From positions 67,580,001 through 67,644,000 of the forward strand of contig NW_026262701.1 of NCBI RefSeq assembly GCF_021869535.1: a DNA stretch of 64,000 bases, read 5' to 3'. The notes under the pieces were generated by a model. The model did not search any database, was not told the DNA's origin, and saw only the letters and a list, made by a program, of their open reading frames with translations. Shown piece after piece: positions 1-64,000 of this stretch (positions are counted from its first letter, which is position 1; the number at the start of each line of letters is the position of its first letter). Source of the DNA: Mytilus californianus (taxonomy: Eukaryota). A program made the position numbers and the translations under genes.

Positions 1-440
1 TTTTAAAACCAGCACGAGTTATATTGAGGGACCTACAAAGCTTAGGGTACTTGCTAATTATTGTTGATTGTTCTAAAACTTTCAAATATTTCATGTTTGA
101 ATAAGTTTTACTGCATTTCAATACTTTAAGTCTGTCTATATACATTGTATTTAAAACACATTTTCAAACAAATTGTATAGTCAAACTTAAACAAAATGGT
201 TATGGATTCACTGTAACAAGTTTATGTTGATTATCTTGTGTTTCTGTATTTTGAACTTTTGAATTAATTCATTGCGATATATTGAAACACAGACTGGGTA
301 AAAAGAAAAAAAGAGAGTGAGTTCAAATTTAAATTGAACCTACAAATTTTTATCCACAAATTCATCTATTGTTCCTTCTTTGTAAATCTCATAATGCTGA
401 TGATTTCTGCTGCTTACAGTTTCTATCTTTTTGTATAGAA

Positions 441-1135
441 ATAAGGAGATGTGGTATGATTGCCAATGAGACAATTATCCACTAAAGTTCAAATGAAATG
501 GATGTAAGCAATTATAGGCAACCGTACGGCCTTCAACAATGAGAAAACACATACTGTATAGTCGGCTATAAAATGCCCCGACATGAAAGATATGAAACAA
601 TTCAATAAAGAAAACTAACGGCCTAATTCATAACAAAACAATTTACGAAAACAAATACGACAGACATTAACCAACGACAACGACAACCACTGAACTACAG
701 ACTACTTATAGAATGTGGCGGGGTTAAACTAATTTGCCGGCGCCAAACCCTCCCCCTAACCTGGGACAGTAGTGTAACAGTACAAAATAAGAATTAGCTA
801 TAAAAATCAGTTGAAAAGGGCTTCACTCGTTAGATCGATACAAAGAAGAAAACGTCTAATGAAAACACAGACCAGACGTGGTAGCGTATATATACATCCC
901 ACAACAAAAAAGACACCAAGTAAAGAAAGATCTGAGAGTACTCTCATTTACTGACAGCTAGTTCAAAGCTATTAACAACTAATAAAAAAATCCTGTATTT
1001 AAGACTAAAATATTAATCAGATAACATCCAACATCCAATGGATTTAGTGTAAAGACGTCATTAACAGTCAGAGAAAAACATGACATTGTGCAATGCCAAA
1101 ATATAGGTATCGACAGATTGTTGTAGCGTGAATGT
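441..1135 (+). repeat. Abundant mussel-type interspersed repeat cluster (AGATGTGGTATGATTGCCAATGAGACAAC family and associated modules)
   Basis: Motif ataaggagatgtggtatgattgccaatgagacaa at ~441-475. The same motif or its modules recur in the window at ~16610, 19900 (rev), 25845, 28055, 40885 (rev), 41275, 47385 (rev), 53920 (rev) and 60405. Assignment to Mytilus is from recall, not a search. Confidence 0.8.
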
Positions 1136-2004
1136 GCATATGTGTATAACAATTATATTTAGTTTGGTTTTAATAGTTCTTTCGATAAAAGTGAAAAGTG
1201 CAAGAATACGTATTAATAGGTCTTTAAGGAAAATAACTCTTATAAGAATTTACCTAAATATAGTCTCCTCGTTATTACGAAATAGTATGTCGTTATCACG
1301 TTAATACATTTTCTTCTTCAATGTAGCCCTAGTCGGCTTCCGTAAAACACAGATACGTCAACCGGAAAAAAGAAAGTAAGTACAAATTTAATTGTAAGGG
1401 GACGATCATTCATTCAAATCTTGGAGAAGGATGACTATGAAATGGATGCAGCATTGTCTTAAATGGGCGTCCTCAAATCAAAACATACAGTTTAAGTGTA
1501 AATAGACCACATTGACTGGAATTATCAACTTCATTTTAAATAAAAGACTATTTGTTAAACGTTTTCAGGTTATAACGAATGTCAAATAACTATAAACGTA
1601 TCAATTAAAGTTACTCTGTGTAACCCTGTGTAACTTTGAGGGAAAATATTTATTTTTTTTCAAGAGAGAAATGTTATCGGACTACCCCGGACCTTGATCA
1701 GTAAAAATCATTTGAGTCCTCTGGATAATTGTTTGCACAAAATCAAATGAAGTCACATTGAAGACTACAACGACCAGCGTTGCTTGTACATTCAAATATG
1801 ATAACAAATTTCCACTCCTAAAAGTATCATTCAAGTAGCATATGAATCCAGTCGTTTAGGTGCAAAATTTACGTTGATGTTTTGATGTTTTATGTGATCA
1901 CAAATCGTGGGTCGTAATTTTTAATGAAAAATAACTAATAACAGTTTATGGAAAGTAACTAAGTTTGTAGTTGATGTAGAATATTAATACATGTAAAGGA
2001 GCAA

Positions 2005-2093
2005 TCTGATTAAAATTCTGATCCATATTAACTCGCGCGCTCGTATAGGCTCATATGAGTATAACGAAATCAGAGAACTATATTTTAATTAGA
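2005..2093. repeat. Degenerate palindromic element
   Basis: tctgattaaaat ... attttaattaga ends flank a gctcatatgagt core; the arms pair only imperfectly. Confidence 0.4.
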
Positions 2094-3122
2094 TTGATAC
2101 AGGAGATGCCGTTTATATGTCAATGAGACAGCACCCCAACGACATAAATAACCAAAAACACATCAAATCCATGACAAAATAAAACGACCAGATTCATATA
2201 ATACTTGAATGGTATTTCCAAGCTTGCAAGTTAATGATTCGGACTTCAGAAAGCATTTTATAAATTGTAATACTTCAACTACAAGTTCTAGAAGTTAGAA
2301 AGCAAGTTATAGTTATATTGTGTGTTCAGTGTGTGACTTCAAAATAACTGTTAACAAAACTTTATTTTGAATTTTTCGAAATACTAAAGATTTTCAACCC
2401 AAAGAATAGTTTACCTTGTCTATATTTGGCAAAATCGTTTCGCAATTTTGGGTCCTTAATGCTCCTCAACTTCGTACTTTATTTTGCCCTTTTAACTTCT
2501 TGATTCGGCGTACCAAATATCAATGCTTGATAAGTTTGTTTACTCAGTAGAAAGTGCTTTAATTTCGAAAATTTGTCTTTGCATTTGATTTAAATTATTC
2601 TAATATTAAGGTTCTTTACCGCATAGTTTTGAAAAAATAAATGGTATTCAGCAAAATATAAAGAGAAGCGCATTTCACTTTATGTGTACTATTGGATATA
2701 TTTGTCTAACAATTAAACATTGAGCCGCTTTGCATAAAAACATTGATATTTGCTCATCAAAACTGATGTTATTATGTAAAGATTTTTTTTATTCTGTCAA
2801 GATGTTATGCCTAACACATTTGGTTATTCTTTTATGCTCTTCTTTGTAATATAATTTGACGCGTATTTACAAACATATGCATGTATCATTTTCGTCTCTG
2901 GGTTTAATATGAAGTAAATGCATTGATGTCTGTGAAAATATTGTAAGTCTAGGTATAAACAGACAAAACTGAAAGTGAAAATAGTCAGAATTTGATGAAA
3001 TCCAAACAAATGACAAATGGTATAATGACAAATGGTATGTAACTACTTCAAAAAGGAAAATTGACAAAAGGAAGAGAGTAAAATATTTCGTTTTTCAAAG
3101 AATTTAGTGTTAAGTCGTTCAG

Positions 3123-3212
3123 CATTGACAATTTCAAGAAAAACAATCAATATGAAGCTGGCCATCTTGTGAGGCAAGTATACTTGATTCAGTTCACTGA
3201 GACACATGAAAT
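3123..3212 (+). CDS. Candidate isolated coding exon (IDNFKKNNQYEAGHLVRQVYLIQFTETHE), product unknown
   Basis: ttcag| acceptor at 3122, |gtgagt donor at 3213, 90 nt, open in phase 2-2. No recognisable family and no proven partner exons. Confidence 0.3.
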
Positions 3213-4057
3213 GTGAGTAAATGCTGAAATACTAGAAGTACTTGAGAGAAAGGACGTTATTAATATATTTGAAAGTGAAAGTAAAGGCTTTAACTGTGTG
3301 TTTTATTTTGTCTAGTGGATTGATTGATTAGTGTTTGCTGTAACGTTCAGTAGCAAATATGTCATGCATATTCAAGCCAAGATAAATTTTATGACAAATC
3401 CAAAGAACAGTTCCTGCAAAGCTGGATGATAGGGATGAAGGAATAAAATTTCATCAGTAGCTGGAATATTGAGGGTATTTTGGATAGAGCAGAAATTTTG
3501 CCTTGCAGCAGGTCTCCTACGGGCCACACAAGGAGTTTTTGCAAGGGTTTTTCAAAAGTGCAGCGAACATGATACTCTCATTAAACTCGGTACCAGATTC
3601 CGAATGGATGTGGCTTCGTATTTATACATCAAGCACAGCCAAGTCGATGCCACTTTTTACCATGTTTTTAGCTGAATTGGAGAAGTCCGTGTATGACCAT
3701 ATTTCTCACTTTTTAATTGATATTAAAATAAGTTTTAAATATAGTCAATTAATACGTAAAACTTATGTTTTACGTGGTTACTCCTTCAAAATTTGAACCA
3801 CAACGGCCGATGGACGAGGTGTATCCTCGCTGCTACTAAAACAGTCACTTAGTAAACCTGGTTAATCAGTTTCAATATCCCTCTGAATTACATAGGGAAC
3901 AAAATCTTTTAAAATACATATTTTACAGACAAAAGATTATAATCATTGACACTATTTGGATCCGTAAGGTAATGAGGTGGTTATCGACATGTTACACCCC
4001 AGTTCTATTGTTATACTTCATAGTTTCTATTTCTGAAACAAGTGTAAAATGAATAGA

Positions 4058-4171
4058 TCTATTGTTACGAATAACAAAGGACTTTGACCACAGGGTGTGA
4101 CGAGCAGGGTTTCTGGAAACCCCTGCTTCTACATCCCGCAAACAAAGTCCATTGTTATTCGTAACAATAGA
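4058..4171. mobile_element. Palindromic MITE-like element
   Basis: tctattgttacgaataaca..ggactttg / caaagtcc..tgttattcgtaacaataga inverted arms, with an inner hairpin agcagggtttc-tg-gaaacccctgct. Confidence 0.7.
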
Positions 4172-4396
4172 AATTGATTATTTTTTAAATAGCATGAACA
4201 TAAGAAATTACTAATAGTGTTTACTACAAATTGTTTCAAGATATTAAAAAAACACATTTAAGGAAATTCCAATAGCGAAAAAAAGAATTAAGCATCTATT
4301 TTGAATACAAAAATAATTCTTTAAATACTCTTTTGCTTGAAGTAATTTATTTTATTCCAGTCATATGCCTCTATTCTTAAGCATTGGTATATAACT

Positions 4397-4543
4397 CCCG
4401 GGACCCCCCCCCCCCCCCCCCCCGGTTACCCATTGGCCGATCTGGCGTGGGTTTCCGCGGTTTGGACCCAAAAAGATCGATGCATTTGAATTGTTGGACC
4501 CCCCTTTTCTGTTGAGTTGGGAACCCCCAGCTGGATCAGCCCC
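4397..4543. mobile_element. G/C-run MITE-like repeat (GGCGGATCC-ended family), partial
   Basis: Poly-C tracts and a ctggatcagcccc end; similar to 5921-6083. Confidence 0.5.
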
Positions 4544-5155
4544 CGTTTGCCCCCTAAAAAGGGAGTTCCTAAATATTAAATCTCTTTCTTTGTTTGTTGA
4601 GCGTGTCTGGTGGTCGGGTCACACCTATCCCTTAGTATGTTGGAATATGAATGTTTGTTTATTCTCGAGAAGAGGGTGGGGGGTATAAAACCATAAGGTA
4701 TAAAATACAGTTATGATTACCTTTATTACACTGATACCTGTCAGTACTTTGGGTTATAATATTGCCTTTATCTTAAGTCTCTTCTACCAAATCCAACGCT
4801 TGCCACAAAATGTCGTCCGTCTTATACCCGTCCATATTGACAACTGCATACAAGGAACATGATGTATTGTTTGTTTGTAATAAGAATACACGAAACGGTC
4901 AACCTTGACCCTCTGATCCATATTAGCAAAGGATTTAACGGGAATATGCAAAACAACTTGACATTTGTAAAATATACTCACTTGTCAAAGTTTGAACGAA
5001 AATAACCAAAGAAAGGTTACTAGTGGGGTTTCATGTAATAAAAAAAAAATTCTTATAAATCATCGTTTGGTATTATCAATAAATATGCTATCGGTTTTTT
5101 TTATTCATTTGATAATCAATGTTAACAAATATAGGGTTTAGAATGGGGTGTAAGT

Positions 5156-5259
5156 TAGTTATACACCTCGAGATACGGTGTGTCTGGATAAGAAACCCCT
5201 CCGGCCTCCGGCCGACGGGGTTTCTTATCCAGACACACCTATCCCTCGGTGTATAACTA
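5156..5259. mobile_element. Near-perfect hairpin MITE
   Basis: tagttatacacc..ggtgtgtctggataagaaacccc / ggggtttcttatccagacacacc..ggtgtataacta: ~43-bp inverted arms around a GC-rich loop. Confidence 0.75.
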
Positions 5260-5920
5260 TTACGTAATGGTAGTAGTAAATATTTGAGAGGGAGCATTGG
5301 ATTTATTTGAAATGTATTATATGTTAAATATTCGATAAGGACATTTAAACTGGAAAGATGATTTCATAATGAAACAGATACTGCATTGTGCTTATGCTAT
5401 TTTTACGGTGATTTCATTTTGTATATTTTTAGTTTAAATGAGAAACATTTGTAAAAAAAATACGCTTACAATACAGATTATTTAACAATGTTGACTAATT
5501 TCTTATACTAATATTTTTAAAAAAGCTTTAAGAGAATATTTATATATGAAAAACACATTTTTATCAAGCAAATATACAACAAGAATAAAAACATAACTGA
5601 ACGTCGATTTACGTTTATAGACAATACCCTTTATTAGACCAAAGTCATAAATTTTCATACCTACCGATTTGTACATTATTTTATTTGAAACATTGAAATG
5701 ATTAGGTAGGATAATTGCGCTATTTGTCTAAAGAATTTGTACAAACTAGATGTATTTACCAGAAGCAGCAAGATTCACAGGTTTTAATTAAGTCCTAGGT
5801 CTGGGTGATATTCATGTTGTAATATAGAAAGAACTGGATTAATTGTTGTTTGTTTTATTTCCGTGAAAAGGAAGAACTTGAGGTTTCAGTGAGCCCTGTT
5901 AAAACGGTAGAAAGTTAAAA

Positions 5921-6083
5921 CAGTATTCTAGCCATTTTTAAAAGGGGGATGGGGGGGGGGGGTGTTCATCCCAGGATAAAGGGGGGCGGGGTTCCAACCA
6001 AATGCCCCCATTCAAAATCATTGATCGTCAAAAAAAGGGGGGTTTCCAACCCCCGGAACCCCACACCCCTAGATCCGCCACTG
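5921..6083. mobile_element. G/C-run MITE-like repeat (GGCGGATCC-ended family)
   Basis: gccatttttaaaaggggg ... cccaggataaagggggg ... agatccgccactg terminus. Confidence 0.6.
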
Positions 6084-8026
6084 GTATTTATTATAATTTG
6101 TTTTGTGGGTAATGTTATCTGTCCTTCTTCGACTAATGATGACGTCTTCTTTTTCTTCCGCTCTCGTTTAAAGAATACGCAAGTGATGTGAACTGATATT
6201 AGTTATTTAAGAGAGATTTTCAATACTGATTCCTCCTCCCCTTTTTCCTTTGCCCCTCCCCCAAACGCACACTAAACGACCTAAAATATCTATCAGGGTT
6301 ATAAGATTAATTTTTTCACTGTTAATTTATATGCAGTAGATAGTACACGTACCTTATTCCCCACCACCGAATAATGTGTGGTGCCGCGGAAATTGCTATC
6401 ATACGACTGTGTGTGTGTGTGTGTGTGCAGTGTAGTTACGTATTTTTTACCTACTTGAACACTGCTATGTTTTTAGTATGAACTTACGTTTTCCTACATT
6501 TCTGTTGCTTTTACGATTCTTCTTTCAGTTTTGGTATGATTTGTATCCAGGAAGGATATTACATGCAGGTTAAAACTGAACTTTACTACCTGTTTAGTGT
6601 AGTGTATTCAAATTGGTAATTTAAATTTACAACGAAATATGGTAAGGATTCATAGTATATATAAACATTATGCATATTTTGCCCCAATAAGGAATAAGCT
6701 AGTAAAGTTACAATTGAATTAACTGCTTTTAATATATTTGAATTATACTTTATACATGTTAATAGCTAGTAAATCGTGAAGCATCAAAAGTGTTTTGTCA
6801 GCTTATTTGATGTCCAAAACCAGTTAATTAAATTTAAAAAAAAACAGTTGAAGATAATTCCTCAGTGTTAAGCTACATATTTCAGATGGAACATTTTGTT
6901 CACCTATTTTATTTTTATTGATTATTATTTTCCGCAACGTTTATCTGCCAGTCAATTGAGCGCCCCCCCCCCCCCCAAATAAATTTGAAGGTCAATTGCT
7001 TATATTGTTAATTTCATACATAATAGTACTATAAACGGTTGGATGCATAACACCACTTTATATCATCAATTTATGTCACTTCATAGAACAAAGACAATTC
7101 GATGCGTTTAGAAATACCTTGTAGGCTTTATTTTCTTTAAAAGCGTTCGTTAGATGTAATAATACACTGTAATACCCAACAAGTACGCCATATGCAAGCA
7201 AAAGAGCTTCACTTTAGTCTGGTGTATGCAAATCCTGTTTTGAACGAAAGAACGTGTGATTTAATTTTCATAAACCAATACTTATATAACACTGCTATGC
7301 ATCCTTGGGATCGATTCCAAGCTTTGTTTGGTACTTTTGGAAGGAAAATCCTGCTGCATGGTTCACATGCTTACATAATTCTCTTTTAAGATACTCTTTG
7401 TAGGTTTGATCCACCATTTTCTACATAAGAAAATGCCTGTACCAAGTCAGGAATATGACAGTTGTTTTCCATTCGTTTGATGTTTGAGCTTTTGATTTTG
7501 CCAATTGTTAAGGGACTTACCGTTATTAATTTTTCCGTGGAGTTCGGTATTTTTGTTGTTTTACTTTTTGTTGACATGTTATATTTGTTTACCAGTCGAA
7601 ATAAAAGTCTGGCTTGAAACAAGTATACAAGTTTCAACAGAGCTTATTCGAAAAGAAAAGGCTCGATTTGTAGTAGACTCTGGATAAAATTCAGAGATAA
7701 TAAATAAGACCAACGCACAATAATGATTATTTAATAGAAAGCTACTATACACTCACAGTATTTTGAACGCCGACATACAACACAAATAACAGTACATCCA
7801 CCCTTTCTCTATTTCATCTCATGTCAAATACACAAATGCACACACTGTTTCGCAAGATTCACTCACAGGCACGTTCACTCTAACTTGCACAGACAAACAT
7901 GATCTTGCATACATAGCCTCTCTCACGCAATTACACAGACCAACATACATTAACATCAAAGAACACTTGTATTTATAATCATTTATAAATTAACCAATAA
8001 GGTCAACATCTCCTCAATGTTTATGT

Positions 8027-11000
8027 TTACTTCATGTTTTCTGTAGATTTGCAAAAGAATCCCCATCTCTTTTGATTCCACGGGTTAGTCTTATACCACC
8101 CAAAGGCAAAGTCTGACTCGTCTGTTGCGACCTTCAACTTAACGACCATCCCTGAAAATAAAAAAAACAAACCGAGTTTAGTTTTTTTTCCCTCTGCATT
8201 CCTAAATCTGATAAACTTAAAGATAGTTGTGAGAATGAAAATAGTGTAATATTTTATAAAAACAAAATGACAAACACTATCCTCTGGACTTTGATTCGTT
8301 ATTCTTTATATTAATTTGGTATCGTCTACCATTCATTTATGTACTTAAAAACCAAACACATGCATGTATATTGTATTAATATTTTTCTTTTGATTGTTTT
8401 GCGTCGTTGTATTGCTTTTTCATTGACATATATATAATCCTCTCAACACTTTTGAATCAAATCCAAATTTGTCTAATGTAAGTACAATTTATTTTCTTCG
8501 TGAAATGGTAAACATGATTATATAGACATTATATGGCTTGTGTACCTTTGAAGTTGATATTTCTTACCTTCCTTAATTTTGACAAAGCACTCGTTTGTTT
8601 TCACTGACAAGTCTTTTGTCTTTACATAATTGTTGATTAAAAAATCAAACTGGTTGTCTTGGCAACTGACGTCTGCAAAATGAAATATTGGAACAGTTAT
8701 TATATTAAGTCATTCAAATGGTATGTTGTAACACAGATATAGTATAATAGCAATTTAGGCTTATGAAAACCTCTGATTTCTCTAGAATATTTTAGTGCTA
8801 TTGCTTGTGTTTGACATATTTGCGCTGGATATGTGAAAGAACTGAACCGACGATAGAACTCACCGATTACTGGTTGCCGTCACAATTAGAAACTGACCAA
8901 GTATGTTTGCGAAGACATTAAGTATGGTGGCCGGATGCGGCCATTTCACCTTTTCGCGTTTTCTCCTTTCACTTTGCAAATGAGAAATCGGGAAATCGAG
9001 AAAGCGAGAAAGCGAGAAAGCGAAATCGAGAAATTGAGAAATTGAGAAATCGGGAAATCGAGAAATCAAGAAAGCAAGAACGCGAAAACGGGAAATGAAA
9101 TAGATTTCTCGATTTCGCGTTTTCGCTTTCCCGATTTCTAGATTTCCCGATTTCTCGATTTCTCGATTTCACGATTTCTCGATTTCTCGATTTCCCAATT
9201 TCCCAATTTCTCGATTTCTCGTGAAAGGAGAAAACGCGAAAACGCGAAATGGCCGCATCCGGCCACCATAATTAAGACCAATGGCTAATATAAGAATCGT
9301 TCTGTATAAAAAAAAAGTTGGACCATGAAAATAACAGTTCCATTAAATAAAATTCACATAACAAGCATTACACAAGCATGGCGTATATGCAAACAATGCT
9401 TTAATTAAAATAATAATAAGTATAAATTACATGTACAGTGAATTAAGAGGTGCTATATCTGAAGGTTTGTTGGCATCAACTGTCAACACAAAAATAAAAT
9501 AAAAAACACTTGTGCAAGCAAATTTTGTGCAAAACTGTGGTCTATATTTGAATGCAACTAAAATAAATCATTCACATGTCTGTGCTTGCGTGTACACTTT
9601 CAGACCATCACCCATGAAACTGAATGCCCCGAAATTTGTGGAATTATCCAATCAAAATAAACGTTATGGGCTGACTTACTATTGTTATTGCGTTGTTCTT
9701 TTGTCGCCTCAAATGGTTGTTCTTTCATTATCTGTATGGCTGATTTGTAATTAACAAATTGTACATCTGGAAGCTTGGCTTTATATCCGGTAGCAGTATG
9801 AAATTCCTATATGAAAATCATTGTAATTATCAATTTTGCTGTCATGATTAATACAAATTATGTGGAAGAGATCGCTTTTCAAGTGATAGTTCCATATGTA
9901 TGTACAGATTGAACAAAAAGAGATAAAAACAAGATTATTTTCAAGTTTGTAATCTTTTAACTAGTGCATATTTAGTTATTAACGAACTCTCTGAAAATCT
10001 TTTTGGTTGGTTTTTATTCCGTTCAGCTGCTTTCTCATTGACATATACCATACATCTATTATTCAAATTACAACCACAGATTAAACCAGCTCTCCAGGGA
10101 AACTTAAAAACAATTGCATGATAAATCGGTTTTTGTCTAGCACCCGACAACGAAGAATTTGAACAACTGCTATCTTTTAAATTAGGAAATCATACCTTTA
10201 TTGATAGATTCATATGCCTTATCATAAGGCTGGAATGATTTTTTTAAAAGCTACTTAGTTATGAAACTGTTACGTTTCATTTGATTGTTATTGGTTTATA
10301 TAGCCATGATAGAGAGGTTTCCTTGACAATAATCAACTATCAATAAGTCGCGATATTTGAAACAAAACATTTTACAAAGAGAGCATGGGCAATGTTAAAA
10401 CATGGCCCGATGACTTGTAAGGAAAAGAAAACTCACTTTTATGAAATTTAATAATAGTTGTAAACAGGGTAGACTATCGATTGAAATAATAAAACAAATG
10501 TCTAAAGCTACACTGGAAAAAAATATTGTTTGAATAAATAATCACCTGTGGTGAACTGAACTGGTATTTGGAGCTTAGTTTCTCTATAATTGATTCTGCA
10601 GCCAATCTGCAGTCAAAGTCGTCAATGTGTGGAAGTACTTCATAGAGTCTACAAGACAAACAAAAACACGATTAGTGATCTCTCCTGCAAGCGATATGTA
10701 CCAATAAAAAATAATGACTGTTTGTTATTCTTTTTTTTTTAAGAAAATGCCATTGGTTTTTTAACTTGAAAAATAATATCAATTTCGAATTTGATGGTTA
10801 ATTAGTCTTCTCGGTGACATTAACTTAAATGCAACGTGTTTCTCCTGAACTGTTTGATTGATAGTATCTTATAAATAAAAAGCCGTCTGTGTAAACGAGT
10901 TTGAACCTTTTTATAGTCGAGGGCCGTATTAAAATAGTGGCGAATCCAGGTTTTTGAAGAAGAAAAAGAGGTCATGCAACCGATTTATTTTTATTCCAAA

Positions 11001-14000
11001 ATCACCTTACTTTATCATGTATCAACAGTATTCAAGTCATTTAACAATATCTAGATTACGTACTCGTTAAAATTAGACAAAAAATCAGACAATCGTCCTA
11101 AAAAGGATCTTAAACTTCCACACTAGGCACTAAAAGTGTCCTTATTGAGTAACTAGATTGTAGGATTTTAATTTCCCTTTACACTCGTTATCACAACAAT
11201 GCATTCACATTATATGAAATGAATTACTTACTTGTTGGTGTGTGCTGCTAAGATGTATTTCATAGATAGCAATCCACTATGTATACGATCTGTTAAGTTG
11301 AATCTTATATCGTCCAATAGGTCACTTTCAAGCTAGATAATATATAATGAAAACAAGTGAAACTGTGAGCCACTGCTCATTGATGATACCAAATACTTGA
11401 CATGAAGTTGTTAAGTGATAAATCTGAAAACGCATCACACGGTATAGCTGACTTATATAAACCCTGAAACCTTTTTTAAAGCGGGGGTATAAAAAGTATC
11501 AAGCTCAAACTACGAAAATCCTCAAAAAGGATCATAAACCATGATAATCCGACTAATCCACCTATAATTGACTATTCAATTAAATTAAGGTACCAAGTAA
11601 ATTATTTTCCGCAGATTGTATAGCGATTTTGCACCATGTACTTCATTGTGTTCCTTTTAAGTTTTAAATTTGAACAACACATTTTCTTTATTCAAATTTT
11701 GTCTTCATTCAATAAAAAACAATTGACGGAACGTCCGAACTGAGAAATGGTGGAATGGGGGTAATCTATGCAAGTAGATGAAACGGTAATTTGTGTTTTA
11801 CAGTAAATCAAGCGGTTTCTTATACATCAATGAACCATACATTTCTCAGCTTGTACTTCCTTACATTGCACAAACTGAGCCATTTTATTCTCCAATTGAT
11901 TTTAACTCTTGGACGATTAAAATATTGAACCTATTAAAGTAATATTGACTCTTAAATTTTTCTTCTAAACTAACCAATCTCAAAGCATTTCTAGTCATTT
12001 TCTCTTTTGTCAGCAAAATTTGGTATCTCTTGACTGTTTCCGTTGCTTTCTGCTTTTTATCATTTAGTGTCGTCTGCAAATGCTCAATGCTGTTATTTCG
12101 AGCTTTCAGGTTTTTACTAGATAGTTTACCCGCCAGGTGGTTTAGTGACAACTCAGCCGTCTTCAGGCATAATTCGTATTTATGTACCTTATTGTCAGCA
12201 ATCCAACACATCTTTAAATATAAAACAATTTTAATTTTATTTGTTAGCAATGTAAAACACTACATTTCTAAAGACTAGCTAGAAACATGTGTACTAACAC
12301 TAAAGAATAGAGAGCGTATAGTTTTCCAAATGGTTTCATGGTTTGTTTTTTCAGACTGTTTATGTATGGCGATCTTACACTAAATCCATTGGATGTGTAC
12401 TGATTGAACATTTAGTTTAGGAAACATGATAAATGATCAGTTGTATTGGCTGTAAAATAGCTTTCAGTAATTGCGAATAATATAATATCGGTACTTTGTG
12501 TCTTTGGTATTTTATTAGTTGTTTTTGTGCTTTACATGGAATTACCCCTTTTCGATTTTACCTTGGAGTTATGTATTTTAAAAAAAAATTGTATCGATTT
12601 GACGAATCAAGCATTTTTCAACTGATATTTTACTCTTTGGTCTTATGTTGTGTCGTTACACCATGCACTATCCCAAGTTTGGTCTCTGGTGGATAATCGT
12701 CTTATTGGCAAAAATACCGCATCTTCCTATTTGTATATTATATTGGAGTTTGGTGAAGCATATAAGCTTTATCTTGGCCTTAAACAACACGAACAACCAA
12801 TGCCATAATTGTCACCTGAGCAACATTTTAGGTCGAACCTAACAATTTTGAAATATATCTCTTGAACAAAAAATAAAACTGAACTACCCTCTTGAAAAAG
12901 AGGTTAGCACACGAGTGCTTTTTGCTGTAAAATATTATACCTCTTGTTGTCGTTGAAGTTCTTTGTAAATATATGTATGTGTTCTCTGCAGTTTATTCAT
13001 TTCTTCGACCTTTGCATATAATTCTTTGGTTTTTATCTGATCAAATCTGAAAAAAGTGTAATTTAATATGAAATCTTGCAAGCGCATGCAACACTTTTGT
13101 GTACTTGAAGTAGAGCTCCTTTTTATGCATAAAGATTATCTATGCAAGTAGGAATATTTTGTTTCAGCAAATGTCTGTTGCTGTTGAACATTTACACAGA
13201 ATTCCGCTCTAATCGGTGCTAGTGACAGCTTTCAGCTTATTGAAGGTCTCACTATGACTTTGATATGATGAACACCAATAAAAGCGCTGTTGCTTTGCTT
13301 TTTGTTTTTTTTTCATGTGCGTGTACTGATTTTGTGTCATAAATCAACACATCATATCCTATATTTTTAATAATCTATACAATTATATTATAGGAGTCTG
13401 TTTTATTAGCGGCTTACCTGTAAAAGGCTTTCATATATCCAAAATATGAAGTGGTGGGTAACTCTGGGTAATACAAAGACACCATGTCTTTATGTTTCGG
13501 ATACACGAACGCCATCATCACCTTATGGTTTGGATACCACTTGACAGTAAATTTGTATACACGCTAACCTTTAACCGACAGGTCTTTAATAAAAAAAATG
13601 ACCGACTTAGTTTTGACTCCAAGGAAAGTGCATTTTACAAGTTTGTGCTTTTTGTGTAACTGAACTACTTTTGACAGTAAATACAGCAAACAATAGTTGT
13701 ACTATTTTAATCAAACAACTTACGTTGGAATTGGCAGAATGCTGTCAGATGATGAAACCACTTTAACGATTTTGTTCTGGATTCTTTCAGCAATGGACTT
13801 ACTACTGCTATAGCTAGCTGTCTCATGTGCTCCAACAACGCCCAACACCATCTCAGTCAGTAGATAAAACAACTTGTTTATTTCCGGAAATTCTGGAGAG
13901 AAAAACAATTATGAACGTCGCTCGAGTGAATGTGCTAGCAAATCTTAATAGCATACAAGTAATGTTTTACCGGATGTTGTGTCACTCATATGTCATTCAC

Positions 14001-14775
14001 ATCAAATCATTTCAAAAACTTATAGTTAAAGATCAAGTAACAATTAAGAAACAACGAACACTCCAGAACGCCCGGACGTCATATCGAAAGAACTGTATCC
14101 GTTCCCAGAGCTAGTGTCGATTTGCATTCTTTTATATGCGCAGGCGTTTAAAGCATGTCTATGGAAGAGTTTTCCAAGTTATGTTATGTATGTCTCGGTT
14201 TCTTTAAATGATGTCGAAATATATTTTATTCGCATTTTGATATTTTTCACTTGTAAAAAAAATCATATTCTTACCCATATTTTGTCTGTGTGCCATCACT
14301 TTCTGCAAGATGCTTTTTATGTGTTGTCTTGGGAAATCTCCAGTTTCCGAATTGAAGTTAACCTCAAGGGATTCGCTGATTGTAGCGAATACATCAATTC
14401 TGGAAAAAATGAATAATGATTGAAACCAACTAATAAACCTGACTTATTTTATGTTTTATAAGACGATTTCACTTCATACCAGATATTGTGTTTGTGTTCA
14501 AACTATTTGGCATGGGTATGTCTCATGCTAATAAGATTTTAGCAATTAATTAATTAAAATGTTTTAATAAAAACAATAATATACCCTTTCCCAGTGTTTC
14601 TGACAATGAAAAAGTGTATATAGGGGACCGTTAAAAGGGAAACAAAAGATAGAGTGGCAAAACAATGAAACTAGTATACATAATTGCGAAACATTTTCAA
14701 TGAAAAAACTTACGTTCTGTGTGCAACAGAAGTAATGCTGTAAATATCAGGAAAATAGACACAATCCATTTTCAT
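8027..14775 (-). CDS. Paralogue A: 10-exon gene, 419 aa; putative divergent F-BAR (FCH/coiled-coil) + SH3-like protein (PSTPIP/PACSIN/NOSTRIN-type architecture)
   Basis: Exons (minus strand): 14775-14714, 14399-14275, 13892-13724, 13046-12941, 12211-11975, 11332-11232, 10648-10546, 9806-9680, 8672-8568, 8151-8027. All introns are GT-AG, all phases are compatible, there are no internal stops, and every exon is mirrored in copy B. Protein: MKMDCVYFPDIYSITSVAHRTIDVFATISESLEVNFNSETGDFPRQHIKSILQKVMAHRQNMEFPEINKLFYLLTEMVLGVVGAHETASYSSSKSIAERIQNKIVKVVSSSDSILPIPTFDQIKTKELYAKVEEMNKLQRTHTYIYKELQRQQEMCWIADNKVHKYELCLKTAELSLNHLAGKLSSKNLKARNNSIEHLQTTLNDKKQKATETVKRYQILLTKEKMTRNALRLLESDLLDDIRFNLTDRIHSGLLSMKYILAAHTNKLYEVLPHIDDFDCRLAAESIIEKLSSKYQFSSPQEFHTATGYKAKLPDVQFVNYKSAIQIMKEQPFEATKEQRNNNNVSCQDNQFDFLINNYVKTKDLSVKTNECFVKIKEGMVVKLKVATDESDFAFGWYKTNPWNQKRWGFFCKSTENMK. 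The gene model is strong; the family call is inference (about 0.55). Confidence 0.88.
8925..9268. mobile_element. Foldback/MITE with ~48-bp TIRs, TA target duplication and inverted octamer arrays (intron 8 of paralogue A)
   Basis: TA|tggtggccggatgcggccatttc ... gaaatggccgcatccggccacca|TA. The left half is (GAGAAATC)n and the right half (GATTTCTC)n. Absent from the matching intron of copy B. Confidence 0.85.
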
Positions 14776-14789
14776 TTCTTCGATTTCTT

Positions 14790-14935
14790 TTGAAAAGTCT
14801 GCTACTCAGAATTTTCTTGCTGTGCTGGGTTTTCCGTCGTAGTGAGGGAAAGATAGCCCGGGGAAAAAGGTAACGTCATAATCTGGACGTCTTCTTGTTG
14901 GACGTTGGAAAAATGTAGAACGTCACAGATAAAGC
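14790..14935 (-). promoter_or_regulatory. Conserved 5'UTR/promoter block of paralogue A
   Basis: Aligns with 26590-26755 upstream of copy B; contains four ACGT cores, including TGACGT half-sites at 14873-14878 and 14920-14925. Confidence 0.55.
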
Positions 14936-15783
14936 GATTTTTAGTTGGTTTGGATGGGGAGGCAAAATTGTAAAATACTGTTAAAACTTTACGGCGGAGT
15001 ATCCTTTTTTGGTGATTTTAATGAAATTGTGTTGCATCTAGGGACCGACCATTTAACTCTAATGGAGTGTTATGTTTTTTCTTTAAAAACAATTCTGATT
15101 CCCAACATTGAAGAAAAAAGGATTTTGATCAGGGAAAGGAAAAAAATATTTTCTGACTGAGAGTATTTGCCATTAAATTTTGATAATGAAAATTTTCGCG
15201 CTTCGCAATAAAAAAAATAAATAATTTGATGCTTACGTGGTGCCAAAATATTTTCTAAATGAAATGAAAACATACCTTCCTCTTCTTGAAAGCCAAATGG
15301 TCGTTCCCTTACAACTCTTTGAACTAAATTTGAATATACTTCCATTGATAATATCCATTTCGTGAATATATAAAATGTACATAAAAGCGTCGTTAAATTC
15401 TTGATTTCTCTTTAATTGTGAATTTCTGAAAACCTGTAAGTTATGAAAAAATGTTTTAAAGTGACATGGTATTGCTAAGAACATTTTCGTTTTAAATTCA
15501 TATGGGTTCACCGTATTCATTGTTTTTATTTTGTAGGAATCAGCTAATCTCAATATAAAGAATAAAAGACAAAATAAGCGTAATGTTAATTGTAAAGATT
15601 TGTCTTCGTTGGACCACAAGGGTACTGACTGGAGTATAGAAATATATGATTACCTGGTCTTTTCCCATTCTATAAAATCCATGCTAAATGAAAATAACAC
15701 TCTATAATGTTCGTACGTCCGAGGCAATTTTCTTAATTTACCTTCATAAGGAATACTCGAACCTAAACCTTTGAAATCCAGGG

Positions 15784-17345
15784 ATGTATAAAAACCTAGA
15801 AACGTATAGAGAGTATATTATTGTTACACAGCTGTCCAAGGTTAGAGTTTGGGTTGTCGCCTTCAAACTAGTTCAACCCCGCCACATTCTGTATGTGCCT
15901 GTCCCAAGTCAGAAGCCTGTAATTTGTTGCTGTATGCCATATTTGTTTTTCGTTCATCATTTTGTACATACATCAGGCCGTTAGTTTTCTCGTTTGAATT
16001 GTTTTACATTTGTCATTTACCCTGTTCAGTCTATACTCTCTTTTACTATGTTATTGTCCAGAAGGAGGGAGATAGTTTACCAACATGTCGAGCGGAAATC
16101 TTTAGCGCAATTTACATATTTTAAACGAAAATCTTTAAGCGTTTTTCTATCATTTTATTTTTTAATTATAATTTCCAGGACCGGATTTGCCCAAATTTTA
16201 ATCCGTCTTGGGATTAAGTGTTTAGAAATCTACCCAATTTTTTATTTGACAGTAGATAAGATTCAATAGGGATGGTTATCCGATGATTACCGTATGGTTC
16301 ATCATATATGTAGTGTAGCTAACCATCTAGTTCATAGAGTTTGAGAACGAGTTGCAGTTTAAGATAATCTTCAAGTTCGAGTTAAAGTTGGAATTGAAAT
16401 TTGAGTTAGAGTGAAAACTTGGAGTCCAAGAATTTCTTCTTAGAGCTGGAGTCGGTATTCGAGTTTTTGTAAACATTCGAAGACGAGTACAAATTCGACT
16501 TAATTGTCAATTTGGGTTTTGTTTTGCACTTTGACATTGAGTTACCGTATACCTTAGAGGAAAACATAAAAAACTATCTAACATTCATTTTTCAGCTGAT
16601 AAAATAATAAGAAGACGGGGTATGATTTCCAATGGGACAACTTTCCACCTGGGACCAAATGACGTAGAAGTTAGCAATTATAGGTCACCCTATGGCCTTC
16701 AGCAATGAGCAAAACCTATACCGCATAGCAAGCTATAAATGGTCTTAGCGGACACGACAAATGTAAAACAATCCAAACGAGAAAAACTAATTTATGTAAA
16801 AAATATAAACGAAAAGTAAATATGATAGACAGCAACCAACGACAACCAATGAATTAAATGTTCTGGGAAAGGCACAACCCTCTCCTAATCTGGGATAGTA
16901 GCGTAACAGCAAAACATCAGAAACAAAGTGTACGAATCAGTTGGAAAAAAAAGTAAAATAACAAAAAAACTGTCATATTCGTGACTTGGTACAGGCATTT
17001 TCTTATGTAGAAAATGGGGGATTAAACTTGGTTTTATAGTTAGCTAAACCTCCCACTTGTATAACAGTCGCATAGAATTCCATTATATTGACAACAATGT
17101 GTGAGAAAATCAAACAGACATAATAGGTAAAAATGTCAAAAATTGGGATACAGCAGTCAACATTATGATATATCTTAATCACTATAAAAACAAATAACTA
17201 TTTCAACAAAGGAAAACAAATTAAATGGCATAAGACACTCTATAGACAAAGTACATAAGCAAAAATGAAAGACAAGAATACAAAATTGACCATAGCACAA
17301 TAACACAATGGCGGGATGTATAAGTACCGAGCCACGCCAAAAGTA
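15784..17345. repeat. Cluster of mussel-type interspersed repeat fragments
   Basis: gtgcctgtcccaagtcag module (~15895), gggtatgatttccaatgggacaac module (~16618) and actgtcatattcgtgacttggtacaggc module (~16970-17340), each repeated elsewhere in the window. Confidence 0.7.
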
Positions 17346-17399
17346 TATTACCAAAAATGGACTAAACAGTAAAGGAATATTTATCAACAAGGTCTTGGT

Positions 17400-18065
17400 A
17401 TCTTCCAATGAGTTTTTTTTTTTTTAGAAAAAGGACGAGACATTCTTTGACATAACCTTGGCTCATAAACTTTCTGCTCAGACACTGGTGACGTTTTATA
17501 AAGTCTGACTAGCAGCTGCAAGCTCTTGAATACCGAATGAGTTGGGAAATGTATATCCCATATGCAGGTAAAATTGGGCTATTGCTGCTAAGGTGGGGGA
17601 AATTTATGATTTCAAATTAAAATCGTCTCATTTGTCATAGATTCTGGTACTGAGATGACCGCCGTGTCTGTTGTTTCTTTAATTTATAGTTCTGGCGGAT
17701 ATATTAATGGAACCCAATCAGAAAAGTTTGGATTGTTAATTGAAAGAACACCATCAATATATCTGATTGTGAAATTAAATGATCTGGCTTCTTTGATCTT
17801 CTTGTTTTTGACAGATGTCCGAAGGAACTCCGACTCATATGAAAATAAGAAGAGGTCGGCTAGGAGAGGAGCACAGATCTTTCCCATAGGAATGCTGACC
17901 ATTTGTTGAAAAAGTCTACCTTCAAATTCAACAAATATGCGGTCAATAAGAAACTCCAGCATACTGATCACTTGTTCCTCTGTATACCATGTTTTACCTC
18001 TTTGTTCACTATTAACAAAATATGCCGTATGGTATCCCAAAGCAATAAATTTATAGCGTATGCTT
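17400..18065 (-). mobile_element. Penelope-like element reverse transcriptase fragment (degraded)
   Basis: ORF 17684-18040: FQQMVSIPMGKICAPLLADLFLFSYE...RYIDGVLSINN, matching PLE GIPMG..CAP..ADL and RYIDD motifs. Continues as AYGIYISQLIRYSRAC at ~17500-17570. Confidence 0.85.
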
Positions 18066-18108
18066 CAAATTTTATATTGAAAAAAAGCAAAACATAAGAA
18101 CAAAATAT

Positions 18109-21100
18109 AACTAGAGGCTCTAAAGAGCATGGGTTGCTCACCTACGTCTCTGTGCATCTCAGTCAACAAAGGACACTCTCCAACATTGTAGATGAGAATA
18201 GAATTGGTGACAAATTTCTCTTTTTTTATCTTATATGGCAGATAATTTTTTCTGTATACAATTTCTCTCATTCTCCTTTAGTTTTTGCCTAAACACAAAA
18301 AAGGGTAAAAAAATCGTCAATTAAGGACAATCACTCATATACTATATAATATAAATAAAAAATGTGTAGATCTTGTCTTGCTGATAATTTTTGCAATTTA
18401 GGGTGTCTATCTATCATATATAGTTTTCAATATGTTTTTTATATAAAAATCGTCATTAAAGAGCAAAACCCTCATAAAGAGTCGACGGACGATTTCGGCC
18501 ATTAATCTTATTTGTAAATCTTGTTTTGCTGATCATTCTGGCTTCTAAAATTTCTTTATATCTCTTATAGTTTTTAATATCGATTTTGTCATCAGCAAAT
18601 TAAAACATAACTAAATTTGTATTCTTTTCTAACGTTTTTTTGGGATGTATAAATACACATCCACGTTCATTTTCTATATAGAGATTACTCCATCTATATA
18701 TTACATTATACATATTTATTAACAGGTTAACTCCTACTACTATCCTACTGACTGTCGATACTTTTATTTTGGCATTGCACAAGTCATGTCTTCTTCGACG
18801 TTAAAATACTAAATCCCTGGATGTGTTTTAGTTGATTTTAGTTTCTGGTGCACGATTTTTTATTATTAATTGTTTTTGGCTTTTAACAAGCTTTCAGTAA
18901 CTGCGAGTACTCTCAAATCGTACTTTCGTGTTAATTTGACCTGTTGATACAATTTGTAATGTATTTTTGTTATTTAATGTTTACTTATTCAGTGTTATAT
19001 CTAGTCTCACTATTTTTATATATACCACCTTTGATAAGTGTTTAGTATGACGATAAATTTTCACTTTTGTTTTCGTACTTGGAACAACAAAATTATTTAT
19101 TTTGTAAAAATTATTTCCGTACTCTATGTATACCTTACAACAAAATTATTTTTATTTACCTGTGTACGTTATTTTATTTGGCGGAATTTTGTCCAAAGTT
19201 ATGGTTGTCTTTCTGATATTGTTTTAAATCTAACCCCCTTGTTTTATTAATTTTGTATTTATATTGTGTCATAGATCAAATTTATTCGTTCAGTGTATGT
19301 TTAATATTGAGAATGGAAATGGGGAATGTGTCAAAGACAACAACCCGACCATAGAACAGACAACAGCAGAGGGTCACCAACAGGTCTTCAATGCAGCGAG
19401 AAATTCCATGAACCCTGAGGCGTCCTTCAGCTGGCCCCTAAACAAATATATATACTAGTTCAGTGATAATGAACGCCATACTAAACTCCAAATTGTACAC
19501 AAGAAACTAAAATTAAAAATAATACTTGTTTTTGTTAATATGTCTTTTGATTGAGTTAAGCCATTTCAATTGATATTTTATAGTGTGTCTTTCTATGTTG
19601 TGATGTTACATTATTGTTTCAGGTAGGGTGACGGTTGGCGCCTATTAAAACGTTTAAACCCACTGCATTTGTTTGCACCTGTCCTAAGTCAGGAACCTGA
19701 TGTTCAGTGGTTGTCGTTTGTTGATGTGGTTCATAAGTGTTTCTCGTTTCTCGTTTTTTTTATATAGATTAGACCGTTGGTTTTCCTGTTTGAATGGTTT
19801 TACACTAGTCATTTTTTTGGTGCCCTTTAAAGCTTGCTGTTCGATGTGAGCCAATGCTCCGTGTTGAAGGCCGTACTTTGACATATAATGGTTTACTTTT
19901 ACAAAATGTGACTTGGATGGAGAGTTGTCTCATTGGCACTCATACCACATCTTCTTATATCTATTTAGATTATAACACAAAAACGCAAAAAAAAAACAAA
20001 ATAGTAAAATAATGTCATTAAAGGTCACCAATTCCAATAAGGACGATTTCGGCCATTTGAATTATTTGTAGATCTTGTCTTGCTGGTAATTTTTGCCATT
20101 AACAGTGTCTACGTTTATATTATAGTTTTCAAGATAACACGCAAAAACACTAGAAATTATAAAAATCGTCATTAAAGAGCAATAACTCCGATAAGGAATC
20201 GACTGACGATTTCGGCCATTAGTATTCTGGCTTTTAAAAGTTTATATCTATCATTATAGTTTAATAAGATATAAGACTAAAAAGCAAAAACAAAAGGTAA
20301 ATTTTGTCATTAGAGGGCAATATCTCTAATAAGGAGTCCTCTAACGATTACGGCTATCATGTTGAATTATTTGTAGATCTTGTCTTGCTGATCAGTTTTG
20401 CTATAAAAAGTGTCTATATATCTATTATAGTTTTCAAGATAATATCCAAAAACACTAAATGATAATTTCAGCCGATAGACTTATTTGTAGATCTTGTTTT
20501 GCTGATCATTATGGCTTTTGAAGTTTTTGTCTATCTATCATAGTTTTTAAGATACAAAGACAAAAAAGCAAAAATTGTCATTAAGGGGTAATAACTCCAA
20601 TAAGGAGTTATCTGACGATTACCAATATGCTAACTTATTTGTAGATCTTGTATTGCTGATCAATTTTGCTGTTTAATGTTTCTTTCTATCTATATATTAT
20701 AGTTTTCAAGATAATAGGCAAACACACTAAAAATTAAAAAAAATCGTCATTGAAAAAAGCAATAACTCCAATTTGTAGATCTTGTTTTTATCATTCAAGA
20801 TAATTTGCAGAAATGGGGGAAATAAATGGTAAAATTCGTCATTAAAGGGTAATAACTCATATAAGAAGTAATGTTGTCTGACAGTTTAGACGTAAATGGA
20901 CAGTAGGTAGATCTCAACATTCTGATCATTTCTGCCACTGTCAGATTTTCTCTATATACTAGTATATCGGTTTTTAAGATAATAGACAAAACTTGCATTT
21001 TACCCTTATGTCCAATTTTTAGTCTTGTTTGCCATGTTGGTCAGAAGGCGTAGCAATCGGATACATTTGTAAACTAAATACCCCAACGATGATTGTGGCC

Positions 21101-21222
21101 AAGTTTGGGTAAATTTGGCCCTGTGGTTTCAGAGAAGATTTATGTTAGAGTTAACGGACGACGACGAGGGGTGCTAAGTAATGAGAAAAATGCACTTGGC
21201 CCTTTGAGCTAGGTGAGCTAAA
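18109..21222. mobile_element. Helentron/HINE-like non-autonomous element (aactagaggctc...ggtgagctaaa family) with ~160-bp internal tandem units and nested repeats
   Basis: Same termini as copies at 36167, 48423 and 56352. Internal repeats gtagatcttgtcttgctga..gtcattaaagggcaataactcc at ~18280-18600 and 19990-20870; interrupted by interspersed-repeat fragments at ~18690-19970. Confidence 0.75.
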
Positions 21223-21830
21223 TCAGTTGAAAAAGTCTTGACTAATCAGATCAACGAACAAAAAGAAATATCACTCCATTTTCTATATATATGTATAAGC
21301 GCAGATTTCAGTATCTATTAATGCTACTGTAGTTCAAGTTTCCTAATGGGAGATGTATTTACCTTATCAGAGTGGCTAAACACAACTCAGATCATTGGGA
21401 AATAAAATGATTTTACAAGTATTCACATAATTTGTAAATAAAAACCAAGATCAATTCATAAAAATAAATATTTAATAAAAGGTTTCATAAACATACACAC
21501 TTACATTCAACTCACAGATGTCACCTCTCTCTACCTTTCTCCTCAATAAACACTCATACTCATACAGATACAAAAAATCAAGCCACAGTCTGTCGATCAG
21601 TCCACCGACGCATATTCTCACACTTCTCACACAGACATATTCTCGCACACTCAAAACAAAAATATGTCCTCAATGTCCATGATGTCTCACAGGGACAAGT
21701 ATACTCTCACTCTATATATCACACACACCCACACACATATACGCCTACATATCAACAATGAAGCACGTGTTGTTTTAATCCATCCATAATAAAGTCAACA
21801 TCTAATCAAAGTTTATTTTCACTTCGTGAT

Positions 21831-24800
21831 TTAAGAGGATTTCCAAAAGAATCCCCATCTCTTTTGATTCCATGGGTTTGTCTTATACCACCCGAAGGCA
21901 ACGTCCGACTCGTCTGTGGCGACCTTCAACTTTACGACCATCCCTGAAAGAAAACAATCAAGATTTTTGTTTAACCTTGCATTCCCTGAACTGGTGAAAG
22001 TTTTAAAAAAAAATGATGATAGAGGGAGGAGTGTATTGTTTACCCGTTTGAAATATGAAACAAAATGAAAGACAATTTCCTCTGGATTTATACTCTTTAT
22101 TCCCTTCTAAATTTTAGTTTCTTCTGCCTCTTATTTATATCATAGTGATATAAAATTTATATTATTTTATTGTTCTTCTTTCTTTTTGTCTCCTAGTTGT
22201 CTCTTTTTTCTGTTTCTTGTTGTGTTCTTTGATTGCTGTTTCATTGGTGTATTCCTCCAACATATTTTTATTTACAAATGTATATATGTTTACACTTATT
22301 CTCATTGTTTTTGGCATGGGTTCTATTTTGAGAGACATTTGTCAAAACAAGAAACTGGTTCATGGCATTGGCATCGTATAATGTTATCATGACTGTATCT
22401 TCTGTCGTTTGTTTCTCCTCTCTATATACTATATTCGAAACCATCGTTATGACTTACCTTCTGTAATTTTGACACAGCATTTGTTTGTTTTCTCTGATAA
22501 GTCTTTTGTATTCACATAAGTGTTGATTAAAAAATTGAACTGGTTGTCTTGGCAACTGACGTCTGCAACACAAAATCGTTATCCCTTTGTTAGTGTTTAT
22601 CATTTAAAAAAAAAGGCAAATTGTAGCACAAGCATATTGTAGTTGCAACCGTATGTCAATTATGGCTTAAGTATCTTGTTTTTTTTTGTATTTGCAGTCG
22701 TATATCAAGTATGGCTTTAGCATCTTGTTATATATATAAACTTCATATTTCAGTGTTCGATATTCGCTCTGGTGTGTGAAAGAAGTTAATTGTAGAAACT
22801 CACCAGCTCTTTATCTTATTACACAAACACGGCCAATACAAATAATGCTACAAAATCATGACTTGTTGGTTTTCCCTTTGATTTGTTTTATATTTTGTAA
22901 TGTCAGGGCTTATCCTTTAGGTTAGATGTTTATATTTTCGATCTTTAGTCTCTGATGGAAATTGTCTCATTAGCAATAATACCAAATCTCCTTATTTTTT
23001 AATGAAAATAATAAATACACAATTAAGCGACTTACTATTATTATTGCGTTGTTCTTTGGTTGTAACAGATGGTTCTTCCTTCATTATATGTTGAGCTCTT
23101 TTGTGACTGACAAATTGTATCTCTGGTAGTTTGGTTTTGAATCTGTTTGCATTTCGAAATTCCTACACGAAATTCATCAAAGTAGTCAATATCACAACCA
23201 CAATTTACAAAACTGTGTTTACTATTAGAATGATAATTGCAAATATATGTGCTGTTCACAATAAACAATAAGAGAAAACAAATTTTCAAGCCTGTTATCC
23301 TTTAGTTATAACTGAAGAATATTCTAGTTCCAAGACATTACAACGACAAATGTTCTTAATATTTTCTGTAGGAACATATTTGTTTTTGTCTAGCACGTGA
23401 CGTAAGAATAATTACCTGTGGTGAACTGAACTGGTATTTGGAGCTAAGTTTATCTATTATTGATTCTGCAGCCAATCGGCAGTCAAAATTGTCAATGTGT
23501 GGAAGTAGTTCATAGAATCTACAAGACAAAAAATGGTGAATCCGCAAAAGGGTTTATAAACGTATCAATCAGAACAAGAACTGTTTGTCAGACAATTATT
23601 TGATTGTTCTCATAATGTACAAGTGTTACTAATTTAGGTCAGCAACAATATTATCAGTCTAGAAAGACCCAAAATTTCCACACAGAGGACTTCATGTGTT
23701 CATTTTATTAGGTAACGATCGTGTATAAGTTCTCTCTCATAAACAGTCACCCCTCTATTTCCTGTTACTTTCAATAATAATTATTACAACATATTCAATA
23801 ATATCTTACACCAATAACTTACTTGTTCGTTTGTGTTGCTAAGATGTATTTCAGACACACTAGTCCGCTCTGTAAACGCTCTACCAAGTTGAATTGTATA
23901 TCATCCAATAGTTCCCTTTCGAGCTAGATAACAAACAATAGAAAAATCGTATCAAGACTGAACTATGATAGGCATATACTAAACAAAATTCAAGTTCAGA
24001 TAAATCGTTATTACAGATTTTTAAAGAGCTATTCTACGCCGTGTTCTTGGAATTTATTGTGTTCTCTTTGTGTGTTAATTTGAATTTGTGGTTTTCTTTG
24101 AATAAAAAAAAAAATAAAAACAACTGACAGAAAGTGTGGGTCGACCAATAGTTGAGATTCATGTATAGGAAACGAAAAAATGGTTTATAAGTATTCTGTG
24201 CAAATCGATAAAATAGAAAATATCTTGCATTAAAAAACATCTATCATCTACACAACTAAATAATTTCTGAGTCATTTATATTTTCATTGCATTGTAAAAC
24301 AGTACAATACTAATAATAAAGATTAAAAATTGTACACTGATTTTTAGTTCTTCTGTCAAACTAACCAATCTCAAAGCATTTCTTGTAGTTTGCTCTTTTG
24401 TCATCAAAATTGAGTATCTCTTGGCTGTTTCCGCTGCTTTCTCTTTTTTATCAGTTAGTGTAGTCTGCAAATATTCAATGCTGTCATCTTTGGCTTTCAG
24501 TTTTGATCTTGATAGTTTGTTCGAATTGAAATATCTTGACAACTCGGCCGTTTTCAAGCATAATTCGTATTTCTCTACTTTACGGTCAGCAGTCCAACAG
24601 ATCTTTAAATATAAAACAATGTTATATTTAGTTGTTATTACGCCATATAACACAATTCATTTTCTAAACACCAGCTGCATGTGAATAGATTTTCCTAAAA
24701 ACTGTGGGAAAATGAATATACAAGCTTGATCGATGTTTGTTAAATGGTTTTTAATTGAAAAAAGTATTGATTGCATTTTTGTCTTCAATAAAGAGAGAGG

Positions 24801-26582
24801 GAGAAACAATACCAGTACATGCAATATTTATTTTATAGCAATTCGAATATCTGACCTAACAATTTTTGCAACCATCGACCCCTCGCCCCCAAAAAAGTAA
24901 GTAGGTTTTCAAATGAGTAGATTACGCTGTAAGAATTTACCTCCTGTTGTCTTTGTAGTTCTTTGTATATATATTTATGTGTTTTCATCAGTATATTCAT
25001 TTCTTCAACCTTTGCATGATATTCCTCAGTTGTTTTCTGATCAAAGCTGAAATATGTACAGCGTTATGAACAACACTCTCGTTAATATAGGGCATAGAAG
25101 TCAAAGAACGCTTTTGTGTATTTAAAGTAGAAACCTACTAGCTCATATAGGCATATATAGATTATATTTACAAGAAGAACAAACACTTTGTTTCTGATCT
25201 GTGTTATGCAAATATATGTTTAATCAACACTTTCATAAAATGAATGAATTCTGGAAAGCAACCACGAATATATCTTCTCACAATTGCTTCTAGCAAAATT
25301 ATACACCAGGTTAAACTATAGAGTAATCCGTTTATTTTTTTTAGCTGTCAATCCGTAAAAGGCTTTCATGTATTCAAAACAGAAAGCGCGGTTGTTCTAC
25401 TTTATATTTGGGTACAAAAAATCTTTTATTATAAACAGGCTACTAATAAAAAATTACTTAGTAACCGACTTCAAAGAAAGTGTATTGTACTTATTCATAT
25501 TTGTTTTTAATATTTCTGTGAGTTATCTGATTGAAACAACTTACGTTGGTATTGACAGAATGCTGTCAGAGGATGAAACCAGTTTAACGATTTTGTTATG
25601 AACCCTTTCTGCAACGGACTTTTTACTACTAGCTGTCTGATCATGTAAGCCGACGACACACAACAACGTCTCAGTCAGTAGATAAAACAACTTGTTTAAT
25701 TCCGGAAATTCTGGAACGAAAAAAGTTATGCATGCATATAATTAAATAGATATATCGAGTAAACTTTAGAATGTAAGATAGCATGCCAACTATAACGGTT
25801 TCCAAAAAAAAAAATGAAGATGCAAATTCACAATATGCTAATAAGAATAAGGAGATGTGGAATGATTGCCAATAAGACAACAATCCAAGCAACAACTAAG
25901 GCATAACGAAAAATTCAGAACGATTAATTAAAATTGTTTTCAAATTTATTTATGGTCACTAATCGATCAATCTTCCCAGTTACATTTACTACAAAACAGC
26001 TGCGATTGTCTAAAGTATAAATACCATCCACTGTTTCGTCGATATGCACTCTATTGCATGTGCAGCCGCTGATGTGAAAGTTTATGTGGGCGTTTGGAAG
26101 GCCAAGTGATGTTTTGTTCGCATTTTGATATTTTCTACCACTAAAATTAACTAACGTTTAACCTTACCCAAATTCTGTCTATAAGTCAGCAACTTCTTCA
26201 TGGTGCGTTTTATTTGTTGTCTGGGAAATTCGGCTGTTTTAGAATTGAAGTTCACCTCAAGTGTCTCGGTAATTGTGGAGAATACATCAATTCTGAAAAA
26301 AATGAGCTCGACATCAAGTTAGGAAACTTACTTATTTGAATTTTCCTTTGGATATGCTAGTTGGATTTTTTAGTTTTAAGACGGTTTCACTTCCGATGAT
26401 TATGTATCCCCCCCCCCCAAAAAAAAATAAAATAAAAAGAAAGCCATGCAAGATTCATTGGAGGTAATGTGGCAAACAAATAAAATTATACATAACTGCC
26501 AAAAATTTTCAACAAAAACAACTTACGTTCTCTGTGAAACTGATGTAATGCTGAAAATATCAGGAAAATAAACACAATTCAT
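21831..26582 (-). CDS. Paralogue B: 10-exon gene, 412 aa; putative divergent F-BAR + SH3-like protein
   Basis: Exons (minus strand): 26582-26527, 26292-26168, 25710-25545, 25046-24941, 24602-24366, 23923-23823, 23518-23416, 23162-23036, 22562-22458, 21943-21831. All introns GT-AG; internal exon lengths equal copy A except a 3-nt indel in exon 3. Protein: MNCVYFPDIFSITSVSQRTIDVFSTITETLEVNFNSKTAEFPRQQIKRTMKKLLTYRQNLEFPELNKLFYLLTETLLCVVGLHDQTASSKKSVAERVHNKIVKLVSSSDSILSIPTFDQKTTEEYHAKVEEMNILMKTHKYIYKELQRQQEICWTADRKVEKYELCLKTAELSRYFNSNKLSRSKLKAKDDSIEYLQTTLTDKKEKAAETAKRYSILMTKEQTTRNALRLLERELLDDIQFNLVERLQSGLVCLKYILATQTNKFYELLPHIDNFDCRLAAESIIDKLSSKYQFSSPQEFRNANRFKTKLPEIQFVSHKRAQHIMKEEPSVTTKEQRNNNNVSCQDNQFNFLINTYVNTKDLSEKTNKCCVKITEGMVVKLKVATDESDVAFGWYKTNPWNQKRWGFFWKSS. 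Confidence 0.88.
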
Positions 26583-26589
26583 TTTCTTT

Positions 26590-26755
26590 TCTTCGATTCC
26601 CTTTGAAAAGACTGCTACTCAGAATTTTCTTGCTGGACTTTCCGTCGTAGTGAGGGAAAGTTAGCCCGGATGTTGGAAAAACGTAACGTCATAATCTGAA
26701 CGTCTTCTTGTTGGACGTTGGAAAAACAGAAGAAGAGGCAGAACGTCACAGGTAA
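26590..26755 (-). promoter_or_regulatory. Conserved 5'UTR/promoter block of paralogue B
   Basis: Homologous to 14790-14935; TGACGT half-sites at 26686-26691 and 26743-26748. Confidence 0.55.
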
Positions 26756-28979
26756 TGTGATTTTTAATTGGTTGGTACCGTGTACAATACTTTTTGAGTG
26801 TTTAAAGAAGTAAGTTTCCTCTTTGATAGCTCAATAGTTTAATGTGCATTGGTCAGAAGGATGTTTACTGGTCCAAGCTAAAGCCAATTTACAGAAACCA
26901 AGCATTGCTGCAATACAGGAAAATTGCGTAAACCAATAAACGATTTAGATATTTTCAATTCAGCAAAATAATCTGGATTTTTTTAATACCATAAAAAATG
27001 TATTCTTATGGGCACACGTATTCATAAGCTTAGGTGGCAATTATTTTATACAGTTCAATTTGAAATGTCAGTAAAATTTGAATTTCATCTAGAGCTTAAA
27101 TTGAATAATTGGTTAATTAACAACATGTTCGACTATATCTTAGAGACACGGAAATTCACTTTGGTTTCAACAAAGCTGTTGTTGAATTTAAAATTGACGG
27201 TACCCATGCACTTGTAAAAAAATTTGTTAACATATTTATGTTATAATACCGAAGAATTCGTCTTCACTTAATTATGAAGTCGTCGAAAAGACAGGTCCGT
27301 TTAAATTCTGCTCTCTGTGTATTTAACACTATGTACTTTTTTCAATGAACAGAATGTAGTCAAAAAACTTATCTAAGAAGGAAAATTGCGAGTTCGTTTG
27401 GTGTTCTTGTTGTGGTATAATATTTTTGTTGTTTTTATTTTTGTCTCTTTTTTCCGTAATTTTACATTTATGTTTTAGATTTTAAAAACAAAACAAAATA
27501 CTTGATAGGTGACTCGAGAAACACACCCCCCCCCCCTTTTCAGTCTCACCTTTAAATTACATCAGTCTTTATACCGCTTGATTCATTGTCGAATATGTTT
27601 GCCTACAAACTGCGTGCTCTCTATTACCGAGATATATCCACGAAGGACGGGAAAAGCAATCGTTTGCCGAGCGAAATGGAGCGCAATTTGCATAATCTTA
27701 ATTAAGTACATGTGTATTTCATATTAGTCTTCAAATTTTAATGAGTTTCATCAACTGTATCCGCTTTCGAAACCGCAAATTATAAACAAACAGAATACAA
27801 ACGTACCTGGACGCATAATTCTGACTCCGAGTCGACCAGTCTTTGCCTTTACTAAACCGTTAACCCTCAATCTGTAACTCAGCATTATGCACTGAACTTC
27901 ATGCGAAAACTCAGCAGAGGGCACGTCTGATACAATAAAGAACATTTTGGAAGCCAAATACATTTGTGAGCAACAAAACAGATTTTTGTTATGATATATG
28001 TAAAATATGAGATAACAAGTCTGTTTCGACAAGTGCTGTCGACATGAAATTAAGAAGATGTGATACGATTGCCAATGAGACAACTCTCCACCAGAAAGGT
28101 CACCGTCCGGCCTTCATCAATGAGCAAAAACTGTATATCAAGCTAAATAAAAGGCCCCGAACAAATGTAGCAATTCAAATGAGAAAACTAGCGGCCTGAT
28201 TTATGTACAAAACAGTAAATGAAAAACAAATATTATATACAGCAACAAACAACAACCACTAGATTATGAACAGGCTGCTGACTTGGGATCATGTTTCCTA
28301 ACGCCAAAACCTCTCCCTAACTGACCTGGGACAGTGGTGTAACAGTACAACATAAGAACAAACTATAAAAAAATACTGAGTTGCATGAACATGTCCGTCA
28401 TTCCGAAAGCTAACAGTTGTTGTCTAGAATTTTTCTTTATGTCTGCAGATATTGTTTAGTTTTAAGCGTTAAATGACTTCATACGGAATTACGACCCTTT
28501 GACTTTAAATTCCAGGAAAATTGTACTCATCGGGCCTTTTGTGTAATTCCTTCAGATCTTTATTTATACCCATCACAAAAATAACCAGAAGTTGAGGATG
28601 AATATGTTTTGTTTTTTGTTGAATTGGTAAATTATTAAATAAATAACGAATTGAACAACAACAAAATTTTCAATATTTTAATTTCATTTTATTTTGTATA
28701 TTACCAAGGCTTTTCAGCATCATTTTGAGCATGGCGATTCAGTCTCTATTTTTTTAAATAAAACCTTTATTAATACATTAAACAATCTGGGTCTCACTAA
28801 TTAGCGTCAAGTTTGTTAAATGAATTAATAAAGGTTTTATTTAAAATATTGGTGGTCTTTTTCGTAGACACTAAGTTAATCATTTCAGCATGTTCAGAGA
28901 CATATGATACAATATCATATGTCTCTAATCATTTCTATAGTAAAAACTCTCCTTTAATACGTTTTTTGAGCTGGTATTA

Positions 28980-29095
28980 TAGACGGTCCAAGGTGACAAA
29001 TAGACGGTCCGAGTTGACTTATTTGACAGTCCGAGTTGTCTTTGTAGACGGTCCGATATGTTTTCGGGCCGAGTTGTCCATCCAAACACACCTAA
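28980..29095. repeat. Short imperfect tandem repeat (gacggtccgagttg-like) just upstream of PFDN4 exon 1
   Basis: About five copies of gacggtcc/ccgagttg within 115 bp. Confidence 0.6.
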
Positions 29096-29149
29096 AGTTG
29101 CACGCGTTTTTCTCCCCGTACCTATTTTTCTCTACATTCTGAACTCGTC

Positions 29150-32100
29150 ATGGCAAGCCCAAACAAACCCAAGGTATTGTATCAACAAGGACATATAAAA
29201 ACCATTGTTTTTCTACGTCTCTGGTAACAGCATTAGTTTTAATTGGCGCATGTTCCTTTCTGATTTGTAAGTTTTTATAACCTGGGTTACAGAGCCCCAC
29301 ATTATATTATTACAAATTTGTTTTTTTCCCCACCATGTTTTATTAATCTGTTAATTAAGTGAAGTATTTTTTCATTTGCATCATCAATTCCAATTCAACC
29401 TCCAGACAAAGATTGAATTGGGGTTTTTCACCACCAAGCTCCTAAATATTTGGGCTTTTACACCAAAACATTCCTGTTGGTGCTGTACTAATAGTAATTA
29501 CGTTTTTGTCAAACCATTTGTAAGTGTTCTCCAAAAGCAAATAATGTGGTATGGTGTATGAACTGGTGTCTGTTGTTTAAAGGGGATACAAATTTTGATT
29601 ACGGGCAAATGATTTAAAAATTCAAAACAGGGACCCAGATCAGCTATTTGATCAGGTCTCAGTAGATTTCCAGAAATTTCCCAAAAAAAGATGAATTATG
29701 TGACAACAATTTATCAACTTGAGTAAATTACACACTCAGCAGCAGCTGCTAAAAGGGTTGAGAATCAACATGTAATTAGGTTCTCAGGAGACTTCAGAAG
29801 TCTATGCAATGTTTTGATCAATACAACATGGTCTGTTTTAAAACATCAACTTCTTCTTCCGGGTAAGGAACCGGATTCAATATTTGAATGTACATAGTTC
29901 CCCGCGAAAAACTTTGGGCACTGTCGGGCAACACAGAAAGTTCTCTCTTGGCTATTTACATTTAAAATATTCGCAATATTTTAACAATTAAAACTATGTA
30001 CATATCGGTGTTGCCTATTTCATTTCAGAGCATGCCTTCAAGGCAGCTCTGAATCCTTTAACTGTGTTGGCTGATGATATTGATATTAGTAGGTTATTCC
30101 AATCCCTGATGGTCCTTGGGAAGAAAGATTGGCCGTAGGCATCTGTACTGGTTCTTTCTTGGTAGAAGCGGTTTTAACCTCTGGTCCGGTTATCGTTTGG
30201 AATCAAATATTATTGACAATCTAGGTCTATATTAGATCATGCAGGATCTTGAATAGCATGCATAATCTCTTTTTTTGCTCCACCTAGGGGCATTATGTTT
30301 TTCGGTCTGTCCATCTGTCTGTCTGTCCCGTTTCAGTTTTTGGTCAATGTAGTTTTTGATGAAATTGAAGTCCAATCAACTTGAAAAAACTTAGTACACA
30401 TGTTTCCTATGATATGATCTTTCTAATTTTAATGCCAAATTAGAGTTTAGACCCCAATTTCACGGTCCACTGAACATAGAAAATGATGGCGCAAGTGGGC
30501 AGGTTAAAGTATTTAGTCAAGGTAGTTTTTGATGAATTTGAAGTCCAATCAACTTGAAACTTAGTACACATGTTCCCTATGATATGATCTTTCAAATTTT
30601 AATGCCAAATTAGAGTTTTGACCCCTATTTCATGGTCCACTGAACATAGAAAATGATAGTGCGAGTGGGGCATCTGTGTACTATGGACACATTCTTGTTT
30701 TTCTCTGCTCTTCAAGGCTTTCCCATTTTAAAGTTTTGACCATATTTGTGACACAGCCAGGTGTTCGGTCTGTGTAAGACCTATTGGTGGCCTTCGGCTG
30801 TTGTCTGTTCTTTGGTCGGGTTGTTGTCTCTTTGACATATTCCCCATTTCCATTCTCAATTTTATTCACAAATCTTGCTGCTCTTTTCTGTACTTGTTCT
30901 ATTGCCTTGATCTTAGTTTGGTTTGATGGATCCAATATTATGCATGCATATTCCACTGCAGGTCTTACCATGGATACATATGCAGCCACTTTTACAGTTT
31001 TGTACAGTCTTTTAAATTTCTGCGGATGAAGCCTAGAGTTCTGTTTCCTTTGCCAACTGTATCGATACTTGTCGATATGTTTATTATACATGTTATAGGT
31101 AATAATGTTTACTGATTGTTGCTCTTAGGTATTTGCTGGCTTTAACTGTCTCTTGGGTATGACAGTGGAGTTTGTAAGTTGTGTATCACTGCACGGTTTT
31201 TCAGTGATATTCTTAAAACAAGGCATTTTTAGACGTTGAAACTCATTTGCCATTTATTTTCCCAATCTTTCAGTGATGTTAAATCTTTCTGAAGAAAGTC
31301 GCTCTCTGCTTGGTTGGTGGTGGTTTCGATAGAGTAAGCTGTCATCAGCAAATAATTTGGTCTCTGATGTTGTTGCTGTTTCTAGCTTGTCATTGATATA
31401 GGCCGGGAACAGTATACGTAATGTCCAAGAACTGTGCCTTGGGGTGGTACACCAGAGAGTACTGGTACTTGCGTGGAGACAGCTCCCTCTAGTATGACAC
31501 TCTGCTTTCTGTTAAGTAGGAAGGAGCGTATCCATCTGTTGGTTTTAGGATTTATGCAGTAATATTCAAACTTGTGAAGTAGGCAATGAAGTGGCACCTT
31601 GTCAAATGCTTTTGCAAAGTCTAGTAGGATATCTACTTGGCAGTTACTTTTTAATTTTGATGCATTGTCTTCGATCGTTAGGATAAGTTGGGATTTGCAA
31701 GATTGTCTTTTATGCGAAGCCATGTTGTGCATTAGTAAGGATTTAATTTCTGTTGAAATGGTCCATTATGTTACTGTGTTCTAAGACCTTGCATGTGATG
31801 GATGTAAGAGATACTGGTCTGTAATTAGGTGCTAAGTGCCTTTCATCTTTTAATTTTTGAAAAGTGGGACTACATTTACATCTCTTCAATCTTGTGGGAC
31901 ATCGCCAGTGTTCAGTGATGTTTGATACAGGTCTGTAAGAATGGGAGCAAGTTGTTCTGCTGCTGCTTTTAGTATAAAAGATGGTATTGAATCCGGACCA
32001 GTTGCTTTATGTGGTTTAAGATTTTTTAACAATTTGCGAACTCCATTAGTGCTAATTTTAATATCCTTTATGGTGGAATATGGACTTTCTCCTTTTATTT

Positions 32101-35100
32101 GGGAAGTTATTAAGGTTTTCTTTGGTAAATACTGACTGAAATTGATCATTTTTATATGTCAGCTTTGCTCTTATTGTCACTTTGGAGAAATTCCATTTTA
32201 TTTTTTAATGGTGCAACTCCTGTCCATTCTTGGCCTTTGCTCTTGATGTATGACCAGAATTTCTTAGCGTTGTCTTTATAATCAGAGCTGACTTCCTCCA
32301 TGTACTTCTTATTTGCTTGCCTGATTTCCCATTGTACTTCTTGTTGTAATCTCTTATACCTATCCATGTCTCTTTTCTTTTTAGTTTTTTTCTGGCCTTC
32401 TTGTGGGCTTTTTGTTACTGATTTTTTTGCATCTAATAGTTGTATTTATCCATGGATGGTAGTGTCTTCCTTGAGTCATTTTTGATGGTGCTCTATTCTC
32501 TATGGTGGTTTGTATGGCCTTTTTAAATGCCTACCACATCTGTCTCTGATGTTTTTGAATGTTGGTATAAAAGTTTGAAGATCTTCCTTTATTTTGTGTA
32601 TTTCAGCTTTTTTCCATATATGTATATTTTCCTCCTGACTGGTTTTGGTTTTACTGGTTTACATGCCATATCTAGTAGGACAATGTCATGGTCGCTGTTT
32701 CCTATCATGCCTATTGATGGTAAAGGTTTGCATCTTAATTTGAATGATGGGTGAGAAGTAAGCCTTAGGTCCAACATGTTCTCTTTACGTGTTGGGAAGT
32801 CCATAATTTGTTCTAGCCCGTTGTCGGCTACGATCTCTAGGAAAGCCTGGTTGATCTTGGTGGGATACTGTCTATGGTCTATTGTTTGTTCTCAATTTGC
32901 CTGTGTGAAATACTAGGCAGGTGCATAGAAAAATCATGATACAACTTTTCCAACCTCCACATTGAAACAACTATCCCAAATTTCTTCTATTTTCAATAAG
33001 CCATTGTACTGATTGATGATTGTTGGTTGCTTAACCTGCAGTGGGAAATATTTCATGCATGGTGATGTTCAGGACGATTCATTGTACTGTAGTGTGTGGA
33101 TAAAATATAAATCTACTACAAAACATCAGCAGTCCTTTGTACAACAGTTGAAATTTATTGGCTACCGGACACATAATCCCCAAAGGAATTAAACCTAAGA
33201 CAGTGGGAAGAATATTATGGTTCATCATATTTGACAAACATGGCCTTATTTTGCAATGCCAAAAGTACGGTTCGTAGTAAATGGATTTACCTAAGGATTT
33301 GTATTATATAAATAGTAAGTCTTACTTTACAAATACTTAGATACCCCAAAACACCCAAGGATAAAGAAACACAATCCAAACAAATGGAATCACTTAAAAA
33401 TAACCCCCAAATGTCATATGACTGTAATAGAGGTTTTTGTGTTCATAGATTGTGCACTAATTGACAAATACATGAACCCCATGTCTCCATTTAATCATAT
33501 GAAGTAAAGAGAAAAAGTGATATCTGTTTTAGTATTTCGTATATATAATATAATTCAAAGTCTTTTTATTTTTAAAAGGATAAAGACATAAAAGTAACTT
33601 TCGAAGACCAACAAAAGATTAATAAATTTGCCAGAAATAATGCAAGGCTTCAAGATTACAAAGAAGAGGTGAAGAATAAAAAGGTAAAAGTACAGTCATG
33701 ATAGTACTATATATGCTCCATTATTGACTCAAATATACAACAGTCAAAAGTTACTAATGTTGACCTGAAATTTTCAATCAATGTTTGTTTATGTCATGTA
33801 TGTGGTCAATAATATTGCATATTACAAGTGTCAGACATTGGGAAATTGAAATTTTTTATGGTAATTGACTGTAATTAAATACAATTTTGCATTTACATGT
33901 AATTGGAATTTGTAATTCGTTTTTTATACGACTGCAAAAAATTTTTTGCATCATATAATGCTATGATGTTGTCGGTGTCCGAAGACACATTTGGTTTCCG
34001 GACAATAACTTTAGTTTAAGTTAATGGGTCTATATGAATTTTTACCAGAAGGTTCAATACCACAAAAGGAAGGTTTTGATTGATTTTGGGGGTAATGGTA
34101 CCAACAGTTAAGGAATTAGGGGCCAAAAAGGGACCAAAAAGAAGCATTTTTGTAGTTTCGGGACAATAATTTGTGTGTAAGGGTATGGATCTCTCTGAAA
34201 TTGTACCACAAGGTTCCATATCACAAAGAGAAGGCTGGGATTGAGTTTGGGGTTAATTGCCCCAAATGTTCAGGAATTAGAGGCAAAAAACAAACATTTT
34301 TCTAGTTTCCAGACAATAACTTGTGTTTAAGTGTATGGATCTCTCTAAAATTGTACTACAAGGTTCCATACCATAAAGAGAAGGCTGGGATTGAGTTTGG
34401 GGGTAATTACTCCAAAAGGGGGGCTGGGGGTTAAAAAAGTTGGGGGGATTTTTTTCCCAATTTTTTTAGGGAGGTTCATTTTTTTTCTTAAAAAATTTTT
34501 GACATTTCAAATTTTTGAAATCTTCAATTGCACAGTATTGCGCAATAGCAAGAAATCTTCAATTGAACAGTATTGCACAATATCACAGTATTGCGCAATA
34601 GCAAGAAATCTTCAACTGCACAGTATTGTGCAATAGCAAGAAATCTTCAATTGCACAATAGCACAGTATTGCGCAATAGCAAGAAATCTTCAATTGCACA
34701 GTATTGCACAATAGCAAGAAATCTTCAATTGCACAGTATTGCCCATTAGCAAGAAATCTTCAATTAAAAAACAAATACAAATGTTTTAACCAATTTCGAT
34801 GGGATTAATGTAAAGTCTTTAATTTTTGGGGGTTCTAACCTTGTGTAATTTTTTTGGATATTGGGCCCCATTTTTAAATTGGTCTACACTGAAGTCAATA
34901 GGGTCCAAAATTAAACTTTGTTTGATTTCATCAAAAACTGAATTATTGCAGCTGTATGATTTGCTGAATCTTAATTGTGCATTTAGATTTTTTTTTTTGG
35001 ACCCTGTGTTCAAATTAGTTCATATTAAGGTTTGAATGGTCCAAAATTAAACTTTTTTTGATTTCAACTAAAATTAAATTATTGGTGTTTTTTTATATGC

Positions 35101-38100
35101 TGATTCTAACCATGTTGTTAGATTTTGGATATCAGACCATTCTAGGTAAATTAAATGTCCCATTTCAAATTTTTAAGATCTTTCACCACATTTATTTTGT
35201 GTCAGAAACCTTTTTTATGTCAAAAATTTGATCACAATCCAAATTCAGACAGTATCAAGCTTGAATATTGTGTCCAAACTTGCCCCAACTGTTCAGGGTT
35301 CGACCTCTGCGGTTGTATCAGGCTGCGCTCAGCGAAGCATTTTATTTTTAATTACAAGTAATCGGTAGTAACTAATTGAACAAATTGCCTGTAAGTGGTA
35401 AATGCCAATTAGTTTTCAATTACATCTGTTTTGGTATTTAGCTTCTATAAACAAAAAATAATTGTTAAATAAAATGAATGTTTATATACTTGACCATACT
35501 TTAAATTTAGAAAATTTTCCTCCAGAAAATTGGAAAATAATAGATCACCTGCAATGAACGTGAAGAAATTTTTTCACATATGAATCTGAACTCTAAAACA
35601 TGTATCATGTTGAATATATAATAATTTTGATGGAACTCATAACCAAATTTTTTTTTTTATTTAACTGCTATTTATTATTAACCACAATTATTATCCAATT
35701 TTGTGAATTAACGGCAAAGATCAATCAAATCATTTAACATGTACAGGTGTTTTTACTGGTCAAGAGTAAGACAGTAATGGCCAACAGATTCCAAGTTCCT
35801 GTAATATTTTAGTCAGCCAATCTTGGTTTATGTCACCACTCCTGATTGTAAGATTGGACAGAATTCTGAACCAATGCATATTTTGAATACAAAATGAAAT
35901 GCATAAATTATAAGATATGATCTGCAACTAACTTTTTACTTGAAATTTACCCTCATTTTGGGTAGAATCCCAGTAGAATACTTATGTTTATTCTGTCTTT
36001 ACTCTTGGGCAAGATTATTTATATTCAGTTCTTACCAAGCCATCATTTTCATTTCCAAAATTCTCCTGGTTTTCATAAACATGATATAGGTCCAACTATA
36101 GTACAAGAATTTGAAATTAATTTGGTTTATGAAAGTTGTGGGAAGATATTTGAGAGGCATGTTTTCAACAAGAGTCTCTCAATCGCTCACCTGTTATTTT
36201 TTTTGCTTAAATCTTTCATCAATGATTAATTTTGCTTTTTACCCATATGTTCCATTTTAGCCATAGTGTCTATGTTTCTTGACGTACAAGGAAATGAAAT
36301 ACAAAATTTATACTAGATTCATTTGAGAAGATTTTTAAAGTTAAAAAACATAAAACAACTTGTGTAAAATTGTCCTTAAAGGGCAATAACTCCTTAAGGG
36401 GTCAATGGACAATTTTGGTCATATAAAACTTTTTTGTAGATCTTACTTTGCTGAACATTTTTGCTGTTTACAGTTTATCTTTATCTTCAATAATATTCAA
36501 GATAATAACCAAAAACTGCAAAATTTCCTTAAAACTACCAATTTAGTGGCAGCAACCCAACAATGGGTTGTTCGGTGTGTTTGAAAATTTCAGGGCTGAT
36601 CGATCTTGACCTTTTGAACATTTTTATCCCTGTCAGATTTGCGCTAAATGCTTTAGTTTCTGAGATATAAGCCAAAAACTGCATTTCACCCCTATGTTCT
36701 ATTTTTAGCCATGGTGGCCATGTTTGTTGATGGATCAAAATTTCGGATACAATTCATAAACTAGATTCCTAAAGGAACATTCATTCAAAGTTAAGAAGTA
36801 TTAGGCACAATAGTTTCAGAAGAGAAGATTTTTAAATGTTAGCAAACTTGATGAACACATTGCGTAAAATTGTCTTTAAAGGGCAATAACTCCTTAAGGG
36901 ATCAATTGACAAATTTGGTCATTTAACTTTTCTGTAGATCTTACTTTGCTGAACATTATTGCTGTTTACAGTTTATATCTATCTATAATAATATTCAAGA
37001 TAATAACAAAAAACTGCAAAATTTCCTCAAAACTACCAATTTAGTGGCAGCAACCCCCGGTGAGCTAAAAATGAGAAAAATATAGGATTTACTGATATTA
37101 AATGCATTGCCAAGAAAAAAATCAGAGGTGTAACAAAATATAATAAAAACTTTACAAGTGAGTATCTTAGATCCTTTCTTTAATTCTGTATGCTTTTTAA
37201 CTGGTTCTGACCACCGTAGTTTGATAAATTTTGATAAACCAAAAGTATATTATACCCCCATATCCATTCAAAACATTGACTCAGCATTATCCATTAATAT
37301 GGATTCATTTATTTTCATGGGTACCAATTTTCATAAATTGATGAAAAATTGTATTTTAGCAGAAATTTCATTTCATGGTTTTGCCAAAATCTGCATAATA
37401 GAAATCTTTGTAAAAATAAAATAAAAATTTGCTATTTGTTGAATTTTTAAATTTGTGGTTAACCTATACCTATAAATCCATGCAAACTGGTATCCCACGA
37501 ATAATGAATCTACGGTAAATCATTTGAAAAACAGAATCTACCACATTACTCTGTTGATTACAATATTTATCGATGTTCCCACTTTCTGTATCACTCTACT
37601 CAGCTCTTCTAGAATTGCATATCACTGCTTTGTGACATCAAATACATTAGCCCCGACATATCACTGACAATTCATCTTCCATTTGCTGTTGAAACAAAGA
37701 AAAACACTTGTTTCTATCATGCAAAATACGCAAATACAATCCAATAAATCGATTATTAGATTTTCATCATATTCATATTGTAAAATATCAGCTTCATATT
37801 GTGACTAAATGTGACTCGCTGTTGATATTTTACAATATCAATATGCAGACAACCTGATAATAGGCATGTATCTTCTCTGGATTGTTAATTGTAAACCTGA
37901 GATTTTAAAGTTTGAAAATTTAACTATCTGGAGTAGATATATTTCAATATCAATGGATTGGTGAGGAAGAATATATATTGAATTTTTTGTGTGTAATAAA
38001 GTTTTTTAATGCTATTGAAAAAAGTATAATCTTCCAACATGTTTTTGTAGAAAGAGCTTCAAAATGTGGAGGATGCTGAAAATGAGCTTTTGATGAGAGA

Positions 38101-40504
38101 AGATGATACAGAACCTGTTCCATATCCTTTATATATATAATATAGTTTTAAAACCTGTTATGTTAGTCAATACTGTTTCAGGGGAGATAACTGTAAGGCA
38201 ACAATGAAGTCCCAATGTCCTGTTGTTACTAGTTTTGTTTATGATGATGTTGTAATTACATAATGTATTCATACAGTTAAATATGGGATGGCATAGATTT
38301 CTTAAAAATTTAAACTCATAGATTTGTCTCCTTGGCGTGCTGTTTCTGATGGCAGCCTGAACAAGGTATTAGTTTGTGATTATCAGTTTATGGGGCCCTG
38401 TTGCAACACCTACCTATTGTATTTATTGTTAATTTGTTCTTATCCTAAACATGCATGAAATATTTGCCTCTGGGAGTTAAGCAACAAACAATCAATCAAT
38501 CAATCAGTTTAAGGGGAACCACTAATGATAGGTCAATGATATTTGGTATGCAGTTCTATTAGGATTTGCACATCTCATTTTCTGCCCCTCAGTCATGGTC
38601 TATTGACTTTGAAACCTTTGCTTCGTTTACAGGTTTAAGTTTGTGATCTGGTTAATTTAAGATGAACCACTAATGGTAAGTCAATTATTGTATGCAGATG
38701 TAAAAGCATTGCCATGTCTAATTTCCACAGATATTATGTAGCTTTGCCCTCTCCTTCAGGTTCATTGACATGGAAAATTTTGCATATTTTAGATGTTAAA
38801 GTTTGTTTTCCAGTCAGTCTAAAGGGAACCATTAATGACAAGTCAATGTTATTTGGTATGCAGTTGTCTATTGGCCTTTCTTATTTCCATGGAGTATTTT
38901 GCCCTTCACCTTCAGTCATGGTTCATTGACTTTAAATGATTAGCATAGTTAACATAATAAAGTATTGCCATTTTAATATTTGCTTTATGCTATCAAAATT
39001 ATATAAAGGGGAGACATATCTCTGTGTCAACAGTTTATTACCATATTTTTGCATTTTTAACCTATTATCTTGAAACGTAAATAGATAGATAGAAATTTAA
39101 ATATAAAACATTATCAGCTAGACAAGATCTAATAATTAGTTAACATTGCCCAAAACACCAGTCAACTCCCTATAAATGGGTGTTAATGTTATTGCCCATA
39201 AATGATGAATTTACCAATTTTTTGTTTTTTACCTATTACCTTGAAAACTTTGATAGATATATAAAACTTTAAAATGCAAAAATGATCAGCAGGACAAGAT
39301 CTACAAATTCATCAAGATATATGCTGAAATTGTCAGTGAACTCTTTCAGGAGTTATTGCTATTCAATGACGAATTTTACCCATTTTTGGTTTTTAGTGGA
39401 AATAATAGAAGATCCAGAGAAAATGTAAACAGTAAAAATGATCACAAACAATGAAAGAAAGATTTAAGTCGTGAAATATATTCTAGTCTATATGTTGAAG
39501 AGTGGCTAGTGTTGAAGATGCACATAGACCTAAATGATGAACATACATGCTCTTTAGAACCTCTTGTTTTCTCAAGTAATGCATTTATATACAATAGAAC
39601 TATATCATCATGTTTTTTTTCTTCACCACCATACCAAAAAAGAGTTAAATATAGTTTGAAATTATGCACATAATTCTTCCAATCTTTCCATCAGTGGTTT
39701 CAATCATTTGATTTTTCTTGAGTTGATCTGTATCAAACCTGGTCAAACCTGTACTTAGTGTTTGAAAGGGTTTAATTTTCATATTTTCACCAGGTGAGTG
39801 ATTATGGCTCCTTGGAACCCCTATGTTTTATTTTGAATTTGCTCAAAGAAGACATTTAAGACATGATTATTTTCAAATGAATAAACAAATCAAAGGCCAC
39901 CTTCTTTTATTTCCTGACCCAAATCAGGAGCCTGAAGTCCAGTTGTTGTCTGCCATAACTATTTTTGTTAAATGCTATGCTATTAGCTTTATAAATCAGG
40001 TGGTAAGTTTTCTCTTTTGAATATTACATTTTGTTATCATGGGTCCATTTATAACTTAATATATGGTATAAGTTCTGTTCATTGTAAAGGTCATATACTT
40101 GTTGTTGTTAACATCCCTTTGAGGGATATCATACCACTTCTTCTTACTTTTAAAAGAACTATGCAAAACATTAAAAAAAAACAACTTAAACATCAATTTG
40201 GTAATACATTAAATACCATGGTAAACCTGTAACTCAAAAGTTTTATAATTGACCTCTCCACATAAAGATGATAATGTATTTATCCTTAACAGATCTTACA
40301 TATCAGATTGGTGAAGTATTTGTAAGTTTTACAACAGAAGGAGCAGGAGAAATGTTAGAAAAAGCCAAAGCTAATTTAGAAGAAGAGATCAAAACCATAG
40401 AAAACCAGGCTGAATTTCACAAAAAAATTCTACAAGATCTGAAAGTTGAGCTTTATGCTAAATTTGGAAATGAGATTAATTTAGAAGCTGAAGATGATTC
40501 ATAG
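29150..40504 (+). CDS. PFDN4: Prefoldin subunit 4, 4 exons, 134 aa
   Basis: Exons 29150-29173 (MASPNKPK), 33579-33683 (DKDIKVTFEDQQKINKFARNNARLQDYKEEVKNKK), 38051-38121 (KELQNVEDAENELLMREDDTEPV-P), 40300-40504 (YQIGEVFVSFT...LKVELYAKFGNEINLEAEDDS*). The VTFEDQQKINKFAR, PYQIG.VF and LK..LYAKFG..INLEA motifs are hallmarks of PFDN4. AATAAA at 40542-40547. Exon 1 is the least certain. Confidence 0.96.
29850..32880 (-). mobile_element. Degraded 5'-truncated LINE (CR1/L2-type ORF2: end of APE endonuclease + RT) in PFDN4 intron 1
   Basis: LDL.LT..SDHDIV (32589-32804); DFAKAFDKVP..SGVP.QGTVLG (31382-31732); FADD at ~31340; EQVQKRAARFV (~30880); SFFPRTIRDWN (~30100-30140); (GAA)n tail at 29850-29860. 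Multiple frameshifts. Confidence 0.9.
30272..30690. mobile_element. HINE-like non-autonomous element nested in the LINE
   Basis: ttttttgctccac..(ctgt)n microsatellite..two ~160-bp internal units..ctatggacacattcttgtt; splits the LINE frame EQRK|KRLCML. Confidence 0.75.
33920..35346 (+). mobile_element. Helentron/HINE-like element (tttttatacgaccgca family) in PFDN4 intron 2
   Basis: 5' tttttatacgac with subterminal inverted repeat, 3' hairpin ctgcgctcagcgaagcattttatt, internal ~100-bp, 35-bp and ~130-bp repeats. Homologous to 41575-44335 (rev) and 46127-47213. Confidence 0.8.
34520..34765 (+). repeat. 35-bp tandem array (gcacagtATTGCGCAATagcaagaaatcttcaatt)
   Basis: About six units seen directly; no unique spacers. 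Confidence 0.9.
36167..37071. mobile_element. HINE-like element (aacaagag..gctcacctg ... ggtgagctaaaa family)
   Basis: Shares termini and gggcaataactcc internal units with the 18109, 48423 and 56352 copies. Confidence 0.75.
38122..40299 (+). other. U12-type (minor spliceosome) AT-AC intron, PFDN4 intron 3
   Basis: 5' end ATATCCTTT at 38122, branch site TCCTTAAC at 40283-40290, 3' end AC at 40298-40299. Splicing restores CC|A TAT CAG ATT GGT (P-Y-Q-I-G). Confidence 0.93.
38340..39040 (+). mobile_element. Degraded HINE-like element with ~150-bp internal units
   Basis: Repeated tttaaggggaaccactaatg..tcagtcatgg units ending gagacatatctctgtgtcaacagtttatt; same family at ~44410-45170. Confidence 0.6.
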
Positions 40505-41759
40505 CTATTTGACTCACTCATATAATTTTAGGCCATTTATAAATAAATTCATTTCTGGTTTGTGGTGTTGAGTTATTCACTGTTTAACAGTGTGAGTGTT
40601 TGTCACCCACATAGTATTTTACAGGAACAGATGCTGGGTCCAAGGAAAGTGGAGAGTAATTAATACTGCTGAGCGTTTATGATTTTAAGCAAAGAGTGAT
40701 ATTTTTTTCTTATCATAGAGGGTGCCTATACCACCCCTTCTGATTTATACAAGAATTCTGATTTATAAAGGTAAACCTAAATGAGTTTTAAATGAACCAC
40801 CATTTGTGAAAAGTGAGAATTAATATAAAATATATCATTTACAAAAGACAAATTATTGTTTAAATAACTATTCTTTGAACTTGGGTGGATAGTTGTCTCA
40901 TTGGCAATCATACCACATCTCCTTATTTTTTTATTAATAGTAACTTTTTAATTAGACCACAATACTTGTGATTATGCCAATCAACTGAACACAGAGACAG
41001 TCTTTATCATTAAAGAAGTTGTACCATATATCATTCACAATGTCTGTTTTTCAGTCCATCTTCCAACAAATATTGATATTTCCATCACACTTTTCTTAGG
41101 AACTACCTAAAGAGATTAAGTCAATATTTGGTCAGCAGCTTGGCAATGATGAGTTGTTACACCTACTCGCACCATGTTTTTATACAATTTATGAGTGTGT
41201 ATGCTAAGCATGACAACACATGCATTTTTATCTCGCCTTAACAGAGTAAAAAAGCGAGCCTAAGTACAAAAATAAGAAGATGTGGTATAATTGCCAATGA
41301 GACAACTGTCCACTAGAGACCAAATGACGTAATATTTAACAGCTATAGGTCACTGTACAGTCTTCAACAATGTGGAAAACCCATACCCCACAGTCAGCTA
41401 TAAAGGCCCAGAAATGACAAATGTAAAACAATTCAAACAACAACCACTGAATTACAGACTCCTTACTTGGGACAGACACATATAGAATCTGGCAGGGTTA
41501 ACTTAGTTTGAAGGCGCCAACCCTCCCTTAACCTGGGACAGTGGTGTAACAGTACAACATAAGAACAAACTATAAATAAAATGCTCCGCAGGGCGCAGCT
41601 TGATACGACCGCAGAGGTCGAACCCTGAACAGTTGGGGCAAGTATGGACACAACATTCAAGCTTGATGCAGCTCTGAATTTGGATTGTGATTAAATATTT
41701 GACACAGCATAGGTTTCTGACACAGAATGAATGTGGTCTAAGAACTTAAAAATTTTAAA

Positions 41760-43150
41760 TTGGACATTCACCTATTATGGTCCAATATCCAAAATCTAAA
41801 TACATGGTTAGATTCAGCATATCAAAGAACTCCAAGAATTCAATTTTTGATGAAATCAAACAAAGTTTAATTTTGGACCCTTTTGATCTCAATGTGGACA
41901 AAAATGATAACAGGGCCCAAAAATCAAAAATCTAAATACATGGTTAGATTCAGCATATCAAAGAACCCCATATATTCAATTTTTGTTGAAATCAAACAAA
42001 GTTTAATTTTGGACCCCGATTTGGACCAACTTGAAAACTGGGCCCATAATCAAAAATCTAAATACATGTTTAGATTCAGCATATCAAAGAACCATAAAAA
42101 TTCAATTTTTGTTAAAATCAAACTAAGTTTAATTTTGGACCCTTTGGACCTTTATGTAGACCAATTTGCAAACGGAACCAAAAATTAAGAATCTAAATAC
42201 ACGGTTAGATTCGGCATATCAAAGAACCCCAATAATTCAATTTTTGATGAAATCAAACAAAGTTAAATTTTGGACCCTTTGGACTTCAATGTGGACCAAT
42301 TTAAAAATGGGGCCCAAAATCCAAAAACTTAATACACGGTTAGATTCAGCATATTACAGAACCCCATATATTCAATTTTTGTTGAAATCAAACAAAGTTT
42401 AATTTTGGACCCCGATTCGGACCAACTTGAAAACTGGGCCCATAATCAAAAATCTAAATACATGGTTAGATTCAGCATATCAAAGAACCCCATATATTCA
42501 ATTTTTGTTGAAATCAAACAAAGTTTAATTTTGGACCCCGATTTGGACCAACTTGAAAACTGGGCCCATAATCAAAAATCTAAATACATGGTTAGATTCA
42601 GCATATCAAAGAACCCCATATATTCAATTTTTGATGAAATCAAACAAAGTTTAATTTTGGACCCTTTTGATCTCAATGTGGACAAAGTTGATAACGGGGC
42701 CCAACAATCAAAAATCTAAATACATGGTTAGATTCAGCATATCAAAGAACCCCATATATTCAATTTTTGTTGAAATCAAACAAAGTTTAATTTTGGACCC
42801 CGATTTGGACCAACTTGAAAACTGGGCCCATAATCAAAAATCTAAATACATGGTTAGATTCAGCATATCAAAGAACCCCATATATTCAATTTTTGTTGAA
42901 ATCAAACTAAGTTTAATTTTGGACCCTTTGGACCTTTATGTAGACCAATTTGCAAACGGAACCAAAAATTAAGAATCTAAATACACGGTTAGATTCGGCA
43001 TATCAAAGAACCCCAATAATTCAATTTTTGATGAAATCAAACAAAGTTAAATTTTGGACCCTTTGGACCTCAATGTGGACCAATTTAAAAAACGGGGCCC
43101 AAAATCCAAAAACTTAATACACGGTTAGATTCAGCATATTAAAGAACCCC
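41760..43150. repeat. ~130-bp tandem array with higher-order structure
   Basis: Ten or more monomers sharing ggttagattcagcatatcaaagaacccc..tgaaatcaaacaaagtttaattttggaccc. Confidence 0.92.
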
Positions 43151-43219
43151 AAGAATTCAAGAATAAAACCCCATTGAAATTGATCAAGAAATAAGCAATT
43201 TATACGAAGTATCTTCTTT

Positions 43220-43440
43220 TGCACAATACTGTGCAATTGATTATTTCTTGCTATTGCGCAATACTGTACAATTGACAATTTCTTGCTATTGCGCAATATT
43301 GTGCTATTGGATATTTCTTGCTATTGCGCAATACTGTGCAATTGAAGATTTCTTGCTATTGCGCAATACTGTGCAATTGAAGATTTCTTGCTATTGTGCA
43401 ATACTGTGCAATTGAAAATTTCTTGCTATTGCACAATACT
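43220..43440 (-). repeat. 35-bp tandem array with ATTGCGCAAT palindromes
   Basis: Reverse complement of the 34520-34765 unit; about six units. Confidence 0.9.
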
Positions 43441-44241
43441 TATTATATAATAATTTACACATCCTGTTTGGTGTGCATCTCCTACCATATCATTATTATT
43501 TGCTTTTATAAATAAATCAGAAATAACCAACTTAAAATGGAAAATTTTAAAAGAAAAAAAAAAGGAAAAAAAGAAAAAAAAAAGAAAAAAAAAAATCCCC
43601 CCCCAAAATTTTTTGAACCCCCTTATGATTCATCACCCCCAAACTCAATCTCAGCCTTCCCTTTGTGGTATGGTACCTTGCAGTACAATTTCAGAGAGAT
43701 CCATACACTTGAACACAAGTTATTGTCAGGAAACTATAAAAATGCTTATTTCTGGCCCCTTTTTGGCCCCCAATTCCTAAACGTTTCGGGCAATTACCCC
43801 CAAACTCAATTCCAGCTTTCCCTTTGTGATATGGAACCTTGTAGTACAATTTCAGAAATATCCAAACACTTACACACAAGTTATTGTCATGAAACTAGAA
43901 AAGTGCTTGTTTTTTGCCCCTTTTTTGGCCCCTAAATCCTAACATTTTGAGGCAATTACCCCCAAAATCAATTACAGCCTTCCCTTTGTGATATGGAACC
44001 TTGTTGTACAATTCTATAAAGATCCATACACTTACACACAAGTTATTGTCTGGAAGTTACAAAAATGCTTATTATTGGCCCCTTTTTGGCCCCTAATTCC
44101 TTAACTGTTGGTACCATAACCCCCAAAATCAATCCCAACCTTCCTTTCATGGTATTGAACCTTATGGTAAAATTTCATGGAGATCCATTCACTTAAACTA
44201 AAGTTAGAGTGCGAAAACCAATGTGTCTTCGGACGACGCCG

Positions 44242-44278
<37 letters not shown>

Positions 44279-44409
44279 CCAACGTCATACCAATATACGA
44301 CCAAAAAATTTTCAATTTTTGCGGTCGTATAAAAACAGTTGAAAAGGGCTTATCGATACAAAGCAGAAATACATTTGCGGTATGCTGTTTTCTACAAAAG
44401 CGACATCAA

Positions 44410-45170
44410 CAAGGTATTAGTTTGTGATTAGGTCAGTTCATGGGGAACCACTATTGGTAGGTCAGTGATATTTGTATGCAGTTGTATTAGTGTTGGAACA
44501 TCTCGTTTCCATGCAGATTATTTGGCCCAGCCCCCTCAGTCATGGTCTATTGACTTTCGAAAATTTTGCTCAGTGTAAAGGTATTAGTTTGTGATTAGAT
44601 CAGTTTAAGGGGAACTACTAGTGGTAGTTCAGTGGTATTTAGTATGTAGATGCATTTGCATTGGCACATCTCATTTCCATATACTAGTAGATTATTTGGC
44701 TCAGCCCCCTCAGTCATGGTCTATAGAGTTTGAAACTTTTGCTCAGTTTACATGTATTAGTTTGTGTGATTATATCAGTTTAAGAGGAACCACTAATGTT
44801 AATTCAATGATATTCAATATGCAATTGTTATAGCATTTGCAAGTCTCTTGTCCATGGAGATTATATTGCCCGATCCCCTCATCATTGACTTTGAAATTTT
44901 TACATTGTTTACGAGTTATGTTAAAGTTTGCTTTCTTAAGTGTAAGGGGGCATAACTTATGATAAGTCAATGGTACTTGGTATGCAGTTTTATCATTGGC
45001 AATTCTCATTTCCTTGGAGGTTATTTGGTCCTGCACATTAAGTCATGGTTCATTGACTTGAATGTTTTTCACAATTTACATGTTTAAATATTGCCGTTTG
45101 GATTCAATATTTGCGTTATACTACCAAAATTACAAAAAGACGAGACATATCTCTGTGTCAACAGTTTATT
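44410..45170 (+). mobile_element. Degraded HINE-like element (same family as 38340-39040)
   Basis: Tandem ~155-bp units (gtattagtttgtgattag..ccctcagtcatggtctat) ending gagacatatctctgtgtcaacagtttatt. Confidence 0.6.
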
Positions 45171-45649
45171 GTTCAATTGTTGCAAATTTTGATAAGATCT
45201 TTACTATTTAAGCGATTCGAGAAATAAATCTGACCTTTTGTACCTAGAGATCACAAACGCTTCGAGGAAAACCATTTGATTTTCTGGAGGAGGCAGGAGG
45301 ATTTTTAAAATAAATAACTTGGCCTTGTGAGAAGTAAAAATTAATAACTGCACAAGACAGGATGGAAATGAATATTCTGCAACACAAAATGCAGGAAACA
45401 AATGTGTACAAAAGTAAAAATAAGTTTTTGTTGCGGCACAGCGTGAAAAAGTTTTTAATCTCCATTGTTTAGGTTTGAAAGTTCCTAATTAAGATAAAAC
45501 TAGAAAAGCGTATCAGATGCACAAAATTGGTATTGTGTTTATTTCTTTTTTTTGCAAAAACTCTAGTAAATAAAGAAAAACTAATGAAAGTTAAATTGAT
45601 TCAGTAAGAGAAATTGTCAGTCTTAATTGCAGTGACCACAATCAGTTTA

Positions 45650-45960
45650 ACACCAGCGACATATGGAGTATATATTTCCCAGTTGATGCAATATTCCAGA
45701 GCTTGCTTTTCCTATCATGATTTCTTTGATCGTGCATGGGTTGCCGCTAACCAGGAAACCAATGAATCAAGGGTTCCAAGAAGTGAAGTTAAAATCATCC
45801 CTTTGAAAGTTTTACGGCGGTCATCAAAATCTAGTTTACCATTACAGAATATTTGTTAACCCTAACCGGGACCACAGTCCTGTCCTCCTCCATGATAGTG
45901 ACATCACTAAATGGGACTGATCACCTGATTTGTAATAACCATCAGCAACATGTGGAGCAG
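45650..45960 (+). mobile_element. Penelope-like RT thumb fragment
   Basis: PATYGVYISQLMQYSRAC..YHDF, homologous to the ~17500 (rev) and 49795 copies. Confidence 0.7.
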
Positions 45961-46126
45961 GATCTGCCAACATTGTGTTGCTCACATCTATAGTATCTGT
46001 GAAGAGGGCCAAACTACAGAAACTTACATGTAACATGTAATGAACCATGGATAGGAGGTTAAGAACAAATTATTCCTGCCAGGTTGTTGTTTGTTGATGT
46101 GGTTCATAAGTGTTTCTCTTTTCTCG

Positions 46127-47213
46127 TTTTTATACGACCGCAAAAAAATTTTGCGGTCGTATCTTGGTATGACGGCGTTGTCTTCGTCGTCCGAAGACAC
46201 ATTAGTTTTCGCACTTTAACTTTAGTTTAAGTGAATTGATCTCTATGAAATTTTACCATAAGGTTCAATACCACAAAAGGAAGGTTGGGATTGATTTTGG
46301 AGGTTATGGTACCAACGGTTAAGGAAAAAGGGGCCAAAAATAAGCATTTTTGTAACTTCCAGACATAACTTGTGTGTTAGTGTATGGATCTCTCTGACAT
46401 TGTACCACAAGGTTCCATCTCACAAAGGGAATGCTGGGATTGATTTTGGGGGTAATTGCCTCAAAATTTTAGGAATTAGGGGCCAAAAAGGGGCAAAAAA
46501 CAAGCATTTTTCTAGTTTATGACAATAACTTGTGTGTTAGTGTATGGATCTTTATAGAATTGTACAACAAGGTTCCATATCACAAAGGGAAAGCTGGAAT
46601 TGAGTTTGGGAGTAATTGCCCATAACGTTTAGGAATAAGGGGCAAAAAATAAGCATTTTTCAAGTTTCCAGACAATAACTTGTGTTCAATTGTATGGATC
46701 TCTCTGAAAGTGTACTACAAGGTTCCATATCACAAAGGGAAAGCTGGGTTTGAGTTTGGGGATAATTGCCCTAAACGTTTAGGAATTTGGGGCCAAAAAG
46801 GGGCCTAAAAACAAACATTTTTCTAATTTCCAGACAATAACTTGTGTTCAAGTGTATGGATCTCTCTGAAATTGTACTGCAAGGTACCATACCACAATGG
46901 GAGGGCTGGGATTGAGTTTGGGGTTGATGAATCATAAGGGGGTTCAAAATTGGGGGGGGGGGGGGGGGTCCTTTTTTTCCTTTAAAATTTTCCATTTCAA
47001 ATTGGTTATTTCTGATTTATATATAAAAGCAAATAATGATATGGTTTGAATAGGTAAATTAAAATTTTTTAAGTTCTTAGACCACATTCATTCTGTGTCA
47101 GAAACCTATGCTGTGCTGTATCAAGCTTGAATGTTGTGTCCATACTTGCCCCAATTGTTCAGAGTTCGGCCTCTGCGGTCGTATCAAGCTGCGCCCAGCG
47201 GAGCATTTCATTT
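46127..47213 (+). mobile_element. Helentron/HINE-like element (tttttatacgaccgca family), internally deleted
   Basis: Same termini as the 33920 copy; retains ~100-bp units but lacks the 35-bp and 130-bp arrays. Confidence 0.85.
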
Positions 47214-48422
47214 ATATAGATTTAATAGACCTTTGGTTTTCCTGTTTGAATTGTTTAACATTAAATTTTTTTTTGGCCCTTTATAGCTTGCTGTTCAGTG
47301 TGAGCCAAGGCTAAATGTTGAAGGCTGTACTTTGTTTAATTAAATTGTATAACTGTTTACTTTTTACACATTGTGACTTGGATGGAGAGTTGTCTCATTG
47401 GCACTCATACCACATCTTCTTATTTCTATGTACACTTTAAAATAATTCCATACACCAAATATAGTTGACCTATATATACTAATATAGTATTTGAAAAACA
47501 GACCAAAACACAAAAACTTAACATTGATCAATGAACCATGAAAATGAGGTCAATGTCAGATGAAACCTGCCAGACTGATATGTACCCCTTATAATCATTC
47601 CATACACCACAGATACATTTAGTTTACCGACTGCTTAAAGTGTCTGCGAAACAGACCTAATCATGTAACTTTAACCTTGATCACTGATCCATGAAATGAG
47701 GTCAAGGTCAGTTGAACCCTGTCTGACAGACATTTCAAGGAACCCATATACCAATAAAATTTAGAATGGAAATGGGTAATGTGTCAAAGAGACAACAACC
47801 CGACCAAAGAGCATAAAACAGCCCAAGGCCACCATTGGGTCTTGAACACAGCGAGAAAATCCTGCACCCAGAGGCTCGCTTCAGCTGACCCCTAAACAAA
47901 AATGTGTACTAGTTCAGTGAAAATGGACATCACAATAAACTCTGAAACATATAAATGAACTAAAATTAAAAAAACAAAGGCCAGAGGCTTCTGACTATGA
48001 ACAGACACAAAAATGCAGTGGGGTTAATCATGTTTTGTGAGATCTCAACCCTCCCCTATACCTCTAGCCAATGTAGAATAAACAAACACACAGCAACTTC
48101 AAAATTTAGTTATCCTCCTTCTCTTAATAAGTGAGAAATACACATGACAAAAATCTATAATTAATTTTCAAATATTCGCTGAACCATGAAAATGAGGTCA
48201 ACAACAATGGACTTATGAGGGAAGGAACTTCGTAACATAAGGTATCTACTTTATTGTATGAACTTACTATGAAGCATCTAAGTCTTCTTTCTACCTTCTG
48301 AAATATATAGCTTTATACAAATCTTCTTATATCTTTATACAAATAATTTAAGGCCGCTGCTGGATAGTAATCCCTATGTCATGTATGTCTCACTCTGCGA
48401 ATTTCTTCACAGGCAAAACAAT

Positions 48423-49709
48423 AACTAGAGGCTCTAAAGAGCCTGTGTCGCTCACCTTGGTCTATGTGCATATTAAACAAAGGACACAGATGGATTCATG
48501 ACAAAATTGTGTTTTGGTGATGGTGATGTGTTTGTAGATCTTACTTTACTGAACATTCTTGCTCCTTACTATTATCTCTATCTATAATGAACTTGGCCCG
48601 GTAGTTACAGTGGAAAATACTTAGTAAAAATTTACAAAAATTTACAAAATTTATGAAAATTGTAAAAAATTGACTATAAAGGGCAATAACTCCTTAAGGG
48701 TTCAATTGACAATTTTGGTCATGTTGCCTTATTTGTAGATCTAACTTTGCTGTACATTATTGCTGTTAACAGTTTATCTCTATCTATAACAATATTTAAG
48801 ATAATAACCAAAAGCTGCAAAATTTTCTTAAAATTACCAATTCAGGGGCAGCAACCCAACAACAGGTTGCCTGATTGGTCTGAAAATTTCAGGGCAGATA
48901 GATCTTGACCTAATGAACAATTTTATCCTCATCATATTTGCTCTAAATGCTTTGGTTTCAGAGATATGAGCCAAAAACTGCATTTTACCCTATGTACTAT
49001 TTTTTAGCCATGTCAGCCATCTTGGTTCGCGGGCGGGTTCATCGGACACATTTTTTAAACTAGATACCCTAATGATGATTGTGGACAAGTTTGGTTAAAT
49101 TTGTCTTAGTAGTTTCAGAGGAGAAGATTTTTGTAAAAAATTACAAAAAATTACGAAAAATGGTTAAAAATTGACTATAAAGGGCAATAACTCCTTAAGG
49201 GGTCAACTGACCATTTTGGTCACGTTGCCTTATTTGTAGATCTTACTTTGTTGAACATTATTGCTGTTTACAGTTTATCTCTATCTATAATAATGTTCAA
49301 GATAATAACCAAAAACGGCAAAATTTCCTTAAAATTACCAATTCAGGGGCAGCAACCCAACAACGGGTTGTCCGATTCATCTGAAATTTTCAGGGCAGAT
49401 AGATCTTGACCTGATAAACAATTTTACCCCATGTCAGATTTGCTCTAAATGCTTTGGTTTCAGAGATATAAGCCAAAATCTACATTTTACCCCTATGTTC
49501 TATTTTTAGCCATGGCGGCCATCTTGTTTGGTTGGCCGGGTCACCGGACACATTTTTTAAACTAGATACCCCAATGATGATTGTGGCCAAGTTTGGTCAA
49601 ATTTGGCCCAGTAGTTTCAGAGGAGAAGATTTTTGTAAAAGTTTACGGACGACGGACGCCAAGTGATGAGAAAAGCTCACTTGACCTTTCAGGTCAGGTG
49701 AGCTAAAAA
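48423..49709. mobile_element. HINE-like element (aactagaggctctaaagagcc ... ggtgagctaaaaa) with a duplicated ~530-bp internal block
   Basis: Both termini intact; block 48640-49140 repeats at 49140-49645. Confidence 0.85.
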
Positions 49710-49794
49710 TGAGGAGATGGGTATGATTGCCAATTTGCCAATGACACAACTATCCAACAGAGTTAAAATGAATGTTAACTGTAAAGGCAACAGC

Positions 49795-49978
49795 CTGCAT
49801 ACGGAGTATATATCTCCCAGGGCTTGTATTTCCTATCATGATTTCCTTGATAGAGGGTTGCTGCTCACAAGGAAGCTATTAAACCAAGAGTTCCAATTGG
49901 TGAAGTTGAAATCATCCCTTCATAAGTTTTACAGACGCCATTACGAGTTGGTTGACCGTTATGGAATATCCGTTTCAC
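49795..49978 (+). mobile_element. Penelope-like RT thumb fragment
   Basis: cctgcatacggagtatatatctcccag..RACISYHDFLDRGLLLTRKLLNQEF..KFYRRHYELVDRYGISVSQ. Confidence 0.75.
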
Positions 49979-51246
49979 AGTCTTTAGTTTTCTATGTTGT
50001 GTTTTGTGTACTATTGTTTGTCTGTTTGTCTTTTTCTTTTTTAGCCATGGTGTTGTCAGTTTATTTTCGACTTATGAGTTTGAATGTCCCTCTGGTATCT
50101 TTCGTCTCTCTTTCATGTGACCATCAACTTATCATGCTTTTTACATGTTTTATACATTGTTAAGTTTATGTGACCATCAACTTATTCTACATGATTAGTT
50201 AATCCAAAAAGCACCTGCACACAACATAAGGTGACAAGGTATATATTATAGTCCCTTTGAACTTTGTTTATCTACTAAAAATGTTGAAATAATTTAATCA
50301 AAACAGCACACACTGTTATCATGGACATGACTGAAATAATACTGTAAATTCAGAAATTATTGTGAGGTTTTTATTAATGCGATTAATGCAACTTGGTGAT
50401 TTTTGCAATAATAATTACTCGCATTCTGATAACTGATACATATTTCTGTATGCAGATTTTCCTGCAATTGCAATAATTAATCTCACAATTTCGTCCATTC
50501 TTCAAAAATCGCAATAATAGATGCATGCAATAATTTCTAAATTTTCGGGTAAGTCGCCTATAATGGGTGTATAGAATGATTGCAAGATGTACATGTCTGT
50601 CTGACAGGGTTGATCTGACCTTGACCTTATTTCATGGATCATTTAATAACATGTAAAAATTATGTAATTATACTTGTTGTAAACTTTAATGTAGGTCAAT
50701 GAACAATGAAAATGAAATCAAGGTCAGATGAATCCTGTCACATACAATGCACCTACATGTAACAATCATTCTACAATGTATACAATGAATATACATGATA
50801 TAGAACTAGCTGAAATATAACTTTACCACAGAAACTTAATGGTGATCAACGAACCATAAAATGAGGACAAGGTCTGGTTAACCCAATCTGATGGACAAGT
50901 ATACCTTGCAATGTCTGTCAATTTTGTGACTTTCATCGCAGGCGAGACAGAAACAAATAAGGCAATTTAAAAGATAATAGTTTTAAATTAGTAAAGCTGT
51001 AAAAAAACTATCAGCGTACAATTAAACATTAATCTTTCCTAAAGAATGGAGTGGAGAAAAAATTTCCTAAAAGCTGAAGAAAATTTAAATTAAGAAATTC
51101 CTGAGTCTTGATTTTACTTATACATGTTATGCATGTACAGTAGGTTGCATGTACATGTAAATTCTGTTTTTCTGAACTGAAAAACAACTGACCCTGGTAT
51201 CCCCAAGTCCCTTCCAAATAAAAGACTACATCACTTGCAAAATATA

Positions 51247-54200
51247 TCATATATTCTCCTTTATTTCTGTAACTTTTATCATTGGTGAATCACCTACTGC
51301 ATTTTCCACCCTCTGCAAAACAACGTTTCCATAGTCAATTTGAGGAATTATAATTGTTCTCCCTCCTCCTGAGTCCATTAAAGCTATATTGGAAATTTCT
51401 GTGAGTTGATAATTCAAGGCATTTCCTTCCGTGTCTGTTGTAATTACTAACTGACCACCAGACACAGACTCCTGTAAACAAGTGCTTTCTTCTGTCGATT
51501 CTACTATAACATTGACTGTAGATGTGTCTTTTTCCTGTAATTCATTTGTATTTTTTCCTTCATCAATACTCTGTATCTTATTTATAGTTGATGGTTCTGA
51601 CTCAGTTTTATCATCCATCTTAATAGGTTGATTTTTTATACCATGCACTTGAGTTTCATGCCTTTTGACGTGATGTTTGTGTCGAAAGACATAACCACAA
51701 TGTGAACATTTAAATTTTCCTTCCGTGTCATGATTTCTTTGATGTGCCCTGCACATTACTTCTGTTAAAAACCGCCAAGTGCATCCTGGGTAATTGCACT
51801 GATATGGACGAGTAGGATCATGAACACGTTTGTGTTTGGTTAAAGTTGATTTATCAGAGTATGCATTACCACAGATATCGCATAAAACACACCCGTTGTT
51901 ATGCTGTTGCCTATGTATATGTATTAAGGCAGTATTTGATGATGAAAAATCACATTGTTCACATTGGTAAGACTTCTTGGAGTGTGAGCGATGATGTATA
52001 GTAAGGTAGGTTTGAGTCTTAAACGATTTTCCACAAAAATCACAGAGAAAAGGTTTTTCAGGCTTATGGAGTGCAATATGTTTTTTCAAGTAACGTAATC
52101 TAGTGAATATTTTTCCACATTTTGCACAGGGAAATTCTCCTGCCTGGTCTTGTATTTCAGTATTTCTGTTCTTCCTGCTAGATCCAGTGTTATATTTTAA
52201 GCAAATCCTTTTATATTCAGAAAACTTCATCAGCTTTATATTGTCACTAGTATTTTGCAGTTTGAGTTCTTCCTTGGTATTCATATGATCTAAATGCTGA
52301 TCAGACATGTGTTGATACAAGTTTGCCAATACCATATCTTGGTAATTACAATATATACAGCACAAATTTTGTCTTTCATAAATAATAGTTTTTCCAGCAT
52401 TTAAATTTGTCTTCACACAAAAAAAGAAATCATTTCCATCTGTTTTATCATCATTTCTATATTTTAAATTTCTTTCTGGCGATTCATCATCAATAAAAAG
52501 ATCATTACTGGGTTCATCCAAGCTAATTATTTCAATATTGCAGGTGACAACATTGCTTTCTCCATGTGATGAATTTGGTTGGACAACTTCCTGACTATCT
52601 TTGATAGCAACTGGTCTTGTATAACATAATGACAGTTCATTATTAGATTTTAGCTCTAAATGTTCAATCTCTGTTGTCCCACCACTGTGATCCATCTGCA
52701 ATGAATCTTCAATGGGCGGGTTAACAGTTGCTGAGGCAGGAATTTCTTCACAATAATTTATAATATCACAATCAGCTGTATCATTTTGAGTCGCATCTGT
52801 TGGACTGCCTTTTTCATAATCAGGATCACATTTACTGTTGTCAGAACCTTCGCTGGTTAATAAACTGACAACATCAAGGTTTTCCATATTTACAATTTGA
52901 AGATCATAATCATTTCCTTTTTCCTCTATAATATTTGTTATGTCTTGAATATCTTCTTTCTCATGAAAATTATTTCTTCTTTGTTTCCTATGAACCAATG
53001 ACACTTTATGTTTCACTCTATAATGCTGAGAGAGGGAGGAGTCTTTAGTATATGAAATCTTACATAGCTGACAAACATAACAGTTTCCTGGTCCACGGTC
53101 TGAAATAAAAGAAAAAAGGCCCTTTAGTCGTATATGAAGCTTTACAGATCTTTAAAATGTATTTAACCATAATTAGAATATATAATTTTGCTTTATTGGC
53201 ATGAACATGGTACTGATAATGGGTAGAAAAGAATAAATTTAAGCACTAATACTCCCTCCTGACAGGCTTGCACTTTCATGGTACCACAATCTGTCCATAC
53301 CTATATTTTGGCATTGCACAAGGTCATGTTTTTCTCTATCTGTTAATGACGTCTTAACACTAAATCCATTGGATGTTGGATGTGTACTGATTTATATTTT
53401 AGTCTTAGACACATGATTTTTTTTATTACATTTGTAGTTGTTATTGGCTTTGAACTAGCTGTCAGTAACTGTGAGTAATCTCAGATCTGTACTTTGTGTC
53501 TTTCATGCTGTTAGGGATGTATAAATCACCTGCCACATCCAGTTTTCGTTTTTGTTAGATATTTTATGCTTTATATCGTTCTGATGAGTTAAGCCCTTTT
53601 CAACTGAGATTTATAGCTTGTTCTAATGTTGTGCAGTAACACAACTGTCTCATGTTAGGGGAGGGTTTATGTGCCTGTCCCAAGTCAGGAACCTGTAGTT
53701 CAGTGGTTGTCGTTGGTTCATGTCTGTCATATTTTTTACCCGTAAATTGTTTTGTTATGAATTAAGCTGTTAGTTTTCTCAATTGAATTGTTTCATATTT
53801 TTCATGTTGGGCCCTCCATAGCCAACTATTCAGTATGGATTTTTCTCATTGTTGAAGGACAAATGGTTGCCTATAATTGATTACATCCACTTTATTTGTA
53901 CTTTGGTAAGTAACTTTGATTAATTGGCAATCATACCACATCTCCTTATCTTTACCGTATATTGTATGCAAACTTTGGCAAAACCACAAAATCAAGTATC
54001 AACGAAATTACAATTTTTTCCTCTATCCATTAAAATTGGTACCCACAAAAATAATTGATTCCACAGTAATGCACACCAGAATAATTTTTGAAACAAACAA
54101 CATATCGTTTAATAGTAAAACAAAGGATATGGGGTATCCATCCATGACACAAAATCAATTCATGCACAGCAAAAAACACACAAAAAGCAAAGGAACAGCG

Positions 54201-54563
54201 CTATTATTGCTGTTCTTCATCTCAAAGTCAGTCTCAAACATAGCATGTGTACATATATGAGGTGTCAAGATAAAGCTTATTGAAAACTTAATAAAAAACA
54301 AAGTGGTATCTCTAACAACCTTGCAACTTCTGAATGCAGAAACTTTTCTAAATCAAAAATATATTTAAAGAATGATCTGTTAAGTAATGGTACAAATCAT
54401 TTAATTAAAAGCTCATAATGAAATTTTACAATATTGATACTTAAGTACTTACGTTGTATCTTGTGCCTCAAAAAATCTATAAGGTTTTCTTCATTATGCT
54501 CACAAATACCACAAGTGAAAAGATCTGTATTTTGTACTACAACATCAACTTGACCATGCTCAC
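51247..54563 (-). CDS. C2H2 zinc-finger protein (at least 650 aa, about 9 fingers; 5' end not found)
   Basis: Terminal exon 53099-51247 (tttcag| acceptor; extends the 589-aa ORF upstream by RGPGNCYVCQLCKISYTKDSSLSQHYR). Upstream exon 54563-54453 (EHGQVDVVVQNTDLFTCGICEHNEENLIDFLRHKIQ-H; ttaacag| and |gtaagt; phases join as C|AC = His). Six tandem fingers from FPCAKCGKIF to FKCSHCGYVFRHKHHVKRHETQVH, with KPF/RPY linkers. Confidence 0.92.
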
Positions 54564-56351
54564 CTGTTAAAATTTATGTAATATTTTTAATTAATAAACA
54601 TATGGTTATCTACAGATTAACAGACAAAGTAATTTGTCGGATTTACAATTTGCAGTATCAACAACAAGAAGTTTCGTATATAAATTTTTGTAAAAAAATT
54701 TGAAAATATTTGTGGAGGGCAATAGTTTAAAACTGAAATTGTTTTAATGAACTAAAATTGCAAATGCAATAAAAATAGACCATTCAACATGCATCTTTAC
54801 ATTCTGAATGTAATCTGGATGTATTAATTTTATTGTAAACTATGAAATTTCTTCAGATTGTCAAGTTGCAGTTAATATTCATGTATTGACTTTTACACTT
54901 GCAAAGTGATGCAGTTTGATTGATAATTGATGTACATGTACTTGTGTTATTTGGCATGAAATTATGTTCTGTTTTACGATTTACAGTCTAATCTTGAACT
55001 CTTTTAAAAAGGGGGATGCAGATTGTGTAAGTTAATATTAAAGTATATGTTTGAAGTGCTAAAACTTTTTCTTTGTTGTTGAATTTATAAATTTTATTTT
55101 TTAATCTTAATTTTCAGTAGCATTTTCTGAAAAGTAATCAAGTGATCACTGATGCAATTAATCTTGATAATTTTTTTCTCCTGCCAGGTGTGTCGATCTA
55201 CCTGTACAAGTGATTAGTGATCATTAGCCTGATATCCCTCAGGGCTTTAAAACAATAATCAGGAGGTATGTGTTGATGGTCTCTATTTCATCGAATTAAT
55301 ATAAAATTAATGTAAAATAAGGGTTTCTATAATTTCATAAAAGGAATAATCATCTATTCATATGAAATATATACCAGTGTCATTCGTAATTCTCATGAAT
55401 AATATAAAATATATGATCAAAATATTTAATGATATATGAAATGAAATATTTTAAGATGATTCCTTCAAATACATTGACAGACTGTATTTAATGCAGCTGA
55501 ACAATAGCGTGTAGTGCATATCCAGTATACTTTATCATCTAGTCTGGATTGGTACCCATTTTAGATTACCAATCTGGTTGCCAAATCTTTTAGTAACCCA
55601 CTGAATATCTAAGTGTGAATTTGCCATACTGACTTAAGAATGATGGATTTCCATATTTAAAATAAGTGACACAAAATGTATAATTACTTTATTCTAATTT
55701 AATTATGAGTTAGAATCATTAAATTATTTATTTTAAACATATTACAAGCAAGAAATATATGTTACGTTAAAAAGATATAAAAAGAAAAGCAAGACTAATT
55801 TCAGCTAATAATGAAAAGTTACCACTTATTTGTCTTTTCTTTTCTCTTATTCTGATATCCTTTTTAAAATTATTTATCATTTGATTGAACTGGAAATATG
55901 TCATTTTATTGTTGACACCTTTTTAATCACCTTAATCATGTTTATTTAGACTAATAACTGGCATTTGTACTGTTGACACCTTTTTAATAACCCAAGTGAT
56001 AACATAACTACCTGTAATTACATGAAATTGTAATTAACCAAATATATGATATATATGTATCTGATCATGTTTTTAGTGATTGTGTCTAAGTATGATTTAT
56101 TTGTAATATTAATTAATACAAAACATAAAGTTTACAAATTTTAATCCAGCAGATGTCAAATACCATATTAATGCTTTCACCATTCAATAATATTTATTTA
56201 TTTGATGAGAATGATATTGTATAACTTTTTTCGTGTTCTTTCATAGAACTATTTGGTAAGATCAAAGAAACCTCAGTTTTTTTTCAAATTTTACTCCAAA
56301 TCTATTTTTAGAAATAAGTACAATAAATGTTTGCCTCAAATTGCCTCTACA

Positions 56352-57408
56352 AACTAGAGGCTCTCAAGAGCCTGTGTTGCTCACCTGTATTTACTGATGC
56401 TTTGGAAATCATGTAAAATAAGGTTAAAATCATAATTAATAGTATTAGATATTAGATATTATAATGATATCTAAGATAATAACAAAAAACTGCAAAATTT
56501 TTGTAAAATTACTAACTCAGGGGCAGCAACCCAACAACAGATTGTCGGATTCGTCTGAAAATTTCAGGGCAGATAAATCTAAATCTGATGAACATTTTTG
56601 CCACCTGTCAGATTTGCTCTAAATGCTTTAGTTTCGGAGATATAAACCAAAAACTGCATTTTACCCCTATGTTCTATTTTTAACCAAGTTGGCCATGATG
56701 GTTGGAAGGCTGGGTCATCGGACAAATTTTTTGAACTAAATACCCTAATAATGATTATGGCCAAGTATGGTTAAATTTGTCTCAGTAGTTTCAGAGAAGA
56801 AGATTTTTGTAAAAGATTACAAAAATTTACAAAAAATTGTTAAAAATTGACTATTAAGGGCAATAACTCCTAAAGGGGTCGACTGACAATTTTGGTCATG
56901 ACAACTTATTTGTAGATTTATTTGTAGATCTTACTTTGCTGAACATTATTGCTGTTTACAGTTTATCTCTATCTATAATAATATTCAAGATAATAACCAA
57001 AAACTGCAAAATTTCCTTAAAATTACCAATTCAGGGGCAGCAACCTAACAACAGGTTGTCAGATTTGTCTGTAAATATCAGGGCAGATAGATCTTGACCT
57101 GATAATCAATTTTTCCCTATGTCAGATTTACTCTAAATGCTTTGGTTTCAGAGATATAAGCCAAAATCTACATTTTACCCCTATGTTCTATTTTTAGCCA
57201 TTTGCGCTATCTTGGTTGGTTGGCAGGGTCATCGGACACATTTTTTTAAAGTAGATACCCTAATTATGATTGTGGTCAAGTTTGGTTAAATTTGGCCCAG
57301 TGGTTTCAGAGGAGAAGATTTTTGTAAAAAGCTAACGATTACGACGACTAAGGACGCCAAGTGATGAGAAAAGCTCATTTGGCCCTTTGGGCCAGGTGAG
57401 CTAAAAAA
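56352..57408. mobile_element. HINE-like element (same family as 48423-49709)
   Basis: aactagaggctctcaagagcc..gctcacctg and gccaggtgagctaaaaaa termini. Confidence 0.85.
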
Positions 57409-57799
57409 TTGTACCTGTTTGATGTGACAATTAAGTTGTAATTACTCTTTAAATCAATGAATCCTTTAATAATGCATTCAGTGTCAATCAAATTTCTCTT
57501 TGGTTGTATACCAATTGTGAACACTAAAGATTTAACACATTACAAACATACACACACTCTGATCATTAAAACACAATTTATCAATAAAACAACATACTGT
57601 CAACATTTAGAAGTATTAAATTCAAACTTATATTTCAATTAAACTGTATTTAATATAAAGTCATATTTTATCTTATGGATCTAAGTTTACTTTAAAACAT
57701 TGCAATGTATCTCCAAAATTTGTATATAAAGTTATTATAAATCAAGTAAAATTGAAAAAAAACTAAAAAAAAAAGCAGTAAATAACACAATCTACAAAT

Positions 57800-59050
57800 C
57801 AAAGGCTGAGTTTGTTTACTTCATTTCTTTATATAACAAATGGTAGGCAAAGTTTGTGATAGTCTGAGTTTGTGACAGTACAAGTTTGTTTTAGACCGAA
57901 TCATCCAGCAGCGCCTGAACAAGTACCACAGGAAGCTGATCCCACTGTAATATTGTGTATAGAAAGTATGAGTCCTTGGATGTCTTTATGTGCCTGTAAG
58001 TGTATAGTTTTTTCCAGGTTACTGAGTCTCCTTGTGTAAGTGTGTCAGATGGAAATATGCAACAAGATGGTACATGTATGATATCTTATACATCATTACC
58101 ACAGTTCTGCCAACTATTCATGAAGCAAAAAGTAAATTACAAAAATACCAAACTACGAAGAAAATTCTAAACGGAAATTCCCCCTTGTCATGTAAGTAAA
58201 TAGCAAATTCATAAGCTCAAACACATCAAAAGAATGGATAACAACTGTCATATTCCTGACTTGGTACAGACATTTTCTTATGTAGAAAATGGTGGATTAA
58301 ATCTGGTTTTATAGCTACATTGTACATGTAGCTAAACCTCTCACTTGTATGACAGTCGCATAAAATTCCATTGTATTGACGATGTGTGACCAAAAAAACC
58401 GACATAAAAGGTAAAAATGTCAAAAAATAGGGGTACAGCAGTCAACATTGTGTTATAATCTTAATCACTACAAAAAACAAGCAAATATGTCAACAAAGAC
58501 AAACAAAAAGGCACATAGGCAAAGCACATAAGCAAAAACGAAAGACAAGAATACTGTATACAAAAATGTACCATATGATGATACCATCAAATGCGTGAGA
58601 TTTGGCTAAAATTATAAAGAGAAATAACAATAGATCAAAGGAAAATGCACCCAAATAAGCATGAAAATGAGACTTGGCAGCCCTGTTACCAAACTTGTGC
58701 TCAGCCTATGTTCTGCTAGTGCTAGTGGTGGAAATCTTAATGTGGTAAGCATGTTTGTAACACTACTTGTACTGTGATATCTATTGCAAATATACTGAGC
58801 AGCTCGTCGTTCAACCATCTCAATTTTGGATACCGATTCGGATAAATGAGGGTCCCAAGCTGAACGAAATTTTTATGCAAGTTTGGGTTAGACAGTGGAT
58901 CAGAGTGCTTGGTATGCCCGGTTTTTATATGTGGATACCAATTGTCAGGCGATGTTAGCCTATATTCTCTGTAATTAAATCCTTTTTCATTGCATTGTAC
59001 TATGATATAACTGACCATTGACATTTTCTGAGTTAATGCAAATAATTCCG
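57800..59050 (-). mobile_element. 3' fragment of a CR1/L2-type LINE, split by an interspersed repeat (~58118-58575)
   Basis: VERRAAQYICNRYHSTSSVTNML (58612-58818) and HIKTSKDSYFLYTILQWDQLP (~57920-57995) correspond to the ORF2 C-terminal QRRAAR..RYH..SSVT.ML and FFPRTI..WN.LP motifs. Confidence 0.7.
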
Positions 59051-60228
59051 GCAGTGGAGTTCATACCGGAAATGTATTGAGTACACTAAACGGTATGTCA
59101 GTGATGGTCGCTTTTCCGCTCTAGCTCCATGTCAACTCGTACCCTTTTTTTACTATTTAACGATCGGAATGACCTCCGGGGTTATGGCCCGATATTATCA
59201 TATCTACACATGCATATAAGCACACAGACAAACACGTGACATAGTTTAAAGACGATCTTTTATAGGTCTGTATCTTTTAAAACATATTTTATTCGGATTC
59301 ACTTAAAGGGGCGAACCGATCCAGGGCAAAAATGTAATTGGGACGAAATAAGCCTCGACCTTTCCCACTTATCAACATGTAAACAACTTTTATTACACTT
59401 ATTACTGGGTGAAAAAGAAGAAGAAGGGTTTTATACTTCTCTCACTTGAATCATTAAAAAACCAGTACCACACACAGCACTATAGACCTACAGAACTATA
59501 CGCAAATGTAACCGAAGAAGAAGATTAGCTACAACGATTCTCAAGTTCAAGTTAATTGACAACGAAAAAAATGAATTTTGATAAAGGCTTATTATTATTC
59601 AATAATTTGAAGCAAATAAAGTAATGGATGTCGTGAAAAATCACAGAAAGCAGCTTGCAGAATATCTTACCAACAAACAAAAGCAGACCACAGTTAGGTA
59701 TAAATAAAGGCAACAGTACAGTCAGTAGCATACCGCTGTTCAATAGTCATAATTCAATTAAGATTACCTATATCTATACTTTGCAACAAGAGTGGGAAAT
59801 TGTTTCAAAATTTATCGAGCGCTACGGTACAACGATTTCCTCAGAACTCCCAAAAACCTGAAAACTTTCCTGGTGTTTATGGAGTATATAATTATATATA
59901 ATGATGGTTTTCATAATGCACAATCAGAGACATATATGTGTATATATGTCTCTGGCACAATAAAGTCTTTAATTTTGAAATCTATGTCACTTTTACCCAA
60001 TAAAAGTACAATTTAACTTCATGAAATCGATTTGTGTGTCTTTTATGCAAGTTCCCTTCTGGACTCCGGAAGACTTTAATTATTCAAACTTGATAGCTGA
60101 CAGTGTAAGGTATGCCTGTGCCTTGTGAAGGGTACATTTGTAGTTTAAAATTTTCCTAATTAAAGTAAATAGCTTTATTTTTTCTAAAATTTTTAACATA
60201 TAGATAATAATAATCTACTTTTTGAATA

Positions 60229-60245
60229 ATTACGTCCGCCATATT
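60229..60245 (-). promoter_or_regulatory. YY1-like / start-context motif CAATATGGCGGAC, candidate 5' end of the zinc-finger gene
   Basis: gtccgccatattg on the + strand; a possible donor gac|gtaatt follows. No confirmed link to the downstream exons. Confidence 0.25.
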
Positions 60246-61179
60246 GTTATACATGGAACTTGCATACAAGACACACAAATCAAATTCCTGAAGTTAAATT
60301 GTACTTTTATTTTGTAAAAATGACAAATATCTCAAATTTATAGTCATATTTATCGATAAATGCAGTATTATTAAAATAAGAAAATGTGTGATCATCATCA
60401 TGATCATGTGGTACATGTATGATTGTCAATGAGACAACTCTCTACCAGAGACCAAATGACAAAGAAGTTAAAAACTATAGGTCACCATACAGCCTTCAAC
60501 AATGAGCAAAACCCATACCGCATACAATGTAGTAAGCTATTACACCATATAAAATCGAGTTTTCATTTAATATCTATCGGTTCTCAGGTTCATATTGAGC
60601 TCGTTTTAGAATGATATAAATGGCTGTGGTCATTGTACACCTTCTCAAAAAAGTTACTTGTCGTACTATAGCTAGGCATAGATGAACGCATTGGTACATG
60701 TATCGATTAGTTTTGAAAATGTTAACTAGGCATCATGAACTCAATAAGAAAAACAAAGGCTAATTAATCTTTATTTTTGTGTAATTTCATTGAATTTGTT
60801 TATCTATTATCACTTGAATACATACATTGTACAATCATTGACAACGCACATGTATGTAGTAGGCATAGAAATGAAAACAAACGTCCACAATTTGATCAAC
60901 AAATAACATTAACAAAAAATTCTCTAAAATTATTACAAAGTGATTACTTATCTTGAAAAAAGAAAACAACATATCAAAATTGGAATTTCTTACAGTAAAG
61001 GAGATCAGATTTTTAAAGAAAGTATACCACAAGGGTCGATACCATACCTGCCAACTTTTCAAAATCTATATGGGTGATTTTAAGTGCAAGAGGAGCATTA
61101 ATATTGTCATAAAAGTGTGTAATCTACTACCATGACTTCTACATTGTTTGAATGAGTATGTATGTTCTTAAATACCCTT

Positions 61180-62030
61180 TTTACTCATTTCAATGCCTGT
61201 ATAGATTTCTTCAGTTTATACAATAAAGAATTCCAAAATTCAGGTCGCCACCTCTCATGGGGGAAATCCCCCATGAATTGTGAAAGTTGGCAGGTCTGCA
61301 ATATTTGTTCAAGTGCTTTTAATGTCTTCATAAATGACATATTTATTTTTGTACAAAAATGCTCAATTTATAAAATTTATGCTGTTGATAACACTGTAGT
61401 GATAACATGAAGTGATTATGACATACATGTAGATAAGGTTGTTGGTACTTTAGAAACTGGTAGTTTAAATCTAATAAACTGTAACTAAGTGTTGTTTTTT
61501 TTCTCGAAAATTCAAAGAAGTATAGTCCTGACAAATTGCAGGCTATTAGTAACAATTGGAAAAAAAAACCAAATAAACATATTTGACATTTAACCAAAAA
61601 GATCTGTTATGAATGGAAAAAATTCAAGATAGAGCTCTTAGATTCATCTATGATTTATGAAAAACTGCTAGAAAAATCAAAATTATCTTCTTTAAAGATA
61701 AGAGGAATAAAAACTTTTGCCACAGAAACATTTAAAATAGTTCTTAAAAAAATCCAAGTTATCTACAGGATTTAATTGATATTAAAATTCAGAACTATAA
61801 TTTTAGATCACAGGAAACAGCAGTTCTCCCAAGAGTCAGAACTACCAGGTATAGTTTGAAATCTGCTAATTTAAATGCTGCACAAATCTTGAATGAGCTG
61901 CCTAACCATTGTCACATGGAAACATCTTTTGACCAACTTAAAAAAAATACTGGTACAAACATGGGATCCAAACAGTTCATGCCGGTGCAATGATCATGTA
62001 GTGCTTTAATGCTTGTGTTTTTTATTTTGT
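61180..62030 (+). mobile_element. Degraded CR1-type LINE RT fragment
   Basis: FNVFINDIF.FVQKCSIY..YA.DNT, then MEKIQDRALRFIYD, YEKLLEKSKLSSLKIR.IKTFA.ETFKI and NELPNH, across frameshifts. Confidence 0.75.
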
Positions 62031-63262
62031 TTGACTGTTTGTTTTGTACAGTTTTTTTTTGCCCAGCTTAATATTCTAATTTATGCTATGTTTTATATGT
62101 TTTAAAATACACTTTAATTTGCATGGAGTTTTCCTAAAATACAACTGAAACGTTAACTAAGCCTATAACTTTCATTTGACATCTCTATCATGTTTATGAT
62201 CTTACTATGCATTAAATGTTTTACATACATACATTCAAATATTGAAAACAATATATGTATACACACATTCAAAAGTCATGAAAACAACACAAAGGAGTTG
62301 GTTCACTAACTCATAATTTATGCTCTCAAAAACAGAAATTTTTTCACTGTGATTATGTGAGGAAAAATTGATGAAAACATATCTTAAAATGTCTAATTGT
62401 TTCAGGTAAAATATATTCTCACTAACTGCGTCATTATAGAGACGTATTTATGACGTCACCCTTTGTCCACAAATTTTTTTGCTGAAATATTCTTTGTATA
62501 CCACATTCTTTGCTTGTCAACATGAAGATGATAATGGTTTAGGTTGGCATAGGTACTGCTTTGCAGTGGTACGAGTTGACTCTTGAGTGATTACATGGCA
62601 AAAGACTAGTTGACAATAGTACAAGTTAACTTACTTCCAGTGTTTGACACCTCCTGGGATGTGATAAACTGTTACAATAAGTTGATTCAAAGAATCAATA
62701 AGTTTACATAGCCCATAATTATTAACAACATCACTGTAAAGATTAGGATATGATTTTCCTGATTGCAATAAGTTGCTACAGGTACAGCCAAACTTCAAAA
62801 CTAAATCTTTGTTGTTTAAATCTTAATATGTTTTATAGAGTACCAACCAGCAGAAAGACTGCAGTGAAAACCAATACAGGAAGACTTAAAACAGCAACTA
62901 TATATGAGTAAGTTAATTTTGAATTAAATAGTACATTTGCTTTTTTAATGCATTAAATTGAATCTAGTCTTTTTGCAAAGAAAATTAAACCCTTCATGGG
63001 AATCAGTTGGTGTTGGTCATTTAAATTCTTAGAAGGTGAACTGTCTGATTGACAATAGCTCTTGTATTCTGTTGTCTTCATTCTTCAATATGAACTTTAA
63101 ATTTCTCTTTGAAAAAGCAATCATTCATTCATTAATTTTGCTGAACACAAAAAAATAAACTCCTAGGAGAAATTAAGTTCCCATTGAATAACTCAACAAA
63201 TTAAGTCAATAGCTATTGTATTTGTTCAATGGAACAGTTCACCTTACATAGATTAAAATACC

Positions 63263-63560
63263 TTAAAGGGAAACTTCGCAAAAAAATGAAAAATTCATAT
63301 TCTGTTCATTATGTATAAAAAAGCACATATTCATAGACAATAAAGTTTTATTCTGCAAGTTAAGAGATGACCATCGATTTTAAATTTAGAGTATCAATTC
63401 TCCGCATGCGGCCATTTTGACATCCTCCCCGAATATTGACCACGATATATCTATAAACCACAAAGGACCAAAACAAGCAGTAACCTAACGTAGCCGTAAT
63501 TGAGTGTCGATATCTTGTCAAGCGTAAGGTTGTTTTATCCGACAAGGAAAGCATAAACAG
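63263..63560. mobile_element. Probable non-autonomous DNA transposon end (TTAA|AGGG.., Kolobok-like)
   Basis: ttaa|agggaaacttcgcaaaaaaatgaaaa, with internal gcggccattttg; the matching right end was not established. Confidence 0.35.
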
Positions 63561-64000
63561 TTTCCCGGGTCACAAAAAAGATTATGATAGACATGGTTGT
63601 GCAACCTTTCCTAACTAACTTGATACGGAAAATGTAATTTTATATATATTATTTTTTAAATAACTAGTACTAATAGTATGGTCTGTTGTTTTGAAACTGT
63701 TTTGTTTACGAAGTATTTAAAACAAGAAATTGAAATTAGTTAAAAAGTCAAAGTTATAAATAAGTGTTCCGCGTAAAATTGTTTTTGAAAATCTAGTTTG
63801 TTCATAATTGTTTTATGTAATAAACTTTTTAAAATAAATTCGGACCTTCCCTTATCTGATCACCAGAATGGCTAAAGGAATTGTTCCCAGAGGTATTTTG
63901 AGGTGACACGTACAGGTATTCAAGCGATTTCCTGTCGGGCTTTAAAACTGTTATTACACAATTACATAAAACAAGTTCGTGCATCACTTCTTTTCTGGGG

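What the first reader, a model, noticed from the sequence alone, without database searches (positions are those of the whole stretch)
8027..26582. Hidden tandem pair of intact 10-exon genes encoding a divergent F-BAR + SH3-like protein
Seen: two complete, stop-free, phase-consistent gene models (419 and 412 aa) with identical exon structure; only about three exons per copy appear in the ORF track. Known: PSTPIP/PACSIN/NOSTRIN proteins are ~410-450 aa, with a ~300-aa helical F-BAR ending near a P.(E)F motif, then a linker and a C-terminal SH3. Inference: the N-terminal 300 aa are helical/coiled-coil, with an F-BAR-like alpha2 (EINKLFYLLTEM..VVGAH..SIAERI) and end (LRLLE..DDIRF...HIDDFDCR..ESII..SSPQEF). 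The C-terminus has SH3-like spacing (VKIKEGMVVKL..GWY..KRWGFF). However, the canonical FCH R..E..Y motif, the SH3 ALYDY and the GxFP proline are not recognisable. This may therefore be a lineage-specific, functionally altered membrane-shaping adaptor family that has expanded by tandem duplication.
Basis: partly seen in the sequence, partly recalled or inferred. Interest (0 to 1): 0.8.

Follow-up and report, generated by a model that had tools for sequence, protein, structure and literature searches.

The report
Mussel-specific tandem genes, possibly F-BAR-like
Two neighbouring, intact and spliced 10-exon genes in the California mussel encode members of an unnamed, mussel-restricted protein family with a long helical domain and a small beta domain; it may be a very divergent F-BAR/PACSIN-type adaptor, but that is only weakly supported.

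Summary
Two minus-strand 10-exon genes (A 8027-14775, 419 aa; B 21831-26582, 412 aa) have GT-AG introns throughout, identical phases and 73% protein identity. dN/dS is 0.30. Contigs of a probable RNA run join six of gene B's nine predicted junctions exactly.

The window is Mytilus californianus chromosome record JAKFGE010000005.1. RefSeq already annotates both genes, but only as N-terminally truncated "uncharacterized" proteins of 163 and 281 aa. Full-length 415-423 aa relatives are annotated in four other Mytilus species. The B-then-A tandem order is conserved in M. galloprovincialis.

The family has no Pfam or PDB sequence match. A 1.84-billion-protein search found it essentially only in Mytilus.

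The F-BAR reading rests on consistent but non-significant leads:
- Language-model neighbours are PACSIN, Nostrin and CIP4.
- 22 of the top 50 Foldseek hits are F-BAR chains, best E 0.004.

The SH3 call is unproven. The region is predicted as beta strands at moderate confidence, with no profile hit and most hallmark residues missing.

Verdict: a real, partly annotated lineage-specific family whose fold assignment remains open.

The parts
14714..14775 (-). Gene A exon 1 (ATG at 14775)
   Evidence: colinear with the N-termini of full-length Mytilus proteins
14275..14399 (-). Gene A exon 2
   Evidence: AG/GT borders, phase 2
13724..13892 (-). Gene A exon 3
12941..13046 (-). Gene A exon 4
11975..12211 (-). 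Gene A exon 5 (longest exon; query of the exhaustive protein search)
11232..11332 (-). Gene A exon 6 (the RefSeq LOC127701362 model starts at an internal Met here)
10546..10648 (-). Gene A exon 7
9680..9806 (-). Gene A exon 8 (linker)
8568..8672 (-). Gene A exon 9 (start of the C-terminal beta domain)
8027..8151 (-). Gene A exon 10 with stop codon
26527..26582 (-). Gene B exon 1 (ATG at 26582)
26168..26292 (-). Gene B exon 2
25545..25710 (-). Gene B exon 3
   Evidence: joined to exon 4 in an X1 contig
24941..25046 (-). Gene B exon 4
24366..24602 (-). Gene B exon 5
23823..23923 (-). Gene B exon 6
23416..23518 (-). Gene B exon 7
23036..23162 (-). Gene B exon 8
22458..22562 (-). Gene B exon 9
21831..21943 (-). 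Gene B exon 10 with stop codon; the transcript contig runs on to at least 21708 (3' UTR)
14776..14925 (-). Conserved region upstream of the gene A ATG: two TGACGTT motifs (14872-14878, 14919-14925) and a 21-nt element (14831-14851)
26583..26748 (-). Conserved region upstream of the gene B ATG: two TGACGTT motifs (26685-26691, 26742-26748) and the same 21-nt element (26639-26659)

Best explanation
Shown: A and B are two functional, spliced paralogues under purifying selection. They belong to an unnamed protein family found so far essentially only in Mytilus mussels. The family has at least two subfamilies and several loci per genome. A and B form a tandem pair that predates the split of the sampled Mytilus species.

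Predicted: each protein has three parts.
- A ~300-aa elongated helical-bundle domain, with a very confident antiparallel hairpin of about 58 and 77 residues.
- A ~40-aa disordered, Asn-rich linker.
- A ~70-aa aromatic-rich beta domain.

Inferred: the protein is a cytosolic scaffold or adaptor with BAR-superfamily-like architecture, most like F-BAR plus SH3 proteins of the PACSIN/PSTPIP type. On this reading the helical domain would dimerise into an elongated, mildly basic rod or crescent that binds a membrane or cytoskeletal surface. A conserved hydrophobic Pro-rich loop at about residues 110-120 could play the part of the PACSIN wedge loop. The tethered beta domain would bind a partner peptide or fold back to regulate the helical domain. 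Homology to F-BAR is a hypothesis, not shown.
For: Gene reality:
- Exon models.
- Spliced contigs at six gene B junctions.
- RefSeq partial proteins identical to the models.
- dN/dS 0.30 with dS 0.48 between A and B.
- A and B fall in separate clades, each with orthologues in other Mytilus.
- The same B-then-A tandem order in M. galloprovincialis.

Architecture:
- AlphaFold2 model of the 80%-identical M. edulis proxy P0018: pLDDT 73.8, pTM 0.60.
- Helices 121-178 and 185-261 have pLDDT above 90, residues 325-354 are disordered, and four strands lie between 357 and 412.
- Each of the three parts has pI 8.5-10.5; whole-protein pI is 8.9 (A) and 9.1 (B).

F-BAR leads:
- ESM feature neighbours of the whole protein are all PACSIN, Nostrin, CIP4 or Bzz1 (score 0.86).
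- Residues 1-305 alone give FCH/F-BAR clusters (0.88).
- 22 of the top 50 Foldseek PDB hits are F-BAR chains for both models; best are CIP4 2efk at E 3.9e-3 and syndapin 2x3v at 1.4e-2.
- The top ESM Atlas shape hits are a molluscan FCH/RhoGAP cluster (TM 0.42) and FNBP1L (TM 0.40).
- PACSIN wedge-loop insertion and regulation of the F-BAR domain by its SH3 domain are described in PMC3517540.
Against: - No Pfam FCH, F-BAR or SH3 hit at E up to 10, for single exons, full-length relatives or the C-terminal domain.
- No PDB sequence or profile hit to F-BAR or SH3.
- No Foldseek hit reaches E 0.001, and TM-scores are only 0.2-0.3.
- The ESM hits share only 150 features, which is in the range of chance or distant relatives.
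- The C-terminal piece alone gives no SH3 neighbours.
- Residues 37-111 of the model, where the FCH motif would lie, are poorly predicted. No R..E..Y motif is visible there.
- Dimerisation and membrane binding are untested.
Confidence: 0.4

Rival explanations
1. A lineage-specific elongated coiled-coil or helical-bundle scaffold unrelated to the BAR superfamily, carrying a novel small beta domain. On this reading the resemblance to F-BAR proteins is the generic likeness of long antiparallel helices followed by a small C-terminal domain.
For: - Generic hairpin proteins score as high as or higher than F-BAR domains.
- No profile-level hit to any family.
- The family is restricted to Mytilus plus a few unplaced contigs in a 1.84-billion-protein search.
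- All F-BAR leads are below the tools' own significance guides.
Against: - F-BAR chains fill 22 of the top 50 Foldseek ranks for two different models, far more than their share of helical PDB entries.
- Three different methods converge on the same family.
- The overall layout, about 300 helical residues, a linker and about 70 beta residues in a ~420-aa protein, is that of PACSIN and PSTPIP.
Confidence: 0.4
2. A Smac/DIABLO-like elongated three-helix bundle acting on IAP (BIR) proteins.
For: - The only Pinctada trace of the family lies 6 kb from a BIR-domain gene.
Against: - No mitochondrial presequence or N-terminal Ala-Val-Pro-Ile-type IAP-binding motif is visible at the conserved N-terminus.
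- The match leaves residues 1-125 and the beta domain unexplained.
- BIR genes are very numerous in bivalves (own knowledge), so the neighbourhood means little.
Confidence: 0.05
3. The copies are decaying duplicates or annotation artefacts without function.
For: - RefSeq kept only truncated models.
- A 6% sample of the one certain RNA-seq run (X5) showed no reads on gene B exons.
Against: - Both reading frames are intact across 10 exons.
- dN/dS is 0.30 at dS 0.48.
- Spliced contigs match the predicted junctions.
- Orthologues of each copy are kept in other Mytilus species.
Confidence: 0.03
4. The C-terminal domain is derived from an immunoglobulin V-type domain rather than an SH3 domain.
For: - The C-terminal profile's only PDB hits are nanobody and TCR V domains, through a motif like framework 2 of antibodies (E 0.16-1).
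- ESM features of the C-terminal piece give Ig-type clusters (0.76-0.81).
Against: - All scores are at chance level.
- Only about 35 residues align.
- The protein ends about 15 residues after the motif, so a full Ig fold cannot form.
- There is no signal peptide.
Confidence: 0.03

Closest known systems
PACSIN/syndapin and PSTPIP (F-BAR + SH3 adaptors; Pfam PF00611 FCH, PF00018 SH3_1)
   Same: - Overall size of about 410-450 aa.
- About 300 helical residues, then a disordered linker, then a small C-terminal beta domain.
- Long antiparallel helices.
- Mildly basic.
- A hydrophobic loop near residue 110-120, comparable in position to the PACSIN wedge loop (M126 in pacsin-1, PMC3517540).
- Top neighbours by ESM features and high Foldseek ranks.
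   Different: - No FCH profile match and no recognisable FCH motif.
- The predicted long helices are shorter (58 and 77 residues).
- Beta strands are predicted at residues 2-7 and 291-296.
- The C-terminal domain lacks the ALYDY motif, the second Trp of the WW pair and the Pro of the SH3 consensus.
- Restricted to Mytilus.
FCHO2, CIP4 and FBP17 F-BAR/EFC domains (PDB 2v0o, 2efk, 2efl)
   Different: Rmsd is 4.7-5.5 over 147-166 residues, TM is 0.2-0.3 and identity 9-12%. They do not stand above unrelated helical hairpins.
Generic long helical hairpins and three-helix bundles (YscO, dynein stalk, p85 iSH2, Smac/DIABLO)
   Different: They cover only the hairpin or the last three helices, not residues 1-115 or the beta domain. 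There is no sequence relationship.

Membership tests
F-BAR (FCH-BAR/EFC) domain | Match to the Pfam FCH profile (PF00611) or related FCH models | tested here: not met
   No FCH hit at E up to 10 for single exons, for 13 full-length or partial relatives, or for subfamily 2.
F-BAR (FCH-BAR/EFC) domain | Conserved FCH motif in the first long helix (Arg..Glu..Tyr-Ala pattern; own knowledge of the family) | tested here: not met
By inspection of alignments A1 and A4, no such pattern lies in residues 40-110.
F-BAR (FCH-BAR/EFC) domain | About 250-300-aa bundle of three long antiparallel helices plus short terminal helices | tested here: inconclusive
   The model has helices 43-86 (broken, low pLDDT), 121-178 and 185-261 (pLDDT above 90), and short helices 264-306. 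This is compatible but not specific.
F-BAR (FCH-BAR/EFC) domain | Structural similarity to solved F-BAR domains above background | tested here: inconclusive
F-BAR (FCH-BAR/EFC) domain | Antiparallel homodimer forming a crescent with a basic membrane-binding face | not testable with these tools
   Only single-chain prediction was available. The helical domain has pI 8.5-8.7.
SH3 domain | Match to SH3-clan profiles (PF00018, PF07653, PF14604) | tested here: not met
   None of the 19 C-terminal domains gives an SH3 hit at E up to 10. The profile search against PDB sequences finds no SH3 protein.
SH3 domain | Five-stranded beta barrel of about 60 residues | tested here: inconclusive
   Strands at 357-359, 380-386, 392-398 and 406-412 have pLDDT 54-76.
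SH3 domain | Ligand-binding residues: ALYDY tyrosines, the WW dipeptide, Pro and Tyr of the 3-10 region (own knowledge) | tested here: not met
   Only Gly-Trp-Tyr, with the first Trp, and a Gly-Phe-Phe remain. There is no ALYDY and no Pro (alignment A6). The spacing does fit an SH3 domain with longer RT and n-Src loops.
Smac/DIABLO | Mitochondrial presequence exposing an N-terminal IAP-binding tetrapeptide | tested here: not met
   The conserved N-terminus (Met-Asp-Cys-Val-Tyr-Phe-Pro-Asp) is predicted as a beta strand packed in the fold at pLDDT 90. No Ala-Val-Pro-Ile-type motif is present.

The most novel reading that the evidence does not exclude
The family is a mussel-born, extremely divergent branch of the F-BAR superfamily. 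It has lost the FCH signature, and its SH3-derived tail has lost the proline-peptide binding residues. That would make it a new BAR subfamily with altered membrane and ligand specificity, expanded by tandem and dispersed duplication in Mytilus.
Probability: 0.3. Interest if true: 0.55.

Novelty: new variant of a known kind. Interest (0 to 1): 0.35.

Why it matters
If the helical domain is a true BAR-type module, this would be a rare case of a membrane-shaping adaptor family that arose or diverged beyond recognition within one bivalve lineage and then expanded. It would give a handle on mussel-specific membrane traffic, for example in secretion or haemocyte biology.

In practical terms, the two M. 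californianus RefSeq models (LOC127701362 and LOC127701342) are N-terminally truncated. They can be corrected to 419 and 412 aa.

If the fold is only a generic coiled coil, this is one more uncharacterised lineage-specific bivalve family of modest interest.

Tried and rejected
- Pfam on single exons, on relatives and on the C-terminal domain found nothing above noise.
- PDB sequence and profile searches found nothing relevant.
- The first AlphaFold2 run, with a shallow 28-sequence alignment, gave pLDDT 55 and only the hairpin was confident. Adding the divergent subfamily raised this to 73.8.
- A family HMM run over the six-frame translation of the Pinctada locus found only the exon-5-like piece. 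That row was itself in the model, so extension of the family to Pteriidae is not shown.
- Earlier findings of this scan were blank by place, by words and by sequence.
- Literature searches for Mytilus plus F-BAR and for six of the family's RefSeq gene (LOC) numbers, including the three M. californianus loci, found nothing relevant.
- A profile-profile comparison with an F-BAR alignment could not be run, because no F-BAR sequence was available by reference and typing one from memory is unreliable.
- The exact window proteins could not be submitted whole, because a spliced product has no reference. The proxy P0018 (80% identical to A) and the exact partial proteins P0037 and P0028 were used instead.
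- The pseudogene reading was rejected on dN/dS, intact frames and splicing.
Full report
**1. Observation**

blastn of 7000-16000 against 20500-28000 gives ten colinear conserved blocks at 76-92% identity. Reading these on the minus strand and assembling them gives two 10-exon models:
- Gene A, 8027-14775, 1260 nt, 419 aa.
- Gene B, 21831-26582, 1239 nt, 412 aa.

All 18 introns are GT-AG. Exon phases are identical in the two copies and there is no internal stop. tblastn finds no third copy in the window. The proteins are 73% identical. Nei-Gojobori estimates give dS 0.48, dN 0.147 and dN/dS 0.30, so both copies have been under purifying selection since an old duplication.

**2. Transcription and splicing**

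Reads and contigs of four runs were laid on 21700-26800. Run X1 is recorded as a probable RNA run, which is a guess.
- One 876-nt X1 contig joins gene B exons 5-6-7-8-9-10.
- One 177-nt X1 contig joins exons 3-4.
- Every joint lies at the predicted junction, in two cases allowing the stated cut shift of +1.
- None of these joints occurs in DNA runs X2 or X4.
- The contig extends to 21708, so the 3' UTR is at least about 120 nt.
- A 6% sample of the certain RNA-seq run X5 had no reads on the exons, so expression in that sample is low or absent.

Five small probable-RNA runs hold 7-11% of its words, against an exon share of 18.5%.

**3. Identity of the locus**

- P0028 (M. californianus LOC127701342, 281 aa) is 100% identical to B residues 132-412.
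- P0037 (LOC127701362, 163 aa) is 100% identical to A residues 257-419.
- The encoding contig is GCA_021869535.1 JAKFGE010000005.1, and record position equals 67,580,000 plus window position.

The genes are therefore annotated, but as N-terminally truncated "uncharacterized" proteins. They are colinear with 415-423 aa RefSeq or GenBank proteins of M. edulis, M. galloprovincialis, M. trossulus and M. coruscus. They are also colinear with an uninterrupted 431-aa ORF on a 1591-nt Logan contig, which is probably an mRNA.

**4. Family range**

An exhaustive phmmer search with exon 5 of gene A against 1.84 billion representative proteins found 13 proteins. All that carry a name are Mytilus proteins, except a 99-aa Pinctada imbricata ORF at 37% identity. 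Two profile word searches returned only Mytilus proteins and a few unnamed Logan-contig ORFs, and revealed a second subfamily of 409-442 aa, about 34% identical (P0046-P0049).

Other traces of the family:
- A Logan contig (L003) encodes a 40%-identical near full-length homologue with one frameshift.
- Two genomic Logan contigs from another run carry exon 5 plus an adjacent exon.
- In Pinctada only the exon-5-like piece is detectable within 10 kb either side.

A maximum-likelihood tree puts A and B in different clades, each with members from other Mytilus species. The B clade has 96/92 support and the A clade 90/96. In M. galloprovincialis the B-type gene P0004 lies 2.8 kb upstream of the A-type gene P0020 on the same strand, the same order as in the window. 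The tandem pair therefore predates the divergence of these species. M. californianus has at least a third locus, LOC127703007.

**5. What the protein is**

No Pfam family matches single exons, relatives or the C-terminal domain at E up to 10. There is no relevant PDB sequence or profile hit.

I therefore modelled P0018 from M. edulis, which is 80% identical to A. With a 34-row alignment that includes the divergent subfamily, AlphaFold2 gives pLDDT 73.8 and pTM 0.60:
- A strand at residues 2-7.
- Broken, low-confidence helices up to residue 105.
- A conserved hydrophobic Pro-rich loop at about 106-120.
- A very confident hairpin, helices 121-178 and 185-261, pLDDT above 90.
- Short helices and a strand up to residue 306.
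- A disordered Asn-rich linker at 325-354.
- Four strands between 357 and 412 at pLDDT 54-76.

Each part is mildly basic. No signal peptide or membrane span is apparent by inspection.

**6. Test of the F-BAR call**

In favour:
- ESM feature neighbours of the whole protein are all F-BAR plus SH3 families: PACSIN1-3, Nostrin, CIP4 and Bzz1 (0.86, 150 shared features).
- Residues 1-305 alone still give FCH/F-BAR clusters (0.88).
- For both models, 22 of the top 50 Foldseek PDB hits are F-BAR chains. The best are CIP4 2efk at E 3.9e-3 and syndapin 2x3v at 1.4e-2.
- The ESM Atlas shape search puts a molluscan FCH/RhoGAP cluster (TM 0.42) and FNBP1L (TM 0.40) at or near the top.

Against:
- Nothing reaches the tools' own significance guides.
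- TM-scores are 0.2-0.3.
- The feature count of 150 is in the range of chance or distant relatives.
- The FCH profile and motif are absent.
- The region where the FCH motif would lie is poorly modelled.

I rate homology to F-BAR at about 0.3-0.4. The broader statement, an elongated helical scaffold with a tethered small beta domain, I rate much higher.

**7. Test of the SH3 call**

There is no SH3 profile hit. The C-terminal piece alone has no SH3 neighbours, only chance-level Ig-type clusters. The C-terminal profile's only PDB hits are a motif like antibody framework 2, at E 0.16-1.

By inspection of alignment A6, the spacing fits an SH3 domain with longer RT and n-Src loops:
- A Lys-Glu-Gly-Met turn followed by a strand.
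- Gly-Trp-Tyr.
- Trp-Gly-Phe-Phe.
- The 11-residue insertion of subfamily 2 falls where the RT loop would be.

The ALYDY motif, the second Trp and the Pro are missing. This is an inference from the recalled consensus, not a test.

**8. Mechanism proposed**

This section is inferred. The protein would be a cytosolic adaptor in which the helical domain dimerises into a rod or crescent on a membrane or cytoskeletal surface. The hydrophobic loop could act as an insertion wedge, as described for pacsin-1, where M126 lies in the wedge loop and the SH3 domain regulates the F-BAR domain (PMC3517540). The beta domain would bind a partner or regulate the helical domain. Rival explanations and their odds are listed separately.

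**9. Novelty and score**

The genes are real and the models improve on the RefSeq annotation of this species. The family is already present in databases as uncharacterised proteins, it has no literature, and its fold assignment remains open. Interest is moderate at 0.35.

Noticed in passing
window 14831-14925 and 26639-26748 (minus strand); L003 230-340: Two TGACGTT motifs and a shared 21-nt element (TTTCCCTCAC...GGAAA) lie at equivalent positions 76-166 nt upstream of both ATGs. They account for 4 of the 6 TGACGTT occurrences in the whole window. The motifs are also kept in the 5' region of the 40%-identical paralogue contig L003. They may be bZIP/CRE-type control elements or conserved 5' UTR.
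   Followed up: partly
window 22962-22999 and 25841-25887: Very high-copy short repeats sit in gene B introns 8 and 2. Summed depth is 25,000-200,000 in DNA runs, against about 40 for the flanks. They are also present in RNA reads, and their loose ends look like inverted-repeat (MITE-like) termini.
   Followed up: no
window 8027-11263 and 21831-25000: RefSeq models LOC127701362 (163 aa) and LOC127701342 (281 aa) start at internal methionines, in exons 6 and 4. They miss 256 and 131 N-terminal residues that are present in orthologues.
   Followed up: yes
just below window position 1 (record about 67,579,297 downward), minus strand: A 580-aa gene with a weak B-box hit lies downstream of gene A. 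The M. coruscus model P0042 (605 aa, B-box) fuses fragments of this family to such a gene, which is probably an annotation merge of neighbours.
   Followed up: partly
window 17684-18040 (minus) and 31385-31732 (minus): Retroelement remnants. An ORF between the two genes looks like reverse transcriptase by eye but has no Pfam hit at E 0.01. A clear RVT_1 fragment (E 1.8e-7) lies inside the neighbouring prefoldin gene.
   Followed up: partly
window 51247-53016 (minus): A single-exon 589-aa ORF carries several C2H2 zinc fingers (PF00096, E 6.5e-16).
   Followed up: partly
window 41782-43151; also 43212-43440 and 34584-34763: A satellite array with 126/262-bp units, about 5-10 copies at 85% match. 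35-bp repeats with the same core occur on opposite strands at two sites.
   Followed up: no
window 9103-9221: A (GATTTCTC)n microsatellite of about 15 copies in intron 8 of gene A. It produces spurious repetitive ORFs on both strands.
   Followed up: no
window about 29150-35000 (plus): A gene called with a Prefoldin_2 domain (134 aa product) lies upstream of gene B on the opposite strand.
   Followed up: no
L002 10001-10300 (Pinctada imbricata VSWD01000008.1): A lone exon-5-like ORF, 37% identical to exon 5 of gene A, has no other detectable exons within 10 kb. It lies 6 kb from a BIR-domain gene. It may be a relic or a very divergent member.
   Followed up: partly
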